Made by a program: the position numbers and the translations under genes
The notes under the pieces: generated by a model
The model's input: the letters and a program-made list of their open reading frames with translations, nothing else
Told to the model about the DNA's origin: nothing
Database searches by the model: none
Shown here: positions 1-64,000 of the stretch, one piece after another
Layout of the letters: each line of letters opens with the position of its first letter
How positions within the stretch are numbered: position 1 is the stretch's first letter
Origin: an uncultured Bacilli bacterium
Lineage (GTDB): Bacteria; Bacillota_I; Bacilli_A; RF39; UBA660
DNA: 64,000 nt
Assembly: GCA_944373145.1 (NCBI GenBank)
Contig: CALWAL010000001.1
Location: 64,105 to 128,104, forward strand
Direction: 5' to 3'

Positions 1-759
1 TCCCCATAAACATAAGCTACAGCTCCACCATCGTTAGTTGCAGCATGATTAATATTAGTGTCATTTAAAAGAGTACTAGCATCTTCGTTATTATAAATTA
101 AACCATATTTATTACTATAATGATTTTTGATTGTTGAATTATCAACAATTAATTCACCATTATTATATATAACCCAAGCAGTTGCTTCAGCACCTAATTT
201 TGCACTAAAAAATTTATTTAGACTTGTTGAAATTTGAGCAATTTCAAAAGATTCTTCATCAAAATTCCATTCATTTCCTAAATCTAATGTTAAATTTTTT
301 AAAGTTAATTTAGATTGATTATCAACATAAAACAAACGTCCTGTAAACCAAGCATTGTAAGAATCTTTTCCTCTAATTAAGCTAAATTTAGACTGGCCGT
401 CGATAATAACATTCTTATTACCTGTAATTTTTACTTCCTCACTGATTTTCACATTTCGCAATAACTTAATTGTATATTCTTTCCCTTCTGGCAAAGATTC
501 CACCGCGCTTGCTAAATCAGTATAATAGTATATTTTTCCATCAACATTAACTGATACTTTTGCTAAAGTTGCACTAATAATATTAGAAGTTGAACTTTTC
601 ATCACATTTTTATACACTTCATTACCAAACAAAGTATTACTAATCGAAGTGCTTCCAGACTCTACAATACTTCCGTATTTAAAAGAAGAAACAGATGAAA
701 GATAAGCAAACATAAATCCACAAATAATAGAATAAAAAGCTATTTTATTATGATTCATA
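1..759 (-). CDS. Partial CDS: N-terminal signal/TM segment (MNHNKIAFYSIICGFMFAYLSS) followed by a Ser/Thr/Asn-rich extracellular region, possibly a beta-helix surface protein. It continues beyond the window start.
   Basis: Own translation of the minus strand from ATG at 757-759. An in-frame stop lies upstream at 781-783 and a GGTGA RBS about 14 nt upstream. The ORF is absent from the track because it runs off the window edge. Confidence 0.45.
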
Positions 760-1076
760 TGTTTCAAAATATTCACCATATCACTTCCTATCATATATTA
801 TACTAATACAATTTTACTTTTTTTATCGATTTTTGTCAATTATCTCAAAGAACACAAAAAAACAATTATCATATAATAAAACAGGTGGTTTTATGCATTG
901 GTGGCGGAAACGTGGTTGTTGGTATATTGGTCTTTTAATATTTTCCATTTTATTATTTTATCAAATAATAATTACCTTCATTTTTCTAACTAGATTTAAC
1001 TTATTCCTTTTATTTTTATTTTGTATTTTTATTTTTTGTTCATTCTTTCGGATATTTTGGTGAAAAAAAAGCAAGT

Positions 1077-1940
1077 TTAACTTGCTTTTTGCATGCACTC
1101 AATAAATGTCCCTGTTTTGTCTATATATTCTAATTGTCTGTTAACCACTATAGTATTATGGTATTCATCGTCATTTAATTCAATCTTATTAGGAATACTA
1201 ATCAAAATATAAAAAAGCTCCAATTCATTGTTCTTTAATGGATATTTATTATGATAACTTTTCATTATTTCTTCCCAAACAAAATCGCAATAAGTCTCTT
1301 TATACAAATGATAAATATCAAATACTGGCGAAGAAAATTTAGCTTGATTCCAACTAATTAGTTTATTATTTATATAATGATTTAAAGATAAATTATTATG
1401 AATAATTGATTGCCGCATTTTTGTATTATTTTTATTTTCTTCATACCATTTCTTCAAATGATATTCACAGTAACTAATCGCATTATATATTTGTGTAATA
1501 TGTCGAGCTAAAAAATAAGAACTAGGACTCATAAATATTTCACTCTCAATTGTATCCATTAAATTATCATAATAATTTTTAACATCAGCAATTTCACTTA
1601 ATAAAGTTTCATAAATATCTTGAAAATCATATTCATTAACACTTTTATAATAAGTCGTTTTAGCATGTAATAAGGAAACTAGAGAAACTAAATCTAAAAT
1701 TTTTTCTTCATCTGGTCTTTTTATCTCTTCTTCAAAAGAAGCTATTTCATAGCCATCTTTAACGACTGTATTAGGATAATAATCAAAATTACGTTGATTT
1801 AAATACTCATAAATAGGATGGTCATTTTTTTTAACAACATATTTATGTTCACCATCACAAACAATATAGACTTTGCCTTCTTTTTGATATTTTTGGGGCT
1901 TAATATTTAATTTTCTTAATAAATCATTTATTTTTTTCAT
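1077..1940 (-). CDS. Hypothetical protein, possibly a CotS/YutH-like kinase-fold spore-coat protein.
   Basis: 287-aa ORF. It has a degenerate HxxLxxxN segment (IHNNLSLNH) reminiscent of APH/CotS-family catalytic loops. It overlaps the upstream LysM gene by 17 nt, which suggests an operon. Confidence 0.3.
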   Translation of the reverse strand: MKKINDLLRKLNIKPQKYQKEGKVYIVCDGEHKYVVKKNDHPIYEYLNQRNFDYYPNTVVKDGYEIASFEEEIKRPDEEKILDLVSLVSLLHAKTTYYKSVNEYDFQDIYETLLSEIADVKNYYDNLMDTIESEIFMSPSSYFLARHITQIYNAISYCEYHLKKWYEENKNNTKMRQSIIHNNLSLNHYINNKLISWNQAKFSSPVFDIYHLYKETYCDFVWEEIMKSYHNKYPLKNNELELFYILISIPNKIELNDDEYHNTIVVNRQLEYIDKTGTFIECMQKAS

Positions 1941-2532
1941 TTGGAATTATTAATTTATCACCAATATTCAATTCATTAATAACATTATACTTACTTAATT
2001 CATCTAAACTCAATCCATATTTGTCAAGTATTGATTCAATCGTATCCCCTTCTCTTACAATGTAAACCCTATATGTCATATAAGCTTCCGCATAATCTTC
2101 TTTAAAAATAACTTTTTCACGTTCTTCACTTTTATCTTCTAAAATATCCTCTTTAGTTGTTTCCACGATTTCTGCCTCCCTTATATCTTCTTCTACTACC
2201 TCTTCATTTATCAGCTTTTTAACTTTTAAATCATCAACTAATATATCGATTGAAAGAGCTAATTTATTTGGTTCTACTATCTCATAATAGAAATCGTCTA
2301 CTTTAATTGTTGAACCATTTGTATCATACTCATCTTCTAAATATCCAAGATATGGAATATCAAAATGAAACGATTCATTGCGTGAGACAGTTAGATATTC
2401 TCCCTCAATAACAAAATTACCTTTAATTTTTAAATTATCAAGTTCTAATTTATCATCTACTGAAATACTAACAATTTCTTCAATGCTGTTATTAAAGGTA
2501 ATCTCTTTTTTAAATGATATAATTTTATGCAT
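1924..2532 (-). CDS. LysM-domain protein with an acidic N-terminal region and a C-terminal LysM.
   Basis: C-terminal YIVREGDTIESILDKYGLSLDELSKYNVINELNIGDKLIIP matches the LysM consensus. Confidence 0.55.
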   Translation of the reverse strand: MHKIISFKKEITFNNSIEEIVSISVDDKLELDNLKIKGNFVIEGEYLTVSRNESFHFDIPYLGYLEDEYDTNGSTIKVDDFYYEIVEPNKLALSIDILVDDLKVKKLINEEVVEEDIREAEIVETTKEDILEDKSEEREKVIFKEDYAEAYMTYRVYIVREGDTIESILDKYGLSLDELSKYNVINELNIGDKLIIPNEKNK

Positions 2533-2626
2533 ATAATCTCTCCTATCACTAAAAGGTATGCAAAAAAAAAGATTCTATGAATCTTTTTAATTTATTAATT
2601 AATACTAACAATTTTTTGCAATTACC

Positions 2627-3403
2627 TTAAGTATTTTTTTCAACTTTTTTCTTAATTTTAGTATGTAATTTCCAAAATTTTTTATCTTTAATTATTGCTT
2701 CATCTTCATCATCTAGCTCAAAAATACAATCATCATCCGGTTTTCCTTGATATTCTTGTAATAACAAATCATTATTTTTCAAAATATATCTTAATCTTGA
2801 TAAATATAATTTATCTCTTAATAGTGTCGGATCTTCTCTCAATAAATGATTAGTTGCTAAAAGATATTCTAGACTTAATACTAAATCTTCACTTATATCA
2901 AAAGCAAACTCTTCATCATCAATCAGTGTAGAATGTAAAAACAAAATTAAATATTCTAATTCAGCTACTGAACTTAAAAGTAATTCTTCCGATTCTGGAT
3001 TAACAGCATACAAAACATGATGGTGTATTCGCTCCATAAAATTTTCAAAATAAGAATTAATCATTGACGGATATAAAGGATACGGAGGTTTTCCTTTTGA
3101 AACATTTAAAAGAGCAATAATTTCATTACAAAGTTCTACCCTTTCAGAATGTGTATCATCAAAACTAAAACGACATAAATTTAAATATTCATAAATATTA
3201 TTATTAGCTTCAAGTGGTAAAGATGTCTCTTGAGTATAGGCTTTAATTAAATCACGTAACATCTTTAGAAGTTCTACTGAAGTATAATCAATACCTAATT
3301 CTTGAGCCATTCGCAATGTTTCTTTTAAATCTTTTGTTACTAAAATAGTTTTTAGAAACTTCATATAAAAAATAGTCGCATCTTTTTCTTTTAATAAATC
3401 CAT
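2627..3403 (-). CDS. Hypothetical protein.
   Basis: 258-aa ORF with no recognisable motif. Operonic with the next gene downstream of lon. Confidence 0.4.
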   Translation of the reverse strand: MDLLKEKDATIFYMKFLKTILVTKDLKETLRMAQELGIDYTSVELLKMLRDLIKAYTQETSLPLEANNNIYEYLNLCRFSFDDTHSERVELCNEIIALLNVSKGKPPYPLYPSMINSYFENFMERIHHHVLYAVNPESEELLLSSVAELEYLILFLHSTLIDDEEFAFDISEDLVLSLEYLLATNHLLREDPTLLRDKLYLSRLRYILKNNDLLLQEYQGKPDDDCIFELDDEDEAIIKDKKFWKLHTKIKKKVEKNT

Positions 3404-3405
3404 AA

Positions 3406-4137
3406 TTATCCTTTTATTTTCAGATATAATTTTTTATCTTCACGCTTAAATCTTATTTGGCCAAGATAAGTATTTTCATGTGTTAAAGTAAATCTCTTTA
3501 AAGGATTACGATATTTTTTATGCACTGATTCCTTTGCTTCTAATGTTTCTAAAACTCTGTTTTTAAAACTTTCACTTTGCAATATTGACGGATATTTAGT
3601 TGTCAAATATCTAACACTTTCTGCAAATTGTGGCGAAGCTATAAATGGTAATTGACGCTTCTTATATTCTTCATCTGATAACTTGCTATATGTATATAAA
3701 ACACCCAAATCACTAGCTATACTACTTCTAATATCATCAGCCATCAATAAAAGTCTTTCATCAGAATAAAATTTTTTATTGTTTCTTCTTAAAGCTAGTT
3801 CTTGACGATAAAACTGAATGATATTTTTATCTAAGTCTTCTTCATTTAGCATTCTAATAATATCAGGATAAAATTCGTAATGAGCATCTAAACTATAAAA
3901 TGATAAGCCAAATCTATTAATAGAATTGGCATATATATAAATATTACTTTTACTATCTCTAGAAAGATATCCTTTATTTCCATATTCTAGAAAATGCATA
4001 CAAATGTCATTTAGCAAATCTGGTAAAACATCTTCAAAAGTTTTAAATATCTCTTCTAATAGACCTAATAATTCATTAATATTTTTCGTAAACATAATAG
4101 CACGTGCAATAGCCTCACTATAATAATTTTCTTTCAT
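3406..4137 (-). CDS. Hypothetical protein.
   Basis: 243-aa ORF immediately after the lon stop (start overlaps at 4137). Confidence 0.4.
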   Translation of the reverse strand: MKENYYSEAIARAIMFTKNINELLGLLEEIFKTFEDVLPDLLNDICMHFLEYGNKGYLSRDSKSNIYIYANSINRFGLSFYSLDAHYEFYPDIIRMLNEEDLDKNIIQFYRQELALRRNNKKFYSDERLLLMADDIRSSIASDLGVLYTYSKLSDEEYKKRQLPFIASPQFAESVRYLTTKYPSILQSESFKNRVLETLEAKESVHKKYRNPLKRFTLTHENTYLGQIRFKREDKKLYLKIKG

Positions 4138-6455
4138 TAATTTGTTGTTTCCTTTCTAATTTCATTAAAAATTTCCATATAATTATTTACAGGGATAAAT
4201 TTTAAATTAGCCGTTATATCTTTTGATAATTCCTCAACATCTCTTAAATTATCATAAGGTATAAAAATTTTTTGTATATTATTTCTAATAGCACCTAAAC
4301 ATTTTTCGCGTAATCCACCAACCGGTAAAATATTACCTCTTAAAGTGATTTCGCCCGTCATAGCAATATGATTATCCATTTTAATATTGGCAAAGGCACT
4401 AATAATTGATGTTACTAATGTAACACCAGCACTAGGTCCATCTTTTACAACTGCACCAGCAGGAATATGAATATGTATGTCATTCTCACATAATAAACGA
4501 TAATCAATATTAAATTTATCACAATTAGATTTAATGTAGCTAAGTGCTAAAGTAGCACTTTCCTTCATCACATTGCCCAAAGATCCAGTTAAAATTAATT
4601 TCCCCGTTCCTTTATAATAATTAACTTCTATTGGTAATACTTCTCCACCATAAGGCGTGTAAGAAAGAGCACTAACAACACCAACTTGATATTCATTAAT
4701 ATTACTTAAAGAAACAAAACGTTTTTTTCCTAAATATTTTTCTAAATTATCTACACTTAATACGGGTTTAAATTTCTTCTTTGTTGTTACCAATTCAGTT
4801 ACAATTTTACGAATTACTTTTGCCAATTGACGTTCTAATTCACGAACCCCAGATTCTTTTGTATAATATTTAACAATATCTAAAATAACTTTATCATAAA
4901 CTTTTAGATATTCTAAACCATGACTTTTACACAACTTGGGAATTAAATATTTTTTAGCAATATCTTGCTTTTCATATTCTGTATATCCTTCAATTTCAAT
5001 TATTTCTAAACGATCTAGTAAAGGAATTGGAATTGTATCAGTTGAATTAGCTGTTAAAATAAAAAGGACATTGGACAAATCATATTCAAGTTCTAGATAG
5101 TTATCACGAAATGTTTTATTCTGTTCAATATCTAATACTTCCAATAATGCACTTGTTGGATCACCTTTAACACCTTTAGTTAATTTATCAACTTCATCAA
5201 TCAAAAAAACAGGATTATTGCTATTAGCTTTCTGCATACCTTCAATAATTCGGCCAGGACTAGCTCCTAAATAAGACTTACGGTGACCAACAATTTCAGC
5301 TTCGTCATCTACTCCGCCAACCGATATTTTTACAAAATTACGTTTAATACTTTTAGCAATACTATAAGCTAAAGTTGTTTTACCAGTTCCTGGCGGTCCT
5401 ACTAAACAGATAATTGGCGAATTCAAAGATTTACTATGGTTTTTAACAGCTAAATATTCAATAATTCGTTCTTTAACGCTATCTAAGCCATAATGCGAAC
5501 AATCTAAATTATATTTTACTCTTTTTAAATCAACAACATCTTTAGTAGTCTTATTCCACGGTAAGCTTAATAAAGTGTCAATATAATTACGTACTAATCC
5601 AACCTCCGGAGAAGATGGTGGTAAAATTTCGTAACGATTAATCTCTAAATTAATTCTATTTTTGACATGTTCAGAACAAATAAGTTCAGATAACCTAATA
5701 CGTAATTTTTCAATTTCTTCATCATGAAGACTAATATCACCTATTTCTTCACGCATCACTTTAATTTTTTCACGTAATATATAATTTTTTTGATTTTCTT
5801 CCAAAACATCTTTAACTTTAGCATCTAATCTTTTTTCTATTTCATATAAAGCTTCTTCTTGGTAAATATCTTCCAAAATCATTTCCGTTCGTTTCATTAC
5901 CTTTGAACATTCTAAATATTCTCTTTTACGCTCAATTGTTAATGGCAAATTGTTTACAATAATATCTGTCATAGCACTCACCGTCGAAGCACTATCAATT
6001 TGAGCAATAACACTATTGCTAATCGTTGGAATTAGTTTAATATATTGATCTAATTCTTTTCTTAATTTTCTTATAATCGCAATATTTAACTCTGATTCAA
6101 TTAAATCATCTTGAATCATTTCAATATTACCAAAAACAATACTAGAAAAAGGCGTCATATATTCAGCACTAATTGCTCTAATAATTCCTCTTAAAAGAAC
6201 ACGAGTCTTCCCGTTAGGTAATTCTAATTTGCTTTCAATTTGCGCTAAAACCCCGATTGAAGGAATATCAATGAGTTCAGGTGTTTCTTCCAGCGCATCT
6301 TTCTGAGTTACAACAAATATTTTTCCATTTTCTTGTTGTTGCGCAACTTCGATAATCTCTTTATCAAAATAGCTATCAACTTCTAATCTTAAGTCGTTTT
6401 TTGGAAGTAGAATTAATCCTTTTAAAACAAGTACTGGTAACTTATATCTTTGCAT
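4137..6455 (-). CDS. lon: ATP-dependent Lon protease (LonA).
   Basis: LON N-domain. Walker A GPPGTGKTT. Catalytic-serine region PKDGPSAG in the C-terminal protease domain. 772 aa. Confidence 0.93.
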   Translation of the reverse strand: MQRYKLPVLVLKGLILLPKNDLRLEVDSYFDKEIIEVAQQQENGKIFVVTQKDALEETPELIDIPSIGVLAQIESKLELPNGKTRVLLRGIIRAISAEYMTPFSSIVFGNIEMIQDDLIESELNIAIIRKLRKELDQYIKLIPTISNSVIAQIDSASTVSAMTDIIVNNLPLTIERKREYLECSKVMKRTEMILEDIYQEEALYEIEKRLDAKVKDVLEENQKNYILREKIKVMREEIGDISLHDEEIEKLRIRLSELICSEHVKNRINLEINRYEILPPSSPEVGLVRNYIDTLLSLPWNKTTKDVVDLKRVKYNLDCSHYGLDSVKERIIEYLAVKNHSKSLNSPIICLVGPPGTGKTTLAYSIAKSIKRNFVKISVGGVDDEAEIVGHRKSYLGASPGRIIEGMQKANSNNPVFLIDEVDKLTKGVKGDPTSALLEVLDIEQNKTFRDNYLELEYDLSNVLFILTANSTDTIPIPLLDRLEIIEIEGYTEYEKQDIAKKYLIPKLCKSHGLEYLKVYDKVILDIVKYYTKESGVRELERQLAKVIRKIVTELVTTKKKFKPVLSVDNLEKYLGKKRFVSLSNINEYQVGVVSALSYTPYGGEVLPIEVNYYKGTGKLILTGSLGNVMKESATLALSYIKSNCDKFNIDYRLLCENDIHIHIPAGAVVKDGPSAGVTLVTSIISAFANIKMDNHIAMTGEITLRGNILPVGGLREKCLGAIRNNIQKIFIPYDNLRDVEELSKDITANLKFIPVNNYMEIFNEIRKETTN

Positions 6456-6523
6456 TAACCCACCTCCGACATATTGATGTTTATTATATTACAAAAAAAT
6501 ATGTTTGTAAATAAAAAAAGGAT

Positions 6524-7144
6524 TTATTTTATCCTTTGAAATTTACAATATTTTTTTAAAGAACATTCATCACAATTAGGCTTTTTAGCTTTACAATGAT
6601 AACGACCAAATAAGACTAATTGATGATGCAGTCGCGCCAAAGAATAGCCTTTAAATTTTTTAGTTAATTTTTTTTCAATCGTTAAAACATCATCGTCTGC
6701 TTTGGCCAAGCCTAACCGCGCGCTAACTCTGCTAACATGTGTATCAACGGCAATACAATTCTCCCCATATAAGTTTGATAAAACAACATTAGCCGTTTTA
6801 TGACCAACACCGTTTAATGATTCCAAATATTTACGGTCATTAGGAACAATTCCTTTTTGTTTTTTTACCAACGAGTTAGCTATCTTCAGTAAATTATTAG
6901 CTTTAACGTTATATGTACCAATAGGTTTAATGATTTCAATAATATCTTCTTTTTTTGCAAGAGCCAAAGCATCAATAGTTGGATATTTATTAAATAAAAT
7001 ACTAGTTACCTCGTTTACTCTTTTATCAGTAGTTTGAGCACTTAACATAACAGCTATTAATAATTCATAATCATGATTATAATTAAGTTCACATTGAGCA
7101 TTAGGATATAATTCATCTAAATAATCAATTATCTTCTGTATCAT
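6524..7144 (-). CDS. nth: Endonuclease III (DNA glycosylase/AP lyase).
   Basis: HhH-GPD region (LNGVGHKTANVVL). C-terminal 4Fe-4S cysteine cluster CKAKKPNCDECSLKKYC. Directly downstream of dnaD, as in B. subtilis. Confidence 0.88.
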   Translation of the reverse strand: MIQKIIDYLDELYPNAQCELNYNHDYELLIAVMLSAQTTDKRVNEVTSILFNKYPTIDALALAKKEDIIEIIKPIGTYNVKANNLLKIANSLVKKQKGIVPNDRKYLESLNGVGHKTANVVLSNLYGENCIAVDTHVSRVSARLGLAKADDDVLTIEKKLTKKFKGYSLARLHHQLVLFGRYHCKAKKPNCDECSLKKYCKFQRIK

Positions 7145-7766
7145 TTAACCAGTCGTAATCAAATAATTCTTTATTTTCCTTATTGCGTTTAAAAGATTTG
7201 CGATTACGCTCCACATCTTCTTTATTTTTTATTCCTTTTTTAGCCCATTCAAAAATAATACGATCAATATATCTAAAATTACTAACTCCATTATAAACCG
7301 CTTCTTTAAGTGCTAAAAGAATTAGTTCTTCACTATAACCATTATCTAACCAACTATTAATAATTTCATATTCTGTTGGTGATAAACCTCTTCCTAATTC
7401 TTTTGAGTAAGAATCAAAAATATTTGATTCTTTATTATTTGTATCTTTTTTCATAATTAAAAAAGCCAATTTTTCATACATTAAATCTAAATTAATAACT
7501 TCATTGCGAATATTATTAACCTTAATGATTTCTATACTTAAAATACCTTTTTCAACTAAATTATTAATAACTTCTAAAACTTTCTTGACATCAATATTTA
7601 AATCGTTACTAATTTTTTTAGGATTATAATTAGTATCATTATCATTTAAAATATATATAATAACAATTAATTCTAATTCATTAACATCTAATTTTTGATA
7701 ATTAAATAGTAAAATTTGCGGTATTTGATAGCATTTTGTTTTTAACACTTCTAAGATTTGATTCAC
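7125..7766 (-). CDS. dnaD: DnaD-domain replication initiation/primosome protein.
   Basis: C-terminal DnaD-type domain (YIDRIIFEWAKKGIKNKEDVE). The dnaD-nth adjacency is conserved in Bacilli. Confidence 0.65.
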   Translation of the reverse strand: MNQILEVLKTKCYQIPQILLFNYQKLDVNELELIVIIYILNDNDTNYNPKKISNDLNIDVKKVLEVINNLVEKGILSIEIIKVNNIRNEVINLDLMYEKLAFLIMKKDTNNKESNIFDSYSKELGRGLSPTEYEIINSWLDNGYSEELILLALKEAVYNGVSNFRYIDRIIFEWAKKGIKNKEDVERNRKSFKRNKENKELFDYDWLNDTEDN

Positions 7767-7828
7767 ATAACCACCTCGTTATTACTATTATACCTTATTT
7801 TAAACAATTAAAAAAGGCTTGATGCCTT

Positions 7829-8572
7829 TTAATATTTTTGCCCACAATTTTGACAAAATTCATCTGTTGGATTTTTCTTTGGTTGGCCACAATTCTTACA
7901 TACAACGGCAACTTGAGCTACAGGCGTTACTGGCGTAACTGGTGATACTGTTGGCACTGGTTGTACTGGTGTAACTTGTTGTACTGGTGTTACTGGAGCT
8001 TGTGGTTGAGCTGAAGTTACTGGTACAACTGGTGTTACTGGTTTAGATGGAACTAGTTTTTTTAATTCGTCCATATTTTCCATAACATATAACACAATTA
8101 AAGCTATTCCACCTAAAAGCATTAACCAAAAACCAAAAGATAATCCTTCAAAACTAAAGTCTTGAGCTGCAAGAAGTGTAAGTGGATACCAAAAACCAAT
8201 TCCAGCCGCTAATAACGAAAAACTTTTAGCCTTATTAAAGAAATATGTTAAAGCAGCAATTACACCAAAAAGTGCTAAAAGAATTGCCGAAAACTTACCA
8301 CTTTCCCAAACACTAACTGATTCAGTGATTCCAAAAAACGAAATAGAATAATATGGGATAAATACTGCAAGAGCTATTAAAGCACCTGCTCCTACTCCTA
8401 CCCACTTCATAATTTCCTTTTTATCCATTGGCTTTTTTGGAGTAACTGGCATAACGGGTGTCATTGGTGCAACAGGCGTAGCTGGAGCTACAGGCATAAC
8501 AGGAGCTACAGGTGTTACTGTTTGTTGTGGAATTCCACTTGGCACTTGATTATTAAAATTATTTTCGTTCAT
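7829..8572 (-). CDS. Pro/Val/Thr-rich membrane protein with a C-terminal double CxxC zinc ribbon.
   Basis: PVxPV repeats at both ends. Several TM helices in the middle. C-terminal CKNCGQ...CQNCGQ. Confidence 0.5.
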   Translation of the reverse strand: MNENNFNNQVPSGIPQQTVTPVAPVMPVAPATPVAPMTPVMPVTPKKPMDKKEIMKWVGVGAGALIALAVFIPYYSISFFGITESVSVWESGKFSAILLALFGVIAALTYFFNKAKSFSLLAAGIGFWYPLTLLAAQDFSFEGLSFGFWLMLLGGIALIVLYVMENMDELKKLVPSKPVTPVVPVTSAQPQAPVTPVQQVTPVQPVPTVSPVTPVTPVAQVAVVCKNCGQPKKNPTDEFCQNCGQKY

Positions 8573-8621
8573 ATTACCTTCCTCTACTTTCTTTTATAAG
8601 ATGATTATATCATATAAAATA

Positions 8622-9689
8622 TTATTTATCAATATCATAATTACTTAGTTTTCTTAGATAAAAAAGAATATTTTCACGTTTGTTAACCAATTTTCGATTC
8701 AAAATTTGTAGCTCTAAATTTTTATAAATAATACTTGGAAAAATTGATGTATTATTAATAATATCAGCATATGTAATATCAATATCACTTCTAGTTTTAA
8801 TTGGTAATTGCTGATATCTTTCTTCAATATGAAAATCCTTGTTTAAAATATCAGAGACTACTTTTAAGATTTGTAAATCATAGCGGTACAAATCATAATC
8901 TGTAATATTTTTTTTTGCTATAAATTTTTTTATTATCTTTATAATGTTAATTTCTATTTTACTAAATCTATATTTATTAGAATATTTTATTTGAGCCCAA
9001 ATGCCTAGATTATTAGATACTTCAACTACATTATTTAATTCAATCTCTAAAAAAGATAACAGATTATATTTTTTTAATAAATATATGCCACGGCTATTAA
9101 ATATTTTATCTAATTCTTGTTTTTTTCTAAAAAAAGATAACTTTTTAATTAGTGAAGCATTTGAAATTATTGCTTTCTCCAATTCATAATCGATTTTAAA
9201 ATTTAACACACTAGCAAACCTGATTGCCCGTAAAATTCGTAAAGGGTCTTCTTTTAATTTCTGATAAGGATCTCCTATTAATTTAAGTAATTTATTTTTT
9301 AAGTCACATTGACCATCTAATAAATCAACGTATTCTCCATCGCAATTAAGGCAAATTGCATTTATAGTAAAATCACGACGCATTAAATCTTCCAATAAGT
9401 TATCAGTATAGCCAATAAGTGGTGTTCTAACACCTTCATATGCAATATCTTTTCTAAAAGTGGTAATTTCTAACCTTAAATTTTTATACAATACAACAAC
9501 AGAGCCATAATTATCATCAAGTTTAACTTTAAAAATCTGCTCTAAATCTTCTTTTTTAGCACTTGTACAAATATCATAATCTTCATTAACAATTCCCAAT
9601 AATAAATCTCGAGGATAGCCACCAACAACATAAGCTTCATAACCATAACTATTAATTAGCTTTAGGGCTTCTTTTAGAATGTCATTCAT
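8622..9689 (-). CDS. cca: CCA-adding tRNA nucleotidyltransferase / poly(A) polymerase family.
   Basis: GGYPRDLLLG...DYDI nucleotidyltransferase motif. Start moved to MNDILK (ATG at 9687-9689), which has an AGGAGG RBS 4 nt upstream. Confidence 0.8.
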   Translation of the reverse strand: MNDILKEALKLINSYGYEAYVVGGYPRDLLLGIVNEDYDICTSAKKEDLEQIFKVKLDDNYGSVVVLYKNLRLEITTFRKDIAYEGVRTPLIGYTDNLLEDLMRRDFTINAICLNCDGEYVDLLDGQCDLKNKLLKLIGDPYQKLKEDPLRILRAIRFASVLNFKIDYELEKAIISNASLIKKLSFFRKKQELDKIFNSRGIYLLKKYNLLSFLEIELNNVVEVSNNLGIWAQIKYSNKYRFSKIEINIIKIIKKFIAKKNITDYDLYRYDLQILKVVSDILNKDFHIEERYQQLPIKTRSDIDITYADIINNTSIFPSIIYKNLELQILNRKLVNKRENILFYLRKLSNYDIDK

Positions 9690-9726
9690 AATACCTCCTA
9701 AAAAAATATGGGAGTTCCCCATATTT

Positions 9727-9975
9727 TTATAAATATTCTGATATAACTTTTGGAAGACTTTCTTTCAAATCTTCATTAAATTTAACAATTAATACTTCTA
9801 ATAAATCTGGGTCAATAACCTCAATTATTTCGTCATTATTATATTCGGCAATAATATAATTTTGAATCTCTTCACGATCTATTAAATAAACATATTTTTT
9901 CTTTTTTTCTTTAACGATTGAAACTACTGTATATTTTTTTCCATCGCTTAAAGTCCATGTAGATCCTTGTTCCAT
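9727..9975 (-). CDS. Small acidic protein, DUF1292-like.
   Basis: YTVVSIV...YVYLIDREE...IIEVIDPDLLE pattern typical of DUF1292. Start chosen at MEQGS, directly after the stop of the upstream gene. Confidence 0.4.
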   Translation of the reverse strand: MEQGSTWTLSDGKKYTVVSIVKEKKKKYVYLIDREEIQNYIIAEYNNDEIIEVIDPDLLEVLIVKFNEDLKESLPKVISEYL

Positions 9976-9976
9976 A

Positions 9977-11545
9977 TTATCGACGCCCCTTTTTAATTTC
10001 TTCAACTTCCTCAATTGCTTGTTCCATATCCTCTATGTCTTCTATTTCTTCATTTAAACCGTTTATTTTTTTGCGATGTTTTAAATATTTTACAAAAGCC
10101 ACAAATGAAGTACCCATACCTGCTAATAAGGCAGTGAATTTACCAACATCTGGTAAAATTCCACTTAAACCTAAACTGCCATTACCTAATTGACTTAGTG
10201 CTGTAACACAATTTTTTGAAGCTGTAAGTGGATCAACTTTAAAAATAAGTGCTAAAACTGCAACTGGAATAAATCCTGCTCCAATTAAAAGAAGTGCTAA
10301 AGTCTTTTTCTTTTCTATTTTTTCTACTTCTTTTTCTTTTTTTATAATTTGTAAACGTCTTTGAACTAATTGTGTTGTTTCTTTATCAACCGGATCATGA
10401 GGTTCAATAAAACCATCACCATCTTTATTTAATGACGAAATATCTGGGCTCCGTGGGATTAATTCTTCAATTACTTCCTCCGATTGCGCTGGTTCCTCTA
10501 CATGTAATGTTGAACCGTTTTGATAAAGTTCTAATATCTCATCATATGGCAAATTATAAGCCGGTCTTAAAATATCAAAAGTTCTTTTCAAACATGAAAT
10601 TGGATAATGTAAATCTAAATCCTTTAATTTTTTAACTCGTTCTTCAAGGGAAATATCTTTTATCATTAAAATTTTATAAACCCTTTTTTCATCTTGCTCT
10701 AAGCGGTATAAACTATAAGCAATATCATCCACTTCATCTGCTTTTTTCATCTTATTTAAATAATCAATAATAAATGTTGAATCAAATACATCTTCATCCA
10801 TTAATTTTTGATAAATTGTATGTGCTAATTCTTGATTGTCATCAATACCTTTAAACCTTTCAATAAAAAATGGTTCATATTTTTTATAAAATAAATTAAT
10901 TACTTCATCGATGATTTCTTCATCTAATCCCGAATCATTCAATGCGTAACGTAAATGACCAAAAGATAAAAAGTTTTTTGTATAATAATTGATTAGATCG
11001 TTTGCGACACCTTCAATAATCCTATCTCGATTTGTGCTATTTACATACGAACTAAATCTTGAGGTTGCAACTGAACGATTAATAAAAATTCGATAAAATT
11101 CTTTAACTTTATTACTACTATCTAGAACGCCAGCACTTATGGCTTGTTCAACTCCATTAATAATTTCACTAAAAGGCATTTTCCCTAATTCATACAAACT
11201 TTTAGCAATCTCAAAATCACTCTTATCCTCGCTTTTAGCTTGCTTTAAACAAGCAACTATTTTACTAAGGCGTTGATTTTGCTCTTGTCTTTCTTTATCT
11301 TTTTTTCTTTCTATGGAAGCTTTAGCTGCCAATCTTTGTCGTTCCCTTGCAATAATATAATCGCATATAGCTTTAGGTTCAAATTGTCCACCAGTGGCAA
11401 TATTTAAATTAAATGACTCGGCAATTTTACGAGAAGCATCACGCGAAATCAAAATTCTCCCATCTTCAGCTTTTACAAAATCTTTTTCTGGATTTATATA
11501 TTTAAGCAAAATTTCCTTCTTTTGATCATTTGTTAAATTCATCAT
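9977..11545 (-). CDS. Hypothetical 522-aa protein with a C-terminal hydrophobic hairpin, probably membrane-anchored.
   Basis: Long ORF with a Lys/Glu-rich coiled region and C-terminal TM segments (LALLLIGAGFIPVAVLALIF ... ALLAGMGTSFVAFV). Confidence 0.5.
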   Translation of the reverse strand: MMNLTNDQKKEILLKYINPEKDFVKAEDGRILISRDASRKIAESFNLNIATGGQFEPKAICDYIIARERQRLAAKASIERKKDKERQEQNQRLSKIVACLKQAKSEDKSDFEIAKSLYELGKMPFSEIINGVEQAISAGVLDSSNKVKEFYRIFINRSVATSRFSSYVNSTNRDRIIEGVANDLINYYTKNFLSFGHLRYALNDSGLDEEIIDEVINLFYKKYEPFFIERFKGIDDNQELAHTIYQKLMDEDVFDSTFIIDYLNKMKKADEVDDIAYSLYRLEQDEKRVYKILMIKDISLEERVKKLKDLDLHYPISCLKRTFDILRPAYNLPYDEILELYQNGSTLHVEEPAQSEEVIEELIPRSPDISSLNKDGDGFIEPHDPVDKETTQLVQRRLQIIKKEKEVEKIEKKKTLALLLIGAGFIPVAVLALIFKVDPLTASKNCVTALSQLGNGSLGLSGILPDVGKFTALLAGMGTSFVAFVKYLKHRKKINGLNEEIEDIEDMEQAIEEVEEIKKGRR

Positions 11546-11610
11546 ATCACCTCGGTATCGTTCTATTATATATAAACATTATATCATAAAATTACAAGAA
11601 AGATATAAAA

Positions 11611-11643
11611 AGTGCAAAAAAAAAGTGCATTAATTTAATGCAT
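11611..11643 (-). terminator. Rho-independent terminator after hup.
   Basis: Palindrome TGCATTAAATTAATGCA straddling the hup stop, followed on the minus strand by a long T-run. Confidence 0.55.
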
Positions 11644-11905
11644 CTTTTAATTTAGAACCAGCTTTAACTGTAACTGCAACTCTTGCAGGAATTTCAACAA
11701 CTTCACCAGTTCTAGGATTACGTCCTTTTTTAGCTTCTTTATTTTTTGCAGTAAAAGTTACAAATCCAGTTAAAGCAACTTTTTTATCTGCTCCTTTTAA
11801 TCCTTTAATAACACCGTTCATCATTGCATCTAGTGCACGAGTAGCATCTGCTTTTGTTAACCCTGTTTCTTCTGCTATGTAGTTAACTAAATCTGTCTTA
11901 GTCAT
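11630..11905 (-). CDS. hup: Histone-like DNA-binding protein HU.
   Basis: 91 aa. MTKTDLVNYIAEETGLTKADA ... GFVTFTAKNKEAKKGRNPRTGE is the classic HU/IHF signature. Confidence 0.92.
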   Translation of the reverse strand: MTKTDLVNYIAEETGLTKADATRALDAMMNGVIKGLKGADKKVALTGFVTFTAKNKEAKKGRNPRTGEVVEIPARVAVTVKAGSKLKDALN

Positions 11906-12056
11906 AGACTTACCTCCCTATTTCTATAAGCTATTTTGCTTACATTTTAAGAATATCACAACGCCAATATAAAAGCAAGTTTTTTTATTATTTTTTTTAT
12001 TTTTGCCTTAATTTTAAAGGATTTATGATAATTATTTTATAACTATATTTTTTTAC

Positions 12057-12431
12057 TTAAAATAAATTTGAAAAAACATTGTTATACATTAAAAGTCCAA
12101 TAATTAAAAGAATAACCAATAAAATAATAAGTCCTAAAACATTTTTAAATGTGGCACTAGTTCGGTCATTACCATCTCGTTTAATATAATTTTTATTAGC
12201 ATCATTATCAATAACAGGTTCTATCGGTTTAGAAATTGTTTCCATTTTATCATTTTTGTAAATCGGTTCGGTTTGAATACCAGATTGAGAATCTTGCCGC
12301 ATAAAAGAACTAGTAGCCGGATTAGATAAATCTTCTAAACCAGTATATGGGTCAACATCAACAGGCATTGCACAAGTTCTACAAAAAGTATCTCCTTCAT
12401 GAATAGTCGCTCCGCAATTTTTACATTGCAT
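12057..12431 (-). CDS. Zinc-ribbon protein with a C-terminal transmembrane helix.
   Basis: N-terminal CKNCG...CRTC. C-terminal LGLIILLVILLIIGLLMY. Confidence 0.45.
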   Translation of the reverse strand: MQCKNCGATIHEGDTFCRTCAMPVDVDPYTGLEDLSNPATSSFMRQDSQSGIQTEPIYKNDKMETISKPIEPVIDNDANKNYIKRDGNDRTSATFKNVLGLIILLVILLIIGLLMYNNVFSNLF

Positions 12432-12485
12432 ATTATCTCCTACTTTCTAATTTAATTTTATCACATATTTTAACAAGAAAAAAGA

Positions 12486-13604
12486 CTATTTGTTTTTTTT
12501 CAAATAGTCTTCTATCTTTTTAAATCCATTACCAACTCTTAAATCTGTATTATCTAATTGTTCAAACAATTTCTTTTGATCTCGCGTTAACTTTTCTGGA
12601 ATAACAATGTTAAGTACAACATACATATCTCCTTTATTACCCGTACGTACGTCTTCAATTCCTTTTCCTTTTAAGCGGTGTTTATCACCACTTTCCGTTC
12701 CAGCTGGAATGCTTAATTTAACATTGCCATATAATGTCGGTATTTCCCTTTTACTACCTAAAACTGCTTCTGTTATAGTAATTGGTAATTCTAAATAAAT
12801 ATCATTATTATCACGCATAAATAATTCATGATCTTTTACATAAAATTCTAAATATAAATCTCCATTAGGCCCACCATTAATACCAGGTTCGCCTTTGCCT
12901 GCTACACGTAATTGATTACCAGTATTAACACCGGCTGGTATTTTTACTTCAATATCAGTGTTTTTATGGACTTTACCTGTTCCCTTACACTTAGAACAAT
13001 TTGACTCAAAAGTAATTCCTTCACCATGACAAGTTGGACAAGTCGTTCGTGTCATAAAAGATCCAAATAAAGTACGTTGTTCAGCTGTTACAACACCACT
13101 TCCATGACAAGCACCACATTTTTTTTCACCTTTTCCTCCCTTGCCACCACAAGAAGGACAATCTTCGGCTACATCAACATTAATTGTTTTTTTAGTCCCA
13201 AAAACAGCTTCCTCAAAAGTTAAATTAACACGCATTATGCTATCAGCACCGCGTCTTCTGCGCGTACTAGTAGTCCCACGCCCACTACGGCTACCGAATC
13301 CAAAACTACTACCGAAAATTTCACTAAAGATATCGCCAAAGTCAAAATCAGAAAAATCGTAACCAGCTCCACCATTCATTTGATTAAATGCATCATGGCC
13401 ATATTGATCATATTGTTTTCTTTTAGTCTCATCACTTAAAACCGCATAAGCCTCTTGCGCTTCTTTAAATTTATCGGCTGCTCCCGGTTCCTTATTAACA
13501 TCAGGATGGTATTGTTTTGCTAATTTACGAAAAGCACTTTTTATTTCTTTATCACTAGCATTTTTATCAACACCTAAAATTTCATAATAATCACGTTTGC
13601 TCAT
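12486..13604 (-). CDS. dnaJ: Chaperone DnaJ.
   Basis: J-domain with HPD (YHPDVNK). G/F-rich linker. Four CxxCxGxG zinc-finger repeats. Confidence 0.93.
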
Positions 13605-13616
13605 ACTGCCACCTAC

Positions 13617-15407
13617 CTATATTAATTTTTCTAATTCGGCCAATTTATCATCAAACATCTTGATTGCTTTTTCAATTGGTAACGATGTTGTCATATCAAC
13701 ACCAACACGTTTTAAAATCTCTAATGGGTAATCAGATCCACCGCTTTTTAAAAACTCTAAGTATGCTATTTTTGTTTTTTCATTACCTGCTAAAATATCA
13801 CTAGCAATAGCTATTGCCGCTGATAATCCAGTAGCATATTTGTATACATAAAAAGGCGTATAGAAATGAGGTATTCTTGACCATTCATACCTTATATAAT
13901 CATCACTAACCACATTATCTCCGTAATATAATTTATTAAGTTCATAATATGTGCTACTTAATTCTTCTTCTGTAATTGGTGTACCCATTTCATATTTATC
14001 ATGCATAATTTTTTCAAATTCTGCAAACATTGTTTGACGATAAATCGTCGTACGTACTTTATCTAAGAATTCTGTTAAATATAAAATCTTTTCATTTTTA
14101 CTTTCAGCATGCTGATATAAGTAATCATTTAATAAAACTTCATTAACTGTCGATGCAATTTCTGCTAAAAAGATTGGATAATTGCAATTAAAAGAATTTT
14201 GATACTTATTAGAATAATAACTATGCATCGAATGGCCTAATTCGTGAGCCATCGTACTAACAGAATCAGTTGTATTATCGTAATTTAAAAGCAAATATGG
14301 ATAAGTACCATAGCTACCCCAACTGTAAGCTCCAGATTTTTTACCGATATTTGGATATTTATCAATCCAGCGCTCATCAAAAGCCTTGTTTAAATCTTCA
14401 ATATACTGTGAACCTAAAGGTTTTAAAGCGCCAAAAACTAATTTTTTACCTTCATCAAAAGGAATATTTTTAACTTCATCATCAATAATATCAACATAAA
14501 TATCATACATATGCATTTGATCAAGTCCTAATACTCTCTTCCGCAAATCCATATATCTATACATTGATGGCAAACTTTTATGTATCGAAGCAATTAGATT
14601 ATTATAAACATCAATACTAATATCATCATTATATAAACTTTTTTCTAATGGATTATTATACTTGCGAACTTTACTTAGGAAAAAATCTTCTTTTATTTGA
14701 CCTATATAAGCTGCCGAAATTGTATTTTTAAAGCTTTTAAAATACTCATACATTGCAGAAAACGCCGAAATTCTAACTTCCCTTTTACGACTATTCATAA
14801 GCTTAATATAATTACTATTAGTTACTTCAACTTCGTCACCATTTTCATCAATTATTTTACCTAACTTCATATCAGCATTATCAAAATTATAAAAAACTTC
14901 TGATCCTGTTCCTAAAGCGTTACATGCATTACTAATAAGTTCCTCTTCTTGCTCTGATAAAGTATGTTCTTTGTATCTAAATATCTTTTCTAAGTCAAAT
15001 TTAAACGCTTCTAAATCCTTATTTTCAGATATGTATTTTAAAACTAATTCATAATCAACACTTAAAATTTCAGGAGTACAATATGATAATTGCGTACTTA
15101 TATCCTCAAATAATTTTTCAGCTTTGGCTTTCCTTGCTTTATATTCCGCATTTGTTGTATCAGTATCACATTGCATTTTTGCATACAAATATACCTTATC
15201 ACTTAAAATATTCATTTTATCATAGGCCTTATAAAATTCATATAAAGTCTTATTACTTTCCATAATACGACCTTTATAAGTTAAAACATCATCAACTAAT
15301 TTTGGCACTTCGTTTAATGCTTCTTCCCACGCTTGAGGTGTTTCAAATATGTTTTCTAAATCCCATGTATCTACAACATCAATTTCATTTCTTTTCTTGA
15401 TAGCCAT
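13617..15407 (-). CDS. pepF: Oligoendopeptidase F (M3B family).
   Basis: HELGHSMH zinc motif. M3-type length. Start set at MAIKKRNEIDVVDTWDL, which has a GGAGA RBS. Confidence 0.8.
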   Translation of the reverse strand: MAIKKRNEIDVVDTWDLENIFETPQAWEEALNEVPKLVDDVLTYKGRIMESNKTLYEFYKAYDKMNILSDKVYLYAKMQCDTDTTNAEYKARKAKAEKLFEDISTQLSYCTPEILSVDYELVLKYISENKDLEAFKFDLEKIFRYKEHTLSEQEEELISNACNALGTGSEVFYNFDNADMKLGKIIDENGDEVEVTNSNYIKLMNSRKREVRISAFSAMYEYFKSFKNTISAAYIGQIKEDFFLSKVRKYNNPLEKSLYNDDISIDVYNNLIASIHKSLPSMYRYMDLRKRVLGLDQMHMYDIYVDIIDDEVKNIPFDEGKKLVFGALKPLGSQYIEDLNKAFDERWIDKYPNIGKKSGAYSWGSYGTYPYLLLNYDNTTDSVSTMAHELGHSMHSYYSNKYQNSFNCNYPIFLAEIASTVNEVLLNDYLYQHAESKNEKILYLTEFLDKVRTTIYRQTMFAEFEKIMHDKYEMGTPITEEELSSTYYELNKLYYGDNVVSDDYIRYEWSRIPHFYTPFYVYKYATGLSAAIAIASDILAGNEKTKIAYLEFLKSGGSDYPLEILKRVGVDMTTSLPIEKAIKMFDDKLAELEKLI

Positions 15408-15475
15408 TGTTATCTCCAATCTATTTATATTTAACATTAAAGTTCTAGATTTGTTCTAGAACTTTACAACATTTA

Positions 15476-17299
<1,824 letters not shown>

Positions 17300-17383
17300 T
17301 CAATAATCTTAAAATTAACACAATTGATAAAGATAATATCACACAACCTAAAAATAGTACGATAAATAATTGCATAAAATCAC

Positions 17384-17953
17384 CTATTCGCTTACCTTAA
17401 CCATAGCTGTACGAATAACTTTATCTTTTAACAAATAACCTTTTTGTAATATTTCAATGACCATCCCAGGTTCAACTCCTTCACGTTTTTCTAATAAGAT
17501 CGCATTATGATAAACAGGATTAAATGGGATATTATTAGTGTCAATCATTTTAACATCAAATTTTTCCATTACATTTTGTAAATGTGTATATACCATTTTA
17601 AAACCATCTAAAAATTTTTTCTCTTCATCAGTCAAATTAGTATCCATACTGATTGCTCTTTCAAAATTATCCAAAATTGGTAAAATATCTTTAATTAAAT
17701 CTTCATTACAAAATTTAAGCATGCGATTTACTTCTTCTTCTTTGCGTTTACGATAATTAACCATATCGGCATTTTGTCTAATTAACTTATCTTCCAACTC
17801 ACTTATTTTATTATAAGCATCATTCAACTTATTTTTGTGTTCTTTTTCTTGCTCTTCAGTAATTGCTTCTACTACCTCTTCTGACTTCTTATCTTGTTGT
17901 GATTCGACAACCTCTACCTTAGGGCAAGCCTCTTCTTTAACTTTTTCTCCCAT
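17384..17953 (-). CDS. grpE: Nucleotide exchange factor GrpE.
   Basis: Coiled N-terminus. Position between hrcA and dnaK. Conserved C-terminal beta domain (GMVIEILQKGY). Confidence 0.85.
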   Translation of the reverse strand: MGEKVKEEACPKVEVVESQQDKKSEEVVEAITEEQEKEHKNKLNDAYNKISELEDKLIRQNADMVNYRKRKEEEVNRMLKFCNEDLIKDILPILDNFERAISMDTNLTDEEKKFLDGFKMVYTHLQNVMEKFDVKMIDTNNIPFNPVYHNAILLEKREGVEPGMVIEILQKGYLLKDKVIRTAMVKVSE

Positions 17954-18951
17954 TAGTCCTCCTTACCTATATTATTCATAATATAGTTTAATAATGTTAT
18001 TACTCGATCATATTCCATGCGTTTTGGACCTATTAGAGCAATTGTACCCTCTTCACCATTTACTGTATACTTGGTCTTAATAACGGTTACATCATCATCA
18101 ATATTGTTTTCACTACCAATATAAATGTTAATGCCATTATCCTCTTCTTCAATACTCTTAACTAATTCTTTATCTTCGAACTTGCTAATAATATCGCGAA
18201 TCTTATCCGCATCATTGAATTCTGGTTGCATTAATATATTTTTAGTGCCAGACATCTTAATACTTTCTGCTGTAGTAAAATCATTGAAGGCATTATAGAA
18301 AGCATTATATAAGATTTCATGTTGTTCTACATAAGTTGAAATAATTGGTTTGACTTGGAACTCTAAAAAACTACTAACCTCATCAATTGGAGTTCCAACA
18401 ATTAACTTATTTATTAAATCAACTGTTTTACTAACTTCTTTTGCCTCAACATTACCATCAAGATAAATATTTTTATGATCAACGTGACCTTTATCAGTAA
18501 CAATGATAGCTACCATATTATGTTTATCAATTGGAATAACTTCAACCTTAGAAATCAAGTTATCTTTTGATGTTTTCCCTAAAACAATTGCCGTATAATT
18601 TGTTAATTGCGAAACAATTTCCATACTTCTAGCAATAACATCACTAACAACTAATGATTTATTATTAACAATTGTTTGTAATTTTAACATATCATCACCG
18701 GTTAACTCTTTAGGCTGCATGATATGGTCAACATAATAACGATAACCTTTTTCACTTGGTACACGGCCACTTGAAATATGTTCTTTTTCTAATAGATTAT
18801 AGTCCTCTAACAAACTCATTTCTGCTCTAATAGTAGCACTTGAACAATTCATAATTTCGCACAAAGATTTTGAACTTACTGGGCGAGCAGTTTTAATATA
18901 ATCTTCAACAATTAATTTTAATAAATGTTCTTGTCGATTAGTTAATACCAT
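17953..18951 (-). CDS. hrcA: Heat-inducible transcription repressor HrcA.
   Basis: N-terminal winged HTH (LTNRQEHLLKLIVEDYIKTARPVSSKSL). First gene of the hrcA-grpE-dnaK operon. CIRCE lies upstream. Confidence 0.88.
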   Translation of the reverse strand: MVLTNRQEHLLKLIVEDYIKTARPVSSKSLCEIMNCSSATIRAEMSLLEDYNLLEKEHISSGRVPSEKGYRYYVDHIMQPKELTGDDMLKLQTIVNNKSLVVSDVIARSMEIVSQLTNYTAIVLGKTSKDNLISKVEVIPIDKHNMVAIIVTDKGHVDHKNIYLDGNVEAKEVSKTVDLINKLIVGTPIDEVSSFLEFQVKPIISTYVEQHEILYNAFYNAFNDFTTAESIKMSGTKNILMQPEFNDADKIRDIISKFEDKELVKSIEEEDNGINIYIGSENNIDDDVTVIKTKYTVNGEEGTIALIGPKRMEYDRVITLLNYIMNNIGKED

Positions 18952-19012
18952 TCTTTCACCTTCTTCTAGCACTTCCACTTTTCATGTGCTGACATAATTA
19001 TAGCACCCTGTT

Positions 19013-19039
19013 TTAGCAAAGTCAATAGTTGAGTGCTAA
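19013..19039 (-). promoter_or_regulatory. CIRCE operator (HrcA binding site).
   Basis: TTAGCAAAG-N9-GAGTGCTAA. Relative to hrcA it reads TTAGCACTC-N9-cTTtGCTAA, against the consensus TTAGCACTC-N9-GAGTGCTAA. One half is perfect and the other has 2 mismatches. Confidence 0.75.
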
Positions 19040-19416
19040 TAAATAAAAAAAAAGAATTTTCTTAATTATATTCTACTTTATTGTCCACTGTTTATATTAA
19101 TTATTAAATAAAAATTCAGTTCTTTTTCAATTAAAATATTTATTAAAAACATCACTACTTAATAATTCTACCTAAACAATTACATACTAAATAGTGATGA
19201 TTTATTTTTTATTAGCAACAAATTATCCACATATTATTCCCATATATTATTATTTTCAAATAATTATTTTTTTATTTTACTAAATTCTTTCTATCTTATT
19301 ATAATTATCACTATATCTAAAAAATATGTAATTCAAACAAGATTATATTTACTTTTTTATAATAGATGTAAAAATTAAAATTTATTATTATTTATTACTT
19401 AAATTTAAAAAAGGAC

Positions 19417-19553
19417 TTGACAATTTTATCTTTTTAGATTAGTATATACAGTACCAATTCGAGAAAGCGAATTGGAAGCTAGTATCACACTAGCCAACCC
19501 CTTTTTATTCTTTTATGGAAGCTGTTCTTCAGGGGGGCAGCTTCTTTTTTTTA
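19417..19553 (+). ncRNA. Candidate small RNA gene, copy 1. It has a sigma-A-like promoter (TTGACA-17-TAGTAT), a conserved ~70-nt body with two hairpins, and an intrinsic terminator.
   Basis: Seen directly. -35 at 19417-19422, -10 at 19440-19445. Hairpins CCAATTCG-AGAAAG-CGAATTGG and GCTAGT-ATCAC-ACTAGC. Terminator GAAGCTG..CAGCTTC followed by T8. Confidence 0.5.
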
Positions 19554-19570
19554 CTTTTTTTTAAAATAAC

Positions 19571-19708
19571 TTGACAAATTCTTTTTTTTCAATTAATATA
19601 TACAGTACCAATTCGAAAAAAGCGAATTGGAAGCTAGTATCACACTAGCCAACCCCTTTTTATTCTTTTATGGAAGTTGCCTTTAAATGTGCAACTTCTT
19701 TTTTTGTA
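19571..19708 (+). ncRNA. Candidate small RNA gene, copy 2. Near-identical body with its own promoter (TTGACA-17-TAATAT) and a different terminator hairpin.
   Basis: Body identical to copy 1 except one extra A in the hairpin-1 loop. Terminator GAAGTTGC-CTTTAAATGT-GCAACTTC plus T7. Confidence 0.5.
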
Positions 19709-19736
19709 TTTAAAAGAGTTGGAAAACCAACTCTTA
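19708..19736 (-). terminator. Terminator after tex; appears bidirectional.
   Basis: AGAGTTGG-AAAA-CCAACTCT hairpin immediately past the tex stop, with T-rich flanks on both strands. Confidence 0.5.
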
Positions 19737-21890
19737 TTTTTCAATTAGGGAAAGTGCAACCTTTCCTTTATCTTTATAGATTTCTTCAACATAACAATCA
19801 ACAATATCTCCAACGCTCAAAACTTCTGATGGGTGTTTAATATATTGCTTAGATATTTTAGATATATGTGCTAAAGCATCGTTATGAATACCTATATCAA
19901 TAAAGGCTCCGAAATCAACAACATTACGAACTGTTCCTTGTAGTTTCATTCCAACTTTTAAATCATCAATATTTAAAACATCACTTTTCAAAACAGGTTG
20001 TGGCATTTCATCACGTGGATCACGGTTTGGTTTTTTTAAACTGTCGACGACATCTTCTAAAGTGTAAATGTCTGTATTTAATCTATTTTTATATTCTTCT
20101 AAGTTTATATTGTCTAATTTACTAATTAAGGCTTCAGTTCCAACATCCGATAATTGGCATCCTAATTCTGCTAGTAACTTGTTAGCAATATCATAACTTT
20201 CAGGATGAATCCCTGTTGCATCTAAAATATTAATTCCTTCAGTTATTCTCAAAAAGCCTATTGCTTGTTCGTAAGCTTTATCGCTTAAAAGTTTATTCTT
20301 TTTAATTTCTTCACGTGAATTAATACGTCCAACTTTTTCACGATAAGATATTATTTTTTCTATATTCTTTTTATTAATCCCCGATACATATTTTAAAAGG
20401 GATGAAGATGCAGTATTGACGTTAACGCCAACACTATTAACAGCTTTGGTAACCACAAAATCTAAACTTTCTGATAGTTTTTTACTACTAACATCATGTT
20501 GATATAACCCAACACCAATACCTTCAGGAGGAACTTTAACTAATTCTGCCAAAGGATCTTGTAACCGACGCCCGATTGATACCGCGCTTCTTTTTTCAAC
20601 TGCTAAATTAGGAAATTCATCAATAGCAATTTGAGAAGCACTATAAATAGAAGCTCCAGCTTCTGAAACAATAACATATTTACAGGTTAGATTATATTCC
20701 TTAATCATTTCTGATACTAATTTTTCTGATTCACGGGAAGCTGTTCCATTACCGATTGCTATAATATCTACATGATATTTGTTAATTAATTTAACTACTT
20801 CTTCTTTAGTTTCTTTAATATGCCCTTCTTTATTACTATTTAAAAAAGGTTTCACTACAGTTGAATCTAAATATTTACCATTTTTATCAATTACAGCTAA
20901 TTTACATCCATTAACATATCCGGGGTCAAAAGCTAAAACTACTTTTTCCTTCATTGGTGGCGTTAGCAATAGACTTTCTAAATTTTTACCAAAATTGCTA
21001 ATGGCGGTCTCTTCTCCTTTTTCCGTTAAATCACTTCGAATTTCACGTTCAACCGACGGAAAAATCAAACGCTTATAACTATCCTCAATAGCTTCTTTAA
21101 TTTGTGGAGCACAAAAACTTTCTTTATTTTTTATATTTTTATCTTCTAGAAAATTAATAATTTCATCTTTATTAACATTAATTTTGACCGTTAAAATATA
21201 TTCTTTTTCTCCGCGATTAAGCGCTAAAATCCTATGGGGTTTAATTTTTGATACAGCTTCACTATAAGCATAATACATTTCATAGATTTTTCCTTCATCG
21301 ACAGCATTTTTCTTTAAACTTGATTCAATAATACCAAAACGATACATATTATTACGAATATATTTTCGAAAATAAGCATTGTCAGATATCCATTCTGCAA
21401 TAATATATTTTGCACCAGTAATAGCACTTTCAACGTCTTTTACATTATCATTAATAAATTTTTTTGCCATTTCTTGTAAACTACCTTTTGTTGGGCATGA
21501 CATTATCATTTTAGCAAGTGGTTCTAAACCATTTTTAATAGCTTCAGTAGCTTTAGTTTTTTTCTTTTCTTTGTAAGGCCTATACAAATCCTCAACCTCT
21601 ACCAACTTTTCGCAACTCATAATCTTATCTCTTAATTCATCTGTTAAAAGATCTTTTTCATCAATTAACCTAATAACATCTTCCTTGCGTTTTAATAAGT
21701 TAACTTGGTAAGTATATACCTCCTCAATTGTGCGAATTGCTTCTTCATCAAGATTACCAGTTACTTCTTTTCGATATCGTGAAATAAAAGGGATGGTATT
21801 TCCATCCTCCAATAGTTTTAATGTTGCTTCAATTTGTGTTTCTTTAATAGCTAAGCTATTACTTATTTGTTTAATTAGTAAGTTATTCAT
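19734..21890 (-). CDS. tex: Transcription accessory protein Tex (YqgF/RuvC-like, HhH and S1 domains).
   Basis: 718 aa. N-terminal IPFISRYRKE motif. Central YqgF-like and HhH region. C-terminal S1 domain (VGMKLQGTVRNVVDFGAFIDIG). Confidence 0.9.
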   Translation of the reverse strand: MNNLLIKQISNSLAIKETQIEATLKLLEDGNTIPFISRYRKEVTGNLDEEAIRTIEEVYTYQVNLLKRKEDVIRLIDEKDLLTDELRDKIMSCEKLVEVEDLYRPYKEKKKTKATEAIKNGLEPLAKMIMSCPTKGSLQEMAKKFINDNVKDVESAITGAKYIIAEWISDNAYFRKYIRNNMYRFGIIESSLKKNAVDEGKIYEMYYAYSEAVSKIKPHRILALNRGEKEYILTVKINVNKDEIINFLEDKNIKNKESFCAPQIKEAIEDSYKRLIFPSVEREIRSDLTEKGEETAISNFGKNLESLLLTPPMKEKVVLAFDPGYVNGCKLAVIDKNGKYLDSTVVKPFLNSNKEGHIKETKEEVVKLINKYHVDIIAIGNGTASRESEKLVSEMIKEYNLTCKYVIVSEAGASIYSASQIAIDEFPNLAVEKRSAVSIGRRLQDPLAELVKVPPEGIGVGLYQHDVSSKKLSESLDFVVTKAVNSVGVNVNTASSSLLKYVSGINKKNIEKIISYREKVGRINSREEIKKNKLLSDKAYEQAIGFLRITEGINILDATGIHPESYDIANKLLAELGCQLSDVGTEALISKLDNINLEEYKNRLNTDIYTLEDVVDSLKKPNRDPRDEMPQPVLKSDVLNIDDLKVGMKLQGTVRNVVDFGAFIDIGIHNDALAHISKISKQYIKHPSEVLSVGDIVDCYVEEIYKDKGKVALSLIEK

Positions 21891-21897
21891 ACTTCAC

Positions 21898-22401
21898 CTA
21901 TTCTATACTTTTAGCGTTTAAATTTTCCATCAATTCTTCTTTATACATAAGTCCAGCACGACTAAATACTACATCCCCTTCACTCATAACTAATAAAGTT
22001 GGAATAATAATTTGTGGGTTTTTATAATTCATAACATCCGTTACATCATCTATAACAATGGAATATTGTTCATCATTTAAATCTTGACGATTTAAAATAT
22101 ATACTACAGCTTCACGCTCAGAAAAAGCAATTTTAATTTCTTCTAAAAAAGTTTGACTTATTTCATCTTCTTCATTATAAATCAAAATAGCATAAGTTTC
22201 TGTTTCATATGCCTCTGAACGAAGTTCTAAATATTTGTCATAATCAATATACTCAATAGTTGCTGTTGTTGGTTTAACTTCTTCAACAGCTGGCTCTTTT
22301 TTTTCGTCATCCCGTGCTATAATCAAATATATAATACTTCCTAGTAATACAGTCGTAACAATAAAAAAGATAATTTTATTTCTTAATCTCATCTTAATCA
22401 C
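21898..22401 (-). CDS. Membrane-anchored protein with a thioredoxin-like C-terminal fold that lacks the CxxC motif.
   Basis: N-terminal TM (IIFFIVTTVLLGSIIYLII). C-terminal IIPTLLVMSEGDVVFSRAG resembles the thioredoxin PTLLxFKxGxxV region. No cysteine pair. Confidence 0.4.
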   Translation of the reverse strand: MIKMRLRNKIIFFIVTTVLLGSIIYLIIARDDEKKEPAVEEVKPTTATIEYIDYDKYLELRSEAYETETYAILIYNEEDEISQTFLEEIKIAFSEREAVVYILNRQDLNDEQYSIVIDDVTDVMNYKNPQIIIPTLLVMSEGDVVFSRAGLMYKEELMENLNAKSIE

Positions 22402-22445
22402 CGATTATATTATATCATAAACAATCTTTTTTTACATCACTATAA

Positions 22446-22470
22446 CAAAAAAAAGCTTTTGAAAAGCTTT
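22446..22470 (-). terminator. Rho-independent terminator closing the T7SS gene block.
   Basis: AGCTTTTGAAAAGCT palindrome followed on the minus strand by T8. Confidence 0.65.
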
Positions 22471-23463
22471 CTATTTTCCAAAGTTAAAAAATCCTTTTTT
22501 CTTTTTTGGCTTATCTTCTTTTTTTGGTTCTTCTTTAACATCGGGAAGATCAGTTATTTCTACTTCATCAACCTCTTCCTTTTTTGATTTACCTTCTTCA
22601 ATGTTAATTTCGTCTTCTACCGCTTCAAAAGCATCATCTTTTGGTTCATCAATAACCCCCGGGGCCTCAACATCTTCAAAGATTGAATCTTCATTATCTA
22701 AAATAACCATACCATTTTCATCAAATTTAACATCCACATTTTCTTCAACTGCTGTTGATCCTTCTGTTCCATCAGCTACAACAACGCCATTTTCATCGAA
22801 TTGATAATTTTTTAAAGTTTTAGACTCTTTTTTATCTTCAATTACAACACCGTTTTCATCAAAAACATAACGTGGTTCCTCAATTTTATCATTTTGATTA
22901 TTCGTTTCCTTATCGGCCACCACAATACCATTTTCATCAAATTGGTAGTTTCCTGAAGTTTTAGATTCTTTTTTATCTTCAATTACAATACCATTTTTAT
23001 CAAAAACATAACGTGGTTCCTCAACTTTATCATTTTGATTATTCGTTTCCTTATCAGATGCTACGACCTCAGAAGCTAACTTATCAGCTACTACAACACC
23101 GTTTTCATCAAATAAATATCCGCCATTTGCTTTTGGTGATAAAACAACATCAACCGTTTCATCTAACCTATTTTCATTATCAACTTCAGATTTTACGGAC
23201 TTTAACTCTACTGGTAAAGAACTAATAAAAATTTTAGACTCTTCATCTTTATATCCATAAGAATATAATTCAATAATATCGCTATGATTAAAATAATTTA
23301 TATCTTGGTTTTTGCTAAAGCCCTTTGGAAATGGCACACCAATATAATCATATCCTTGATTTTTATAACCTATAATAACTTGTTTATTATTTAAATTTTT
23401 AACAACACACACTGAGCCAAGTGGTAAAAACTTTAACTCCATAATCTCCCTCTTTTCCTTCAC
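22471..23463 (-). CDS. DUF4176-domain protein with about 6 C-terminal FDENGVV repeats.
   Basis: N-terminal FLPLGSVCVVKN...VIIGY...DYIGVPFPKG matches the DUF4176 pattern common in Firmicute T7SS loci. Repeated Y(Q/V)FDENG(V/I)V(V/I)(A/E)D units follow. Confidence 0.6.
   Translation of the reverse strand: MKEKREIMELKFLPLGSVCVVKNLNNKQVIIGYKNQGYDYIGVPFPKGFSKNQDINYFNHSDIIELYSYGYKDEESKIFISSLPVELKSVKSEVDNENRLDETVDVVLSPKANGGYLFDENGVVVADKLASEVVASDKETNNQNDKVEEPRYVFDKNGIVIEDKKESKTSGNYQFDENGIVVADKETNNQNDKIEEPRYVFDENGVVIEDKKESKTLKNYQFDENGVVVADGTEGSTAVEENVDVKFDENGMVILDNEDSIFEDVEAPGVIDEPKDDAFEAVEDEINIEEGKSKKEEVDEVEITDLPDVKEEPKKEDKPKKKKGFFNFGK
22800..23060. repeat. Intragenic tandem direct repeat: two copies of about 140 bp, roughly 90% identical.
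   Basis: Segments near 22818-22915 and 22958-23056 are near-identical (ttttagaCtcttttttatcttcaattacaa...cgtttccttatc). They encode the repeated 47-aa FDENGVV module. Confidence 0.7.
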
Positions 23464-23468
23464 GTTTT

Positions 23469-24008
23469 TTATTCTGCACTTATAACAACACCATTTTCAT
23501 CAAATTTAATATTGCTAAAAATTGGCCAATCTTTTCCTTCTTCAGTCGTTTCTTTTGATATCGATTGTTCATAGTTCATTTCTTTATGAAATGGATTATT
23601 AACTCCACCTACATCATTAGTGCTTATAACCTTCTCTTGAATTGGTTGCTCTTTTTTTTCTGTTTTAGTTGACGGTTGTGCAAAAATTACTACACCGTTT
23701 TCATCAAATTCAAAATTAGTAAAGACATTATTATTTATTGTTTTATTCTCTTGTTGACTATTTAATTTTTTGTTCAATAACTCAAAATCAGCATTTTTAT
23801 AACCCATATACTCAATTGTTAATATGTCTCCATGATTAAAACAAATACGATTTGATCCTAAAGTTCCTTCTGGATAAATACACCCTTGATAATCATATAA
23901 TTTTACTTTTTCTGTATAATCAAGTGCAAAATACCCCATAATCATGACTTTACGATTGCTCGCTTTAATTGTACATATAGAGCCAATAGGCAAAAATTTT
24001 TGATTCAT
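23469..24008 (-). CDS. DUF4176-domain protein (shorter paralog, 2 FDENGVV motifs).
   Basis: FLPIGSICTIK...VMIMGY...YQGCIYPEG N-domain. Start moved to MNQKF, which has an AGGAGA RBS. Confidence 0.6.
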   Translation of the reverse strand: MNQKFLPIGSICTIKASNRKVMIMGYFALDYTEKVKLYDYQGCIYPEGTLGSNRICFNHGDILTIEYMGYKNADFELLNKKLNSQQENKTINNNVFTNFEFDENGVVIFAQPSTKTEKKEQPIQEKVISTNDVGGVNNPFHKEMNYEQSISKETTEEGKDWPIFSNIKFDENGVVISAE

Positions 24009-24115
24009 AACATCTCTCCTACAGTTATTATAAAAATTATATCTAAAAATAATAAAAATTGCAACATATTCATTCAAATGTAACTAAAAAAAGATATAAC
24101 TTTTTAAGTTATACC

Positions 24116-24424
24116 TTAACTAACACTACTACCTCGATCTACAATCTCTTCAATAGCAATCATCGCAAGTGCACTATTAATTTCATCAATAGCTTCATCA
24201 TATTTTCTATTACTTTTATTTAACCAATCACGAATATCAATTAAATTTCTTCGCATTTGATTAATATATTGACAATATTCATTTAAATAGTTTGCATAAC
24301 GAAAATCACCAGGAATAGACATTGTATTATTAACAGAAATTAAATCTTCTAAATTGTCAATCGTTGAATCCAAACTAGGTAATACGTCTCTTGATATATC
24401 AATATTTTTAAAATTCAACTTCAT
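24116..24424 (-). CDS. Small helical T7SS-locus protein of unknown function, possibly a substrate or chaperone.
   Basis: 102 aa, predicted all-helical. Tightly packed (1-nt gap) behind the WXG100 gene. Confidence 0.4.
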   Translation of the reverse strand: MKLNFKNIDISRDVLPSLDSTIDNLEDLISVNNTMSIPGDFRYANYLNEYCQYINQMRRNLIDIRDWLNKSNRKYDEAIDEINSALAMIAIEEIVDRGSSVS

Positions 24425-24712
24425 CTAATCTCTCCTCAATGAATTTATTTCTTTTTCAAAATCATCAGCATCATCTACTAAATGTCTACCCAATTTATAA
24501 ATAGTATCCTTAAATTGAAAATATTGATTTTTTTCAGCATTAGCACGGTTAGCAAACGCTATCGATGCTTCACCAGTCCAAATCTCATGATTAGAAACAT
24601 TTGACAACTTATCAAAAAGAAGTTTAAAATCTTCATTTAGTGATAATGATAATTCCATCATACGATTACCACAATCACGCATTTTTATCGTATCAATTTT
24701 AATTTCTGCCAT
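24425..24712 (-). CDS. WXG100 family protein (EsxA-like).
   Basis: 95 aa. Central W-x-G motif (HEIWTGEASIAF). Helix-turn-helix length typical of WXG100. Confidence 0.75.
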   Translation of the reverse strand: MAEIKIDTIKMRDCGNRMMELSLSLNEDFKLLFDKLSNVSNHEIWTGEASIAFANRANAEKNQYFQFKDTIYKLGRHLVDDADDFEKEINSLRRD

Positions 24713-24721
24713 ATTTCCTCC

Positions 24722-24766
24722 CGATAAAAATTTTAGCTAACAACTGTTAGCTAAAATCTATTTAAT
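24722..24766 (-). terminator. Palindromic hairpin between T7SS small genes; possibly an intra-operon attenuator or terminator.
   Basis: TTTTAGCTAACA-AC-TGTTAGCTAAAA, an 8-bp stem flanked by T and A runs. Confidence 0.35.
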
Positions 24767-25090
24767 TTAATCTTCTTTAGCAGCTTCAGCTAAAGCCCTT
24801 TCTTCATCCTCTATAGCCCTTAAAATGCTATTAATTTTTTGATTAATTGCACTCATAACTTCTGAGGAAAGGAAGTTTTTTTTATCAATACAAGTAGTAC
24901 GCGCCTTTTTTAATTTATAATTATCGGCACTTACTTCATCAATTAGATAATAATCACTAACTTTTAAAGCTCTTTCAGAACTATCTATTACCCGCTCCAA
25001 ATGACGTATTGAATTTTGAACATCATCAGATAAATCGCGATAAGTACGTAATTGTCGATATAAACTTGAAAGGCTTGCCATTATTACCAC
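24767..25090 (-). CDS. Small helical protein (T7SS-associated, unknown function).
   Basis: 107 aa, coiled-coil-like. No WXG motif. Confidence 0.4.
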   Translation of the reverse strand: MVIMASLSSLYRQLRTYRDLSDDVQNSIRHLERVIDSSERALKVSDYYLIDEVSADNYKLKKARTTCIDKKNFLSSEVMSAINQKINSILRAIEDEERALAEAAKED

Positions 25091-25101
25091 CTAATTTCTA
25101 A

Positions 25102-25578
25102 TTATCTTTGTCTTGCGTATCTATCAACAGATTGAGATACTTCTTGACCAGCTGTATTTAAAGTATCGTTCATTGCTGCTTGTTGAGCTTCATAATTATC
25201 TTTAATTTCCATTAAAATATCGGCTAATTTTAATAATTGAGATGTGTAGGCACGACATGCATCCATTACACCACCAATATAAGCTTTACAAGCTTGTTGC
25301 ATACCTGGATCTGCAAATGCCTTACTTGGGTCTGTGTTAACATTTACTTCATTTAAATGATTTTCAATTGCTGCAACAGCACTATCAATTGCTGTTGTCA
25401 TATCGTTAATTTTATTTACATTAATTCCCACAACACTTCCTGGAATCAAAGAACCGATAGCTGCACTAGCTTGACTTTTAATACTATTAAAAGTATTTGA
25501 AATTGCATCAAGTGCATCATTAGCTCTAGCGCCAACCATAGAAGTGAATTGAAGGACCTCTGATTTAATTGTTGCCAT
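25102..25578 (-). CDS. Helical 158-aa protein, possibly EsxB/LXG-like or an atypical WXG100 relative.
   Basis: Ala/Ser/Asn-rich helical sequence. Immediately downstream of a WXG100 gene. Confidence 0.35.
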   Translation of the reverse strand: MATIKSEVLQFTSMVGARANDALDAISNTFNSIKSQASAAIGSLIPGSVVGINVNKINDMTTAIDSAVAAIENHLNEVNVNTDPSKAFADPGMQQACKAYIGGVMDACRAYTSQLLKLADILMEIKDNYEAQQAAMNDTLNTAGQEVSQSVDRYARQR

Positions 25579-25593
25579 TATTTATTCTCCTTC

Positions 25594-25926
25594 CTAAAAT
25601 ATAGATTGGCCACTAATTTCTTCAGCCATTCCAGTGTCTTCTGAATGATAAGTTTCTTCTTGAGCCGCAAGTGTAGCGTTAAAAACTTCTTCCATTTCTT
25701 GAAGTTTAGCTTTTAATGCTTCTGCTGATTCTGATAATTTAGCACAAAATGCATCGCATGCTTGTCCTTGCCATCCTTGTTGTAACGTATCCTTAATAAT
25801 TTCCGTTTGGTCTGTTATAATTCCATTTGTTTCAATAATTGCTGCTGTATTTAGCTCTGCAACATAAGCAGCTGCTCCAGTGGAACTATATCCAATAGTA
25901 ATATCCTCTATTCCTAATCCTCCCAT
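25594..25926 (-). CDS. WXG100 family protein.
   Basis: 110 aa. W-x-G motif (QQGWQGQACDAF). Helical hairpin length. Confidence 0.7.
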   Translation of the reverse strand: MGGLGIEDITIGYSSTGAAAYVAELNTAAIIETNGIITDQTEIIKDTLQQGWQGQACDAFCAKLSESAEALKAKLQEMEEVFNATLAAQEETYHSEDTGMAEEISGQSIF

Positions 25927-25939
25927 AAATTCACCTCCA

Positions 25940-26299
25940 TTAATATTTTTCCTTATATCTCTCTATGGAATTAGATAAGATCTCACCTTTAGCTATTGTA
26001 AAGTTCTTCTTTACAGTATTGTGAACACCATATATACGAGCTTTAACTTTAACTAAATCTTGAGAATAACACAAGATATTTTTATTAACAATTGGAAAAC
26101 TTTGGCGCAACTTGGCAAAAGAATTTCGAAAGTTTGTGCCACATTCACATTCATAAAAAGAAACAGTTCCGTCAACTAAATCTTCAAGTTCTAAAAATTG
26201 AGCTTTAATACGTTCTGCAATCTCTCCAATCTCTAAAACTAAATTATCTAGCTTAGGTTCATTAATTCCAAAAACTTCCTGTTGCTTCACTCTCGCCAC
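25940..26299 (-). CDS. Hypothetical 119-aa protein (T7SS-locus).
   Basis: ORF carrying a CECG motif. No recognisable family. Confidence 0.35.
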   Translation of the reverse strand: MARVKQQEVFGINEPKLDNLVLEIGEIAERIKAQFLELEDLVDGTVSFYECECGTNFRNSFAKLRQSFPIVNKNILCYSQDLVKVKARIYGVHNTVKKNFTIAKGEILSNSIERYKEKY

Positions 26300-26357
26300 T
26301 CCTATCCTATGCTAATCTAATATCTTTACTTAAGTATACCGATTTTTACTTAATAAA

Positions 26358-28079
26358 TCAATATATTTTTTCATTTTGTTTAAGTTTAATATACTCATTA
26401 ATTGAAATCGTCTTATTGCGACTAGTTGTATCATGTTTTTCCTGGATAATTACACCCATATCATCATTTACCCAAGGTATTTCAATAGCGTCATATACTG
26501 TTTCATTTAAAATATTATTAGTCTTTATTTCCATTTTACCATTAAAAGCATTATACGCTGCTTCTATATCATCAATTGATAATCCCAATTCATTAGCTAG
26601 CACTTGGAAAAAAGCACTTTGAATATTTTGATAATAATCTAAAAATGGTTTAATAGTGTCATAACGCGATTCATCTGTATATAGAATATGTGTACTCAAT
26701 GTAGATTCAAGCGTTGATATAAGTTCAAAAACATCTTCTAATTTAACCGATTGACTAGACATCTTACTAATTAAATTATCGTAAAAAGTTCTACTGAAAT
26801 ATTTAGATAAACCTACTTTTAATTCAATTTTTAATTGAACTAATTCCTCATCGCTCATTTCATGTCCTAAGATTTCTTTTTCATACAAACTCATAAAATC
26901 ATTAGGTTCTACTTGAATAATATTAATTGCATATAACACTTTTAAAAGTTCCATTTTCTCTTCTTCTGTATTACAATTAAAAGCCTCGAATAATTTAGAA
27001 ACATCATTTTGAACAGAAATTTGTTCTAATGAATTAACATCAAAATTATCATTTAAGCCATGAACAAATTTCAAAGTGTTTAAGTAACTTATATAATTAG
27101 CGTACGTCGTTGGATCGCTATCGTGTAATTTAGCAGCTAAATTTTCGGCAGCCGCTTCCTCAAACCACCTATTGTAAAGCGAATTTACTTCTAAATCATC
27201 AAATTCATAACAAAAACCATAAGCGGATTTAACGCCTACTTGATCACGATGTTCTGTAGATAATCGTTGAAATAGATGTACTGTCTCGTGGGATAATGTT
27301 ATTAATCCTGCATTTTCATTATTACTGATTGACACCATCATATCTAAATTAGATGGCATAACTGTCATGCAACCATCATCAGTAATTGAAGCATTGGCTC
27401 CTGTCGCTGATTTAAACATACATAAATGTTGAAGATTATAGCTTAAATCTTCTAAATTATAATCCCAACCTTTATTCAACATATCATTTACTGTATCAGC
27501 AATTACTTGGCAATATTCGGCGATATAATTTTTGTCTAGTTCAGTATAAATAGAATATGGATTTTTATCTTTATAAGCTACATTATTTTTTATTACTAAA
27601 TCATATAACTGTTGAGCATCAACATACCCATTAGCCATGATGGGTTGAATAATTCCATCATAAGCAGGAATTTGTAAATATCTTTGATATGCTGTTTCAA
27701 CATCATATAAATCACTATAAGCATAATCAATAGGAATTTGTATAATTTCATTAATTAGCTGTTCAGAAGCACTGTTTGATATGGTTACGCTACTATCAAT
27801 AATGGTTTGATTATAATCATCTATTTCCTTTATCTCATAATCTTCTAGCATTTTTTCAATTTCTAATTCCAAATCGCTTTTTTCTTCCACTACTTCTACA
27901 TAAGTAGGCTGATTAACTTGCGTTTCTGTATTATGCTTAGGGACAATACTGCATGCTGTAAATAATGTTGAAATTGTTAGTGCACCAGTAATAATATATA
28001 ATTTAAATTTATTTTTTTTCGTTCTTTTTTTAGTTTCTTTTCTCTTCAATCTTTCAAATACTTTTAAATTTTTTAACAT
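26358..28079 (-). CDS. Lipoprotein with an HExxH zinc-metallopeptidase-like motif.
   Basis: Lipobox LFTAC after a basic N-terminus. LSHETVHLFQ (HExxH) with a downstream EEAAAE. Confidence 0.5.
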   Translation of the reverse strand: MLKNLKVFERLKRKETKKRTKKNKFKLYIITGALTISTLFTACSIVPKHNTETQVNQPTYVEVVEEKSDLELEIEKMLEDYEIKEIDDYNQTIIDSSVTISNSASEQLINEIIQIPIDYAYSDLYDVETAYQRYLQIPAYDGIIQPIMANGYVDAQQLYDLVIKNNVAYKDKNPYSIYTELDKNYIAEYCQVIADTVNDMLNKGWDYNLEDLSYNLQHLCMFKSATGANASITDDGCMTVMPSNLDMMVSISNNENAGLITLSHETVHLFQRLSTEHRDQVGVKSAYGFCYEFDDLEVNSLYNRWFEEAAAENLAAKLHDSDPTTYANYISYLNTLKFVHGLNDNFDVNSLEQISVQNDVSKLFEAFNCNTEEEKMELLKVLYAINIIQVEPNDFMSLYEKEILGHEMSDEELVQLKIELKVGLSKYFSRTFYDNLISKMSSQSVKLEDVFELISTLESTLSTHILYTDESRYDTIKPFLDYYQNIQSAFFQVLANELGLSIDDIEAAYNAFNGKMEIKTNNILNETVYDAIEIPWVNDDMGVIIQEKHDTTSRNKTISINEYIKLKQNEKIY

Positions 28080-28112
28080 GACAACTCTCCTATCTAAAAA
28101 TATTATATCATC

Positions 28113-28148
28113 AAAAAAAAGAAGCGCAAAATAAATTTACACTTCTTT
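28113..28148 (-). terminator. Rho-independent terminator after the esaB-like gene.
   Basis: AAGAAGTG-loop-CGCTTCTT hairpin followed by T8 on the minus strand. Confidence 0.55.
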
Positions 28149-28401
28149 ACAATAGCACTACACTCGTACCATTACGAATATTTGTATCACGTACCAACGT
28201 ATCAATAGGATAAATTTCACCGTTATTTCGGTCATATAAGTAAGTACGATTAGTTCCTATAAAAGAGCCATTTGTTATTTCATATAAAGATTTATTTAAA
28301 AGATTAATAATATTTCCTATTTTACGATTAACTGGGAAGTAAACATTATAAGTTTGATCAATAGCTGGAACAATTAGTTCTACTAAAACTTTATTTTTCA
28401 T
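28147..28401 (-). CDS. esaB: YukD/EsaB-like ubiquitin-fold T7SS protein.
   Basis: About 84 aa (MKNKVLVELIV...YNVYFP...NGTSVVLL), matching the YukD beta-grasp pattern. GGAGG RBS. The start overlaps the essC stop. Confidence 0.7.
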   Translation of the reverse strand: MKNKVLVELIVPAIDQTYNVYFPVNRKIGNIINLLNKSLYEITNGSFIGTNRTYLYDRNNGEIYPIDTLVRDTNIRNGTSVVLL

Positions 28402-31400
28402 CGTTTCCCTCCTCCACATCTTCAACCATATAACGAATTGTTGTATGTTTTCCACGACTAATAGCAAATCCCATATAAGGGAAATTAGTTTTTCCATCTT
28501 CAGCTGTTATAGTTGATGTATTAATAGCTAATTGCGTTGCAACTCCTTCATCTAACCAAATACCATAAGCTGTATCAATATTAGTTTGATACCAAGGTTC
28601 TGTTTGTAATATTTTGTAAGCTGAATAGCTATCAAAGAAAACATAATAACTATTATTAATAACCGATGAATTGTTAAAAAGACTATTTAAAACGACTCGA
28701 CCATTTGCTGATAATTTTACTTTCATCTCTGATATACCAATAAATATATTTAAAGTTCTTACTTCTTTATCCTTAGCTTTAATAATATCATTATTTAACT
28801 TAATTATTTCACTATCATAGTTATTTTGAATATAATTCACATTGTCAATTCTTTTACTTAAAATGGCTGCAAAATCAATAACATTAATTTTTAAATTATC
28901 AATAAGTGATACCATTTTAATAAAAGTACTTAAGAAACTAAATTTATTATCATCAAATTTATTAAACAAAATAGGAATAAACTTGCTAGCCGTTAAATCA
29001 TAAGCATATGGAGTTTTAGATTCAACTGCATAGCCAATTGGAACATTTGTTAAATCATTTAAGTTATCTTTAACAGAACTAAAATAAACAACTTCTGGTA
29101 CCATTGGAATTTTTTTAGCTCGTACATTATAAGCTTGACTCAACTTTTTAGCTGTATCACGAACCAAATTATTTATTTCTTTTTTTGTTGTAATCAAGGC
29201 TGTTTGAAATTCATATGCCTTACTATCTTTAGCAACTAAACCACGTCCAAAATATTTAGTTGGTAATTGTCCTTTGATAGCACCAACTAAATTACGATAT
29301 TCTGTTTCATTTGGAATTTGCAGACATAATTTATGGCTAAAATTTTGCAACATTCTTAATTTAACTGTACTAGTTGAAATAGACGTAATGATAAATGATA
29401 TTCCATATTTATTGCCATCACGATAAAATGTTTGAATTGATTCAGCTACTCGAGCATAATTTTCTGAAAATATTTCATAATTGTTAATGATAGTAACTAT
29501 TAAAGGTAATTTATTACCGCTATTTTCAATATATTCTTTATAACTACCGCCATAATCAGCCATTAATTCTTTACGACGTTCAATTTCCTCATCAATCATC
29601 ATTAAAATACCCAAAATTTTATCTTGTTCTTCAGTCGTAGCAATTTCTCCTATATGTGGCATTTTATTGAAAGTTTTTAAAGCCTCCGAACCACAGTCAA
29701 TAACATAAAAATTAATCTCATCTGGTGTATGTTCCAAAGAAGCTGACCACAAAATAGTCTGAACAAGATTTTCTTTACCAGCACCAGGTTGTCCCCAAAT
29801 AATAGCATTACCGTTCATTAAATCTAAAGTTAAAATACCTTGTTCTTGTTGTGATGGATTATCATATTCACCAATAACAGGATTAATATGATATGGCGTT
29901 GGTTTATAATGATATTTTTTCTTAATCTCATCTACAAATATTTCTTCTGGAATAGGATCTAGCCAAAGCGTACTTGTCTTCAAATTTTCTTTTTTACCTA
30001 AGTTATAAATATATTTAACGATATTTGTTAATTGATCCCCATAATTAGTATTATCTGTTTCAATTTTAATTAAATCTTTAATGCTTTTTGTAACATTTCC
30101 AACATTATCTATAAAATCTATTGAATCATCAATTTTCTTAATTACTCGATCAGATGGAACATATTTTGCCCCAGCCCATCCTGATTGACCTTTAGCAAAA
30201 TAATCATCATAACCAACTTGCAAATAAAAGCGCCCTGTTTCTTTAATACTAGCCGCTTCTGGGCGTTTTAACATTTCCATACTATCAGCTCGATCTTGAA
30301 CTTTTAAGCATACTTTAAATTTTGAATTACTCCAAATTTGATCATTAACTACACCACTAGGTTTTTGTGTTGCCAAAATAAGATGTACTCCTAATGAACG
30401 ACCGATACGAGCCGTTTGAATCAATTGTTGCATGAATTCAGGTTGTTGGCTTTTTAACTCGGCAAATTCATCACTAATAATAAATAAATGTGCCATTGGC
30501 TCTTTTACTTGACCTTCACGATATAACCGTTGATATTTATAAATGTCGATGGTTGATTCACCTAAAACATCACGAGTTTCATTAAAAATACGTTGCCGTC
30601 TTTTTAATTCTGACTCAATTGAAACTAAAGTTCTATTCATTGAAGCTGTATCTAGATTAGTAATCGTCCCAGCTAAATGAGGAATACGAACACCTAACTC
30701 CTTATTTTCAAATGCTCCAGCCAAGCCACCACCTTTATAGTCAATAAGAACGAATTGTACTTCATATGGATGATAATTAACACACATTGATAAAATATAT
30801 GTAATAATAAATTCTGACTTACCACTACCAGTTGAGCCAGCAATTAAACCATGTGGTCCATGAAATTTTTCGTGAAGATTTAATTTAAACTGTTCACCAC
30901 TTGCGTGAACACCAATCGTTGTATTTAAACTGTTAACAGGATTATTAGTCTGCCAACGATTTAAAACATTTAATTGTTCAATTTTAGAAACATTAAGCAT
31001 TTCCAAAAATGAAATAGAGTTAGGCAAAACGGATATTCCTTCTTTACTTAATAAAGGAATATTATTAACTTTTTGACAAAGATATTCCATATCAGCATTG
31101 TCCAAATATTCTGTTTTAAAAACAATCTGATTACTAGAATTTATATTACTCTCTAAAATACAACCTTCATTATCACCTATCTCAATGAATGACTCGCATT
31201 TAGCCGGTAAATTCTTCATTGTACTTGAAAAAATAGCAATACTAAATCCATAATTGGTATCAGCATATTTCAAAATATTACTAATGATTGGAGCTTCATC
31301 ACTACTCTTATAATCATCGCAAATAATTAAATAATATGGTAAAAAGTTTTTATATTCATCAGTTTTTTTTATGTCTTCAGCTTCACTTTTATCTTTTACT

Positions 31401-33007
31401 TTATTTTCTAATAAATCTTTACGAGTTTTAAATTCACTCTCCAAAAAAGATGAAACTTCTTTTATTTCTTCTGCATTCGTAGCAAAAAAGCGTAAACTTT
31501 TGTCATCATTAAAACAGTATGGTGAATACTTTAAATAGTTCCAACGCGATTGATTTTTTTCATTAGTTAAAATAACTATTTTTAGATCGCCACCACTATG
31601 AAGCGCTAAAAGTTGAACCATCAAACCATTAATATAATCGTTTTTACGATTAGCACTACAAATAAAGGCTGAAATTTTTTTATCGATCAAAGAAATATTA
31701 ATAGGAACATCGACTAATTTTTTATGACGATCGACAATTGTATAAACTCGTTTTAATAAATCATCATCATCTAAAGTAAACTTTTCCTTAGGTGCCACAA
31801 TATGCAATGGAGTGTTAACACTTCCTAATCCTAAGCGCAATTTCAAAAAATCATCATCAGATATGTTCCTTCCCCAAAAATTACGATTATTAACAGAGTT
31901 TATAACGTTAACGCAACCATTAGCGGTTAAACTGTTATCGCGCATAATTTGGGCCTGTTTTTTCATAATCATTATAATTTTTTCTTCTTTTTCATCTAAA
32001 TAATCGTTGTATTTACGAATGCGAAGTTCTTCTCTTTCTGCTCTTTTCTTTTTATGGTAAGCTGATGCCATTTTAGGAATAATTAAACTTCCAACAATCA
32101 TTGCAATACATAAGACAATTTGCGGCAAAGCCGACATGATGGTTCTTGTCCCTGTCATCAATCCGTAACCAACATTATATCCCATAACAAGTGAAGAGGC
32201 TCCCATCGTAATACTACTACCGATTGTCAACCAAAACGGTGTATCTTCTTCTTTTTCGGAAGCTGGTGGAGCATCTATTTCCAATTCTTCTTCTTCAACT
32301 ACTTCTCTAATTCTTGGTGTATGAAAAAAATAATCATCGTCGTCATATAAATCCATTGATTGCTGTTCATCACTAACTGGAGTATATTCTTGATTAGTTT
32401 GAGCAGGTTGATAAGTATAAGCATTCAAGCCTGCCACTGTTACCAATTTATTTGGATTATTAATTTGAATAAAATGTTGCATCCAAACAATTTTTAAACC
32501 TTTAATAAAAATTGTATCTCCGGCATGTAAAACTGCTTTTGTAACGCGATTGCCATTTAAATAAGTAGCATCATTAGCGTTTATAAACCAATTTTGACCT
32601 TCATATGTAATAAGTGCATGACTAGATGCAATGTTATTATTATGGTAACAAATATTGCAATTATTTTCTTTACCTATTAAAAGTTGTTTTAGGCCTTTAA
32701 ATTCTAATTTATAAGTTTCAACCTCAACAGTAGGTAGTGCATATAATACAATATTTTCTTGGCTAGAAACAACTTTCAAGTCATAAGAACCATAATCAAT
32801 TAAAGATGCTTCGTCCGAAAATGTAGAATTGTTTACAACATCAACACTACCATTGCTTTTAATTTTCCACTTACCTTGATCAGCTTCAAACGATAAAATA
32901 CAATCTTTACCCTTGCTCGTTTTATGGTTAACAACGAAAGAATCTTCAATCTTTGAAGGCAATTCATATTTAAATATTTTATCTTCTTCAACTAAAAATA
33001 TTCGCAT
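28391..33007 (-). CDS. essC: Type VII secretion FtsK/SpoIIIE-family ATPase EssC.
   Basis: About 1538 aa. N-terminal tandem FHA-like region. TM segments (ITMGASSLVMGY..., IVLCIAMIVGSLIIP). Three P-loop domains (GSTGSGKSE; GQPGAGKEN; a third degenerate). Start set at the ATG with 8-nt spacing from AGGAG. Confidence 0.88.
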   Translation of the reverse strand: MRIFLVEEDKIFKYELPSKIEDSFVVNHKTSKGKDCILSFEADQGKWKIKSNGSVDVVNNSTFSDEASLIDYGSYDLKVVSSQENIVLYALPTVEVETYKLEFKGLKQLLIGKENNCNICYHNNNIASSHALITYEGQNWFINANDATYLNGNRVTKAVLHAGDTIFIKGLKIVWMQHFIQINNPNKLVTVAGLNAYTYQPAQTNQEYTPVSDEQQSMDLYDDDDYFFHTPRIREVVEEEELEIDAPPASEKEEDTPFWLTIGSSITMGASSLVMGYNVGYGLMTGTRTIMSALPQIVLCIAMIVGSLIIPKMASAYHKKKRAEREELRIRKYNDYLDEKEEKIIMIMKKQAQIMRDNSLTANGCVNVINSVNNRNFWGRNISDDDFLKLRLGLGSVNTPLHIVAPKEKFTLDDDDLLKRVYTIVDRHKKLVDVPINISLIDKKISAFICSANRKNDYINGLMVQLLALHSGGDLKIVILTNEKNQSRWNYLKYSPYCFNDDKSLRFFATNAEEIKEVSSFLESEFKTRKDLLENKVKDKSEAEDIKKTDEYKNFLPYYLIICDDYKSSDEAPIISNILKYADTNYGFSIAIFSSTMKNLPAKCESFIEIGDNEGCILESNINSSNQIVFKTEYLDNADMEYLCQKVNNIPLLSKEGISVLPNSISFLEMLNVSKIEQLNVLNRWQTNNPVNSLNTTIGVHASGEQFKLNLHEKFHGPHGLIAGSTGSGKSEFIITYILSMCVNYHPYEVQFVLIDYKGGGLAGAFENKELGVRIPHLAGTITNLDTASMNRTLVSIESELKRRQRIFNETRDVLGESTIDIYKYQRLYREGQVKEPMAHLFIISDEFAELKSQQPEFMQQLIQTARIGRSLGVHLILATQKPSGVVNDQIWSNSKFKVCLKVQDRADSMEMLKRPEAASIKETGRFYLQVGYDDYFAKGQSGWAGAKYVPSDRVIKKIDDSIDFIDNVGNVTKSIKDLIKIETDNTNYGDQLTNIVKYIYNLGKKENLKTSTLWLDPIPEEIFVDEIKKKYHYKPTPYHINPVIGEYDNPSQQEQGILTLDLMNGNAIIWGQPGAGKENLVQTILWSASLEHTPDEINFYVIDCGSEALKTFNKMPHIGEIATTEEQDKILGILMMIDEEIERRKELMADYGGSYKEYIENSGNKLPLIVTIINNYEIFSENYARVAESIQTFYRDGNKYGISFIITSISTSTVKLRMLQNFSHKLCLQIPNETEYRNLVGAIKGQLPTKYFGRGLVAKDSKAYEFQTALITTKKEINNLVRDTAKKLSQAYNVRAKKIPMVPEVVYFSSVKDNLNDLTNVPIGYAVESKTPYAYDLTASKFIPILFNKFDDNKFSFLSTFIKMVSLIDNLKINVIDFAAILSKRIDNVNYIQNNYDSEIIKLNNDIIKAKDKEVRTLNIFIGISEMKVKLSANGRVVLNSLFNNSSVINNSYYVFFDSYSAYKILQTEPWYQTNIDTAYGIWLDEGVATQLAINTSTITAEDGKTNFPYMGFAISRGKHTTIRYMVEDVEEGNDEK

Positions 33008-33118
33008 ACACACAACTCCTACTATTCTTCTATTATATATAACATATTATATCGAACTTTTTGGACTTTTACAATACATTATTCTTGCGGCAAAAACTAT
33101 TTAATGATATAGTAATTA

Positions 33119-33868
33119 TTGTTAGTTGAACTAACAATTAAGGAGGATTTTATGTTAGAACTTATTGATATTTGTTTTGAGAAAGATAACAAAAAAATAT
33201 TAAATAATATTAACTTAAAAATAGATGATAAAAGTTTTATAGCTATTACCGGCCCTAATGGTTCTGGTAAAAGTACTTTAGCCAAAATTATTATGGGCAT
33301 TGAAAAACCAAATAGTGGCAAAATTCTTTTTAATGGTACCGACATTACAAATTTAAATATTGACGAACGCGCTAATTTAGGTATATCATTCGCTTTCCAA
33401 CAGCCAGTTAGATTTAAAGGAATTACTATTTACGATATTTTAAAGTTAGCATCACACAATAAAAAACTAACTAAGCAAGAAGCTTGTCATGTTTTAAGGA
33501 AAGTTGGAATATGTGCTGAAGAGTATTTAAATCGAGAATTAAATAGTTCTCTTTCTGGAGGGGAACTAAAAAGAATTGAGATTGCTACCGTTTTATTACG
33601 CCAATCAAAATTAAATATTTTTGATGAACCAGAAGCTGGAATTGATTTATGGAGTTTCAATAATTTAATTAATATTTTTCAGAAAATGCATAATGATAAT
33701 CAAGCTTCATTGATTATTACCCATCAAGAACGCATTTTAAATATTGCTGATAAAATCATCTTAATTAAAAATGGTAAAATTGATTATTTTGGGTCAAAAA
33801 AAGCAATCATCGAAAATATATGTGCTAACTGTCCTAACGAAGGAGGCTGTGATTATGAATGTTGCTGA
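33119..33868 (+). CDS. sufC: SufC-like Fe-S cluster assembly ABC ATPase.
   Basis: GPNGSGKSTL Walker A. LSGGELKR signature. Walker B IFDEPEAGID. AGGAGG RBS. Confidence 0.8.
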   Translation: MLVELTIKEDFMLELIDICFEKDNKKILNNINLKIDDKSFIAITGPNGSGKSTLAKIIMGIEKPNSGKILFNGTDITNLNIDERANLGISFAFQQPVRFKGITIYDILKLASHNKKLTKQEACHVLRKVGICAEEYLNRELNSSLSGGELKRIEIATVLLRQSKLNIFDEPEAGIDLWSFNNLINIFQKMHNDNQASLIITHQERILNIADKIILIKNGKIDYFGSKKAIIENICANCPNEGGCDYECC

Positions 33869-34772
33869 TCAAGAATTAATTAAAAATGTAAGTCCATTAG
33901 AACTAAATAAAAGCAATGCATATAATATTCGCAAAAACGGTAAATCAATTGTTCGTAATATTACCGATGATGTTTCAATCATCTCTAAAGAAGATGGAAG
34001 TGGCATTGATATTTATATTAAAGAAAACACCAAAAACGCTTTAGTTTTTATACCCGTTATTGTCACTAAAAGTGGGCTTCATGATAAAGTTTATAACGAT
34101 TTTCATATAGGTAAAAATGCTAAAGCTACTATCATGGCTGGTTGTGCAATAAGGAACAATCAAAATTTAGATGCAAGTCACAACGGCATCCACCGTTTCT
34201 ATTTAGATGAAGGTGCAAAAATTAAATATATTGAGAAGCATTATGCTGAAGGTCATGGTCGAGGTCATAAAAATCTTGATCCAGTTACTGAACTTTATTT
34301 AGGAAAAAACGCTTCGTTAGAAATGGATACTGTTCAAATATCTGGAGTTGATTCTTCAACAAGAGTTACTAAAGGAACACTAGGAGATGGAGCTACTCTC
34401 CTAATATCTGAAAAAATTATGACTGAAAATAAGCAACAAGCTACTACTAAATTTGATATTAATTTAGATGGAAAAGACGCAAGCTGCCATGTTGTTTCAA
34501 GATCAGTTGCAAAAGATAATTCTGACCAACTATTTATTTCAAAAATAAATGGTAATAATAAATGTTATGGTCATGTTGAATGCGATGCAATTTTACAAGA
34601 TAACGGTCATGTTCAAGCGATACCTGAAGTTGATGCTAAAAATATTGATGCTAGACTAATTCATGAAGCTAGTATTGGTAAAATTGCCGGTGAGCAACTA
34701 ATTAAGTTAATGTCACTTGGATTAAGTGCAACAGAAGCTGAAAATCAAATTATAAATGGTTTTTTAAAATAA
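33855..34772 (+). CDS. sufD: SufB/SufD-family Fe-S assembly protein (minimal SufBD).
   Basis: Beta-helix-type repeats typical of SufB/D. Start at ATG 33855 with AGGAGG, overlapping the sufC end. Confidence 0.65.
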   Translation: MNVADQELIKNVSPLELNKSNAYNIRKNGKSIVRNITDDVSIISKEDGSGIDIYIKENTKNALVFIPVIVTKSGLHDKVYNDFHIGKNAKATIMAGCAIRNNQNLDASHNGIHRFYLDEGAKIKYIEKHYAEGHGRGHKNLDPVTELYLGKNASLEMDTVQISGVDSSTRVTKGTLGDGATLLISEKIMTENKQQATTKFDINLDGKDASCHVVSRSVAKDNSDQLFISKINGNNKCYGHVECDAILQDNGHVQAIPEVDAKNIDARLIHEASIGKIAGEQLIKLMSLGLSATEAENQIINGFLK

Positions 34773-34784
34773 GAACTTGTCAAA

Positions 34785-34819
34785 TGAAAAAACGTGAATT
34801 TAATCACGTTTTTCTTTTT
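34785..34819. terminator. Bidirectional terminator between sufD (+) and the P-type ATPase (-).
   Basis: AACGTGA-ATTTAA-TCACGTT hairpin flanked by A and T runs. Confidence 0.6.
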
Positions 34820-37454
34820 TACTACTAATAACTTTATACAATTCAATAATTAATAAAATTGGTAATGAACAAGCTCCTAAAATAAATAAATGTGAAACCG
34901 GAATACTTGTTGTTTCCATAAATTCAGATAACATTGGAACTTCCATAATAATTATTTGTAAAATAATTGCTAAAACAATACTAAAAATAATTAAAGGATT
35001 ATTCCATTTCATTTTAAAGACACTAATTTTTTCACTACGGCAATTTAAAGCATGAATATTTTGCATAAACACCATTAAAGCCATAACATAACCACGTGCT
35101 GATGATACATCCATGTTAATCCATTTAATCAAATATACCCAAACGCCAAATACAATTAAACCAATAGCAAATCCTGCAATTAAAACTTCTTCTACCAATT
35201 TGCGATCAAATAACGAACTTTTTGGATTTCTTGGTTTTTCTTTCATAATATTAGGTTCTTTTTTTTCAAACGAAAGAGCCAAATCTTGAAATCCATCTGT
35301 AACAATGTTTAACCACAAAAGTTGGATTGCTACAAGCGGCATATCTAAACCAAATATAATTGATAAAACGAAAAATAAAACTTCAGCCATTCCACATGAT
35401 ATCAATAGATAAGTTACCTTACGAATATTATTATAAGCACACCGTCCCTCTTCAACACCTGCAACAATAGAATCAAAATTATCGTCAGTAATAATCATCG
35501 TACCAGTTTCTTTAGCAACGTCAGTACCACTTCCCATTGCCACACCAATATTGGCCACTTTCAAAGCTGGTGCATCATTAACACCATCACCAGTTACAGC
35601 CACAAATTCACCCATACGTTTGTATGAATTCACAATTTCTAATTTTTGCAAAGGTGTAACACGTGTAAACACCGTTTTACTTTTAATATATTCATCTAGT
35701 TCTTTTTCACCTTTAGTAATATATTCATCTAGTTCTGTACTGGTAGCTACCATATCATAGCAATCAGCAATATTTAATTCTTGTGCAATTGAATATGCTG
35801 TTAGAGGATGATCACCCGTAATCATAACTACTTTAATTCCAGCCGCTTCAACTTGTTTAATCGCTTCTTTTGCTTCTTTACGAATTGGATCAATAAAAGC
35901 TACCAACCCACAAAAAATTAATTGAGGAATATCGTCAACTGTATAATAATCTTTTAGTTCAAAAAATTGATTTGGACCACAAGCCAAGGCAATAACCCGG
36001 TATCCTAATGCTGCTATCTCTTCATTTTGCTTTAATATTTGCTCATGATTCAAAGGAATAATCTCACCATCGACAACCATTCGATTACAAAAATTTAAAA
36101 TTGTATCGACACTTCCCTTAACTGTAACAAAATCATGATCTTTTTCATGATAAAAAACCGCCGAGTATTTATTTTCTGATTCATAAGGAATCGATCCTGT
36201 TATTTTAATATGAGAAATATCAGTATTTGCTTTATAACCTAAAGCTAGAAAAGCTACATCAATAGAATCACCATAGTGTATCCATTTTTCACCTTCTAAT
36301 TCTAAATGTGCCTCATTATTTAAAACCCCCAATTTGGCAATTATGGCTGCACTCGCATCGAACCCTTCAATCTCACCATCATCATTATACCCTGTACCTG
36401 TAACATGATAAATCTTACCAGATGGTACTATAATACGTTTAGCTGTTTGCTCATTAACTGTTAACGTACCAGTTTTATCACTTGCTATAACAGTACAACT
36501 ACCTAATGATTCAACTGCACTCATTTTTTTTACAATAATATCGCGTTTAGACATCCGGTTACTTCCGATCGTTAAAGCCATAGTAAGGGCTAAAGGAAGC
36601 CCTTCAGGCATAGCTGATACAGCTAAAGCAATAACTGATAAAAATATTTCTTCATAAGGATAATTTTTCAAAAATAATAAAATAATTAAGAAAAATGCTA
36701 AAATTATTATCATTAATGATATTTGTTTTGAAAATTTATCAACTCTAATCGTTAACGGGCTTTTTGCATCATCAGCCTTTGTAACTTCATTAGCAATTTT
36801 TCCAATTTCTGTATTAAGTCCTGTTCCAACGACAATCCCACAAGCACGTCCAGTAATTACTGTTGTCCCAGCAAAGGCCATATTTTTCATGTTACCAATT
36901 GGAATATTAGAATCTAAAACGGATATATGTTTAACACTTGCTACACTTTCACCTGTTAAAGCACTTTCGTCAACCGTTAAATTAGTCGTGCTAAGAAGAC
37001 GCATATCGGCTGGAATTTTACTACCAGAATTTAGTAAAACAATATCTCCCGGAACTAAATCTTTAGCATCGACTTCAACTTGTTTTCCATCGCGAATAAC
37101 CGTTGATATCGTTTTAATCATTTGCTTTAAACTATCAGCATTTTTATGAGCATTCCATTCTTGAATAGTTCCCATAACAGCATCAATTAAAATAATAAAT
37201 AAAATAACTAAAGCATCAACTAACTCTCCAACTAAAAAAGAAAAAAAAGCAGCAAATAGCATAACAATAATAATTGAATCTTTAAATTGAGTAAAAAATA
37301 ATTTTAAAAAGCTATCTTGTTTCTTTTGCGGCAATTCATTTTTTCCATATTGGTTTAAACGTTTATTAGCCTCATTACTAGTAAGACCATCATCAATAGA
37401 TACTTCAAATTTTACTAAAATATCTTCTATTTCTTCACTATGCCAATTACTCAT
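34800..37454 (-). CDS. P-type cation-transporting ATPase, Ca2+ (type IIA/IIB-like).
   Basis: DKTGTLT phosphorylation site. TGDGVNDAPAL hinge. About 10 TM segments. 884 aa. Confidence 0.9.
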   Translation of the reverse strand: MSNWHSEEIEDILVKFEVSIDDGLTSNEANKRLNQYGKNELPQKKQDSFLKLFFTQFKDSIIIVMLFAAFFSFLVGELVDALVILFIILIDAVMGTIQEWNAHKNADSLKQMIKTISTVIRDGKQVEVDAKDLVPGDIVLLNSGSKIPADMRLLSTTNLTVDESALTGESVASVKHISVLDSNIPIGNMKNMAFAGTTVITGRACGIVVGTGLNTEIGKIANEVTKADDAKSPLTIRVDKFSKQISLMIIILAFFLIILLFLKNYPYEEIFLSVIALAVSAMPEGLPLALTMALTIGSNRMSKRDIIVKKMSAVESLGSCTVIASDKTGTLTVNEQTAKRIIVPSGKIYHVTGTGYNDDGEIEGFDASAAIIAKLGVLNNEAHLELEGEKWIHYGDSIDVAFLALGYKANTDISHIKITGSIPYESENKYSAVFYHEKDHDFVTVKGSVDTILNFCNRMVVDGEIIPLNHEQILKQNEEIAALGYRVIALACGPNQFFELKDYYTVDDIPQLIFCGLVAFIDPIRKEAKEAIKQVEAAGIKVVMITGDHPLTAYSIAQELNIADCYDMVATSTELDEYITKGEKELDEYIKSKTVFTRVTPLQKLEIVNSYKRMGEFVAVTGDGVNDAPALKVANIGVAMGSGTDVAKETGTMIITDDNFDSIVAGVEEGRCAYNNIRKVTYLLISCGMAEVLFFVLSIIFGLDMPLVAIQLLWLNIVTDGFQDLALSFEKKEPNIMKEKPRNPKSSLFDRKLVEEVLIAGFAIGLIVFGVWVYLIKWINMDVSSARGYVMALMVFMQNIHALNCRSEKISVFKMKWNNPLIIFSIVLAIILQIIIMEVPMLSEFMETTSIPVSHLFILGACSLPILLIIELYKVISSKKEKRD

Positions 37455-37535
37455 AAATTCTAAGCTCCTATCATAATAGACATTATACTATAAGCTTCTT
37501 TTTATTTCAATTAAAAAAGGAATTATCCGAAACTT

Positions 37536-38333
37536 CTAAATAATTCCTTCATCATGCATTTTATTAAGTGCTAAAGCAATACCATCTTCATTATTACTTG
37601 TTGTTACCAAATCGGCCTCTTTTTTCAAAGCATCAATACCATTTCCCATTGCCACCTTATAACCAACATAATTAAACATATCTAAATCATTTTCATTATC
37701 ACCAAAAGCTATCATTTCTTTTGGGCTAATATTTAATTTGTGGCTTAAACACTCTAATCCTTTGGTTTTAGAATTGCCTAAAGGGATAAATTCAATATTA
37801 TGAATATTGCTAGATGTTATTTCTACCTTAATATCTAATTTTTCTAAATCTTCTTTTGCTTTTCCCACTTCCATAGAATCGCCATGAATAATAATCTTAT
37901 GAACAGTTAAATCAGTTAACAAAAGTTTAGTAAAATCCGCAACATAATATGGTGTATCAGGATTAAATTCAATATAGTTATCACAATATTCATTAGCAAT
38001 AATTCTATCCTCTTCATAAATAAAAGTATACAAATCATATTTACGTCCAAAATCAACAATTTGTTGAACAACAGAAGTAGGCAAAATATCTTTATGAAGA
38101 ACATATCCATTATTTTCTAAAATTAAACCACCATTAAACGATATTGTATAGCATTTATCATGCAATAAATTCAATTCTTCTAAATATTTTTTTACTTTGA
38201 AAAAAGGTTTTGATGTTGTTAAAACAATTTGAATATTTTTAAGATTTTTAAGTGAAATTAATGTTTTAGGGCTGATTTCTTTATGATCATTTAATAATGT
38301 CCCATCACAGTCTAACGCTATTAACTTATACAT
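37536..38333 (-). CDS. Cof-type HAD-IIB family hydrolase.
   Basis: ALDCDGTLL N-terminal motif. GDNENDLDMF C-terminal motif. Confidence 0.8.
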   Translation of the reverse strand: MYKLIALDCDGTLLNDHKEISPKTLISLKNLKNIQIVLTTSKPFFKVKKYLEELNLLHDKCYTISFNGGLILENNGYVLHKDILPTSVVQQIVDFGRKYDLYTFIYEEDRIIANEYCDNYIEFNPDTPYYVADFTKLLLTDLTVHKIIIHGDSMEVGKAKEDLEKLDIKVEITSSNIHNIEFIPLGNSKTKGLECLSHKLNISPKEMIAFGDNENDLDMFNYVGYKVAMGNGIDALKKEADLVTTSNNEDGIALALNKMHDEGII

Positions 38334-38334
38334 A

Positions 38335-39000
38335 TTATTCAGCTACCCAAACACAATATAAGTTCTCTGTTAATTCAATATCTTCTGGTGTAAAAATATT
38401 AGTGATAACTTCACTAGTACTTCCACGACCAACTGCTCTTTTTTCATATAACATATCGCCATTAAAACTACTACGTGAAATATAACTTGTTGTAATTGGT
38501 TTAAAATCAACTTTAAGGCAATCTTGTAAAGTTTTACCAGCGGCTAAAGCAATCATTTCTGCTTGTTCTTTAGCATCTTTATAAGCTAGTCCTAACATAT
38601 TTTTACGACATTCACGCTCATTTTTAATGCCAAAATTAACATACGCTTTAGGTGGGGTAGCTAATTTTGATAATTCTTCAAATATGTGTGCTAATAAAGA
38701 TGCATTATAATCAAATTTCAACATTGCCCCTTGACTATAAATATATCCATCAAAATCATATCTGCGAGTAGCTTCATTGTATTTACGGTCTTCCCTAATA
38801 GTAAAACTTCTAGTTTTTAAATCTTCTTTAGCAAAGCCATTTTTCAAAATAAGATTTTGAATAAAATCTTCGACATTTTTTACTCCTAGTTCTAAAACTT
38901 CTTCATAACTATTGCCTTTCATAATAAAATCAAAATTGATAATTACTTGATCTGGTTTCAAATATGAAATTGCTTTACCTTCAACTATAATTTCCATCAT
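38335..39000 (-). CDS. Hypothetical protein, possibly SIMPL/DUF541-like.
   Basis: 221-aa ORF. Weak resemblance only. Confidence 0.3.
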   Translation of the reverse strand: MMEIIVEGKAISYLKPDQVIINFDFIMKGNSYEEVLELGVKNVEDFIQNLILKNGFAKEDLKTRSFTIREDRKYNEATRRYDFDGYIYSQGAMLKFDYNASLLAHIFEELSKLATPPKAYVNFGIKNERECRKNMLGLAYKDAKEQAEMIALAAGKTLQDCLKVDFKPITTSYISRSSFNGDMLYEKRAVGRGSTSEVITNIFTPEDIELTENLYCVWVAE

Positions 39001-39133
39001 ATCACCTCTATTAAAAGTATATCACAAATATTTTCATAAAAATCAAAAAACAAAAAAATGTCATAATTTAGACATTTTTGTTTAAATATGTAAAATATTT
39101 AAAAGTTATGCACATAGTTGTGTAAAACTCATG

Positions 39134-40291
39134 TTAATTTGCAAATAATACTTTTTCTGACTTATACTGTTTAATAATAACTGTCAAAACGATTACTATT
39201 ACAATTATTGATGAAATAACCATTAATGATAAGTGTAAAATATTTACACTACCAGCTAAAATATCTTCAAATAATAATGTAAAGTTCAAAAATGGTATCA
39301 ATGAAAGTAGCGCAGATGATTCAATATCAATCATAAAAGCAATCATACTTGGAAAAAAAGAAATAAATGTTAATGGTGTTAGTGCGCTTTGAGCTTCTTT
39401 AAAAGTTTTACACTTACTTGCAATCGCAATACATAAACCACTAATTAAGAGCGAATATGAAATAATAGCTACCAAAGAAAAGATAATTCCACTAGTAGGT
39501 AACATCAAATCAACACCTTTATAAATTTCAAATATATCATTAACAAGTGCTAATGAAACAATCATTAAAATTAAGCTTATAATACCTGTAATTATTGAAG
39601 ATAATGATACGCTTAAATATTTTCCAATAATAATTTCTTGACTTTTGATTGGAAAAGTTAATAGTGTTTCTAGTGTTCCTCTTTCTTTTTCTCCGGCTGT
39701 TGTATCAGTTGATGGATAAGTAGCTGATATTGTTATTGCCATAATAATAAATAAGAAAGCGTAAGTGGTAATATAGCTAGCATAAAAATTATCTTTTTCA
39801 GTTAAATTTTTTTCAATCGTAATAATATCTAGAACTTCACTACTATCTACATTATTATTTTCCAAATAATCAGCTTGTAATGCTTCCTTATAAGCTGTAA
39901 AATACGTTTCAACTAGACTAGAAGCATAACTACTAGTTTCATTAGCTTCACCATTTAAAATATATTTATTATCTTCTTTTGTAACATATAAATCAACTAA
40001 ACCGTCACGATAATCATTTATTAACTCATCCTCGCTCATCTCTACGACATCAATATTCATCAAAGAGGCCAAATCTTTTTCTTCATCACTTAGTTCATAG
40101 CTAAAGCCAATTTTATTATAAGAAGTCACTGGCATATTAATTTGTGATTCAAATAAAGCAGACATTCCAAAAATTAGCAACGGAATCATAATAGGAATAA
40201 TTAACATCATTGCTAAAGACTTCGTATCACGAAACATCTCACGCAATTCTTTTTTTAGGATATTTTTAAGATTATTCACCTTTAGCACCAC
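39134..40291 (-). CDS. ABC-2 type transporter permease (NatB-like).
   Basis: N-terminal TM, large extracytoplasmic loop, then 5 C-terminal TMs. Overlaps the upstream ATPase gene. Confidence 0.7.
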   Translation of the reverse strand: MVLKVNNLKNILKKELREMFRDTKSLAMMLIIPIMIPLLIFGMSALFESQINMPVTSYNKIGFSYELSDEEKDLASLMNIDVVEMSEDELINDYRDGLVDLYVTKEDNKYILNGEANETSSYASSLVETYFTAYKEALQADYLENNNVDSSEVLDIITIEKNLTEKDNFYASYITTYAFLFIIMAITISATYPSTDTTAGEKERGTLETLLTFPIKSQEIIIGKYLSVSLSSIITGIISLILMIVSLALVNDIFEIYKGVDLMLPTSGIIFSLVAIISYSLLISGLCIAIASKCKTFKEAQSALTPLTFISFFPSMIAFMIDIESSALLSLIPFLNFTLLFEDILAGSVNILHLSLMVISSIIVIVIVLTVIIKQYKSEKVLFAN

Positions 40292-41027
40292 CTATCAAAG
40301 CAAAAAAAGCATCTCTTAAATTAGTTGTCTTAGTATATTTTCTAATTTCTTCAGGAGTTCCTGTTTTAATAATAACACCTTTATTAATCATAATTACTCT
40401 ATCGCAAATATTTTCAGCTTCTTCCATATAATGCGTTGAATATAAAACAATTTTTCCACGATTACGTTCTTTTTTTATAAAATCTAAAATAATTTGACTT
40501 GAAATGATGTCTAACCCACTCGTTGCTTCATCAAAAATATAATACTTAGGATCATGAATTAAGCATCGCGCAATATTAACTCTTTGAGTTTGCCCTGTTG
40601 ATAAATTCTCAATACGATTGTATAAAAAACTTTCCATTTCTAAAGAATTGGATATTTCTTTAATTCTTTTTTCGGCTTCTACTTTTGAAACATTATATAT
40701 ATCGCAACACATTTTTAATAATTCATAAGCTGATATTGTTTTATATACTTTAGTATTACCAGATAAATAAGCTAAATTTGATTTAATAGTTAACTCATTT
40801 TGTTTGTAATTCATACCATCAAAATCGATAAAACCTTCTGTCGGTTCTAAAATACCAGCAATCATACGAAGTAATGTCGTTTTTCCAGCTCCATTTGGAC
40901 CTAAAATGCCTAATATTTCACCTTCATGAGCTTCAAAACTAATACCATCATTAGCAAAGAATTCTTTCTTTTGACCTTTTTCTTGATATTTTATAAATTT
41001 CTTTTTAACATTGTATACTTTTAACAT
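40272..41027 (-). CDS. ABC transporter ATP-binding protein (NatA-like).
   Basis: GPNGAGKTT, LSTGQTQR and IFDEATSGLD motifs. Confidence 0.85.
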   Translation of the reverse strand: MLKVYNVKKKFIKYQEKGQKKEFFANDGISFEAHEGEILGILGPNGAGKTTLLRMIAGILEPTEGFIDFDGMNYKQNELTIKSNLAYLSGNTKVYKTISAYELLKMCCDIYNVSKVEAEKRIKEISNSLEMESFLYNRIENLSTGQTQRVNIARCLIHDPKYYIFDEATSGLDIISSQIILDFIKKERNRGKIVLYSTHYMEEAENICDRVIMINKGVIIKTGTPEEIRKYTKTTNLRDAFFALIGGAKGE

Positions 41028-41111
41028 ATTTTTTCCTTTCTTACTTATTGAGATATTAATATTATAATAAATTTAAATATATTAAGCAATAAAAAAAGAC
41101 CATATGGTCTT

Positions 41112-41651
41112 TTAATAATTCATTGCTCTTCTTTCAAAATAAGCTTGTGGGTGAGCACATACTGGGCATACTTTTGGAGCTTCTTTACCAATCGCAATAT
41201 GTCCACAATTACGACATATCCAAATGGCATCTCCTTCACTAGAGAAAACTAATTTCTCATTAATATTGCTAAGTAACTTACGATATCTTTCTTCATGTTC
41301 TTTTTCAATTGCTGCAACGCCTCTAAATTTAGCAGCTATTGCTTTGAAGCCTTCTTCTTCAGCTACTCTAGCAAATTCATCATACATATCAGTCCACTCG
41401 TAGTTTTCACCATCAGCGGCATCTTCTAAATTAACAGTTGTTGTTGGAATATCACCATCATGTAATTCTTTAAACCATAATTTAGCATGTTCTTTTTCAT
41501 TATTTGCAGTCTCTTCAAAAATCGCTGCAATTTGTTCGTACCCTTCTTTTTTAGCTTTTGAAGCATAATAAGTGTACTTATTTCTTGCTTGGGATTCACC
41601 AGCAAAAGCGGCCATTAAATTAGCTTCAGTTCTTGATCCTTTTAACTCCAT
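41112..41651 (-). CDS. rbr: Rubrerythrin with a C-terminal rubredoxin-like domain.
   Basis: ExxH di-iron motifs. C-terminal CRNCGH...CPVCAHP. Start at [12 protein letters not shown] with an AGGAGG RBS. Confidence 0.85.
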
Positions 41652-41656
41652 ATTAA

Positions 41657-42028
41657 TTAATCCTCCTTTTTGTTTAAACATACATCACAAGTTCCTACGA
41701 ACTTAACATCATAATCATTAATTTTTCCAGGAACTTTAATTTTATCAACATTAATCAGTTCATCAAAAATATCATAAATGTGATGACATTTAACACAGTA
41801 AAAATGACTATGTTGACGTTTCATTGAATCAAAGCAATCATATGACTCAAACTTTAAACGTTTTATCATTTGACGTTCTGACAATTGATTCAAGATTCTA
41901 TAAACAGTACCTAAACTAATATTAGGAAGTTTTTTTCGACACTCATAGTATATATCTTCTGCATTTAGATGATCATGACTATTGTTTATAATTTCTAACA
42001 CTAATTTTCTTTGTTTAGTCGTTCTCAT
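41657..42028 (-). CDS. perR: Fur-family regulator (PerR-like).
   Basis: 123 aa. HTH ([11 protein letters not shown]). HHxH...CxxC metal sites ([11 protein letters not shown]...CDVC). Operonic with rbr. Confidence 0.75.
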
Positions 42029-42040
42029 TTTAGCTCCTTA

Positions 42041-42057
42041 TTAGTAATGATTACTAA
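42041..42057. promoter_or_regulatory. PerR/Fur-box-like inverted repeat upstream of perR.
   Basis: TTAGTAAT-g-ATTACTAA, a perfect 8-1-8 palindrome. Compare the B. subtilis PerR box TTATAATnATTATAA. Confidence 0.55.
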
Positions 42058-42114
42058 ATATAGTATAACATATCTATGTTTTTTTTCAAGTAATTTTTAA
42101 TAAAAAAAGAAGAA

Positions 42115-43842
42115 TTATTCATCATCTTCTTCCTTTTTCTCTAAAACTTTATATGCTACTTTTCCAACCGCTGTTACAGGCATACTTTTACGATATTCAT
42201 ATTCTGTTGGTACTGCATATTTTGCAATATTAGCACTACAATATTTGCGAATTTTCATTCTAACGATTGGCGTATCTTCAACGCCATCTTTTAAAACAAT
42301 TACAGCTTTTGGTGTTTGACTTTTAATCTTATGTGGTACCCCAACAACTGTACATGAAGCTACATATTCACATTTTGAAATAATATCCTCTAACTCAATC
42401 GGATAAACGTTGTAACCATTAGTTATTATCATTCTTTTTAACCGTGAAGTGTAATGGAAAACACCTTTTTTATCCTGATACCCTAAATCCCCAGTATGTA
42501 ACCAAATTTTACCGTCATGATGCTGAACCAAAGTTTTTTTAGTTTCTTCATCTTCATTAATATACCCCATCATAACTGTTGGTCCACTAATACATAATTC
42601 ACCTACTTCACCAACTGTTTTTTCAATATCACTATTCGGCTCAAAGACCTTAATTAAAATATCTGGATTAGGTACTCCCAAAGAGTCTAATTCTTCATCT
42701 AGAAAAGCCGTACTACTAGCAAAACCAGTAGCTTCAGATAATCCATAACCAATCTTAATATCGGCATCACTACCATGATCTCTTAGATGATTAAGCATCT
42801 CTTGACGAACATTTGGTGGCAAGTAATCGCCTCCTACTACAACTAATTTAATATCTTTGAAAGCTTTTCGCCCTGGATCTTTATCATTAATGGCTAATTT
42901 AAGTAAAGATGGAACAGCTGGGAAGACATTCGGTTTATATTTTTTTAATTCGCGATTGATATTTTTGGTATCAATTTTAGGAACAATTATCAGTGTCATT
43001 CCTGCCATTAGACAAGAATGAACACAAACCGAAAGACCAAACACATGAAAAATTGGTAAAGCGGCTAAAACAGAGTTCCCCGGACGTATATATTTACAAA
43101 CAGCGACAACTTGCCCTGCCATAGCATTAAAATTTAAATTAGAAATAATAATTCCTTTAGGTTTACCTGTTGTTCCCCCACTGTAGATAATGGCAGCAGG
43201 ATCTTCACTACTACGTTTACAATAAGGATCTTCATCAGCAGTATAATTTAAAAATTTTTCCCACGATAACATATCTTTTTCTAAGCGCATATTAACAGCG
43301 TTTTTTATATTATAGGCTAACTTTAAAAAGCCACTTAAACTATTACTTGTTGGTATCATTACAAAATGTTCTACTTTAATATCGCGAGCTTTAGGCATAG
43401 AAACATCAGCACAAAACAGAATAGAACTATTTGTTTCATTTAAAGCTCTTTCAATTTCCTGTGTTGTTGATAACGGATGAACGATATTAGCAATAGCGCC
43501 AATTTTATTAATAGCATATATTAAAGCAAATGACTCTGGTGAATTTGGAAGACATATTGTTACACATTCATTTTCTACAACATCAAACTGTTTTAAAGCT
43601 GAAGCAATCTTATCAACAGAACGTAAAAACTTTTTATAAGTCATTTCTCGGCCATAAAAACGACAAGCAATTCGATTTTCATTTTTAGAAACCGTATCTT
43701 TTAGATGATCATATAAACTTCCCTTAAAATAATTTAGGTTTTCTGGAATATCATTATAATATTTTAACCAAGGCTTTTCTTTATCTTCAAATGGTTTAAT
43801 TTTTTTTAAAATTTTCTTTATATAAGTATTTACAATTCCCAT
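42115..43842 (-). CDS. AMP-dependent synthetase/ligase (acyl-CoA synthetase, FadD-like).
   Basis: AMP-binding motif IYSGGTTGKPKG. GYGLSE. 575 aa. Confidence 0.85.
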   Translation of the reverse strand: MGIVNTYIKKILKKIKPFEDKEKPWLKYYNDIPENLNYFKGSLYDHLKDTVSKNENRIACRFYGREMTYKKFLRSVDKIASALKQFDVVENECVTICLPNSPESFALIYAINKIGAIANIVHPLSTTQEIERALNETNSSILFCADVSMPKARDIKVEHFVMIPTSNSLSGFLKLAYNIKNAVNMRLEKDMLSWEKFLNYTADEDPYCKRSSEDPAAIIYSGGTTGKPKGIIISNLNFNAMAGQVVAVCKYIRPGNSVLAALPIFHVFGLSVCVHSCLMAGMTLIIVPKIDTKNINRELKKYKPNVFPAVPSLLKLAINDKDPGRKAFKDIKLVVVGGDYLPPNVRQEMLNHLRDHGSDADIKIGYGLSEATGFASSTAFLDEELDSLGVPNPDILIKVFEPNSDIEKTVGEVGELCISGPTVMMGYINEDEETKKTLVQHHDGKIWLHTGDLGYQDKKGVFHYTSRLKRMIITNGYNVYPIELEDIISKCEYVASCTVVGVPHKIKSQTPKAVIVLKDGVEDTPIVRMKIRKYCSANIAKYAVPTEYEYRKSMPVTAVGKVAYKVLEKKEEDDE

Positions 43843-43865
43843 AAAATTTTCCTTTCTATGTACTT

Positions 43866-43885
43866 TATGTTACAATTGTAACATA
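43866..43885. promoter_or_regulatory. 20-bp perfect palindrome; candidate TetR operator in the divergent promoter region.
   Basis: TATGTTACAATTGTAACATA lies between the divergently transcribed ligase and tetR genes. Confidence 0.55.
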
Positions 43886-43941
43886 AAATGAAAACTTTAT
43901 ATAGTTATATACTAAAAGTGTGACAAATGAGGTGATTTTGT

Positions 43942-44472
43942 TTGAAAAAAAATAATATTTTTATTAAAGAATGTATTCTTAAAGCTTTGTTACAACTTAT
44001 GGAAGAAAAAGACTTCAAAGATATTAGTATCACGGAAATTACAAAAAAAGCAGGCGTTTCTAGAATGGCTTATTATCGTAATTATTATTATAAAGAAGAT
44101 ATTCTCAACAACTATATGACCGAATTACTTCAAAAATATCAATGTATTCGCGATGAAATTGTTAAAAAATATCCTAATGATAAATATCAAACAATGTTAC
44201 AAGTATTTGAATTTTTTAAAGCTAACGAGCAATTTGTTTTAGGATTAGAAAAATCTAATCTATCTAATATCATTCAAAATAGAATTAATGAATATATTCA
44301 TCAAATTTATCAGACTAATGATGTCGTTTCTAAATATGATGCAATTATTTTTGGTGGAGCTTTATACAATACTGGCAAATACTGGCTAATGAATGGTAAA
44401 AAAGAAAATATTGTTGAAATTACTAAGATATTTGTAGCAAGAATGTTTCCAGAAAGCATAAAAAAAGATTAG
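43942..44472 (+). CDS. TetR/AcrR family transcriptional regulator.
   Basis: N-terminal HTH (ISITEITKKAGVSRMAYYRNY). TTG start with GAGGTG RBS. Confidence 0.8.
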   Translation: MKKNNIFIKECILKALLQLMEEKDFKDISITEITKKAGVSRMAYYRNYYYKEDILNNYMTELLQKYQCIRDEIVKKYPNDKYQTMLQVFEFFKANEQFVLGLEKSNLSNIIQNRINEYIHQIYQTNDVVSKYDAIIFGGALYNTGKYWLMNGKKENIVEITKIFVARMFPESIKKD

Positions 44473-44476
44473 TTAC

Positions 44477-45070
44477 CTAATCTTCAAATATTAAATCTTT
44501 GTTCATTTGATAGTATTGGAAGCAAGAAATCAAAGACATAATTGCCGCAATAAACAATAAGAAACTATCTACTTGAATATTCCATAATTCAAATGGCAAA
44601 TTATTAAATAAAGTTAAAGAAATTCCTGTCATTAAACAAGCTGTTTTAATCTTACCAGATTTAATAGCAGCTACTACTTTACCTTTACTAGCAGCAATCA
44701 TCTTAATTGAATTAACAACACTATCACGTAAAACAATAATAACTGGAATAATTGGATGAATAAATCCTTGAGCCGCTAAAATTATTAAAACGGAATTAAC
44801 TAACATCTTATCAGCAATCGCATCCATCATTTTACCAAAATCAGTTACCAAATTGCGACTACGTGCAATATAACCATCTAAATAGTCTGTAAGCGAAGCT
44901 ATTACAAATAACACACCTACAACTAAATATTTAACATCAACAACTAGTTGTTCATTTATATATAATTGAGGAATCTCAATTCCTAGCATATTAAATGGTA
45001 ATACTAAAATAATTACTATCAATAATGATAATACAATACGAGTTATTGTTATTTTATTTGGTAAATTCAT
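44477..45070 (-). CDS. pgsA: CDP-diacylglycerol--glycerol-3-phosphate 3-phosphatidyltransferase.
   Basis: CDP-alcohol phosphatidyltransferase motif DYLDGYIARSRNLVTDFGKMMDAIADK. Start at MNLPNKITITRI. Confidence 0.85.
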   Translation of the reverse strand: MNLPNKITITRIVLSLLIVIILVLPFNMLGIEIPQLYINEQLVVDVKYLVVGVLFVIASLTDYLDGYIARSRNLVTDFGKMMDAIADKMLVNSVLIILAAQGFIHPIIPVIIVLRDSVVNSIKMIAASKGKVVAAIKSGKIKTACLMTGISLTLFNNLPFELWNIQVDSFLLFIAAIMSLISCFQYYQMNKDLIFED

Positions 45071-45080
45071 TATTCCTTTT

Positions 45081-45593
45081 TTAGTTTTCTTTGTCATAAA
45101 TCACCTTTACATCATATTTTCTTTTTTCATTTATATCATTATTCCTTGTTTGCGGTTCTTCCTTATCCTTTAAATAATTTATCGTTAAAAAAGCGCCAAC
45201 ACATATCACAACTACAATTAGACCAATAACAATTGTTTTTGTTAAACTATTATTATTTTTATTATCTAATGTATATGGTGATATTACCTTATTCTTATCT
45301 TTTTTTTCATGCTTTTTATTAGCTTTCTTGATATCTTCTAACGATATTTTTGAAGTATAATCAAAAACATACTCGTTAAAATCTTCTACCATTTGTTCAT
45401 AATCAAGGCCTAAATATTTAGCATAATCACGAATAAAGTATTTCAAATAAAAAATATCTTTAAAAGCTTCACGATTGCCTTCCTCGATATCTTCTAACTG
45501 TGAAGGCCGTAGTTTCAAATCTTCTGCTGCTTCCTCAATTGAAATACCCATACTTTCGCGTGTTTCTCTTAACTTCTCTCCTATTTCTTTCAT
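45081..45593 (-). CDS. RodZ-like HTH (XRE-type) membrane protein.
   Basis: N-terminal HTH (IGEKLRETRESMGISIEEAAEDL). Single TM (IVIGLIVVVICVGAFL). The neighbourhood pgsA-rodZ matches Bacilli. Confidence 0.6.
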   Translation of the reverse strand: MKEIGEKLRETRESMGISIEEAAEDLKLRPSQLEDIEEGNREAFKDIFYLKYFIRDYAKYLGLDYEQMVEDFNEYVFDYTSKISLEDIKKANKKHEKKDKNKVISPYTLDNKNNNSLTKTIVIGLIVVVICVGAFLTINYLKDKEEPQTRNNDINEKRKYDVKVIYDKEN

Positions 45594-45611
45594 GCGAAAC
45601 CTCAATTCTAA

Positions 45612-45978
45612 AACAATAACATTTCATAAGCCATGTTCTGTACCTATAAGGTGGCAAACATTTATCTACCAATTGCTTGGTCCCTAACTTAGTTCAATTT
45701 CCTTGTTAAAGCTCCCCTACCAAAATTTGGGTTTCTCGCTCGTGGGGTTTACCGCGTTCCACTTATTCTATTTCTAAAATATATCGTCACTATGGCACTT
45801 TTATACCTAATATAACCATATCATAAAGACTTAGGTTACCTCGGAGCCGTTAGCAAATGCTACTAAAGGTTATTTTTTCCCTTTACACGAACACTACAAA
45901 CATCGCAGTTTGTGCGAGCATGGACTTTCCTCTATATATCTATATGTAAATATACAGCGTTTGCCGAAATATTATTCT
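45612..45978 (-). ncRNA. rnpB: RNase P RNA, type B.
   Basis: The reverse complement contains AGAGGAAAGTCCATGCTCGCAC and GTGGAACGCGGTAAACCCCACGAGCGAGAAACCCAAATTTTGGTAGGGGA. Both are near-identical to B. subtilis rnpB. A P1 pairing between AAUAUUUCG (5') and UGAAAUGUU (3') defines the ends. Confidence 0.9.
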
Positions 45979-46355
45979 TTACCATAAATTACTTTTTCTA
46001 AGTTTGACAATCTTCTAAGTAAATCAGCGTTAGCACCACTAACTCCCGAATCATTTTCTTCAATAACATCTAATTTAGTTTTTAAATTACGAACTTCTTT
46101 TTTTAAATGCATATTTTCTTCTAACAATTCTTTCTTATCAGATTCTAACTCTCGAATAATAGATGTCATCTCATCGTAATCTTTAATAATCAAATCTAAG
46201 TAACGATCAACTTCTTGTGGTCGATAACCTCTTGTATCAATTTTAAAATCTTTCTCTAAGATATCTTGACTAGTTAATTCAATACGATCTTTGTACATCT
46301 TTTCCACCTCTTCTTTATTCAATGCTATTATCTCAAAAAAAAGGTTGTTTGTCAA
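45972..46355 (-). CDS. gpsB: Cell-cycle protein GpsB (DivIVA-domain).
   Basis: 127 aa. DivIVA N-domain (FKIDTRGYRPQEVDRYLDLIIKDYDEM). Coiled coil. Adjacent to recU-ponA, as in Bacilli. Confidence 0.8.
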   Translation of the reverse strand: MTNNLFFEIIALNKEEVEKMYKDRIELTSQDILEKDFKIDTRGYRPQEVDRYLDLIIKDYDEMTSIIRELESDKKELLEENMHLKKEVRNLKTKLDVIEENDSGVSGANADLLRRLSNLEKVIYGKE

Positions 46356-46571
46356 ACATACCTTTTACTTTGATGGTAATTTATAAGTATTTAATTTAAT
46401 ATAATTAATATCATTTATCATAGTATCAAACATCTTCATAACATGTTTTTTATTTTTCATTTTATCACCCACATTTAATCTATCATCAGTGCATGTTAAT
46501 AATTGTCGAATTACATACATGAGGTAGCAATTAATTCTATTTTATAGTATAATACTTGATAGGTGAGTGGG

Positions 46572-47159
46572 ATGAACTATCCAAACGGAATTCAAAAAAA
46601 CAGTACAAACAACATTATAAATTATGGAAATCGTGGGATGGTTCTAGAAGATGATTTAAATATTACTAATGAATATTACCGCGAATGTGATATTGCCATT
46701 ATTTATAAAAAACCAACACCAATTACCATTCATAAAGTAAATTATAAATCGCGTGATAATGCTTTTATTGAAAAAGCTAGTTTCAAGATTCCTTCAACAA
46801 CAGACTATAATGGTATATATAAAGGAAAGTATATTGATTTTGAAGCTAAAGAAACAAGAAGCAAAACTAGTTTCCCTTTAGTTAATATTCATGAACATCA
46901 ATTAAAGCATTTAGATAGCATTGTTAGACATGGTGGAATTGGATTTATAATTGTTCGTTTTGTAACTCTTAATAAAACATTCTTATTAATGTGGCAAGAT
47001 ATTAAGGATTTTATTGAAGGTGATACAAGAAAATCAATACCCCTTTCCTACTTTGAAAAAAAAGGAAAATTAATTGAAATTGGGCTTAGACCTAGATTAG
47101 ATTATTTAAAATATATTGAGGTGATGTATGAAAAAGATGAAAAAAGGGATTTTAAATAA
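46572..47159 (+). CDS. recU: Holliday junction resolvase RecU.
   Basis: NYGNRGM...DFEAKET... matches the RecU catalytic core. Upstream of the PBP1A gene. Confidence 0.85.
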   Translation: MNYPNGIQKNSTNNIINYGNRGMVLEDDLNITNEYYRECDIAIIYKKPTPITIHKVNYKSRDNAFIEKASFKIPSTTDYNGIYKGKYIDFEAKETRSKTSFPLVNIHEHQLKHLDSIVRHGGIGFIIVRFVTLNKTFLLMWQDIKDFIEGDTRKSIPLSYFEKKGKLIEIGLRPRLDYLKYIEVMYEKDEKRDFK

Positions 47160-49962
47160 TCCAACCAATGTAGCAATTCTTATTATTAGTGCAATTGCCT
47201 TTATTGTTGGTATATTTGCAATTGGCTTTCTTTGGAGTTTCCTTTTAGTAGGAACCATTGATGTCATATGTTTCTTTCCTGCCATTAAAAGATTTATTAA
47301 AAGACTAATAAAAGAAATAAAAAAGAAAGAAACAAAAGAAAAATCAAAACCACAAAAAATAAAGAAAAGAAAAGAAGAAAAAGTTATTTACGAATATAAA
47401 GTTGATGATGAAATCGTAAGTAGCGAAGAGGTTGATGAAATGAAGAAAGGTTCAAAAAAAGAAAAAAAGAAAAGCAATAAAAAAGCTATTTTAGTTAGAA
47501 TATTCCAATATTTTCTATTATTCTGCTGTGTATGTTTTATCTTTGGATGTATTGCTCTGGGTGCTTTTGCCAAATATATAGTTGATAATGCACCAGAATT
47601 TAATCCAGAAAATTTATATTCTAAAGAACCAACAACTATCCTTTATAGTGACGGTTCAGTAATGGCTACTATTGGATTAGAAAATCGCTCTATTCTAACT
47701 TATGATGAGTTACCAGAAGTATTAATTAACGCTTTAATTGCAACTGAAGATGCCAATTTCTTTCAACATAATGGAGTTGACATTAAACGTTTTATGGTCG
47801 CAGCTTTTAAACAATTACTTGGTCAAAGTGATGCCGGTGGTGCTTCTACTTTAACAATGCAATTATCAAAAAACTATATTGTACAAGACTTAACGGCCAC
47901 AGGATGGCAAGGTATTGTTCGTAAATTTACTGATATTTATATGTCTGTTTTCAAAATTGAAACAACTTATACCAAAGAAGAGATATTAGAGTTCTATATT
48001 AATGCTGGCCAAATTGGTAGTGCTTACGGAGTTGAAGCAGCAGCACAAATGTACTTCAATAAAGGTGCTAAAGATCTTAATGTATCTGAAGCAGCTATTC
48101 TAGTTGGAATGTTCCAAGCGCCAACACGATTAAATCCATTCTACTATCCAGAAAATGCTGAAGAAAGAAGAAAAATGGTTTTATACTACATGCGTCGACA
48201 TGGTTACATAAGTGAAGAAGAATATAATATAGCTCTTAAAATGACCGTTGAAAAAATGGTTGTCGGATCACCAAATTCATCTAATACTAATGATGATATT
48301 GAACCAGAAGCAATGTCAGCTGTTGATACTGTTGTTGCTGAAGTTCAAGAAAAAACCGGTATAAACCCACGTACAACCTCAATGACTATCTATACAACAA
48401 TTGATAAAAAAATGCAAAACCATGTTGGAAATATTATGGTTGGTGATACTTATAAATGGGAAAATAGCAAAGTTCAAGCTGGAGTTGCGGTTGTTGATGT
48501 TGAATCAGGTGCTTTAGTTGCTGTTGGTGGTAACCGTGATACAAGTGGAGCTGCTAACATGAACCATGCTACTGATATTAACTATCAAATTGGTTCAACC
48601 GCTAAACCACTTTACGATTATGGTCCAGCAATCGAATACTTAAATTGGAGCACTGGTACTGTTATCGCTGATGAAAAAGATGTAACATATAGTGATGGTA
48701 CAGAAGTTAATAACTGGGATGGAAAATATAAAAACTTTATTAATATTGCGGAAAGTTTAAAATTATCACGTAATATCCCAGCTTTAAAAACATTCAAAAA
48801 TGTAGATAAAGCCAATATTCAAAAATTTGTTACAAGTTTAGGCCTTAGTCCAGAATCATATCTTCATGAAGCTCATGCTATTGGTGGTTATAATGGTGAG
48901 TCTCCACTATCAATGGCTGCGGCTTATGCTGCTTTTGCTAACGGAGGATATTATACTGAACCATATTCATTTACAAAATTAGTTTACTCTGATACTGGTG
49001 AAACTTATGTTAACAATTCTAAAACTAATCAAGTTATGCATGATTATACCGCTTATATGATTTCTAAAATGCTTCAAGAGGCCGCTTCTTATGGTCTTGA
49101 TACCGGTAAATATTATAATGTTAACCGTGTTAAATACGCTGCTAAAACCGGTACAACTAACTATGATGAAAAAGATTTTGAAAGATTTGATTTACCATCA
49201 AGAGCGGTTAAAGACTACTGGGTAGTTGGATATAATACTGAATATTCAATTGGCATTTGGTATGGATATGATAGTATTCGTGAAGGACATAACATGTTGA
49301 GTAGTTTACAACATGCAAGAATCTTCCAAGCTGTAGCTAAAGGTATTTTCAAAAATAAAGATGATTTTGAAAAACCTGATAGTGTTATTGAAGTAGAAAT
49401 TGAGACTGGTAATGCAACACTAATGTTGCCAAGTAAAAATACACCAAGTAAATATCGTGAAAAAGTATTGTTTGTAAAAGGTACGGAACCTAAAGTTGTA
49501 TCTCCTCGTTTTGATACTCTAGATGCTGTTACTAATTTACAAGGATACGCTGAAAACGGTACAGTTCATCTTTCTTGGACTGGAATTGCACAACCAGATG
49601 CTTTCAATACTACAGTTTTAACAGAACAAAATAAATCAGCTTATGAAACAACAAAAGAATTAAATGCTTATGTTAAAAGTTTAATAAATACTAATAAAAA
49701 AGTGTTGGGAACCCTTGGATATAATATATATGTTCAAAATGCTGACGGTACAGAAACATTAGTTGGTTGGACCGATCAAACTTCTTATGATTTAACTGGA
49801 TATTACGGTGATGTTACGGTTGTTGTTAAATCTTGTTATTCCGTATTTACAAAAAGTGCTTCTAGTGGTGTTTCTGTTACAATTAGTACAGGAACGGTAG
49901 CACCACCAACACCAGATCCTGACCCAACCGATCCTACCGAACCAGTGGAACCAGAAATATAA
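47128..49962 (+). CDS. ponA: Class A penicillin-binding protein 1A (glycosyltransferase plus transpeptidase).
   Basis: N-terminal TM. GT51 motifs (EDANFFQHNGVD; RKFTDIYM). Transpeptidase SxxK (GSTAKP) and KTGT. Confidence 0.9.
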   Translation: MKKMKKGILNNPTNVAILIISAIAFIVGIFAIGFLWSFLLVGTIDVICFFPAIKRFIKRLIKEIKKKETKEKSKPQKIKKRKEEKVIYEYKVDDEIVSSEEVDEMKKGSKKEKKKSNKKAILVRIFQYFLLFCCVCFIFGCIALGAFAKYIVDNAPEFNPENLYSKEPTTILYSDGSVMATIGLENRSILTYDELPEVLINALIATEDANFFQHNGVDIKRFMVAAFKQLLGQSDAGGASTLTMQLSKNYIVQDLTATGWQGIVRKFTDIYMSVFKIETTYTKEEILEFYINAGQIGSAYGVEAAAQMYFNKGAKDLNVSEAAILVGMFQAPTRLNPFYYPENAEERRKMVLYYMRRHGYISEEEYNIALKMTVEKMVVGSPNSSNTNDDIEPEAMSAVDTVVAEVQEKTGINPRTTSMTIYTTIDKKMQNHVGNIMVGDTYKWENSKVQAGVAVVDVESGALVAVGGNRDTSGAANMNHATDINYQIGSTAKPLYDYGPAIEYLNWSTGTVIADEKDVTYSDGTEVNNWDGKYKNFINIAESLKLSRNIPALKTFKNVDKANIQKFVTSLGLSPESYLHEAHAIGGYNGESPLSMAAAYAAFANGGYYTEPYSFTKLVYSDTGETYVNNSKTNQVMHDYTAYMISKMLQEAASYGLDTGKYYNVNRVKYAAKTGTTNYDEKDFERFDLPSRAVKDYWVVGYNTEYSIGIWYGYDSIREGHNMLSSLQHARIFQAVAKGIFKNKDDFEKPDSVIEVEIETGNATLMLPSKNTPSKYREKVLFVKGTEPKVVSPRFDTLDAVTNLQGYAENGTVHLSWTGIAQPDAFNTTVLTEQNKSAYETTKELNAYVKSLINTNKKVLGTLGYNIYVQNADGTETLVGWTDQTSYDLTGYYGDVTVVVKSCYSVFTKSASSGVSVTISTGTVAPPTPDPDPTDPTEPVEPEI

Positions 49963-49991
49963 AAAAACGTTCAATCTTGAACGTTTTTTCT
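49961..49991 (+). terminator. Terminator after ponA; appears bidirectional.
   Basis: AACGTTCAA-TC-TTGAACGTT hairpin followed by TTTTTTCTT. Confidence 0.65.
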
Positions 49992-50179
49992 TATTCTTGA
50001 ATATCTTTTTTTATCTTAAAGCCAATAAATAATATAATTAATAAAACGACTAAGATAACAACAATCACCTTATCGTATATTGATAAATCCAAAGAGGGTG
50101 TTTCACTAAATACAAAAAGATGATAACAATACACTAAAGCAAAACCATATAAAATAAAAAACATTCTTTTTAATTTCAT
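49991..50179 (-). CDS. Possible small membrane protein (62 aa).
   Basis: Two hydrophobic segments. No homology evidence. Confidence 0.25.
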   Translation of the reverse strand: MKLKRMFFILYGFALVYCYHLFVFSETPSLDLSIYDKVIVVILVVLLIILFIGFKIKKDIQE

Positions 50180-50453
50180 ATTCCCTCCGTGTCAGTCGAG
50201 CCTAAAATGTAAGAGCACAACCAAAACTAAAACAATAACTCGCTTTGACGATTTAATATAATAACACATTTTTTTAAAAATGCAAATTCACTATATTATA
50301 TTTTAATAAAATTTCTTTATACCCTTTTTCTGCATTAAATAATGTATAATCAATAATAATGTCATCGTATCACACTCCAAATGCAATAGGTGTTATTATA
50401 CACAAAATATTACATTTGTCAAATTAAAAAAGTTAAACTTAATATTTAACTTT

Positions 50454-51917
50454 TTATATAACAATTGTAAATAAATTTCCAGAACCTTTATTAACTAATT
50501 TACCTAAAGTTTGTTGTAACTTAAATCGAACTCCTTCTGGTAATAGTGATAACTTAGCCTGAATTCCTTCTTTAACCATTTCATCTAAACCACGGCCAAA
50601 TATTTCACTTTTCCAAATATTTTCTTTATCTTTCATTAAATAATCAATTAATTCTTTACTTTGAACTTCAGAACCAATAATTGGTTCAAAAGTCGATTCT
50701 ACATCAACACGAATCATATGAATAGAAGGTGCTACCGCCTTTAGGCGAATACCATAGCGACTACCCTGTTTAATAACCTCGGGTGTTTCTAATTTCATAT
50801 CAGCTAGAGTTGGACTAGCAACTCCATATCCTGTTGTTTTAACCATACTTAAAGCACTTTTAATCTGATCATATTCTACTTTCGCTTCATTATATTCTTG
50901 AAATAAAGCAATAATATCAGCCCTACTATTTACATCAACACCAACAATTTCTTTTAAAATTTGATTATATAACTCATCAGGAGCATGAAGATTAATTGTT
51001 ACAACTCCCGTTGAAGTATTTACCTCAGAAATATATGAACGATTTATATATTCACATGCTTCAAAATGTTTAGTAATTGTATCAATATCTCTTAATTTAT
51101 CAACTTCAACAACACTTTCTTTAATTTTATCAATATATATTTTCTTTAACCAATTATCAGGTTTTAGAGAAGCAATCCAATCAGGCATATTAACCTCTAC
51201 TTCTAAAACTGGGAATTCATATAAAGCTTCTCTTAAAATATTATAAACATCTTTTTCATTTAAATTTTCTACGCTAACTGGCATAACTGGCACATTATAA
51301 CTCTCACGCATCTTATCAGCTAGATTAATCGTATCTGGTAGCATTGGATGAGCTGAATTTAATAATACAATAAATGGCTTACCAATACTTTTTAATTCAC
51401 TAATAACTCTTTCTTCTGCTTCAATATAACTACTACGACTAATTTCTCCAAAAGAAGCATCAGTAGTTACAACAATACCAATACTAGAATGATCTTTAAT
51501 AACCTTCTCTGTTCCAATCTCAGCTGCTTCAACAAACGGTATTTCATCATCATACCAAGGTGTTCTAACCATTCTTGGACCATTTTCATCTTCATAGCCT
51601 TTTGCTCCCTCAACTACATACCCAACACAATCAACTAATCTAACACTAGCACTAAAATCATCAATCTTAATACTAGCTGCATTACTAGGAACAAATTTAG
51701 GCTCAGTTGTCATAATTGTTTTACCTTGAGCTGATTGTGGTATCTCATCTAAACATCTTTTTCTTTCATACTCATCTTCAATATTAGGCACCACTAAATT
51801 TTCAATAAACTTTTTAATAAAAGTACTCTTACCAGTTCTAACGGCTCCTACTACTCCAAGATATAAATCTCCACCGGTTCTTTCCGTAATACTTTTAATA
51901 ATATCTACTTTTTCCAT
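50454..51917 (-). CDS. spoIVA: Stage IV sporulation protein A (spore coat morphogenetic ATPase).
   Basis: MEKVDIIKSITERTGGDLYLGVVGAVRTGKSTFIKKF is near-identical to the B. subtilis SpoIVA N-terminus. About 487 aa. A CATATAT sigma-E-like -10 lies about 30 nt upstream. Confidence 0.9.
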   Translation of the reverse strand: MEKVDIIKSITERTGGDLYLGVVGAVRTGKSTFIKKFIENLVVPNIEDEYERKRCLDEIPQSAQGKTIMTTEPKFVPSNAASIKIDDFSASVRLVDCVGYVVEGAKGYEDENGPRMVRTPWYDDEIPFVEAAEIGTEKVIKDHSSIGIVVTTDASFGEISRSSYIEAEERVISELKSIGKPFIVLLNSAHPMLPDTINLADKMRESYNVPVMPVSVENLNEKDVYNILREALYEFPVLEVEVNMPDWIASLKPDNWLKKIYIDKIKESVVEVDKLRDIDTITKHFEACEYINRSYISEVNTSTGVVTINLHAPDELYNQILKEIVGVDVNSRADIIALFQEYNEAKVEYDQIKSALSMVKTTGYGVASPTLADMKLETPEVIKQGSRYGIRLKAVAPSIHMIRVDVESTFEPIIGSEVQSKELIDYLMKDKENIWKSEIFGRGLDEMVKEGIQAKLSLLPEGVRFKLQQTLGKLVNKGSGNLFTIVI

Positions 51918-52003
51918 ATATGACCTACTTTCTTTCATTAAAATATATGTTTACAATAAAAAGATAGAACAAAAAAAGAAGTACAATCATTAAAGATTGC
52001 CTT

Positions 52004-52831
52004 CTAAAATTTAATTAATAATCTTTGTCCTGCTTTAATTAAATTAGGATTATCTCCAATAATATCTTTATTTTCTTCATATAAATCTTTCCAATATACT
52101 TTATACTTCATCGCTATATCCCATAAAGTATCTCCTTTTTGAACTATATAATATTTATTATCATTGCTTAATATTTCATTAACCAAATCTTGTATCTCAT
52201 TATAATTATATCCTGCTTCTTCTAACCTTTTCTTTCGCATATTTCCATTATCCCATTTTCCTTGAATAACTTCCTTAGCAATTTCATTATTAGATTTTTT
52301 TAAATTATTACTTTTTTCTTCATAGATTTTCCATTCATATGAATTTTTAGATACTTTCACATCTGGATGTAAAAATAACGCTTTAGTTATATCATATTGA
52401 TTATTAATAAGCCAAGCATATGCTTTTACTTTTGGTTGATACTTTCCTTTATACCAACCAATTCCTTTAAATCTTCCTTTTCCTACTGCAATATGAATGT
52501 GACTACCAGTTACATTACCTTTTACTCCAGGTTGATAGTATATTTCACTTTGCTTTATCTTTTTATTAATGTATAAATCTGATACATCATTATCATGTAA
52601 TGTCATAATAGTCATATAATCAATTGTTCCATCAGCATATTCTACTTTATTTAAACTCTCTAACCATATGCCATTACAATTACTATATTTTCTTTTTATT
52701 TTACCAGTAAACGGAGCTTTTAAATATTTTAGTTTTGATATATCAATAGCTAAATCACCATTATGAGAAAAATTGCTATTCATATTTTGACTAATATATA
52801 AAACATCTACATTAAGTATAGCTTTCTCCAT
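52004..52831 (-). CDS. Peptidoglycan hydrolase: M23-like endopeptidase domain plus C-terminal LysM (endolysin-like).
   Basis: SHNGDLAID ... TGSHIHIA align with the M23 HxxxD ... HxH motifs (compare lysostaphin HYGVD ... HLHF). C-terminal LysM (YIVQKGDTLWDIAMKY...AGQRLLI). No signal peptide. Confidence 0.6.
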   Translation of the reverse strand: MEKAILNVDVLYISQNMNSNFSHNGDLAIDISKLKYLKAPFTGKIKRKYSNCNGIWLESLNKVEYADGTIDYMTIMTLHDNDVSDLYINKKIKQSEIYYQPGVKGNVTGSHIHIAVGKGRFKGIGWYKGKYQPKVKAYAWLINNQYDITKALFLHPDVKVSKNSYEWKIYEEKSNNLKKSNNEIAKEVIQGKWDNGNMRKKRLEEAGYNYNEIQDLVNEILSNDNKYYIVQKGDTLWDIAMKYKVYWKDLYEENKDIIGDNPNLIKAGQRLLIKF

Positions 52832-53024
52832 TTAACTTCTCCTGTATTAAATTTAAAACTGCACTTATTCCCATAGCAATCGCACCTACCATCATAGATT
52901 TAACTAGATCAAAATTAGATAAATCTGTAGTTGGTAAAACAACAATGATGCTTGCGATGAAGCCTTCTATAAATGTTTTAAGCACTTTGCCAAGTAACTT
53001 GTCGTTCAATATTTTCTTTAACAT
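52812..53024 (-). CDS. Holin-like small membrane protein (phiLC3-type topology).
   Basis: 70 aa. Basic N-terminus, two hydrophobic helices separated by a PTTDLSNF turn, polar C-terminus. Overlaps the lysin gene start. Confidence 0.5.
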   Translation of the reverse strand: MLKKILNDKLLGKVLKTFIEGFIASIIVVLPTTDLSNFDLVKSMMVGAIAMGISAVLNLIQEKLNGESYT

Positions 53025-53391
53025 CTTCTACCTCCTTTAACTCACTAGGTAATTTATATAATTCATCAACCATATTTTTAGCAAATATATCACCTTCAAA
53101 GTGTTGATAATTCCTATAAATTTCACTAATATTATCTTTCATATAATTAGGACAGTATCCTAATTCCATATATTTTTCATATATTCTAATAATTTCATTT
53201 TTTAGTAATGCTTTTAAGCCATTTTTTAAACTCATATAACCTTTTAACATATAAGCTACACTAGAACTTATAATTGTAAAAAGTATCTCTAACCAATACT
53301 TTAAAATAAACTCAATCATATATATCACCTCTTCAAGATAAAAATGGAGATATCGCTTGATATCTCCGAAATAAAACCTAAAAATTTTCAT
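52978..53391 (-). CDS. Small membrane protein of phage-lysis-cassette type (XhlA/BhlA-like?). The true start is probably the internal MIEFILKY.
   Basis: N-terminal TM (WLEILFTIISSSVAYML) followed by a charged helical tail. Sits directly upstream of the holin-like gene. Confidence 0.35.
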   Translation of the reverse strand: MKIFRFYFGDIKRYLHFYLEEVIYMIEFILKYWLEILFTIISSSVAYMLKGYMSLKNGLKALLKNEIIRIYEKYMELGYCPNYMKDNISEIYRNYQHFEGDIFAKNMVDELYKLPSELKEVEDVKENIERQVTWQSA

Positions 53392-53821
53392 CTATGATGT
53401 ATATAAAATTACTATTATATGGCCATAAAATATGCAATCGATCTCGCCCATTATTAGCAGTTTCATAATAATATAAGCATTTTTCATCTATTCGTGGAAT
53501 ATTTTTTTCTAAATTTAACTCATTCATAAATATTTCATTCAATAAAACTTTTTTTTCTTCTTCAATATACCTCCATTCAAGTTTTAGAAGTTCTTTCTTC
53601 TTATTGTCGTCAGCATATTCATAAACACTATACTTAGTATAATCAGAAAAATAAAATTTCTCCTGATAATATATTACATAGTCAGGCACCGGAATCTTAA
53701 CTTCATACTTTATTTTCATTTTTTCATAATGGCTTAGCATATGATTATTATCAACAGATACGAATAAAATACTAAGACAAATCATAACTAAAACAAATAT
53801 TAAAAAAAGAAATTTTTTCAT
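53378..53821 (-). CDS. Candidate Rhs-toxin immunity protein (membrane-anchored or secreted, 147 aa).
   Basis: Located immediately 3' of the Rhs toxin gene. N-terminal signal/TM (FLFLIFVLVMICLSILFV). Confidence 0.45.
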   Translation of the reverse strand: MKKFLFLIFVLVMICLSILFVSVDNNHMLSHYEKMKIKYEVKIPVPDYVIYYQEKFYFSDYTKYSVYEYADDNKKKELLKLEWRYIEEEKKVLLNEIFMNELNLEKNIPRIDEKCLYYYETANNGRDRLHILWPYNSNFIYIIDENF

Positions 53822-53842
53822 TGAATCACCCTTGAATAATTT

Positions 53843-56800
53843 TTACCATTCATAATTGCATTTGCTAACATCACCAATAATATAAATTGAAAAATCGGTT
53901 TCCCAATAATATGGGGTTAAAATACCCATATCTTGCCACATATACCCCAAATTATTAGCAAATCCAGAAAAAGTACTATCATCTCGCCATTCATCAAAAT
54001 CATATGTATCATATACCTTAACATCAATAAACCAAACATCTTCACACTTTTCTGATTGATAACCATATATTTCAAAATTTGCTTTTCCAACCCCGTTTTT
54101 CAAATTAGATGTTGAAGAAAAATTTTTACTTGAAACAACAGTAAATTTGCCATTTTTACTGTTTTTGATGCCCTTGCTTATTTCTTCATTTATCTCTTTA
54201 GAACTTCCTAACTCGTTGGTTAACTCAATATAAATATCAGTCGACAATTTTTTTCCTTTTCCTTTGGCTGAATGATTCAACATTTTACTAGCTAATTCAA
54301 CCTTTTCAAATTTAGATAAAAAATAATTTCCTATTTTTATTGCTAATTTAGTCAACCATCTAATTCCAAAACCATTTTTATCTATGTTATTAATATAGTC
54401 GTTGCTACAATAAGCATATAAATTTAGGCTCATTATATCTTGATTAGAGGCCATAATACCATCTGCGTTTAAAAATCTACCAAATGTAGTACTGTAATAT
54501 CTACTATTTAAATAATATAAGTTAGTTTCATTATCATAATAGTAACTCCTATATCTAAATGGATTTATAATACCTATATGATTACTATCTGTGATATCAT
54601 TACCATTACTATCTTTAATAGATAATATGTTTCCCCAACTGTCATATCGATATTTAACTATTAAATTACAATTACTATCCAATATTCCTATAATATCTTT
54701 TTGTATATTTTTAACATAATAGTACACATCATTATTATATTTAAAACCTATCAAATCGTCCATACTATTACGTATATAGTATATCACATTATTATTTCTT
54801 TTTTCAAATATAATTGATGTTCCCTCAAGATAATATTCGGTTTTTACTCCATTTACTGTTTTACCAATTCTAATACCATTACTATTATATTTGTAAGTGT
54901 TATTATTATAACTATTTAATTGTCTACCATTTATCCATGTTAATGTATTATTTCCAATTGTTAATGGATTACCTATATCATCATAGGAAATTGTTAAATC
55001 ATTAAATTTAGTTAACTGATCTTTCCAATTAGAATTATTGTACTCATATTTATCTTCTAATTTAATATCATAATTATTCATATCTAGTACTTTTCTATTT
55101 AAGATATTTCCAAATTTATCATAGGTATATTTGATAATTTCTTTATCAATATAATTATTCTCTTCAATTAATTGATTATATTTATCATATCTATACTCAT
55201 TTTCCAAAATGTTATTATGATATATATGTGTGATATTATTTAACTTATCATACTTATATTTATAAATATCATTATTATTTTTTATACTATCGATTAATAA
55301 AGATGTTCTATTACCATTTGTTAAATATGTGTATGTTGTATTAAAAACATTGCTAATATTTCTATTTATTAATCTTCCTAATGAATCATAATTATAATTA
55401 ATACTATTATTATCAAATTCAGTTTTTACAATTGCATCTTCTTTATTTAAAATATTAGTAATACTATTCTGAACGTTATCTAAACTGTGTTCTTTACCGA
55501 TTACATTATCGCAAGTATCATAAATATATTTTACTTCAAATTCATTAAATTTATATAAATTTAATTTTTGTGACAAATCATACGCATATTTATAAATATC
55601 ACTATTAGTTTCTAATTTAACTAGATTACCTTGATTATCATAACTATATTTATATGTATCATTTGATTTAATTATTGTTTTAACTCTATCGAAATTATCA
55701 TATGCATAACTAATAATATGACCATTACCATATGTAGAAGATATCAGATTACCGTTATTTTCTTCATAATGGTTTGTAACTAAAGTAATATTATCTCCAA
55801 TTTTAATTTCTTTAATGTTTAAAAATTCATCATAAACAAAATTATATTCTTTATCATCATCTTTTATTTTAGATAATACATTATTAGAATTATAGGTATA
55901 ATTTATTTTTTTATCACCTTGATTAATTTCAATAACTCTCTTTTTATCATCATAAGTGTAAGAGGTTACTTTTCCTTTAGGATTAGTTATTGAATTTAGT
56001 AATCCAGTCAGTAAATCAATATCATATGTCATTTTGTTTAAATTAGAATCTGTTACACTTTTTATAAATTTACTATCTTCAGTGTATTCAGCACTACTTT
56101 CAATAAATTCATTTTCTATAGTTTCAATGTAAAATTCAAAATTTGGATCCTGTTCTATTAACTCTGATATAAATAGAATATTATTTTCTCTTTTAATATA
56201 TCTAGGCAAATTACTTTCAACTGTATCATTTTCATCGCGATATAATTGGAAATAATAGCTTCCATTTTCTTGCTCTATTAATTTAAATAGTGAATTATTT
56301 AAATTATTTGGAGCTAATACAATCTGATTAGATGTAGCAGTAAAATAATTATCGCCTATTACATTATGATTAATTGTATAATAGCCATTTTCTAATAAGG
56401 TAAATTGCCATAAATCATGATTACACTCCTCATCATCAAAAACAATTGCTTTATTGATATTTTTTAAATAATCATTAGTTCCTTTACATCTAATACGATA
56501 TAAACCATTAGTTATTTCATTTGGAATTTTGTTAACAATTTTAGTAATAATCGGATTGCCAAAACTATCATACTTAATGGTATTATTAATTCCAGTTTCT
56601 GAGATTCCATTTAAAATACGTTCTGACTTTAAATTATCATATTCGTATTTTAAATTTTTTCCTTGCGGATCAGTCATTTTGATCAATTGATTGTTTGAAT
56701 CATATTTAAAATTACTTGTCTCATTTGATAAATTTGATATTGTTGATACGTTACCATTTCCATCATAATTATAATTGATTTCTCTAGGATCTTTAAACAT

Positions 56801-59800
56801 ACAAATATTTGTAATATACATATCGTTAAAATTTAAAGCTTGATTAAATTCTAATGTTATACCATCATAATCTAGCATAGCTACAAAAGTGTAACGATAA
56901 TATTGCCATTCTTCGCATTTAGAATTAATTTTATCTGGCATAAGTATTCCTGTACCCAAATCAGATTCTTCAATGTAATTAAATCCTACACTTACACTAT
57001 TTTGAATACTATCGTATAAATCAATACCTGTTATACCTTCATTTTTATACCAAAAAGATACTTCATAAACATCTCCTGTTTTCCCTTTAATTGGAAAGAT
57101 TTTAGAAATTGTTGAATTCTTAGTCGGTGCCATTGATATTTTAAGTGCTTTATCATCATTATCATTAATTGACACAACATTAAAACATTCACTATTATCA
57201 ATAGTTGTAATTTCAGAGTCCTCTGTTGGGCCACTAGGACTTAATTCACTATATTCACTAGCACTTAATGTCCAATCAGAATATCCTAAAGAAAAGTCGG
57301 AATTAGATAGCATATTATAATTATTTACTATCTCTCCTTCTTCTAATTGAATATCATCAATATAAAAAGTTGTGCTGTCAGGTAATATAAATCTTATTTT
57401 TAAACTAGAGATTGCTTCTTCAGGATAAAAGATAGTTATATCGTGTCGTTTAAATTCATCAGATGCTTTAATAATTTCTTCTTTTACTACACTATCATAT
57501 GATAATGATAATGTTATATTTTGATTATTTTTAATATAAGCACTGAAAGTATAATATTTACCCTTTGATACATTTACTTCTTGATAAAAATTAGAAGTTG
57601 CTTTTAAACTTTTTAAACCATTATTTACATATTCTGTAGATAATGTTAATTCATTTTCTTCTGTTATAAAATTAATTGTATTTTCTTCAAAACTTGTATT
57701 AGATAGTAAATTATTAACATACTTAATTGGCATATATGAGTCAATTACTTTATTTTTATATGGATTGCTTGAATCAACTACTTCAGTCTCCAAATATCTA
57801 TTAGCTATAGAATAAGCACCTTTTAAATTAGTACTATCAATTAGACTACTACTAGATATTAAATTACCATTATTATTAAAAGTCATTGTTTGAACTCTAT
57901 TTTTATTATCTTTAATAGTTGTTGTATTATACGAATATGTCATGTCAAATGATTGACCTAAAGTATCATTAATACTATACTCTGATACTTTTTTAATACG
58001 ATATGGTATTTGATCATAATATTCATATTTTATCTTTAATCCATTAATATCTGTAATATACTCAATTAAAGAATTAGAATTATATGTGAACATAGTTTGT
58101 CCTAATAAATTAGTAATATTAACTAATTTATTATTTTCATGATTTAACGTTACTGTTTCATCGGTACTCACTATAACAATACTATTTTCATTATAAATTA
58201 TATTAATTTCTGAATTATTAGGATCAATTACTTTAGTAATTCTATTGTTATCATCATAAATAACTTGTATTACTTTATTTTCGGTATCAGTAATAATTGA
58301 TAAGTACCCTATATCATTAATAATATTAAACGATGATATATTACCATATTTATCTATCATATTATATTTAGATTCTGCTTTAGTAATTGTTAAATTTAAA
58401 CCATCTTCATCAATATAATTACCTGTCGACTTATCATTTTCATCTAATTGTTCTTGAAAATAGTGAATAGTCCCATCGGCATCTATATATTTTAAATAAT
58501 TTATTTCCTCAGTAGTTTCGCCTTCCTCGGGTATTTGAATTAGTTGATGGTAATTAAATTTATATCCCTTACCAACTCCATAATCATTATCCAAAATAAC
58601 ATCATTAGTGTTATAAATTAAATTCAAACTTACAGTATTCTTTTCGGCGACAGTTCTTCCAATCTGAAATTGCCCTACTAAATTACCATTATAAGTATTA
58701 ATATTAGTATCTCCGATAGAATAACTTTGAGGTATATAATTCATATAACTTTCTAAGCCATTTTGATTTCGATAATGAATTATAAGTGTAGGAGCTAAAG
58801 ATTCATTAACATTAGAAAAAAACGCAGGGTATAATTCATCTTCATATTCTTCATTATGTGATTTTACCATCAATCCATAGTTAGGAGTACCTGAATACCA
58901 TTTTTTAACTAAATTCGTTATATCCATTTCAAGACTTCTTAATTCAACTATTTCATAAGTATTATCCCTAATAATCCAAGCACTTCTAGCTGAATATGAA
59001 TAGTTTTCTAATTTAGGATCATATTTATTGTTCATTATAGTCCAGTTTGCTGTATTCTCATTCCAATCTTGCGTTAGTCTATGAACATCAACTACATTCC
59101 AATCTATTTTTTCCAATGCTAGTGGCCCATCTCCATAATTATATAAGTTTAAGTATGACTTGATAATTTGACTTCCTGTTCCTATAGTTGGCAAATCAAA
59201 TTTTATTAAAGTTCTATTAATTATATCTTGATTATTAATTCGCTCAACACCAGCTTTTAATATATTTTGACTATTTTTATCTTTTCCTGTATCTCCTGGA
59301 TAAATATAAGTGTCATACACTTTACCTTCTTGAGTTGTATTTGTAATTATCGGATCTATGATAACTGGATATGAAGTAAGATTTAACCATTCTTCATCAA
59401 GTACTAAATCTAATAGATATCCTACTTCATTTTGTATCAAATTATAATGAATATTATAATTAATATTTTGATTATTATCTATCATGAACAATGGTTCAAA
59501 AGTAAATATACATTTATCGTTTTCTTTTGCATCTATTTTTTTATCATTAACTACTAAGTTTAAATTAGTTTTAATCAAGAAACTAATTTTATCAATATTA
59601 TTATTTTTTAAAATAATATTTTCTTTTACTTTAGTAGGTAATAATGAATATTCTAAATCAATGCCAGGTAAGATATCTTCATAAATTACTTTTTTATCTA
59701 AAAATTTACCTTTAACATTATTTTGATCGTTTAACTTAATTTCTAAAAAATAGTCATCTTTAATCATTTTCATAAGAAGTAGATTAGTATTTTCCATAAA

Positions 59801-59995
59801 CTGAACAATATAATCATTATTCTTATTTTTGTAATAATTGTTTTCTTTAATAAGAGTATTGTCTATTTCTTCATATTTATTACTTTTTTTAAAGTGGACT
59901 GGATTGCTATATACTTTAGCAATCATTTCTCCGTTTTCTTGTAAAAAATGTTTTTCCTTTTCTTTTCTCAAACCAACTATTTCAATTTCTTTCAT
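53843..59995 (-). CDS. Rhs/YD-repeat polymorphic toxin, 2050 aa, with no signal peptide.
   Basis: Many YD repeats (YxYDxxGN). Rhs core terminus ...NPFRYRSYYYDNETNLYYLNSRYYSTTFGRFLNADG. About 220-aa C-terminal variable domain. DNRLRE-like N-terminal region. Lectin-like internal modules. Strong RBS (TAGGAGG-N6-ATG). Confidence 0.85.
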   Translation of the reverse strand: MKEIEIVGLRKEKEKHFLQENGEMIAKVYSNPVHFKKSNKYEEIDNTLIKENNYYKNKNNDYIVQFMENTNLLLMKMIKDDYFLEIKLNDQNNVKGKFLDKKVIYEDILPGIDLEYSLLPTKVKENIILKNNNIDKISFLIKTNLNLVVNDKKIDAKENDKCIFTFEPLFMIDNNQNINYNIHYNLIQNEVGYLLDLVLDEEWLNLTSYPVIIDPIITNTTQEGKVYDTYIYPGDTGKDKNSQNILKAGVERINNQDIINRTLIKFDLPTIGTGSQIIKSYLNLYNYGDGPLALEKIDWNVVDVHRLTQDWNENTANWTIMNNKYDPKLENYSYSARSAWIIRDNTYEIVELRSLEMDITNLVKKWYSGTPNYGLMVKSHNEEYEDELYPAFFSNVNESLAPTLIIHYRNQNGLESYMNYIPQSYSIGDTNINTYNGNLVGQFQIGRTVAEKNTVSLNLIYNTNDVILDNDYGVGKGYKFNYHQLIQIPEEGETTEEINYLKYIDADGTIHYFQEQLDENDKSTGNYIDEDGLNLTITKAESKYNMIDKYGNISSFNIINDIGYLSIITDTENKVIQVIYDDNNRITKVIDPNNSEINIIYNENSIVIVSTDETVTLNHENNKLVNITNLLGQTMFTYNSNSLIEYITDINGLKIKYEYYDQIPYRIKKVSEYSINDTLGQSFDMTYSYNTTTIKDNKNRVQTMTFNNNGNLISSSSLIDSTNLKGAYSIANRYLETEVVDSSNPYKNKVIDSYMPIKYVNNLLSNTSFEENTINFITEENELTLSTEYVNNGLKSLKATSNFYQEVNVSKGKYYTFSAYIKNNQNITLSLSYDSVVKEEIIKASDEFKRHDITIFYPEEAISSLKIRFILPDSTTFYIDDIQLEEGEIVNNYNMLSNSDFSLGYSDWTLSASEYSELSPSGPTEDSEITTIDNSECFNVVSINDNDDKALKISMAPTKNSTISKIFPIKGKTGDVYEVSFWYKNEGITGIDLYDSIQNSVSVGFNYIEESDLGTGILMPDKINSKCEEWQYYRYTFVAMLDYDGITLEFNQALNFNDMYITNICMFKDPREINYNYDGNGNVSTISNLSNETSNFKYDSNNQLIKMTDPQGKNLKYEYDNLKSERILNGISETGINNTIKYDSFGNPIITKIVNKIPNEITNGLYRIRCKGTNDYLKNINKAIVFDDEECNHDLWQFTLLENGYYTINHNVIGDNYFTATSNQIVLAPNNLNNSLFKLIEQENGSYYFQLYRDENDTVESNLPRYIKRENNILFISELIEQDPNFEFYIETIENEFIESSAEYTEDSKFIKSVTDSNLNKMTYDIDLLTGLLNSITNPKGKVTSYTYDDKKRVIEINQGDKKINYTYNSNNVLSKIKDDDKEYNFVYDEFLNIKEIKIGDNITLVTNHYEENNGNLISSTYGNGHIISYAYDNFDRVKTIIKSNDTYKYSYDNQGNLVKLETNSDIYKYAYDLSQKLNLYKFNEFEVKYIYDTCDNVIGKEHSLDNVQNSITNILNKEDAIVKTEFDNNSINYNYDSLGRLINRNISNVFNTTYTYLTNGNRTSLLIDSIKNNNDIYKYKYDKLNNITHIYHNNILENEYRYDKYNQLIEENNYIDKEIIKYTYDKFGNILNRKVLDMNNYDIKLEDKYEYNNSNWKDQLTKFNDLTISYDDIGNPLTIGNNTLTWINGRQLNSYNNNTYKYNSNGIRIGKTVNGVKTEYYLEGTSIIFEKRNNNVIYYIRNSMDDLIGFKYNNDVYYYVKNIQKDIIGILDSNCNLIVKYRYDSWGNILSIKDSNGNDITDSNHIGIINPFRYRSYYYDNETNLYYLNSRYYSTTFGRFLNADGIMASNQDIMSLNLYAYCSNDYINNIDKNGFGIRWLTKLAIKIGNYFLSKFEKVELASKMLNHSAKGKGKKLSTDIYIELTNELGSSKEINEEISKGIKNSKNGKFTVVSSKNFSSTSNLKNGVGKANFEIYGYQSEKCEDVWFIDVKVYDTYDFDEWRDDSTFSGFANNLGYMWQDMGILTPYYWETDFSIYIIGDVSKCNYEW

Positions 59996-60015
59996 AGTCT
60001 ACCTCCTAGTCAATT

Positions 60016-61191
60016 CTAAGCAACTCTTTTCCATAAAAATTTATCACAGTAGCTATCTATCATTAAATCTTTAGCAAGTGTAATGTTAAACATCAAATAA
60101 TAAGATTTACCACTAGATGTTGAAGTATTATTAAATACATCTATTTGAGTCACTGTACCATTAGAGTATCCAACATTATATACAATTCCTGTATTACTAG
60201 CATCACTATAAGCTAATAATCCAAATAAACTCATACCCAAAGAAACTATTCCAAGATTTGATAAATTAAAGGAACCTAATTCACAACTATTATCGTTTAA
60301 AATTTTATTCACAGTAACTAATTGCCTAACATATAAATTATGTCCAGATCGGCATATATAGCAAGTACTACCTGATACATTAGTACCTGGAGTGAAATAT
60401 GTGGTATCACTAACTGAATTAATTGTTGATTGAAATTCTTTATCTATCAATTCCCATAATCCACCAAAATAGTTTGTTGGATTATTATTAGTATTAGAAG
60501 TATATATACTTCCAACTGGATAAGCATTTAAAATATCAAAAGTTGGATTATTATTACTAGTAATGCTATTAACAACTAAATTTCCATTTGCATCCAAACT
60601 AAACTTATTATTTTTAGATGTAATACAATCAACAGTAGCGTTATTAACTTCTAAATTTAATTTATTTTCTGTTTTAGTAAATGCATCTTTAAAATAAATA
60701 TCTTCTAATGAAAAATCGCCTTTATTTTTATATTTGTGATTTGCATAAATAGCATTGTTTAAAAAATATTTATTCATATCATTGTTTTTAGGATAAATAA
60801 CTTCGATATCAGCACCACTATAATTTGTATAAATATAGTTAGTACCTTCAAATAAACAAACTAATAGAGTATCAACTTCCTCTACTGTTTCATCTAATCT
60901 AGTGACAGTAGTTTTCATTGCAATATCATTATCTTTAACTACTAAATTCATTTTAAATACATCGCTAGACTCACTAAACTGTAAAGCATTACTTAAATTA
61001 AAAATATATTCCCTTCTATTTTCTGTAGGAGTTGTAGAATTTTGTGTATCTACATATACAATTAAATCATTTGAAGTTGGCACTACAGTTGCACTATTTC
61101 TTTTTACTTGTAATTCTAATAATGGTGCATCTAAAGAATCATTAATAACTAATTCTCCTACACCGGTTAATTTTTGATCATCTAAATTCAT
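60016..61191 (-). CDS. Phage tail-collar/tail-fiber-like protein (391 aa).
   Basis: C-terminal AYPVGSIYTSNTNNNPTNYFGGLWELI resembles the phage tail collar domain consensus (PvGtI...P.G.L.CdG). Asn/Thr-rich beta region. No signal peptide. Lies 20 nt upstream of the Rhs gene. Confidence 0.45.
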   Translation of the reverse strand: MNLDDQKLTGVGELVINDSLDAPLLELQVKRNSATVVPTSNDLIVYVDTQNSTTPTENRREYIFNLSNALQFSESSDVFKMNLVVKDNDIAMKTTVTRLDETVEEVDTLLVCLFEGTNYIYTNYSGADIEVIYPKNNDMNKYFLNNAIYANHKYKNKGDFSLEDIYFKDAFTKTENKLNLEVNNATVDCITSKNNKFSLDANGNLVVNSITSNNNPTFDILNAYPVGSIYTSNTNNNPTNYFGGLWELIDKEFQSTINSVSDTTYFTPGTNVSGSTCYICRSGHNLYVRQLVTVNKILNDNSCELGSFNLSNLGIVSLGMSLFGLLAYSDASNTGIVYNVGYSNGTVTQIDVFNNTSTSSGKSYYLMFNITLAKDLMIDSYCDKFLWKRVA

Positions 61192-61573
61192 TTGTTTTTC
61201 CCTCCTTATTAATCAAAAATTTCTTCACTTCACAATTAAGCGGTTGATAGCTAATCAACTCCATAGGGATTCCACCTTCTTGAGTTTCACAAGACTACTA
61301 GAATAGAAGTATCATTATTGCTATTGTTTGTTATCGCATTATTAATAGCTACTTAATATTTATAACCAAGTATTAATCGCAAGCGTACTTGTTAACGTGC
61401 TAGAACAATAGGAATGTACTTAATTGTGTATATTAAATTGTCAAAGAGCATATATAGAGAAGGAATCTTTTATCAATAGTCACTTTAAATGAATAATCAA
61501 AATATAAAAAAAGGTATATAGTGATAATTTTATTCCTTCACTATATACCTCACTAAAAAGCTAAAAGTATAGT

Positions 61574-62032
61574 CTAAAATTTTAAATTTTTTAATATTCT
61601 TTTTAAACCGGCATTTATACTAAACTTTATTGCCATTTTTGTACAGTTCTCAATTTGAGCAATTTCCTCCAAAGTCATTTCTTCAAAATAATATAACTTT
61701 AATCTCTTTTTTTGAACTTCTGGTAATTTTTCTATTTCTTGATAAAGTCTTTCATAAACAATTTTTTCTAATACTATATCTTCTAATAGTTTTTGTTGAC
61801 CTTTAACTTTATGATATAAAATCTCATCACAGTATTCATATGAGACAAGATGGCGATCATATTCGTTCATTTCTTTTATTGTATCTAATTCAAATTGATT
61901 AAACTCTTTATATAATTCATCACTTATTTTTATTGATTGCTTATTACCCCTACTATCTATAAAAGTTAGCAAATGATCAACTTCCAATGTGTATGGATTG
62001 TCCTTTACTTTTCTTCTTTTTGGTAAATTCAT
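61574..62032 (-). CDS. Sigma-70 region-4-like HTH regulator (TcdR/UviA- or Tn916 Orf7-like small sigma-type protein).
   Basis: C-terminal KKRLKLYYFEEMTLEEIAQIENCTKMAIKFSINAGLKRILKNL matches the sigma region 4.2 pattern (compare TcdR ...KLYY...SRQ..NK...ALRKL). No convincing region 2. Confidence 0.5.
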   Translation of the reverse strand: MNLPKRRKVKDNPYTLEVDHLLTFIDSRGNKQSIKISDELYKEFNQFELDTIKEMNEYDRHLVSYEYCDEILYHKVKGQQKLLEDIVLEKIVYERLYQEIEKLPEVQKKRLKLYYFEEMTLEEIAQIENCTKMAIKFSINAGLKRILKNLKF

Positions 62033-62251
62033 TCCTATCCTCCTATCTAATAAAAATCTCTTAATTAGACAGGAGGACTCCTACATTTTCTTTTCATAAG
62101 CACTCCACAAATTTCAACAAAATTAATTTGTCAAGTACAATAAAATATAGATATGCTTATTTCACACCACACGTTAATGGAGTTAACTCTCTTATTTAGA
62201 GAATCAAAAAAAGATAAACTAAATGTTTATCTTTTTCATTAAAAATTTTTA

Positions 62252-62977
62252 TTACCAAGTTCCAGACCAAGTAACACTTGCTTGTGATATCTCATCAAAA
62301 TAATCTAAAACGGAACTATCATATTGAATCCCTGCATTACTAATATTAAAGTTTCGTGCTTGAGTTGTAGTCACTGTTCGAATAGCATGAGAATAGTCAC
62401 CAGAAGCTTGTTGAGCAATAACTGTAGAAGAAGGGTTTCTTTTTTCTACATCAAAATAAAATGTCTGCTCAAGAGATTCTAAATCACCACTTGGAACTTT
62501 AAAAGTTGCTGCCGAACCCGTATCTGTTATTTTTTCATAATATGAACTAATAGTTCTACAATCATCATCCACTGGACAATATGTTTGGCTAAAATGAGTA
62601 GAACCTCTTATGATAACGCTACTATAATGTCCAATACCGATTGTATCATAACTTCTTACTTTAGGAATATTACGCCATTCTAACGTAGCTTTATATCTAT
62701 AATAATTACCATTAGTTAAAAGATAAGTAGTTAGCTTTTTATAAGTAGTTATAGTACTAGTGGAGGCTAATGGCATAATATTTGGATTAAAAGCTTCGTA
62801 TTCCTCCTGAGTAATTTCCTCTGTAATAGCATAATTACTAGAAGCTCTTGTCAAATTAGAGTCATATATTGTTGTCTTAAAATATTTTTCTTCTTTTGAT
62901 ATTTCTTCAAATTTCAAAGCATTTCCAGTGATTGGCAGAGCAAATAATAATGCTAACATAATTAAAATTTTTTTCAT
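62252..62977 (-). CDS. Secreted protein of unknown function (signal peptide).
   Basis: MKKILIMLALLFALPITGNA signal sequence. Thr/Ser-rich. Confidence 0.5.
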   Translation of the reverse strand: MKKILIMLALLFALPITGNALKFEEISKEEKYFKTTIYDSNLTRASSNYAITEEITQEEYEAFNPNIMPLASTSTITTYKKLTTYLLTNGNYYRYKATLEWRNIPKVRSYDTIGIGHYSSVIIRGSTHFSQTYCPVDDDCRTISSYYEKITDTGSAATFKVPSGDLESLEQTFYFDVEKRNPSSTVIAQQASGDYSHAIRTVTTTQARNFNISNAGIQYDSSVLDYFDEISQASVTWSGTW

Positions 62978-63088
62978 AATTTCTCCTTTTCATTATATTA
63001 TTCACCATATGGTTTTGAGAGTATGACCTCTCACTATATACCTCACGAAAAGAAGAAAAGTATATTCTAAAATTCTCAAATATATTTA

Positions 63089-63823
63089 TTATTTGGATTC
63101 AACCAAATATAAATCAAATGAAATATCTTGAATTTTATCATTTTCTTTATATTCAATATATAATATCAAATTATCTAACAATATTAAATCTTCAGAATTC
63201 TTTAACAATTCATCGACATATAATGTATATGTTTCTAAAAAATCACGCAATTTCATTTCTTTGTCAAAATTATATATCTCATTTTTTATTATTTTATCAT
63301 TGGAAAGCAACTTTACATAGTATGATTTAGAACTAATCTCATCTGTTGTTCCTTCATTATAGTCACTGTATTCTATATTTCTTAACACTATAATATTTCT
63401 ATGCGGATTTAATACTACTATCCCCTCTAAATTTAAATTACTATTACTAGAATAAACTTTAAATACTTTATATTGATTATACTTATTAATCGAAAAAAAT
63501 AATATTGAAAGTAAAAGTATAATTAAAATAGCTATTATAGCAGATATTAATATTCTTTTCTTACCTCTATTGTTGTAATACTTTAATGCTTCTATATTTA
63601 TATCTTTTTCTAAATTTCTTTCACCATTCAATAATTCTTTTACACTAATGTCTAATTTCTCACTTAAATCATTAAGAATAGAAATATCTGGTGCATTTTT
63701 TCCAGTTTCCCATCGACTTACAGTTTTATCATTTACCCCAAGCATCTCTCCAAGCTTTGCTTGAGTTAAATCTTTTTCTTTTCTTAAATTTGCTATAAAT
63801 GTTCCTACTTTATTTAAATCCAT
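63089..63823 (-). CDS. Membrane-anchored XRE-family HTH regulator with an extracytoplasmic C-terminal domain.
   Basis: N-terminal HTH (LRKEKDLTQAKLGEMLGVNDKTVSRWETGKNAPD). Single TM (ILISAIIAILIILLLSILFF). About 130-aa outside domain. Confidence 0.65.
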   Translation of the reverse strand: MDLNKVGTFIANLRKEKDLTQAKLGEMLGVNDKTVSRWETGKNAPDISILNDLSEKLDISVKELLNGERNLEKDINIEALKYYNNRGKKRILISAIIAILIILLLSILFFSINKYNQYKVFKVYSSNSNLNLEGIVVLNPHRNIIVLRNIEYSDYNEGTTDEISSKSYYVKLLSNDKIIKNEIYNFDKEMKLRDFLETYTLYVDELLKNSEDLILLDNLILYIEYKENDKIQDISFDLYLVESK

Positions 63824-63840
63824 ACTTCACCAACTATTTT

Positions 63841-64000
63841 CTAATCTTCTCTATCTAAATCTTTAAATACATCATCTTGAAAAAATGTAGAAACCGATGT
63901 TCCAATACCATCGCAAATTCTTATGATAGTTAATATTTTAGGATTTTTACTTCTACCTTCCACAATATGTTGAATGGTACTTTGAGTTAAGCAACACATA
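63841..64000 (-). CDS. XRE-family HTH protein; partial, the N-terminus lies beyond the window.
   Basis: Own translation: ...CLTQSTIQHIVEGRSKNPKILTIIRICDGIGTSVSTFF..., a typical HTH_XRE helix 3-5. Confidence 0.5.
   Translation of the reverse strand, partial: MCCLTQSTIQHIVEGRSKNPKILTIIRICDGIGTSVSTFFQDDVFKDLDRED

Follow-up and report, generated by a model that had tools for sequence, protein, structure and literature searches.

Two tandem genes for a small non-coding RNA of a previously undescribed family in uncultured gut Bacilli

A direct repeat at positions 19417-19712 of the analyzed 64,000-nt stretch of DNA, hereafter called the window, raised the question of what is encoded there and how its product might act. 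A sequence-only reading had proposed two promoter-sRNA-terminator units in head-to-tail order on the plus strand. This arrangement was confirmed, as the repeat comprises two plus-strand units that follow each other with a period of 154-155 bp. As described below, the units are paralogous genes, each set up as its own transcription unit, and their product is a small non-coding RNA (sRNA) of ~100 nt from a previously undescribed family.

Both consensus-like promoters proposed earlier were located with their 17-bp spacers. The sigma-A-type promoter of unit 1 (19417-19445) consists of the −35 hexamer TTGACA (19417-19422) and the −10 hexamer TAGTAT (19440-19445), and that of unit 2 (19571-19599) consists of TTGACA (19571-19576) and TAATAT (19594-19599). 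The predicted transcript of unit 1 is ~103 nt long (19451-19553), taking the −10 position to predict its start and the U-tract to predict its end; that of unit 2 is ~102 nt long (19605-19706). Either transcript was predicted to fold into a hairpin P1 (CCAAUUCG/CGAAUUGG), a hairpin P2 (GCUAGU-AUCAC-ACUAGC), an unpaired segment CAACCCCUUUUUAUUCUUUUAU, and a terminator hairpin P3 with a U-run. P1 is located at 19454-19475 in unit 1 and 19608-19630 in unit 2, where the same arms CCAATTCG and CGAATTGG enclose the loops AGAAAG and AAAAAAG, respectively. It is followed by a 37-nt core (19478-19514 in unit 1), composed of P2 (GCTAGT-ATCAC-ACTAGC) and the single-stranded CAACCCCTTTTTATTCTTTT; the core of unit 2 (19633-19669) contains P2 plus the C/U-rich single strand in the same letters. 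P3, the intrinsic terminator, spans 19517-19545 in unit 1, with a G6 apex (GGGGGG, 19532-19537) and a U-tract at 19546-19552. In unit 2 it spans 19672-19699 with a U-tract at 19699-19705, and its apex is devoid of a G-run (CCTTTAAATGTG). The terminator stems are unlike each other, being GGAAGCUG... in unit 1 and GGAAGUUGC... in unit 2, so that the differing hairpin-1 loops and terminators had been read correctly. Folding energies were −33.1 kcal/mol (z = −4.0) for the unit 1 transcript and −27.9 kcal/mol (z = −4.9) for that of unit 2; the z-scores of the units ranged from −4.0 to −5.4, and 0 of 200 shuffles were equally stable. These predicted folds agree with the two hairpins, CAACCCC plus U-rich tract, and terminator described earlier for each unit.

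The tex gene occupies 19734-21890 on the minus strand, with its stop codon at 19734, and hrcA-grpE-dnaK-pepF lies on the other flank, also on the minus strand. The units run toward tex and away from hrcA, which has a promoter of its own. Their placement opposite the 3′ end of tex was right as to orientation, but there is no overlap with this gene. A separate bidirectional terminator hairpin at the tex 3′ end (19714-19735) is located outside the sRNA units. The only ORF had been given as 16 codons and not conserved between the copies, of which the latter held and the former did not: the ATG at 19515 in unit 1 opens an ORF of 19 codons. Since the corresponding ATG in unit 2 (19670) starts one of 56 codons, this small ORF is not conserved. 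A small-protein gene was rejected on the basis of these unequal products (19 versus 56 aa) and of the ATG, which is missing from most homologues among the matches listed; no conserved ORF was found for the family among those matches.

A 36-nt body probe gave two exact matches in the 64 kb, where none was expected by chance. Similarly, the covariance model of the family detected only two matches in the window, at 19451-19551 (105.6 bits) and 19605-19705 (101.7 bits), and the next best scored ~15, below 16 bits. A dispersed REP-like repeat, which the earlier reading had named as an outcome that would speak against it, was also rejected: the window holds two copies, each with a promoter, and elsewhere the element is single, with about one copy per locus in ~116 of the 118 genomes among the matches listed. 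The body had been said to resemble no known RNA family, and a scan of the window and 14 homologous loci against Rfam 15 bore this out, as no sRNA-family match was obtained at the gathering score. The 6S, SRP, tmRNA, Y-RNA, and riboswitch models of Rfam gave no match to the units. When the threshold was relaxed to E ≤ 10, only sub-threshold noise appeared, headed by ctRNA_pT181, SprD, and RsaE. Elsewhere in the window, Rfam detected only RNase P (45622-45972) and pemK, and ARAGORN detected neither tRNA nor tmRNA in the window.

The breadth of the family was examined with two scans. In the first, an 18-mer from the single-stranded tract was searched against one-genome-per-species GTDB contigs, giving at least 120 matches; ~118 of the 120 listed were complete homologues with promoter, P1, P2, tract, and P3. 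Loci L095, L113, and L250 were rejected as family members, being chance matches to the 18-mer. The second scan searched metagenomes with an anchor on the P1 3′ arm and P2, leaving the tract free, and also gave at least 120 matches. Among those listed, it recovered only complete host-type genes with the P3 hairpin. An exact CAACCCCTTTTTATTCTT was present in 115 of 117 copies, the promoter TTGACW-N16-18-TANNNT in 111 of the 112 copies with a 5′ flank, and GGGG in P3 of 103 of 111 copies, again among the matches listed. Since the tract was left free and was still exact in 115 of 117, its invariance is not an ascertainment artefact. As each scan recovers only sequences that match part of the core exactly, the breadth given here is a lower bound and more diverged members lie outside its reach.

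The window belongs to a metagenome scaffold of gut type. All hosts among the first-scan matches listed are uncultured gut MAGs (human, goat, deer, rabbit, chicken, pig, and mouse), labeled as Bacilli, Mollicutes, Tenericutes, or Mycoplasmatota. Among the named records are Mycoplasma sp. CAG:611, Coprobacillus sp. CAG:605, Candidatus Fimihabitans, and Candidatus Pelethosoma, and no cultured isolate occurs among the genome matches listed. We take these hosts to be RF39-like in the sense of GTDB. RF39-like Bacilli/Mycoplasmatota are common in human and animal guts. Judged from its sequences, the family is almost invariant across hundreds of such uncultured gut Bacilli/Mycoplasmatota lineages. No description of RF39-like RNA biology was found in the literature searched, and the sRNA would be a first candidate, with strong support, for a small RNA common to this whole clade. 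BLAST against GenBank phages and PLSDB plasmids gave no match to the sRNA. In the searched literature, no paper contains its sequence, and RF39 combined with small RNA yielded nothing relevant. The first 200 of the 408 supplement files of a human-microbiome structured-RNA catalogue likewise held no match to it (PMC8040213).

The common architecture consists of a promoter, a covarying P1, an invariant P2, an invariant unpaired CAACCCCUUUUUAUUCUUUU, and a freely covarying P3 stem, which is usually a terminator and usually has a UCA-G5 apex. This was derived from alignment A2, containing 72 distinct sequences. Under the three-helix model, 95% of the cells pair, as compared with 19-49% when the partners are slid, and unguided RNAalifold returned the same three helices. 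All 9 of the 9 pairs of P3 exhibited compensatory changes, and 4 of the 8 pairs of P1 exhibited double changes with 96.5% of the cells pairing, while P2 never varies (0 of 6 pairs covarying). The invariant 37-nt block, GCUAGUAUCACACUAGCCAACCCCUUUUUAUUCUUUU, is present in 72 of the 72 aligned sequences. Covariation in P1 and P3, together with the lack of a conserved ORF, indicates a structured RNA rather than a peptide, as the sequence-only reading had argued. The G5 run in the P3 apex, typically UCA-G5-N, was found in 171 of 194 distinct units (88%) among the matches listed. The U-tract after P3 is missing in 43 of these 194 units, which keep the P3 hairpin and have a second hairpin further on; P3 is thus kept for more than termination. 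In the subgroup 'TTAGATAAA', the second hairpin is the expected transcript end. Pairing between the C-tract and the G-tract (CCCC:GGGG) is possible in ~86% of the sequences; the C-tract is invariant, and hence covariation is uninformative for this pairing.

The promoter was compared across ~110 homologues among the matches listed. Its hexamers are conserved with a variable spacer, and upstream of the −35 hexamer only A/T tracts are conserved. No operator-like conserved motif was seen in the promoter region of these homologues, except a semi-conserved GAT just 5′ of the −10 hexamer. The promoter is of a consensus housekeeping type and looks constitutive. Its hexamers in 111 of 112 homologues among the matches listed, around a spacer free to vary, support the view that each unit is an independent promoter-sRNA-terminator gene, neither a peptide gene nor a dispersed repeat. 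As the evidence from promoter, structure, and covariation is clean, the family is ready for an Rfam entry and for metatranscriptome checks.

Four features go beyond what had been read from the window: the wide conservation, the lineage-specific tandem state, the loss of the G5 apex in unit 2, and a phage-borne core. The ancestral state is one copy between a divergent recG and a convergent gene for pyruvate:ferredoxin oxidoreductase (PFOR). Among the matches listed, a tandem pair next to tex occurs only in the lineage of the window (the window, L003/L004, and L040). L003/L004, with 86% Tex identity, carry the same pair with bodies 97-99% identical; L005 (82%) has a single copy ~1 kb beyond tex, and L007-L009 (78%) have no sRNA copy within 3 kb. 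A 1.1-kb metagenome contig (L178), in which two copies flank a recG 5′ fragment, may be an assembly artefact and was left out of the count of duplications. In unit 1, P3 has a diverged stem and still carries the G-run (G6). The P3 stem of unit 2 is that of the single-copy L005 (GGAAGUUGC...), where G5 remains, but the unit 2 apex decayed to CACAGAGGAG in L003 and CCUUUAAAUGUG in the window. The duplication is therefore older than the split of these two species. One copy is freed from the G-tract constraint, with the core intact in both, and the loss of the G-run in unit 2 can be viewed as a natural experiment on its role.

How such an RNA would act was approached from the invariant core. We tentatively favor, among the readings considered, a trans-acting sRNA whose C-rich seed would block ribosome-binding sites, as in RsaE/RoxS, LhrC, and RsaI. 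It is ranked first because an unpaired tract between a hairpin and the terminator is the layout of anti-Shine-Dalgarno (anti-SD) sRNAs of low-GC Gram-positive bacteria, and the C/U-rich tract is left unpaired by the folding predictions. The RNA would act in trans via its 37-nt module, whose unpaired CCCCUUUUU would pair with G-rich SD regions (AAAAAGGGG-type) of a few mRNAs, leading to a block of translation initiation. The ribosome-binding sites of such targets should be complementary to CCCCUUUUUAUUC. For the P2 hairpin, seed presentation or protein binding is the probable role, and the G5 apex of P3 would be accessory, either folding back onto the C-tract (self-masking or a pseudoknot) or binding another C-rich RNA. 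An accessory role is suggested by the absence of the G-run from unit 2, from ~12% of the lineages, and from all phage copies, while the seed is invariant.

Searches for targets gave no signal in support of specific mRNAs. RNAduplex energies of the seed with the 54 translation-initiation regions of the window were no better than those of shuffled seeds. AAAAAGGGG-type SDs were rare in 1.76 Mb of loci and revealed no recurrent gene family, and the PFOR start regions were not complementary to the seed. Within the window, the ORF at 9727-10014 has the SD AAAAAGGGG and is a candidate for seed pairing. The RNase P RNA of the window was less complementary to the core than to shuffled cores; rRNA was absent from every locus collected. 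Two further points speak against the anti-SD model: stress-regulated sRNAs such as RsaE and LhrC do not typically have a promoter that looks constitutive, and only one C-tract is present here, as compared with several in these RNAs. A base-pairing seed normally needs less than 37 invariant nucleotides including a hairpin stem that never covaries. The invariant 37 nt with such a hairpin suggests an additional or different partner, which may be a protein, the ribosome, or a conserved RNA.

This leads to the next reading, in which the RNA is a housekeeping RNP component or a titrating RNA. P2 and the pyrimidine tract, perhaps with the SD-like AGGGGGU apex of P3, would provide a platform for a protein or the ribosome, and the RNA would act by sequestration or as a subunit, following the logic of 6S, CsrB, or Y RNA. 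The 37 invariant nucleotides with 0 of 6 covarying pairs in the stem are expected from such a platform, and a near-perfect, constitutive-looking promoter in ~99% of the copies among the matches listed, a single-copy gene that is syntenic over many lineages, and the missing mRNA target signal in the seed searches all fit it. It would also account for phages copying exactly the 37-nt module, as expected of a mimic of a factor-binding RNA. Against this, no known protein-binding motif is recognizable, the loops lack GGA, and none of the 6S, SRP, tmRNA, or Y-RNA models of Rfam matched. The neighbors are recG and PFOR, with no conserved gene for a partner-like protein among them, and the unpaired CCCCUUU beside a terminator is the textbook layout of an anti-SD seed. 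We consider this reading rather unlikely on balance.

The phage copies were obtained only from an 18-mer search of IMG/VR, which gave five viral contigs (including UViG_3300045988_029989, _084227, and _108978) with the identical 37-nt core, lacking P1 and the G-run. These cores scored 44-47 bits on the covariance model. In each of the five contigs, the core comes immediately after a tRNA-like ...ACCA end; L252 and L254 gave an Rfam tRNA match of 35 bits, and L253 contains tRNA-like elements that score below the threshold. The block is located in a ~700-nt non-coding region flanked by RecT/SSB/HNH genes together with a regulator-like gene and, at the opposite end, by terL, portal, and head genes; it lies upstream of the terminase and on the same strand as the neighboring genes. 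These copies argue that P2 plus the tract is the functional module and works in trans. A core unchanged over hundreds of lineages and exact in phages points to an important function in trans, one of which phages take advantage.

A further reading combines these observations. The 37-nt module would be the working part of a central, constitutive riboregulator or RNP RNA of RF39-like hosts, which phages captured unaltered and fused to tRNA-like processing signals before the late operon, thereby hijacking or neutralizing the host RNA by mimicry. The host G5 apex would then be a self-mask that is absent in the phage version and in unit 2. We regard this scenario as doubtful. Conserved RNA genes, such as those for tRNA and tmRNA, are classic integration targets of phages, and the identical 37-nt block common to host genes and five viral contigs could accordingly be conserved mainly as a DNA site, that is, an attB/attP core, with the sRNA gene as the integration site of phages, whose own copies would be attP. 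The phage block is however bordered by a replication/regulator module and by terS/terL/portal, the phage-contig flanks examined showed no integrase, and none of ~240 host loci contained a host-phage junction, which makes an att site unlikely. Such a site can neither explain the conservation in hosts nor the coincidence of the block edges with RNA structural boundaries, and we judge it very improbable.

The genomic context was examined for a role in cis. The upstream neighbor is divergent in 103 of 111 loci among the matches listed (RecG in 57 of these), and the downstream neighbor is convergent in 82 of 108 (PFOR in 32 of these). A same-strand downstream ORF is present in the remaining 26 of 108 loci, which does not belong to one gene family. 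A promoter for recG itself lies between recG and the sRNA gene. Of the coding bases around the sRNA gene, 86% lie on the opposite strand in the loci among the matches listed, and the sense strand of the gene has a negative GC skew in 215 of 236 loci among them, which together place the gene on the lagging strand. This position may reflect inheritance of one ancestral arrangement. It would also suit a cis antisense or insulator element, in which a strongly transcribed unit set head-on between co-directional genes (tex to hrcA; PFOR to recG) blocks or destroys read-through, since the genes on either side are mostly encoded on the opposite strand. Such a role does not require sequence invariance, separate terminators are already present 3′ of the upstream genes, recG and hrcA have their own promoters, and the phage copies are co-directional with their neighbors; this explanation has very little probability. 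A cis-regulatory leader (riboswitch or attenuator) with P3 as conditional terminator, for which the promoter-structured RNA-terminator layout, a CCCC:GGGG alternative pairing that could reach the terminator apex, and the 26 loci with a same-strand ORF could be cited, is effectively refuted by gene orientation (convergent in 82 of 108 loci among the matches listed, the window included, and mixed families where the strand is the same), by the 43 of 194 listed copies that keep the hairpin and lack a U-tract after P3, and by the missing Rfam riboswitch match. Orientation, single copies, own promoters, and the lack of a conserved ORF thus exclude that the units are dispersed repeats, encode a peptide, or serve as a leader or riboswitch. 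In favor of the seed-mediated repressor that we rank first, mostly divergent or convergent neighbors, the promoter of recG, and a core in an unrelated phage context support stand-alone action in trans.

One of the closest known likenesses to this putative repressor is RsaE/RoxS (RF01820) of Bacillales, which is also a ~100-nt sRNA with its own promoter and terminator, conserved well beyond the species. Both have an unpaired CCCCUUU-type tract just 5′ of the terminator, CCCCUUUGUU in RoxS and CCCCUUUUUA here, and the RsaE model aligns with the units over 'CA-CCCCUUU-U' and the terminator at 15.9 (unit 1) and 14.4 bits (unit 2), far from its gathering score of 79. Through CCCCUUUGUU (CRR3), RoxS base-pairs with the SD of ppnKB and thereby keeps 30S from binding (PMC4409812), and UCCC motifs bind SD sequences in LhrC, RsaE, SprD, and FsrA (PMC4132741). 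RsaE/RoxS however has 3-4 C-tracts (CRR1-4, with CCCCUUUGUU duplicated; PMC4409812), whereas the present RNA has one CCCC, as CCCCUUUUUA, with no second copy and no duplicated 10-mer. It also differs in its 5′ domain (P1 and the invariant P2), G5 apex, gene context, and constitutive-looking promoter, where no conserved ResD/SrrA-like upstream motif was seen; the RsaE/RoxS promoter is under ResD/SrrA (and Rex) control.

LhrC1-5 of Listeria monocytogenes resembles the window in its near-identical multiple copies, each with a promoter, and in its C-rich SD-binding motifs. Four of the LhrC copies are adjacent, each with its own terminator. For the present family, two complete units occur in the window and L003/L040 and a single one elsewhere, so multiple copies are confined to one lineage. 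LhrC contains three UCCC motifs, two in loops and one single-stranded, and needs LisRK, whereas one CCCC is present here and none in a loop; no LhrC match was given by Rfam even at E ≤ 10. RsaI/RsaOG of Staphylococcus is a highly conserved sRNA with a G-track hairpin and an unpaired CU-rich region that binds ribosome-binding sites. Its G-tracks and long unpaired CU-rich region were proposed to form a pseudoknot, and the G-track binds C-rich sRNAs (bioRxiv 10.1101/278127). Differences are its length of 144 nt, its control by CcpA, and the lack of sequence or covariance-model similarity, and the G-run is dispensable in ~12% of the lineages here. As no membership test placed it in any of these three families, the sRNA is best regarded as an analogue of RsaE, LhrC, and RsaI rather than a member.

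A type III antitoxin (ToxI-like) was rejected as well, since the units are ~155 bp with their own promoters and not ~36-nt repeats, and no conserved co-oriented gene lies downstream. Pseudo-ToxI of phage phiTE and the prophage anti-sRNA AgvB are phage-borne mimics of host regulatory RNAs. The host RNA described here differs from these cases in having no adjacent toxin gene and in not being a short tandem-repeat antitoxin. The likeness to them is that a phage genome carries what would be the exact functional core of a host small RNA.

Among the matches listed, 236 sRNA-bearing loci (from the set L010-L249) were compared for gene orientation. The sRNA gene nearly always ran against the local genes, and 86% of the coding bases around it were located on the other strand. 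The strand carrying the sRNA gene also had a negative GC skew in 215 of these loci. Opposition to the local genes, together with this skew, therefore indicates a strongly promoted gene that is maintained head-on to replication. A pair of non-identical copies separated by approximately 790 bp, with a recG 5' fragment between them, was found on a 1.1-kb metagenome contig (L178, 1-1115). Either the gene was duplicated independently a second time, or two strains were joined into a chimera during assembly.

The seed, namely the unpaired C/U-rich tract of the sRNA, varied in only two of the matches listed (L134, 475-560, and L207, 3676-3760), both of which have CCC in place of CCCC. The G-run in the P3 apex of L134 is also shortened, to G4, which hints, if only anecdotally, that the C-tract and the G-tract co-vary. 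As for a target, one gene of the window (9727-10014, minus strand) is the only one whose ribosome-binding site is AAAAAGGGG, which is perfectly complementary to the sRNA segment CCCCUUUUU. The duplex evaluated between the seed and the start region of this gene has an energy of −17.7 kcal/mol, which lies inside the range reached by shuffled seeds, and the gene is hence regarded as no more than a candidate target.

A 37-nt core identical to that of the sRNA, comprising P2 and the C/U-rich single strand, was present in five IMG/VR phage contigs. The regions that carry it are located at 6330-6560 on the plus strand of L251, 4225-4500 on the minus strand of L252, 10530-11250 on the minus strand of L253, 7960-8181 on the plus strand of L254, and 9375-9600 on the minus strand of L255. 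The phage core is embedded in a non-coding region of approximately 700 nt that contains several T-arm-like hairpins and is flanked by a regulator-like gene and terS/terL. tRNA-like ends (...ACCA) immediately precede the core copies, and a long hairpin of approximately 95 nt follows the core. A sub-threshold c4-2-like match was detected in L253. On the host side, Coprobacillus sp. CAG:605 (L017, 2209-2358, minus strand) has two same-strand tRNA genes within approximately 100 nt after its sRNA gene, which recall the tRNA-like elements adjoining the phage copies.

Elsewhere in the window, Rfam identified a class B RNase P RNA (45622-45972, minus strand, 290 bits) and a pemK RNA (61261-61318, minus strand, 47 bits), both above the gathering score. 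Upstream of tex (approximately 21898-26300; gene table L001, 1-3993), a cluster of ~100-aa ORFs and two DUF4176 proteins resembles a cargo region of the type VII secretion / WXG100 type. The tex-hrcA gap is 755 bp in the window versus a much shorter 461 bp in the relative L003. In the window, this gap includes a very AT-rich spacer of approximately 370 bp (19046-19416), which separates unit 1, the first sRNA gene, from the hrcA promoter; neither an ORF of at least 40 aa nor an Rfam match was found in the spacer. The heat-shock operon (13617-18978) has the order hrcA-grpE-dnaK, and the ORF right after dnaK is pepF (oligoendopeptidase F), not dnaJ. Its hrcA promoter (18990-19045, minus strand) reads TTGACT-17-TATAAT with an upstream TG, and is surrounded by CIRCE-like inverted repeats, TTAGCACTC ... 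and GTCAGCAC-N-GTGCTAG, which is the usual layout of an HrcA operator.

Follow-up and report, generated by a model that had tools for sequence, protein, structure and literature searches.

Positions 22471–33007 of our 64-kb window (the whole stretch of DNA that we analysed), read on the minus strand, hold a variant type VII secretion cluster in which all 11 open reading frames are intact. [quoted passage not shown] The genes run in the order EssC-TsxB-LP573-p119-WXGa-h158-p107-WXGb-p102-DUF4176, with two DUF4176 genes at the end (Table 1). Between LP573 and the DUF4176 genes lie six small helical proteins, a WXG100 pair, two WXG100/LXG-like relatives and two others. A first-pass annotation of the same DNA had listed these genes, and each is present at its place on the minus strand. 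It had also spoken of a sporulating lineage; the host is an uncultured, low-GC gut member of the class Bacilli and plausibly spore-forming, because SpoIVA is present.

The concept of a T7SS without EssA, EssB and EsaA is not new, since subtypes T7SSc–j, which lack them, have already been described (Garrett et al. 2024, PMC11217815). No HExxH lipoprotein is listed for any of the published subtypes (PMC11217815). The arrangement with a zincin-like lipoprotein appears to be undescribed, set apart from T7SSc–j by component lists and domain features, and the cluster joins as a further variant a range of systems first described in 2024.

Table 1. Features of the cluster, with positions counted along the window
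Feature	Position	Strand	Evidence
EssC/TsxC motor ATPase, 1538 aa	28391..33007	-	TIGR03928, PF00498, PF01580
TsxB, 84-aa ubiquitin-fold YukD/EsaB-like protein	28147..28401	-	fold and family-level YukD matches
Terminator-like hairpin, 13-bp stem and T-run	28118..28148	-	consensus scan only
LP573, 573-aa HExxH lipoprotein or N-terminally anchored extracytoplasmic protein	26358..28079	-	motif, lipobox-like pattern
p119, 116 aa as called, WXG100-like helical, without WXG motif	25940..26290	-	orthologue and profile matches
WXGa, 110-aa WXG100 protein	25594..25926	-	PF06013, TIGR03930 (below cutoff), alignment, profile
h158, 158-aa helical, LXG/EspC-like (WXG superfamily), without toxin domain	25102..25578	-	hhalign, orthologue matches
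p107, 104 aa as called, small helical, conserved in module	24767..25081	-	synteny
WXGb, 95-aa WXG100 protein	24425..24712	-	TIGR03930 (below cutoff), alignment, profile
p102, small helical, 102 aa	24116..24424	-	synteny
DUF4176 protein, 179 aa as called	23469..24008	-	PF13780
DUF4176 protein, 323 aa as called	22471..23442	-	PF13780, repeats
AT-rich 8-bp hairpin and T-tract, 3' of last DUF4176 gene	~22470-22445	-	sequence read

The motor ATPase, TsxB and the transcription units

The generic core of a T7SS is here: an EssC-type membrane ATPase, WXG100 proteins and a ubiquitin-fold protein without a C-terminal Gly-Gly. Against the EssC model TIGR03928, whose cutoff is 778, the ATPase reaches 951 bits; against the FtsK model it reaches 56. 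It carries an FHA region (PF00498, residues 112–168, E = 4e-9) and FtsK/SpoIIIE-type ATPase domains (PF01580, E = 2e-46), with two transmembrane helices between them at about residues 256–312. The best match among solved relatives is Bacillus subtilis YukB at 397 bits; EccC gives 201 and FtsK 49. These comparisons support grouping EssC with the T7SS ATPases, apart from the FtsK-like DNA translocases; the first-pass annotation had named a conjugative, FtsK-like identity as one outcome that would overturn its reading, and the scores for YukB and FtsK speak for EssC.

Two P-loops are visible in the protein, one with a canonical Walker A motif (GSTGSGKS, residue 724) and one a variant (GQPGAGKE, residue 1072). 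The FHA N-terminus that had been proposed for EssC stands; of the three proposed ATPase domains, the third has a degenerate P-loop. The start of essC needs moving from 33013 to the ATG at 33007, which is the start on record, a GTG at 33013 having no exact match. The phosphothreonine-binding motifs of the FHA region (GR...SxxH...NGT) are, on a motif comparison, degenerate in this clade of EssCs and intact in kinase-linked EssCs, which fits the absence of a kinase or phosphatase at the locus. In a neighbor-joining tree of 41 EssCs from related loci, those of module-bearing loci form one clade, and T7SSe/j-type loci from the same search form a separate one.

TsxB has the ubiquitin-like fold of YukD and EccD, matches YukD at the family level and ends in ...VVLL. 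Its gene overlaps the 3' end of essC by 11 nt, and because of this overlap the translational coupling of essC and tsxB suggested earlier is plausible. The assembly of YukB is known to be stabilised by YukD (bioRxiv 10.1101/2025.01.24.634720). A terminator-like 13-bp hairpin with its T-run, found by a consensus scan only, separates the essC–tsxB unit from a second unit, which LP573 opens; a terminator had been predicted after the YukD-like gene, and this candidate lies there. The 'strong' terminator claimed for the end of the locus did not hold up, as what is found is only the AT-rich 8-bp hairpin and T-tract.

Small helical proteins and the DUF4176 pair

The proteins of this window fall below Pfam thresholds both for the YukD-like and for the WXG100 assignments of the first-pass annotation; it is evidence at the level of the family and the fold that upholds them. 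In the family alignment, W52-x-G54 of WXGa is invariant and its C-terminal Y/W-x-x-x-D (here YHSED) is conserved. The matches of WXGa to PF06013 (E = 2.7e-3) and TIGR03930 (E = 1.4e-3) are both below cutoff, and its family profile matches Staphylococcus aureus EsxA at 9e-4. In WXGb, W45-x-G47 is nearly invariant across the family alignment and TIGR03930 matches below cutoff (E = 4.4e-4); its profile gives full-length matches to the EsxA/EsxB proteins of GBS, Geobacillus, Bacillus anthracis and S. aureus, with E from 4e-4.

PF06013 is matched by 8 of 13 orthologues of p119 (best 4.4e-5), and the p119 profile matches PDB 4lws (3.7e-4) and, weakly, EsxB of B. anthracis; hhalign gives 85% for p119 against WXGb and 94% for p119 against h158. 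Among 14 orthologues of h158, two match the LXG domain PF04740 and two the EspC domain PF10824 (the orthologue at locus L054 is LXG, weakly), and h158 found no sequence match in the PDB. The synteny of p107 and p102 is kept in 14 loci; p107 has no Pfam or PDB match and p102 no meaningful one. The start codon of p102 directly abuts the stop codon of WXGb. Nothing in the locus can be recognised as toxin-like cargo.

Both of the last genes are secure members of the DUF4176 family (PF13780, cutoff 25), the 179-aa protein with 67.1 bits (E = 1.4e-18) and the 323-aa protein with 59.9 (E = 2.5e-16). The first has a FDENGVV motif in its C-terminal tail; the second has an acidic C-terminal tail with five [YF]xFDENG[VI]V repeats. 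DUF4176 proteins are toxin chaperones (PMC12482557).

Missing partners, conservation and known systems

Pfam and NCBIfam scans of the 64-kb window and 10 kb on each side found no EssB/YukC (PF10140), EsaA (TIGR03929) or EssA (PF10661); one part of the window, 11.9–18.4 kb, was judged by eye instead and holds the genes for DnaJ, PepF, DnaK, GrpE and HrcA. The first-pass annotation, which had seen none of the three proteins in the window and had named essB and esaA elsewhere in the genome or just outside the window as a refutation, is thus confirmed in its negative for the window, and the negative extends into both flanks. Its proposal of a reduced or divergent T7SS with EssC, a YukD-like protein and WXG100 proteins is borne out by the gene identities and by the absence of EssB, EsaA and EssA in cis. 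Nor is there a kinase, a PPM phosphatase, a separate FHA protein, EspG or an AAA+ protein in the window or in 10 kb to either side, and at the locus itself the same scans found no DUF6382-FHA, Ig-like protein, DUF5050 propeller, AAA+/TadZ, EspG-like protein, LytR or vWA. As a positive control, the same Pfam tools, applied to related Clostridia loci, found a Big_2 lipoprotein as well as a kinase and DUF6382+FHA (both at locus L019); the PP2C phosphatase of L019 was recognised by eye from its sequence.

A synteny comparison, as had been suggested, finds the order of the module unbroken in 12 or more species-level MAGs, among them CAJUTK01, CAXHRJ01, CALVOZ01 and GCA_030154545.1, with EssC identities of 53–59% and different flanking genes. 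None of the neighbours in these species is EssA-, EssB- or EsaA-like. Across species the syntenic open reading frames of the cluster are 22–59% identical, and the further EssC loci in this MAG group have no more parts than ours.

Which known system comes closest? With T7SSb (S. aureus Ess, B. subtilis Yuk/Yue) the cluster shares an EssC whose FHA region lacks phosphothreonine-binding residues (Garrett et al., PMC11217815), a separate small ubiquitin-fold EsaB/YukD, WXG100 proteins, DUF4176 chaperone-like genes and a host in the Bacillota. It differs in having no EssB/YukC pseudokinase, EsaA/YueB or EssA within about 40 kb, in having two non-identical WXG100 proteins, one with a YxxxD-type signal, instead of one homodimeric EsxA, and in carrying the HExxH lipoprotein and no LXG toxin–immunity pairs. 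T7SSg is similarly small: beside TsxB and TsxC it has a pair of differing WXG100 proteins and a single additional component (PMC11217815). TsgC, however, has no FHA domains, the additional component is a DUF5050 beta-propeller rather than a zincin-like lipoprotein, and in Acetivibrio and Paenibacillus T7SSg adjoins Tad pilus genes, unlike our cluster. The ATPases of T7SSc and T7SSh likewise lack FHA domains, and neither a vWA nor an EspG-like protein accompanies EssC at our locus. T7SSe and T7SSj (PMC11217815; loci L019, L031 and L036, EssC identity 36–40%) do have an FHA-bearing EssC, TsxB directly downstream and two WXG100 genes, but they keep the phosphothreonine-binding residues and also encode a Ser/Thr kinase, a PP2C phosphatase, DUF6382-FHA and a large Ig-like lipoprotein, none of which is found here. 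T7SSe, T7SSj and T7SSf are phospho-regulated subtypes, marked by a kinase and/or PPM phosphatase, a DUF6382-FHA protein and an EssC FHA with its phosphothreonine-binding residues conserved, and on all of these marks the cluster falls outside them.

Could this simply be an ordinary T7SSb with a split locus, its EssA, EssB and EsaA genes elsewhere in the chromosome? The 84 kb inspected belong to a contig of roughly 200 kb, EssC passes a Firmicute model with YukB as its best solved relative, and the degenerate FHA is what a T7SSb would have. We nevertheless think a split locus very improbable: described T7SSb loci keep these genes beside essC (PMC11217815), and the module travels as a unit among differing neighbours in at least 12 species, in a MAG group whose other EssC loci are just as minimal. 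Hardly better are the prospects of a named subtype, T7SSc–j (most plausibly g, f or i), whose specific components have diverged past recognition or are variable. Such an assignment has in its favour the T7SSg-like parts list and the uncertainty of the component lists for subtypes f–j, for which few genomes are available (Garrett et al., PMC11217815); it has to contend with the FHA on EssC, the separate clade of T7SSe/j-type EssCs, the lack at the locus of every accessory looked for, and an HExxH lipoprotein foreign to the published subtypes. As for a decaying remnant, or a conjugative or DNA-translocating FtsK-like ATPase, the degenerate third P-loop and the lack of recognisable toxin cargo might suggest one, but the results already contradict it and we give it next to no credence: the 11 intact frames are syntenic across species, EssC far outscores FtsK, WXG100 and YukD-like partners are present, and the window and its 10-kb flanks contain no relaxase or other conjugation genes.

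LP573 and a possible mechanism

The call of an HExxH lipoprotein proved sound. The motif occupies residues 264–268, with H264, E265 and H268 unchanged across 10 sequences whose identity falls to 29%, and with invariant Glu residues downstream, and a zincin-like catalytic core with a helical C-terminal domain is predicted. At the N-terminus a hydrophobic segment is followed by a lipobox-like ...FTAC, recognised by pattern only; most of the relatives listed have ...[LTIF][STALFG][AGS]C after such a segment, and a few have no Cys. No Pfam model covers the family, which is unnamed and counts 438 representatives at the 50% identity level. Its slot between tsxB and the helical genes is constant in every informative context, down to about 25–29% identity, and each of the four divergent members whose contigs are informative shows the same gene order.

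The idea of LP573 as a stand-in for EssA, EssB or EsaA finds no support, its extracytoplasmic, lipid-anchored topology and the two basal clade members without it (L010 and the second EssC of L013) both being against this. Because of those two members, LP573 could be accessory, or an effector, instead of belonging to the machine. It is indeed quite possible, although we lean against it, that LP573 stands outside the secretion machine altogether, as a Sec-exported protease effector or a niche, immunity or maturation factor merely co-transcribed with T7SS substrates. It has its own lipoprotein signal, it opens the second transcription unit, and it evolves much faster than EssC in the same loci (22–42% vs 53–59% identity). 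Against this stands its faithfulness to one slot, and no member was seen that lacks EssC in a fully sequenced context, P0013 being a possible exception whose contig ends upstream.

For the complete variant system that we favour, a mechanism can be sketched from sequence and analogy. EssC would oligomerise into both channel and motor, as the only module protein to keep membrane-spanning helices after processing, and TsxB would bind its cytoplasmic part and stabilise the assembly, like YukD for YukB. WXGa, with its YxxxD-type C-terminal signal, might pair with WXGb and dock on the C-terminal ATPase domain, the pair being exported together with other small helical proteins; the DUF4176 proteins could serve as cytoplasmic chaperones. 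LP573, exported by Sec and lipid-anchored, would act outside the membrane in substrate processing or cell-wall opening. The role we infer for it is that of a functional analogue of MycP or EssH and not a replacement for EssB or EsaA. MycP (T7SSa) and EssH (S. aureus) are extracytoplasmic hydrolases in T7SS loci whose action concerns substrates, the stability of the complex or the cell wall, the former a subtilisin-like serine protease with a C-terminal transmembrane helix and the latter a CHAP peptidoglycan hydrolase. LP573 resembles them by analogy only, in being extracytoplasmic and encoded in a T7SS locus; it is a lipid-anchored, zincin-like HExxH protein and is unrelated to both in sequence and in fold.

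A bolder proposal, for which we would offer a little less than even odds, is that we are looking at an eleventh, hitherto undescribed subtype of T7SS that is common among uncultured Bacilli of the gut and in which minimal EssC and TsxB suffice, EssC is the sole integral membrane component, and the zincin lipoprotein is a working part that processes exported WXG100/LXG-like proteins or the cell wall. If so, the lipoprotein would parallel the mycosin protease of mycobacterial T7SSa by convergence.

A gene cluster headed by EssC

The locus is a run of 11 consecutive genes on the minus strand of a window of about 28% G+C, as read from the ORF listing and from the gene calls recorded on identical metagenome contigs. 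The start codon on record for EssC is the ATG at 33007; an exact look-up with the GTG at 33013 as the start gave no match. A 13-bp hairpin with a T-run lies 3' of the 84-aa gene that follows essC. The first-pass annotation had placed a strong terminator at the end of the locus; what we find there is weaker, an AT-rich 8-bp hairpin with a T-tract. Both flanks are housekeeping genes, Tex and hrcA-grpE-dnaK downstream and a divergent SufC/SufD-like pair with a P-type ATPase upstream. A 167-aa TM protein at the downstream edge was set aside as a component of the T7SS, since it accompanies the downstream Tex gene and is present in only 4 loci. Within the cluster, the 54-bp gap between the p107 and WXGb genes holds a perfect 12-bp palindrome; as an RNA hairpin inside the operon, it could give rise to differing transcript levels.

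Features of the locus, its surroundings and related loci (window positions unless a locus handle is given)
Feature	Position	Strand	Remarks
essC	28391-33007	minus	1538 aa
84-aa gene (tsxB)	28147-28401	minus	11-nt overlap with essC end
LP573 gene	26358-28079	minus	573 aa
Six small genes (p119, WXGa, h158, p107, WXGb, p102)		minus	116/119, 110, 158, 104/107, 95, 102 aa
Palindrome	24730-24757		ATTTTAGCTAAC AACT GTTAGCTAAAAT
DUF4176 gene	23469-24008	minus	
DUF4176 gene	22471-23442	minus	
TM protein	21898-22401		167 aa
Adjacent protein pair	2627-4137	minus	258 and 243 aa
Protein with C-terminal hydrophobic segments	9977-11545	minus	522 aa
RNase P RNA, class B	45622-45972	minus	290 bits
Polymorphic-toxin island	52004-62032; L046:3278-9318	minus (window)	
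RHS/YD protein	53843-59995	minus	2050 aa; PF05593
Gp10_C baseplate-like protein	60016-61191	minus	upstream of RHS
pemK RNA motif	61261-61318		upstream of RHS
f83 protein	L021:7460-9184		also in L039
f12 protein	L033:6899-8161		

The large ATPase scores 951 bits against TIGR03928, NCBI's EssC model, passing the cutoff of 778; two TM helices, an FHA domain and FtsK_SpoIIIE domains are also recognized. Its nearest solved structure is Bacillus subtilis YukB (397 bits), followed by actinobacterial EccC (201), with FtsK at 49. The alternative that it is a conjugative, FtsK-like translocase falls because the protein is this close to YukB and EccC and this far from FtsK. Three ATPase domains had been described, and this holds in part: one has a canonical Walker A motif and another a variant of it, but the third P-loop is degenerate.

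The 84-aa protein, TsxB, itself matches no Pfam or NCBIfam model, and the profile of its family found no YukD among PDB sequences. Its C terminus reads VVLL, without Gly-Gly. Pfam YukD is matched weakly by 8 of 20 family members, and the family sits directly after EssC, occasionally before it, in 32 of 41 related loci.

A conserved module with an HExxH lipoprotein

Those 41 loci came from a scan for EssC across one genome per species; all are from MAGs save one isolate, Ectobacillus ponti (L020). The closest, labelled 'uncultured Bacilli bacterium', come from the guts of mice, rabbits and Hadza people, with a best EssC identity of 59%. Clustering of all ORFs recovered an intact order of EssC, TsxB, LP573 (the HExxH lipoprotein), p119, WXGa, h158, p107, WXGb, p102 and one or two copies of DUF4176 in L005-L009, L011, L012, L014, L028, L030 and L035, with flanking genes that vary from locus to locus. 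Two loci, L010 and that of the second EssC of L013, share these small genes but show neither LP573 nor a remnant of it; in a neighbor-joining tree their EssCs form a single clade with those of the LP573-type modules. Other 'Bacilli' MAG loci are equally minimal, running TsxB-WXG-WXG-DUF4176-EssC or carrying cell-wall-hydrolase LXG-like proteins. The same scan also returned Clostridia loci with a Ser/Thr kinase, PP2C (by eye), DUF6382+FHA and a Big_2 lipoprotein; these match descriptions of T7SSe and T7SSj and serve as a positive control for our scans.

The rabbit-gut MAG CANQON01 holds three EssC genes, one in a full LP573-type locus (L006) and two in tandem on another contig (L013). The first of the tandem pair closes a minimal unit of the form TsxB-WXG-WXG-DUF4176-EssC; after the second come TsxB and the six small genes as an inverted block, with no LP573. 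Neighboring minimal T7SS clades also encode 420-574-aa proteins with a helical N-terminal part, f83 and f12. The C-terminal part of f12 is a cell-wall-hydrolase domain (PF07486, weak); f83 has no Pfam match and a C terminus that looks glucosaminidase-like by eye. Both are likely T7-exported peptidoglycan hydrolases. No hydrolase cargo of this type is present at the window locus.

LP573 itself is matched by neither Pfam nor NCBIfam, and none of the sources consulted gives it a name. In most members a long basic N-region is followed by a hydrophobic segment and a lipobox Cys, on which basis we predict an extracytoplasmic lipoprotein; a few members have a TM anchor in place of the lipobox. H264, E265, H268, E308 and E312 stay unchanged in sequences as distant as 29% identity, and we read the protein as a divergent zincin-like core joined to a novel helical C-terminal domain. 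It is unlike EssB, EsaA or YueB in topology or fold. A full HMMER search puts the family at 438 representatives (50% identity level), of which 324 have E < 1e-30; a word-indexed protein search badly undercounted it, giving 13 matches.

The main alternative to LP573 as an integral part of the module makes it an independent factor expressed alongside the rest. For this speak its absence from the two basal loci, L010 and the second EssC of L013, and its evolving faster than EssC. Set beside these is the context of divergent family members: P0012, P0204, P0094 and P0150 all lie in the order EssC, 84-aa protein, lipoprotein, six small genes and DUF4176. A fifth member, P0013, is uninformative in this respect, as its contig ends upstream.

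The small proteins are helical, and several are recognizable. W-x-G is invariant in family alignments of WXGa and nearly so in those of WXGb, and both profiles match solved EsxA/EsxB proteins over their full length. WXGa ends in a conserved Y/W-x-x-x-D, which we take to resemble the general T7 export signal. Eight of 13 p119 orthologues match PF06013, and PDB and hhalign matches are also supportive; judged by sequence, p119 is WXG100-like. hhalign relates h158 to p119 (94%); its ties to LXG and EspC are weak, and its profile found no match in the PDB. The helical p107 and p102 gave only coiled-coil noise against the PDB. The DUF4176 assignment is firm for both proteins. In the window, as in L010, L011, L012 and L030, the C-terminal tail of these proteins is long and acidic and carries the motif [YF]xFDENG[VI]V one to five times; YxxxE lies within this motif, which is similar to the core hairpin that cell-wall-binding repeats form.

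A proposed further T7SS subtype

A reduced or divergent T7SS had been proposed from the sequence, and the analysis supports it: EssC, a YukD-like protein and WXG100 proteins are present, and Pfam and NCBIfam scans found no YukC/EssB, EsaA or EssA in the window or in the 10 kb past each end. The scans took in the locus proteins, the remaining unassigned window ORFs, precomputed Pfam tables of identical contigs and the 10-kb flanks, about 84 kb in total; the only stretch left out, 11.9-18.4 kb, holds the DnaJ, PepF, DnaK, GrpE and HrcA genes, identified by eye. Over the same ~84 kb no Ser/Thr kinase, PPM phosphatase, stand-alone FHA, EspG-like, vWA or AAA+ protein was found near the locus. A hidden small EssA-like ORF was considered and rejected, the intergenic gaps being below ~110 bp as read from the gene coordinates. 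TM helices are predicted in no module protein besides EssC and the signal or anchor segment of LP573.

That a T7SS can lack EssA, EssB and EsaA is established knowledge, since eight subtypes beyond T7SSa and T7SSb, T7SSc-j, have been described without any of the three (Garrett, Higginson and Palmer, Microlife 2024, PMC11217815). TsxC is present in every one of them and TsxB in most, and T7SSi is the only one without an identifiable TsxA (PMC11217815). Set against their listed components and their features, the window locus matches none of these subtypes. T7SSc, g and h have an ATPase without the FHA found here; T7SSd lacks TsxB and is actinobacterial, whereas our locus has TsxB and a Bacilli host; T7SSe, f and j carry kinase, phosphatase or DUF6382-FHA proteins, none of which occurs here; the EspG-like and LytR-like proteins of T7SSi are not features of this locus; and an HExxH lipoprotein, present here, is listed for no subtype. 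Across the EssC N termini of L005-L044, loci with a Ser/Thr kinase and/or PP2C phosphatase gene mostly have an EssC in which the FHA phosphothreonine-binding residues (GR...SxxH...S.NGT) are intact, but these residues are degenerate in the clade of the window EssC and in other minimal 'Bacilli' clades, a pattern consistent with a kinase- and phosphatase-free variant. On the comparison of components and features, a further T7SS subtype is the best description of the locus. We found no paper on EssC together with HExxH in the literature, and no 'T7SSk' or later name. The 2024 survey used RefSeq isolates only (PMC11217815), so a variant confined to uncultured bacteria would have been missed; our finding takes that catalogue to uncultured bacteria from the guts of mice, rabbits, ruminants and humans.

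How might such a system work? EssC oligomers would provide both channel and motor. TsxB would bind and stabilise EssC, as YukD does YukB (bioRxiv 10.1101/2025.01.24.634720). A WXGa-WXGb heterodimer with its YxxxD signal would engage the C-terminal ATPase domain and then be exported, probably along with the WXG100/LXG-like p119 and h158 and also p107 and p102. The DUF4176 proteins may be chaperones, as reported for others (PMC12482557), although the chaperones in the literature are small proteins, unlike the long-tailed ones here. Sec and lipoprotein processing would put LP573 on the outer face of the membrane, where, by analogy with MycP or EssH, it may act on exported proteins or the cell wall.

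A protease step outside the membrane is known for mycobacterial MycP. Since the module is tightly linked to an unnamed family of HExxH lipoproteins, such a step may have arisen independently in Bacillota. Judging by the size of the LP573 family, the module exists in hundreds of divergent lineages. To our knowledge the field has no clear answer as to what the minimal secretion machine is, or what EssC gains from EssA, EssB and EsaA. Reconstitution and structural work would find a compact candidate in a conserved module whose only membrane-spanning protein is apparently EssC. The hosts are uncultured, so functional tests need heterologous expression.

Other features of the window

A polymorphic-toxin island lies between engB-iPGM and spoIVA. 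A sigma-70 region-4 protein is also encoded upstream of its RHS gene; its downstream side has small genes that are candidates for immunity, a 70-aa protein resembling a holin, and a lysin with CW_7+LysM. The sequence just past the window adds a 293-aa orphan RHS tip and an 85-113-aa protein in three copies. We discounted the RHS protein as an obvious T7SS cargo: its N terminus is not helical by eye, and it belongs to a separate phage-like island. In related MAGs (L016, L018) the engB-iPGM/spoIVA site holds a second, minimal T7SS of the form TsxB-WXG-WXG-DUF4176-EssC. The adjacent 258- and 243-aa proteins and the 522-aa protein are without a Pfam match and have housekeeping neighbors. The class B RNase P RNA fits a Bacillota host.

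Follow-up and report, generated by a model that had tools for sequence, protein, structure and literature searches.

At its 3' end, a compact T7SS cluster has two adjacent minus-strand genes. They encode DUF4176 paralogs that may be cytoplasmic T7SSb chaperones with multivalent hairpin docking tails. We give this reading a probability of about one half. The genes lie in a stretch of 64,000 nucleotides from an uncultured Bacilli bacterium, which we call the window. The longer paralog is named D6 and the shorter one D2, after the number of hairpin motifs that they carry. The novelty lies in how the proteins are built: a small DUF4176 domain is joined to a C-terminal hairpin tail, and this stands as a third type beside the two known size classes of the family.

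The D6 gene occupies positions 22471..23442 (minus strand) and encodes 323 amino acids (aa) plus a stop codon; the public gene calls also give 323 aa. Its likely start is the ATG at 23442 (MELKFLPLGS), which is preceded by a GAGGGAG ribosome-binding site, and homologs of D6 begin with MELKF or MNLKF. The D2 gene (23469..24008, minus strand) encodes 179 aa plus a stop codon, in agreement with the public gene calls. Its likely start, the ATG at 24008 (MNQKFLPIGS), is preceded by AGGAG, and the database protein P0121 is the 179-aa form of D2 with 100% identity. The open reading frames had been listed from their earliest possible start codons, and the starts at 23463 (GTG) for D6 and 24077 (TTG) for D2 are probably not the real ones. 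A promoter-like site (TTGCAA, a 17-nt spacer and TATAAT) is present just upstream of D2 (24036..24064, minus strand). It is a consensus match only, and in this DNA of 29% GC the promoter scan was uninformative (91 promoter-like sites vs 77 expected), as was the terminator scan. Neither D2 nor D6 has a signal peptide or a transmembrane segment.

An earlier note, made from the letters of the window, described D6 and D2 as DUF4176 paralogs that end a T7SS block. This is confirmed; the cluster is that of an EssC (FtsK + FHA). The N-terminal domain of D6 (residues 1–78; 23209..23442, minus strand) matches Pfam PF13780 with 59.9 bits (E 2.5e-16), and that of D2 (aa 1–85; 23754..24008, minus strand) with 67.1 bits; both scores pass the gathering cut-off of 25 bits. 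AF2 models this domain with a pLDDT of 76–91 in D6 and 79–93 in D2. The PF13780 score together with the EssC neighbourhood places both proteins in the DUF4176 family. The same note called the family uncharacterised, which is outdated. Two studies of 2025 (PMC12478183, PMC12482557) showed that DUF4176 proteins are cytoplasmic chaperones that stabilise LXG toxins of the T7SSb. They form dimers (PMC12478183), and SIR_0168, the member that was assayed, stays unsecreted (bioRxiv 10.1101/2023.07.21.550046). In the sections consulted of PMC12478183 and PMC12482557, and in the PNAS paper searched by keyword, there is no mention of a C-terminal repeat tail, and a literature search on T7SS, chaperones and membrane targeting returned nothing about tailed DUF4176 proteins.

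The D6 family profile matches the small DUF4176 structure 9DCS with E 1.1e-11. In a Foldseek comparison, the AF2 model of D2 matched 9DCS with a TM score (target) of 0.77 and an rmsd of 1.5 Å over 79 columns at 25% identity. It also matched the C-lobes of LtcA/LtcB (9DCR, 9DCT and 9MNO; E from 1.6e-4 to 1e-3). The DUF4176 fold (a four-stranded antiparallel sheet with helices, as in the C-lobe) is thus assigned to D2 by its model and to D6 by sequence only. The protein in 9DCS is MQE10_09270 of Streptococcus intermedius GC1825, a small DUF4176 protein that the TelD toxin needs in order to be stable and to be exported. It has the same domain and the same fold as D2 and D6, and a T7SSb locus surrounds the gene in both cases. 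However, MQE10_09270 is a tail-less protein of ~100 aa whose gene adjoins a toxin-immunity gene, whereas D2 and D6 add a tail of 90–240 aa with FDENG hairpins, predicted to be disordered, and stand at the end of a core cassette with no recognised toxin or immunity gene. With LtcA and LtcB (SIR_0168 and SIR_0178), D2 and D6 share the C-lobe match and the presumed role of a cytoplasmic, non-secreted T7SSb chaperone. The Ltc proteins reach 200–250 aa through a folded N-lobe ahead of the DUF4176 lobe (PMC12478183), and their genes are placed between lap genes and an LXG toxin gene; no lap or LXG neighbours of D2 or D6 were recognised. D2 and D6 fall outside the Ltc subfamily, as their extension is C-terminal, disordered and repetitive, and their domain begins at residue 5 in both proteins (Pfam).

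The tails carry a 12-residue motif, hydrophobic-x-F-D-E-N-G-V-V-I-x-D/E. On the minus strand of D6 it occurs as YLFDENGVVVAD (hairpin 1, aa 109–120, 23083..23118; AF2 strands 109–111 and 117–120), YVFDKNGIVIED (hairpin 2, aa 145–156, 22975..23010), YQFDENGIVVAD (hairpin 3, aa 166–177, 22912..22947; strands 166–168 and 174–177), YVFDENGVVIED (hairpin 4, aa 192–203, 22834..22869; strands 192–194 and 200–203), YQFDENGVVVAD (hairpin 5, aa 213–224, 22771..22806; strands 213–215 and 221–224) and VKFDENGMVILD (hairpin 6, aa 238–249, 22696..22731). In D2, also on the minus strand, FEFDENGVVIFA (hairpin 1, aa 99–110, 23679..23714) was found by motif, alignment and AF2, and IKFDENGVVISA (hairpin 2, aa 167–178, 23475..23510) forms the C-terminal tip, one residue from the end. 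An example of a single-hairpin peptide is NYQFDENGVVVAD. The earlier count of 2 and about 6 FDENGVV copies therefore becomes exactly two in D2 and six in D6, and the repeat is real and conserved. The successive spacings are 36, 21, 26, 21 and 25 aa in D6 and 68 aa in D2. Accordingly, the proposed spacing of 20–25 aa is valid for D6 units 2–6 but not for D6 units 1–2 or for D2.

The motif is confined to this family. All eight FD[EK]NG matches that a six-frame translation of the 64-kb window contains fall within D6 and D2, while about 0.03 are expected from composition in the whole window. Residue shuffles of D6 and D2 (20,000 per protein) gave at most one copy. The strict motif was found in no other open reading frame of the window and in none of the non-DUF4176 open reading frames of 52 related loci. 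An exhaustive phmmer search with the repeat region against 1.84 billion representatives gave only 147 matches. Of these, ~100 are DUF4176 fusions, and a few have FDENG repeats attached to other domains. A full-text literature search for 'FDENG' gave nothing relevant. Among 487 distinct units the core is 88–100% conserved (97% for F, 100% for D, 88% for E, 91% for N and 100% for G), and the flanking positions are conserved to no more than ~35%.

The tail of D6 is acidic, as had been supposed, with a net charge of −36 over 238 residues. Its aa 250–309 (22516..22695, minus strand) form an acidic spacer predicted to be disordered from its composition and from an AF2 pLDDT below 50 for residues 255–311. 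Two AF2 runs, each from a 40-sequence alignment, gave separate short hairpins with a pLDDT of about 60–76, linkers below 50 and a global pTM of 0.27 and 0.47. A beta-solenoid or another repeat fold, which the earlier note had proposed to look for, was rejected, since the models of D6 and D2 contain isolated hairpins only. As modelled, the tails are probably strings of isolated hairpins along a disordered chain without a folded repeat domain. In the 40-sequence alignment of D2, two further motifs are at least 90% conserved: NPF in the disordered linker (aa 138–140; 23589..23597, minus strand) and W-x-I-F (aa 161–164; 23517..23528, minus strand), which precedes hairpin 2.

A DUF4176 domain with a disordered hairpin tail is present in at least 266 relatives, nearly all of them from metagenome-assembled genomes of uncultured gut Bacilli. 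These 266 members have 1–11 hairpins and polar linkers of 14–106 aa rich in E, N, K, S, T and P, and in 178 of them the last hairpin lies no more than 16 aa from the C-terminus. Copy number is variable, as was expected. Strain variants with identical N-domains have six or four hairpins, and sister species have nine or 3–4. At the DNA level, TRF detects a tandem duplication (22787..23055; 1.9 copies, 91% identity) whose 141-bp unit covers two hairpins plus their linkers. The strain variant P0002 is without one such 47-aa (141-bp) unit.

Upstream of D2 and D6 lies a conserved cassette on the same strand (24116..33013, minus), delimited by Pfam and NCBIfam scans and by synteny. EssC (28391–33013; FtsK + FHA by Pfam) is located ~4.4 kb upstream of D2/D6. 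It is followed by an 84-aa protein (28147–28401), which is YukD/EsaB-like by eye and has no match in Pfam, by an HExxH lipoprotein (26358–28079) whose lipobox and HExxH are conserved in 17 orthologs, and by six small helical proteins, two of them with WxG (24116–26299); all are on the minus strand. Other species keep this gene order, and it recurs at a different place on the chromosome. Wherever the flank of a related locus extends as far as EssC (20 loci: L001–L014, L016–L018, plus L056/L057 at the different chromosomal site), the final cassette gene is an FDENG-tailed DUF4176 gene. Scans of the cassette and of parts of the window at E ≤ 0.01–1 gave no match to an LXG toxin or a DUF443-type immunity gene, and so the linkage to a cognate toxin or immunity gene is not seen there; this counts against the LXG chaperone role. 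We considered the protein P0277, in which EssC residues 1–520 are fused to four FDENG units, as Rosetta-stone evidence for a link to EssC, and rejected it. Its gene sits on one contig of 2.9 kb, where tig and a dacA-like gene flank it, and the simplest account is that of a deletion remnant or an assembly chimera; for this reason it is not counted. Because the hairpins are YD-like, we also weighed an RHS protein of 2050 aa (53843–59995) as a possible client. It lies ~30 kb away in a prophage-like block, no evidence supports such a role, and it was rejected. The block around it contains baseplate Gp10_C, holin-like and endolysin genes.

D6 ends in a basic and aromatic tail, KPKKKKGFFNFGK (aa 311–323; 22474..22512, minus strand), a candidate amphipathic membrane-targeting sequence (MTS). 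Judged by its residues, the terminal KKKKGFFNFGK looks like a putative MinD-type amphipathic membrane anchor. The MTS of E. coli MinD is KGFLKRLFGG (PMC5471200), and both proteins have, behind a flexible region and at their extreme C-terminus, a basic run that leads into G-F-[F/L]-x-(x)-F-G. However, the D6 tail is shorter and belongs to an unrelated protein, and the resemblance spans 8–10 residues only. KKKRGFFxFGK/R is kept across species and occurs in 33 of the 266 family members. The hairpin-free relative L019 retains a similar basic/hydrophobic C-terminus, KKEKKGLFSFWN.

How could such proteins work? The N-terminal small-type DUF4176 domain would be expected to dimerise and to grip a secretion substrate by a hydrophobic or disordered segment. 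Chaperone activity in the present lineage is an extrapolation from streptococcal relatives at about 20–25% identity. The disordered acidic tail would bear the hairpins as independent, reiterated docking motifs. Each hairpin may offer a small hydrophobic face and the invariant DENG turn to a partner from the same cassette, for which EssC is the prime candidate, and multiple hairpins would give higher avidity. Their number would drift by gain and loss of two-hairpin units. The MinD-like anchor of D6 may keep the chaperone on the inner side of the membrane, beside the apparatus. We infer that the proteins are cytoplasmic, that their hairpins dock, which partner they bind and that D6 is anchored to the membrane. 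The database protein P0303, in which a signal peptide is followed by three FDENG units, counts against cytoplasmic docking, as its units would be extracellular.

A more ambitious version of the docking model is tentative, and we consider it unlikely. It holds that the FDENG hairpin is a T7SS docking signal not recognised before and that in uncultured gut Bacilli a membrane-anchored, multivalent D6, helped by D2, physically couples substrates to EssC. If so, D6 and D2 would partly replace EssA, EssB and EsaA, none of which is recognisable in what would be a stripped-down EssC system, and the number of hairpins would tune secretion capacity among strains.

The hairpins might instead serve self-association or autoinhibition, zipping onto one another, either inside D6 or across D2 and D6, or folding onto the client groove of the DUF4176 domain, and so control the oligomeric state or the release of the client. 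D2 and D6 share the motif, most close relatives encode the two together, the hydrophobic face of the hairpin in the logo needs burial, the AF2 confidence of the hairpins is intermediate and not very low, and DUF4176 proteins are dimeric (PMC12478183). Nevertheless, we find this doubtful: many species (L013–L018, L056) have a single FDENG-tailed DUF4176 protein, the global pTM is low, and variable linkers with 1–11 copies fit a defined intramolecular fold poorly.

It is rather improbable that the units are reiterated T7SS export signals, which would make D2 and D6 either substrates of the compact EssC system to whose cassette their genes belong or adaptors exported together with its substrates. 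The letters do resemble the export motifs YxxxD/E of the T7SSa and FxxxD of the Lap1/DUF3130 targeting factors. About two thirds of the units have an aromatic residue at −2 (Y 43%, F 25%) and nearly all an acidic one at +2 (E 88%, D 3%), so that they read [Y/F]xxx[E/D]; among the eight units of the window, four are YxxxE and one is FxxxE. The motifs often stand at the extreme C-terminus. S. suis DUF4176 proteins are without a YxxxD/E-type motif (PMC12482557), and therefore the export-type pattern in D2 and D6 is a difference from them. However, the invariant positions of the unit are F0, D1 and G4 and not −2 and +2. The known export motifs are single and lie on alpha-helices, whereas the FDENG units are reiterated and predicted to be beta-hairpins. 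That SIR_0168 is not secreted also argues against export.

A folded beta repeat domain (a solenoid, a YD-shell-like or a choline-binding-like array) with metal, carbohydrate or the cell wall as its ligand, probably once exported, is quite improbable. Summed over its repeats, the repeat region is weakly similar to the Rhs effector Tse15 (E 1.6e-6) and to choline-binding and RHS proteins that are secreted. MORN_2 exceeds its summed cut-off only in certain homologs (P0092, 49.5 bits; P0012, 34.6 bits), and P0303 has its signal peptide. The YD/RHS (PF05593; Tse15 shell, 8UXT), MORN_2 (PF07661) and choline-binding (PF01473, PF19127) repeats do share with the FDENG unit an aromatic-x-[F/Y]-D-x-x-G-hydrophobic hairpin; these similarities are generic to such hairpins. 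But those repeats follow one another directly at a regular spacing of ~20 aa and assemble into large sheets or shells that are folded, mostly in secreted proteins, whereas D2 and D6 have 2–6 units, variable polar linkers and no predicted tertiary packing. Known repeat families were rejected for the tails of the window, as no Pfam (E ≤ 1) or NCBIfam model rose above its threshold: Choline_bind_3 reached 15.7 bits against a cut-off of 27, and RHS_repeat and MORN_2 do not appear at Pfam E ≤ 1. D2 and D6 do not belong to the RHS/YD proteins, given spacings of 21–68 aa and AF2 models without a shell. Nor do they belong to the choline-binding proteins, given the subthreshold score, the absence of a signal peptide and a unit logo with no conserved W or GW, the aromatic residues of choline-binding repeats. 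The irregular spacing of 14–106 aa in the family, the lack of a compact fold in AF2 and the cytoplasmic behaviour of the family in experiments also speak against a folded domain. Nothing supports the metal or carbohydrate binding that the earlier note had considered.

That the repeats are a functionless low-complexity expansion by replication slippage is very improbable: the recent 141-bp duplication and the indel polymorphism between strains agree with it, but the conservation pattern already contradicts it, as the five-residue core is kept though the DUF4176 domains share ~30–40% identity and the linkers vary, and D2-type relatives retain both hairpins, NPF and WxIF in most of the 40 aligned.

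Cytoplasmic chaperones with docking tails thus remain our preferred reading. The finding also draws attention to an EssC cassette of uncultured gut Bacilli that is compact and conserved and in which none of the other components matches a known T7SSb core family. The first descriptions of DUF4176 chaperones date from 2025, and the tail offers a handle on how a chaperone hands its toxin over to the EssC motor; the handle is a concrete one for testing because the tail is short, portable and mutable. If the hairpin does not bind EssC or another core part, the tail would be a lineage-specific decoration of a known family. If it does, the T7SSb would have its first defined motif for docking a chaperone to the machine.

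The interval comprises two adjacent minus-strand ORFs, whose listed starts are the first GTG or TTG. Because Shine-Dalgarno sites lie before the ATG codons at 23442 and 24008, and public gene calls list proteins of 323 and 179 aa, we take the real products to be the longer paralog D6 (22471-23442, minus strand, 323 aa) and the shorter paralog D2 (23469-24008, minus strand, 179 aa). Both N-termini match Pfam DUF4176 far over threshold, and no signal peptides or transmembrane (TM) segments were found in the two proteins. The motif [Y/F/I/V]-x-F-D-[E/K]-N-G-[V/I/M]-V-[V/I] occurs six times in D6 and twice in D2; this strict motif was not found in the remaining ORFs of the window. Translated in six frames, the 64-kb window contains eight copies of FD[EK]NG (expectation from composition 0.03), every one of them within D6 or D2; 20,000 residue shuffles of each protein never gave more than one copy. 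The observation of the earlier note, two DUF4176 paralogs with two and about six copies of the motif, is confirmed, and its interpretation is supported in part. The spacing of 20–25 aa that it described applies to D6 units 2–6 (21–26 aa), but D6 units 1 and 2 lie 36 aa apart and the two D2 units 68 aa.

DUF4176 proteins had been regarded there as uncharacterised, which no longer holds: two 2025 papers describe them as chaperones of LXG toxins (PMC12478183, PMC12482557), which places D2 and D6 in a known family characterised only recently. The established role of DUF4176 domains is that of cytoplasmic dimeric chaperones for T7SSb substrates (PMC12478183, PMC12482557, bioRxiv 10.1101/2023.07.21.550046). 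According to Gkragkopoulou et al. (PNAS 2025, PMC12478183), both "small" (70–130 aa) and "large" (200–250 aa) members are dimeric chaperones that LXG toxins require for export and for stability inside the cell; in TelA, a disordered amphipathic helix is folded by LtcA, a large member. Wu et al. drew the same conclusion for Streptococcus suis (BMC Biol 2025, PMC12482557). TelA export needs LtcA (SIR_0168), which is not secreted itself (bioRxiv 10.1101/2023.07.21.550046). The D2 model can be superposed on 9DCS, a small DUF4176 structure (TM 0.77, rmsd 1.5 Å), and also on the LtcA and LtcB C-lobes, and the D6 family profile matches 9DCS at E 1e-11. Membership of D2 and D6 in the DUF4176 family is secure. 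Their assignment to the large/Ltc subclass is not, because in them the DUF4176 domain opens the protein and the additional residues form a C-terminal tail, whereas large members consist of an N-lobe and a DUF4176 C-lobe (PMC12478183).

Searches for homologs yielded 302 and 186 relatives, and a representative-library search was added. Among the proteins retrieved, 266 combine the DUF4176 signature with 1–11 repeat units. Across 487 distinct units the core is conserved at 97% (F), 100% (D), 88% (E), 91% (N) and 100% (G); V/I, V, I/V, x and D/E come after it, and position −2 is aromatic or aliphatic. Positions outside the unit do not exceed about 35% conservation. The units lie 14–106 aa apart in the family (median 28), with polar linkers. 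In AlphaFold2 models built from 40-sequence alignments, the DUF4176 domain is confident and every unit forms a short two-stranded hairpin (pLDDT about 60–76); everything else is below 50, and pTM is 0.27 for D6 and 0.47 for D2. Because the predicted hairpins are isolated in a low-confidence chain, the tail looks like hairpin beads along a disordered acidic string rather than the beta-solenoid or other repeat fold that had been suggested. In most of the 40 aligned D2-type relatives, two hairpins are accompanied by conserved NPF and W-x-I-F motifs, and the final hairpin is usually at or near the C-terminus. The expectation that copy number may vary was borne out for the D6 type: strains with identical N-domains carry 6 or 4 units and a sister species 9 or 3–4, and the D6 DNA contains a 141-bp tandem duplication coding for two units.

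Pfam and NCBIfam scans of the window tails gave no repeat family over threshold. Summed over its repeats, the repeat-region profile was similar to the Rhs effector Tse15, among the weakest matches of an exhaustive search were RHS and choline-binding proteins that are secreted, and MORN_2 exceeded the threshold in a few homologs. Since an aromatic-x-[F/Y]-D-x-x-G hairpin is common to the RHS, choline-binding and MORN_2 matches, the unit is YD-like in shape. In contrast to these families, it lacks a regular period, contiguity, a GW/aromatic signature and a secretion signal. Only 147 of 1.84 billion representatives matched the repeat region in the exhaustive search, and the strict motif was not found in the non-DUF4176 ORFs of 52 related loci; it is nearly exclusive to DUF4176 proteins. 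The few proteins with FDENG units but no DUF4176 domain include P0223 (locus L054, 835-1854), P0300 and P0303, all with true FDENG repeats. The first two combine an acidic N-terminus with a helical domain at the C-terminus, and one of them adjoins ychF. P0303 combines three units with a signal peptide and a TM anchor at the C-terminus. In P0277 (locus L053, 710-2509), EssC residues 1–520, 40% identical to the window EssC, are joined in frame to four units. Its 2.9-kb contig has trigger factor on one side of the gene and a D-Ala-D-Ala carboxypeptidase-like gene on the other, and the fusion is probably what a deletion or the decay of the locus left behind, or else a chimera of the assembly.

Upstream of D2, on the same strand, lies a compact cassette (24116-33013, minus). 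Its EssC-type ATPase (1540 aa) has FHA and FtsK/SpoIIIE domains. The end of essC is overlapped by an 84-aa gene (28147-28401, minus), which stays beside EssC even in more distant loci. Its product has no Pfam match; by eye, its C-terminus TLVRDTNIRNGTSVVLL looks YukD/EsaB-like (ubiquitin-like). A 573-aa lipoprotein (26358-28079, minus) has a basic N-terminus, a lipobox-type LFTAC signal and HExxH, which occupies an equivalent position in 17 orthologs of only 25–32% identity (residues 229–269, 338 in one longer ORF). Its sequence suggests a putative zinc metalloprotease at the cell surface that forms a constant part of the cassette. Two of the six small helical proteins have WxG and weak WXG100 scores. 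Pfam recognised no EssA, EssB or EsaA domains in the cassette, and it holds no recognisable LXG toxin or DUF443 immunity gene. The same gene order recurs in other species (loci L005–L018), always ending in one or two FDENG-tailed DUF4176 genes, and the cassette also occupies a different chromosomal site (L056/L057), making two in all. Within the genome collection all carriers are uncultured MAGs, mostly labelled Bacilli, with a few labelled Erysipelotrichaceae, Mollicutes, Tenericutes, Clostridia, Clostridium or Muribaculaceae; their sources include rabbit, mouse, human, goat and chicken gut. Downstream of D6, tex is preceded by a 167-aa protein (21898-22401, minus), an arrangement conserved in several species; the protein has a TM segment at its N-terminus and a C-terminus that faintly resembles thioredoxin (E 0.007). 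Upstream of essC, an 82-aa ORF (33097-33345, minus) overlapping a plus-strand ABC ATPase gene (33119-33868) is probably no gene.

Elsewhere the window carries a class B RNase P RNA (45622-45972, minus, 289.7 bits), a pemK RNA motif (61261-61318, minus, 47.1 bits) and SpoIVA-like sporulation genes. In a 247-aa protein (7829-8572, minus), Pro/Val-rich PV(T/A)PV repeats at either end enclose central TM segments, and the C-terminus has a zinc-ribbon-like CxxC...CxxC. A 2050-aa RHS-repeat protein (53843-59995, minus, RHS_repeat 111 bits) extends C-terminally past the RHS core and has no obvious signal peptide. Its flanks (52004-53821 and 60016-61191) hold a Gp10_C baseplate-like protein, holin-like ORFs, a CW_7 and LysM lysin, and a small signal-peptide protein that is an immunity candidate. 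The block looks like a prophage or tail-like toxin module.

A stretch of about 60 residues, acidic and disordered, leads to the D6 terminus KPKKKKGFFNFGK. Other species conserve this basic/aromatic ending as KKKRGFFxFGK/R, 33 of the 266 family members have it, and a relative without hairpins (L019) keeps the similar basic/hydrophobic ending KKEKKGLFSFWN. The D6 ending resembles the MinD membrane-targeting sequence KGFLKRLFGG (PMC5471200), a likeness of sequence only. We propose that the hairpins may be reiterated docking modules for a conserved cassette component, most plausibly EssC, that several hairpins would raise avidity for a multimeric machine, and that the end of D6 would tether the chaperone to the membrane. 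We give this composite a probability of about 0.5. That the hairpins instead mediate self-association or autoinhibition seems unlikely. Rather more doubtful is the idea that the units are reiterated export signals: about two thirds of them contain [Y/F]xxxE, but in a beta, not helical, context. It is improbable that the tail is a folded sugar-, metal- or wall-binding domain, and neutral expansion of the repeats is hardly credible. Neither the consulted sections of PMC12478183 and PMC12482557 nor full-text literature searches mention the FDENG hairpins of the tail, its MinD-like terminus in D6 or the compact cassette. The finding does not challenge current understanding; the FDENG tail offers a testable handle on the hand-over from chaperone to EssC.

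Follow-up and report, generated by a model that had tools for sequence, protein, structure and literature searches.

A signal-less Rhs toxin beside a phage-type lysis cassette: a candidate domesticated late operon in an uncultured gut Bacillota bacterium

RESULTS

Organization and Setting of the Island

How a very large toxin without an export signal leaves its producer is the question raised by a 10-kb minus-strand island of eight genes in an uncultured gut Bacillota bacterium. The island lies in the window, the whole stretch of 64,000 nucleotides analyzed here. A preliminary description had the gene order right, and all eight open reading frames were found on the minus strand where it had placed them. 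Housekeeping genes flank the island, with iPGM and GTPase genes upstream and the SpoIVA gene (50454-51938) directly past its downstream end (locus L002). A terminator hairpin followed by U7 (51970..52005, minus strand; −10.9 kcal/mol, z = −4.0) closes the island before spoIVA, and the island keeps this one site beside the gene in all strains seen. No integrase or structural genes occur within 10 kb of the island, and no phage match to it was obtained by Megablast. The flanking genes and the lack of an adjoining prophage led us to reject an ordinary prophage for this island. A tandem partial duplication is present upstream. The arrangement is not a product of chance: other strains keep it, and it was found again across species.

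The Rhs Toxin and Its Fiber-like Partner

The Rhs gene (53843..59995, minus strand) encodes a polymorphic toxin of 2050 residues and 235 kDa with RHS repeats (RHS_repeat, E = 1.9e-32), YD repeats and an Rhs-associated core (Rhs_assc_core) at residues 1784-1875. The strong ribosome-binding site noted earlier was confirmed as TAGGAGGT, 7 nt 5' of the ATG. The N terminus is predicted to be all-beta and has neither a hydrophobic stretch nor a match to LXG or WXG100, in agreement with the earlier statement that Sec, lipoprotein and LXG/WXG signals are lacking. Residues 228-406 (58778..59314, minus strand) form a DNRLRE/CBM96-type carbohydrate-binding module (NF033679, E = 9.5e-21), for which Foldseek returned the CBM96 structures 7vbo and 8wab with TM scores of 0.64-0.67. 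The variable C-terminal toxin domain (residues 1876-2050; 53846..54370, minus strand) had no Pfam or PDB match. From this domain on through the immunity gene, similarity between strains is absent. The putative immunity protein (53378..53821, minus strand; 147 residues) was assigned by position; it has a hydrophobic N terminus, either signal or anchor, and in other strains its place is taken by unrelated proteins of 193-247 residues.

Upstream of the toxin gene lies FIB (60016..61191, minus strand), a protein of 391 residues that resembles phage tail-fiber or receptor-binding proteins. It had been described as a tail-collar protein, but Pfam assigns Gp10_C (E = 1.5e-8) and not Phage_tail_collar. 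Its predicted fold (model pLDDT 80) resembles phage tail and fiber proteins. The N terminus is predicted to be all-beta, and the N-terminal 230 residues are conserved, whereas the C terminus is exchanged between strains, making the gene a strain mosaic. FIB was found directly 5' of this Rhs family in all 80 species-level genomes surveyed.

The Lysis Cassette

Ahead of the lysis genes, after the immunity gene, comes a terminator-like hairpin (53346..53367, minus strand; −17 kcal/mol, z = −3.1), a possible attenuator. It belongs to the variable cassette and stands right before a conserved arm, the 5' end of the p113 gene, which serves toxin-cassette exchange as its downstream homology arm. p113 (52978..53319, minus strand; 113 residues) precedes the holin and is a phage protein with a single N-terminal TM segment; it had been taken for XhlA-like, but it showed no XhlA match and instead matches phrog_4105 (E = 4e-10). 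The class-II-like holin (52812..53024, minus strand; 70 residues) has two hydrophobic TM segments, and its holin call, in line with the earlier holin-like assignment, comes from a weak PHROG match (phrog_443, E = 1.6e-3). The endolysin (52004..52831, minus strand) has no signal peptide. Of its earlier assignment as an M23 plus LysM hydrolase, LysM (6.4e-13) was recovered, the M23 part became an N-terminal M23/LAS-like endopeptidase similar to the C-terminal endopeptidase of phi29 gp13 (PDB 3csq, E = 1.4e-11; H..D and HxH motifs), and a CW_7 domain (3.6e-19) was added; endolysin PHROGs match as well. The phage origin of the parts, proposed in the same description, is supported.

Overlaps of 47 and 20 nt join the three lysis genes, which leave no space past the hairpin for a promoter of their own. 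All three remain intact, with 91-99% conservation from strain to strain in contrast to the variable toxin end, and the trio of p113, holin and lysin is conserved in other species. Just outside the window sits an orphan toxin array. Gene fragments of p113 and the lysin enclose its cassettes, a truncated p113 copy lying 3' of each one; the toxin and lysis genes therefore travel together.

Regulatory Block and Leader

The regulatory block opens with a 79-residue XRE-type HTH regulator (Pfam HTH_3; 63841..64000, minus strand) that is cut by the window end (5916-6155 in L001). It is followed by a membrane-anchored XRE-family regulator of 244 residues (63089..63823, minus strand; HTH_3, E = 1e-13) composed of an HTH, one TM segment and an outer domain, homologues of which occur in 20 of the 80 loci and in L100, an island without Rhs. 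A protein of 241 residues (62252..62977, minus strand) with a signal peptide and a C-terminal WSGTW had no match in Pfam or PHROG; its homologues adjoin the HTH-TM gene in L016, L020-22, L100 and others. The last gene of the block encodes SIG (61574..62032, minus strand; 152 residues; Sigma70_r4_2, E = 2.7e-9). The earlier designation as a sigma-70 region-4-like regulator held for region 4, but no region 2 could be recognized: the alignment to SigW is restricted to residues 68-184 (region 4 and a short stretch before it), and the match to the ECF superfamily is under the cut-off. A SIG homologue stands 5' of FIB in 28-30 of the 80 loci.

The leader between SIG and FIB, earlier given as 380 nt, measures 382 nt (61192-61573). 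Behind SIG it contains an intrinsic-terminator-like hairpin of 14 bp with a U-run (61504..61551, minus strand; −18.3 kcal/mol, z = −3.5), and farther on a conserved promoter-like block, TGCGAT-N16-AATGATAC(TTC) (61306..61338, minus strand). The exact 11-mer of this block recurs after SIG genes and before FIB in ~20 species and was found before no lysis cassette. A structured 5' leader (61238..61318, minus strand) consists of a pemK RNA motif (61261-61318; Rfam RF02913, 47.1 bits against a gathering score of 34.8) and another hairpin, the last of the leader, which shows compensatory changes in five of six pairs.

Recurrence across Species

In the survey of 80 species-level genomes, holin or lysin genes were within reach in at least 37 FIB-Rhs loci. 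Among the 45 loci with usable flanks (at least 3 kb on both sides) the number was 30, and in at least 15 no lysis gene was found within reach. A lysis gene lay within 5 kb in 34 loci, upstream only in 15 and downstream only in 19, nearly always on the same strand; this corresponds to 34 cassettes per 610 kb inside 5 kb versus 1 per 242 kb farther out. L016 has no lysis gene within 5 kb downstream. The species of L021, first scored negative, carries a cassette 7 kb downstream, past an immunity array. The associated holins are not homologous (the window type, Phage_holin_4_1/TIGR01593 and three other small holins), TcdE-family holins (PF05105/TIGR01593) being present in the loci of 12 sister species, and the M23-like and GH25 lysins are unrelated to each other. 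The co-occurrence earlier proposed as a check was observed in many species, in two arrangements.

In the reverse direction, three of five sampled lysin relatives lie in FIB-Rhs islands. One is placed in the same regulator-plus-lysis frame around another cargo, a signal-less 800-residue wall hydrolase with a lipoprotein partner, or at a myovirus-type prophage end, and the remaining one is the lysin of an ordinary prophage. A real contractile-tail prophage (L101) likewise ends in this cassette type. Close homologues of the cassette thus serve another signal-less cargo and a real prophage, which in part is what had been named as evidence against the pairing, lysis homologues without Rhs. The cassette is not Rhs-specific, which points to a general release frame.

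DISCUSSION

The island is probably a phage late operon that has been domesticated for the expression and release of a cytoplasmically folded toxin. The regulatory block, with its two XRE-type regulators, the secreted 241-residue protein and SIG, would turn on the dedicated promoter upstream of the structured leader. The transcript would encode FIB, the Rhs toxin and the immunity protein, and read-through of the hairpin would add p113, the holin and the M23-like endolysin. In a subset of cells the holin would open the membrane and the endolysin cut the wall, so that FIB and the Rhs shell exit by lysis or local breaching. The variable FIB tip and the Rhs carbohydrate-binding modules may then bind the surface of a competitor, and the C-terminal toxin would kill cells without the matching immunity protein. 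Gene content, domains, missing export signals, conserved synteny, the strain mosaic and the orphan cassettes are observed; that the genes are co-transcribed, that they depend on the sigma-like protein, that release requires lysis, and that FIB and Rhs form a complex and are targeted is what we infer.

Release by way of the lysis genes is favored because the toxin has no recognizable signal and an all-beta N terminus with a CBM96 module, because FIB is its invariant partner, and because lysis genes are frequent and dense near FIB-Rhs on either side. The non-homologous holins and lysins imply independent recruitment. The late-found cassette of L021, the lysin relatives in FIB-Rhs islands, the second signal-less cargo in the shared frame, the joint movement seen in the orphan cassettes and the phage-style packing of the lysis genes count in the same direction, as do the precedents of the Tc lysis cassette (PMC10847048) and TcdE-type holins (PMC8878733). 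Counted against it are the usable loci without a lysis gene and the empty 5 kb downstream in L016, the missing promoter block at lysis cassettes, the hairpin between toxin and lysis genes, the weak holin match and the type VII EssC 20 kb away. The ending of prophage L101 by this cassette type means that the linkage could partly be shared phage ancestry. The recurrent pairing suggests toxin exit by controlled lysis.

The EssC gene (28391-33013) scores 951 bits with TIGR03928 against an equivalog cut-off of 778 and is followed by WXG-like and DUF4176 genes. Like FIB as an invariant partner and the orphan toxin array, it had been missed in the preliminary description. It keeps a T7SS route for Rhs formally open, and the lysis cassette might be a passive prophage remnant while FIB-Rhs exits by EssC or an exporter of another kind. 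Such an account would fit the loci without nearby lysis genes, the cassette family's presence in true prophage and the discussion, for Listeria, of a predicted T7SS Rhs that lacks a classical N-terminal domain (PMC12704120). We consider it unlikely: the all-beta N termini of Rhs and FIB differ from the helical LXG/WXG of T7SSb substrates, no small helical partner genes occur within the island, EssA, EssB and EsaA were not recognized beside EssC, and decay alone poorly explains unrelated holin and lysin families at two positions or lysis genes that stay intact while the toxin end varies.

That the same parts open membrane and wall locally and the producer survives, as proposed for TcdE/TcsE and ChiW/ChiX, is quite unlikely in our judgment. 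Large clostridial toxins and chitinases are reported examples of holin-dependent non-lytic release (PMC8878733, PMC9527704), and the hairpin could hold the dose of lysis proteins low; however, unlike the truncated TcdL, the endolysin is a complete enzyme whose phage-type catalytic domain is whole and is joined by two wall-binding modules, and recent studies of Tc toxins and of C. difficile favor subpopulation lysis (PMC10847048, PMC12485765). Lytic and non-lytic modes are indistinguishable from sequence. A mobile phage satellite or prophage moron, released by lysis through a helper or resident phage to the benefit of the mobile element, is the least probable account. FIB-Rhs does follow tail genes, holin and lysin in L073, L077, L078 and L099, a serine recombinase is present in L100, conjugation genes adjoin L049, L067 and L071, and the tandem duplication 5' of the island suggests repeated integration. 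Against this stand the rarity of the Rhs family in viral contigs (2 of 2.9 million, versus 126 species-genome matches), the empty Megablast search, the one fixed site by spoIVA, where neither an integrase nor structural genes are found within 10 kb, and the mostly housekeeping nature of the annotated recurrent flank genes.

The release of a signal-less toxin by phage functions has several parallels. In C. perfringens, the small sigma-type regulator UviA and the holin-like UviB are linked to release of the signal-less bacteriocin BCN5. The island shares this combination, but it has no BhlA/UviB-family holin and no sign of UV/SOS control, and an endolysin is added. In the PBSX-type defective prophage of B. 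subtilis the late operon comprises Xre, Xpf and XhlA-XhlB-XlyA. It has in common with the island an XRE repressor, a small activator of sigma-like type and an operon end of fiber, small membrane protein, holin and lysin, and in L101 the same cassette stands at the end of a contractile-tail prophage; in the island, head and tail genes are all absent, p113 lacks an XhlA match, and Rhs and immunity genes are inserted between fiber and lysis genes. Colicins likewise tie toxin release to producer lysis, although colicin lysis proteins are small lipoproteins and not holin/endolysin pairs. MuF polymorphic toxins of temperate phages, also tied to phage functions, belong to complete prophages, in which they form fusions with a head protein (PMC5576092). 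WapA/Rhs proteins of B. subtilis and S. suis are Gram-positive DNRLRE Rhs proteins with polymorphic C-terminal toxins and immunity genes, but WapA is Sec-dependent, carrying a signal peptide as well as LysM or CWB repeats that anchor it to the wall, and the island Rhs has neither feature (PMC12704120).

The PaLoc of C. difficile (TcdR, TcdE, TcdL) and TcsE of P. sordellii also place a phage-derived regulator, holin and lysin around large signal-less toxins (PMC8878733, PMC12485765), in Gram-positive spore-formers, and the 12 sister loci with TcdE-family holins add to the resemblance. The island differs in its holin family, a complete lysin instead of a remnant, a regulator with sigma region 4 only, and an Rhs toxin instead of a glucosyltransferase. 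The PaLoc/UviAB wiring initially proposed is retained as analogy and not as homology, given the lack of a recognizable sigma region 2 and a holin outside the TcdE and UviB families. Nor is the pairing as new as was claimed, since the Rhs-family Tc (ABC) toxins of Yersinia entomophaga and Y. enterocolitica are freed from a specialized subpopulation by a T10SS lysis cassette (PMC10847048, PMC9718411). Those toxins too are very large, with an Rhs-type shell, no export signal and a phage holin/endolysin cassette nearby. The Yersinia system operates in Gram-negative cells against insects, requires a spanin and uses a TcA translocator, whereas the island serves a cell with one wall, has no spanin and provides a tail-fiber-like partner for a polymorphic toxin that is interbacterial and comes with immunity genes and orphan cassettes. 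By analogy, the island is best read as a Gram-positive counterpart of the T10SS lysis-cassette release of Tc toxins.

The Rhs Toxin and Its Tail-fibre-like Partner

The Rhs gene of the island (53843-59995, minus strand) encodes a protein of 2050 aa, in which profile searches detected RHS repeats, a DNRLRE domain, and the Rhs-associated core. The YD/RHS repeats of the shell were present (RHS_repeat, E = 1.9e-32, plus a TIGR01643 match), and the core was located at aa 1784-1875, ahead of the toxin domain (TIGR03696, 58.2 bits versus a cut-off of 32.5). The gene is preceded by a strong RBS. The first 410 residues were predicted to be all-beta, including a carbohydrate-binding module of the CBM96 type. 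In agreement with the preliminary description, the Rhs N-terminus showed no hydrophobic stretch and no LXG or WXG match in Pfam, and all ORFs listed there were present at their positions on the minus strand. No Sec, Tat, or other export signals were found at the N-termini of the cargo proteins, Rhs and the tail-fibre-like protein FIB, and no type VII substrate feature (a helical LXG or WXG100 N-terminus, or adjoining small helical partner genes) was found for Rhs. Searches of Pfam and the PDB gave no match for the C-terminal toxin domain, the immunity protein (53378-53821), the 241-aa secreted protein (62252-62977), or the single-TM protein p113. In a related locus, L016 (9356-18738), the Rhs gene is split in two (428 and 1552 aa), the sigma-like gene is missing, no lysis genes lie within 5 kb, and the genes for the membrane-anchored XRE regulator (HTH-TM) and the 241-aa-type protein are found downstream rather than upstream. 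This locus may be a decaying or rearranged copy.

FIB (60016-61191, minus strand, 391 aa) had been described as phage-tail-collar-like; in Pfam it matched Gp10_C (PF21939, E = 1.5e-8) and not the Phage_tail_collar family (PF07484, Collar). A FIB homologue was situated directly upstream of Rhs in 80 of the 80 species-level loci. The N-terminal 230 residues were conserved and the C-terminus was variable (alignment A4), with the classical tip motifs YPxGSIY...HxH...NMPPY...WKR in the C-terminus of many homologues. The FIB model (pLDDT 80) consists of a beta-sandwich at the N-terminus, then a helix and a stalk of poor prediction quality, and a domain at the C-terminus, and it matched phage tail proteins and viral fibres in a Foldseek search of a viral library. 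This library was more informative than the PDB, against which whole FIB gave spurious multi-domain matches, e.g. to coronavirus spikes. A tblastn search of p113 and FIB against phages yielded few, weak matches, in unannotated or "hypothetical" genes. The pattern is that of a phage receptor-binding protein, and a targeting role is proposed for FIB on this account. Between FIB and Rhs, 25 species encode a helical protein of 105-158 aa without family match (cluster c5; carriers include L024, L027, L032-L034, L036, and L038), which is absent from the window.

Lysis Genes

Downstream of the immunity gene, the minus strand encodes p113 (52978-53319, 113 aa), a holin candidate (52812-53024, 70 aa), and a lysin (52004-52831, 275 aa). 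p113 had been taken for an XhlA-like membrane protein. This assignment was rejected, as p113 did not match XhlA (PF10779) even at E <= 1; its sole match was phrog_4105, a PHROG of unknown function. The holin candidate, whose gene overlaps the lysin gene, has two TM/hydrophobic segments and a weak match to a holin PHROG (E = 1.6e-3); sister loci encode confident holins. It did not match the TcdE family (PF05105/TIGR01593), and neither the 70-aa nor the 113-aa protein matched the BhlA/UviB family in Pfam.

The lysin contains CW_7 and LysM regions and an N-terminal M23-like domain. This domain resembles the endopeptidase domain of phi29 gp13 (PDB 3csq, E = 1.4e-11), the alignment covering the SHNGD and SHIH motifs; a weak match of the domain to zoocin A was also obtained. 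Of the M23 plus LysM architecture proposed previously, LysM was confirmed, and M23 stood at the level of the LAS/M23 fold through the gp13 match, with no Pfam M23 match at E <= 0.01; the lysin homologue P0245 carries PF01551. The lysin N-terminus, MEKAILNVD, is not hydrophobic, so the protein lacks a signal peptide of its own. The spoIVA gene follows directly after the lysin gene. A role in mother-cell lysis, suggested by this neighbor, was rejected because a SpoIVA homologue was detected in just 2 of the 80 other-species loci.

Regulator and Leader

The sigma-like regulator (61574-62032, minus strand, 152 aa) matched Sigma70_r4_2 (E = 2.7e-9). Region 2 was not detected in the profile search. 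A match to the ECF superfamily was below the cut-off and covered model positions 85-165, and the regulator aligned to SigW from residue 68 onward only. Membership in the TcdR family, whose group-5 sigma factors have both region 2 and region 4, was rejected, as region 4 alone was seen. The regulator may act as a sigma factor proper or as an activator.

The sigma-like gene terminates in a hairpin of 14 bp followed by a U-run. Downstream of it lies the block TGCGAT-N16-AATGATAC. Across about 20 species this block hardly varies; it always follows a sigma-like gene and mostly stands directly before FIB. Only near-exact matches were counted, as a relaxed pattern gave a high background (21 matches in shuffled loci); by this measure the block was not found ahead of any lysis cassette. 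It is followed by a structured leader with the pemK RNA motif (RF02913, 61261-61318, minus strand, 47.1 bits versus a gathering threshold of 34.8), and the last leader hairpin shows compensatory changes in five of six pairs. A terminator-like hairpin (53346-53367) separates the immunity gene from p113 and leaves no promoter space behind it, which suggests that read-through into the lysis genes is attenuated. Another terminator is located at the island end.

The DNA-level promoter-like block and the 5' part of the Rfam pemK motif, which is conserved and unpaired, coincide in the window (61261-61338, minus strand) and in loci L012-L074 (alignment A3). The block likewise falls on this part of the dinG motif; the dinG match in the window scores below the gathering threshold. 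Because the block always follows a sigma-region-4 gene, the Rfam pemK and dinG motifs may partly describe a promoter of mobile-element regulators and not RNA alone.

Surroundings and Strain Mosaic

The window was taken from a 199-kb metagenome scaffold. The GC content of the island is 22-28%, slightly lower than in the rest of the window. The preliminary description had called for the context beyond 64000. On neither side were capsid, terminase, portal, or tail genes found within 10 kb of the island, where iPGM and GTPase genes, orphan cassettes, spoIVA, PBP1A, and recU are located, and a megablast search of the island against phage genomes gave no match. Therefore, the island is not an ordinary prophage. 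A class B bacterial RNase P RNA at 45622-45972 (minus strand, 289.7 bits) fits a Bacillota chromosome.

Past the window end, an array of two orphan Rhs-CT/immunity cassettes was found (L001 864-5490 / L002 6126-10774). The elements that bracket each cassette are 260 nt repeated from the start of p113, a fragment of a lysin gene that has diverged, and an Rhs-core 3' end. They are followed by a second set of p113, holin, and truncated lysin, with the iPGM and GTPase genes farther upstream. This array is located upstream of the island, whereas rhs orphans usually occur downstream.

The order Rhs, immunity gene, p113, holin, and lysin is kept in seven other contigs of the same species, as far as each reaches. 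All five that reach upstream carry the 241-aa secreted protein, the sigma-like protein, and FIB, and all five that reach downstream end in spoIVA. The C-terminal toxins and immunity genes are mutually unrelated across these contigs. Identity between strain pairs was 96-97% in the upstream flank and 91.5-99.4% in the downstream flank through spoIVA; the Rhs core retained 76-82%, and similarity was absent in FIB beyond about residue 230 and from the core end onward, i.e. in the C-terminal toxin and immunity gene. Thus, the FIB tip and the toxin end are both exchangeable. Homology between strains restarts 12-25 nt upstream of the p113 start codon. Judged from these sequence comparisons, the lysis cassette is the fixed downstream arm of toxin-cassette exchange. 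The greater divergence of the Rhs core (76-82% DNA identity; window 53843-59995 versus L004-L006) than of the flanking genes (91-99%) suggests that distant alleles were imported or that the shell itself is under diversifying selection.

Recurrence Across Species

A search with homologues of the Rhs N-terminus retrieved 80 loci, each from a different species-level genome; the first, broad alignment (A1) was too diverse for this search, and a closer subset (A2) worked. All 80 are titled uncultured gut MAGs, mostly Bacilli, with a few labeled Muribaculaceae, Bacteroides, or Roseburia. At least 126 species-level genomes of gut Bacilli, a poorly known group, carry the Rhs family, as against only 2 of 2.9 million viral contigs. 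A sigma-like gene was present upstream in 28-30 of the 80 loci. The co-occurrence of Rhs with holin and lysin genes, proposed earlier as a check, recurred in many species: clustering and profile searches detected holin or lysin genes in 37 of the 80 loci and in 30 of the 45 in which both flanks reach at least 3 kb. The value of 37 is a lower bound, because in one species scored negative (L021) the cassette sits 7 kb downstream, past about eleven immunity-like genes. Within 5 kb, a lysis gene was found in 34 loci (upstream of FIB only in 15, downstream of the immunity genes only in 19), nearly always on the same strand. This corresponds to 34 lysis cassettes per 610 kb, compared with 1 per 242 kb farther out. 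The holins were of the window type, of the Phage_holin_4_1/TIGR01593 family, or of three other small types, and the lysins were M23-like or GH25 plus LysM. Phage_holin_4_1/TIGR01593 ("toxin secretion/phage lysis") is the domain reported for TcdE-like proteins (PMC8878733).

The annotated recurrent flank clusters were mostly housekeeping genes, plus some regulators and mobile-element genes. Phage tail genes were located upstream in only three species (L073, L077, and L078; L099 is a viral-contig copy of the L077 locus). Three loci adjoin conjugation genes (L049, L067, and L071), labeled by eye as a small TM protein, a VirB4-like ATPase, and a large membrane protein resembling a conjugative wall hydrolase. 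The ATPase, the sole cluster profile-searched there, had a terminase large subunit as its best PHROG match, and L071 encodes a large serine recombinase. This suggests that some FIB-Rhs copies ride on integrative conjugative elements.

Contexts of Lysin Relatives

In the reverse direction, five contexts of lysin relatives were sampled. P0207 and P0240 lie in FIB-Rhs islands, P0260 in an Rhs island whose loci begin within the Rhs gene, with FIB out of view, and P0259 in an ordinary siphovirus prophage. P0203 (64% identical) is found in two different contexts, both at a single chromosomal site. In L100 (2728-10801) and L102, a frame of serine recombinase, HTH gene, HTH-TM gene (63089-63823 in the window), a relative of the 241-aa protein, sigma-like gene, p113-like gene, holin, and lysin encloses not FIB-Rhs but a lipoprotein and a signal-less 800-aa protein (PG_binding_1 and Rv2525c-like glycoside-hydrolase domains). 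In L101 (1-10801), the cassette stands at the end of a contractile-tail, myovirus-type prophage. As the same cassette surrounds the 800-aa cargo and ends a prophage, it is phage-derived and not Rhs-specific. It looks like a reusable frame that would express and release signal-less cargo. The close holin and lysin relatives found without Rhs (L100/L102 and L101) speak in part against the tie to Rhs drawn in the preliminary description. The L101 prophage, from another sample, encodes a reverse transcriptase, possibly of a diversity-generating retroelement.

Discussion

The island is best read as a domesticated phage late operon. This operon would yield FIB and a cytoplasmically folded Rhs toxin, holin and endolysin action would release both, probably from a subpopulation, and FIB together with the Rhs carbohydrate-binding modules would give target binding. 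We tentatively propose, as a reading somewhat short of probable, a two-part "tailless" bacteriocin composed of FIB and the signal-less Rhs. In it, a phage receptor-binding protein, trimeric and with a tip that can be exchanged, would guide the Rhs shell to its target cells; the pair would be made and released by a reusable phage-derived regulator/lysis frame that carries other signal-less cargo too.

The main rival is that FIB-Rhs leaves the cell by another export route. A bona fide EssC (TIGR03928, 951 bits), with WXG-like and DUF4176 genes after it, is encoded in the window; however, Rhs and FIB both lack the helical N-terminal domain typical of T7SSb substrates. Variants in which export is non-lytic or release depends on a helper phage are possible. 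The type VIIb locus itself (22471-33013, minus strand) comprises EssC (1540 aa, with FHA and FtsK/SpoIIIE domains) and, after it, a 116-aa protein, a membrane protein of 573 aa that matched no family, six small helical proteins, two of them with WXG motifs, and two DUF4176 proteins; EssA, EssB, and EsaA were not recognized in it.

Lysis-cassette release of toxins with Rhs-type shells is established for Tc toxins (PMC10847048), and holin-dependent release for large clostridial toxins (PMC8878733, PMC12485765). The resemblance to PaLoc or UviAB originally suggested holds as an analogy and was not supported as homology. The regulator of the PaLoc (TcdR/TcdE/TcdL) has sigma regions 2 and 4, whereas only region 4 was detected here, and its holin belongs to the TcdE family, which is carried by 12 sister species but unmatched by the holin of the window. 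UviA/UviB includes a holin-like protein of the BhlA/UviB family, which neither the 70-aa nor the 113-aa protein matched. Full-text literature searches found no paper describing a FIB-Rhs lysis system, and no report of an interbacterial Rhs from Gram-positive bacteria whose obligate partner is tail-fibre-like, of a shared regulator-plus-lysis frame, and of toxin exchange anchored in the lysis cassette. The word "holin" is absent from the accessible part of the 2012 survey of polymorphic-toxin trafficking.

The two-part bacteriocin, if true, would represent an undescribed delivery mode for polymorphic toxins that is widespread in uncultured gut Bacilli. If the late-operon reading holds, lysis-cassette release would reach beyond Tc and large clostridial toxins to Gram-positive interbacterial Rhs. 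The tail-fibre-like targeting subunit with its swappable tips would be a candidate host-range determinant, and the portable "express and release" frame could help to find other signal-less toxins. Given its presence in at least 126 species-level genomes of gut Bacilli, the Rhs family may shape strain competition in animal guts.
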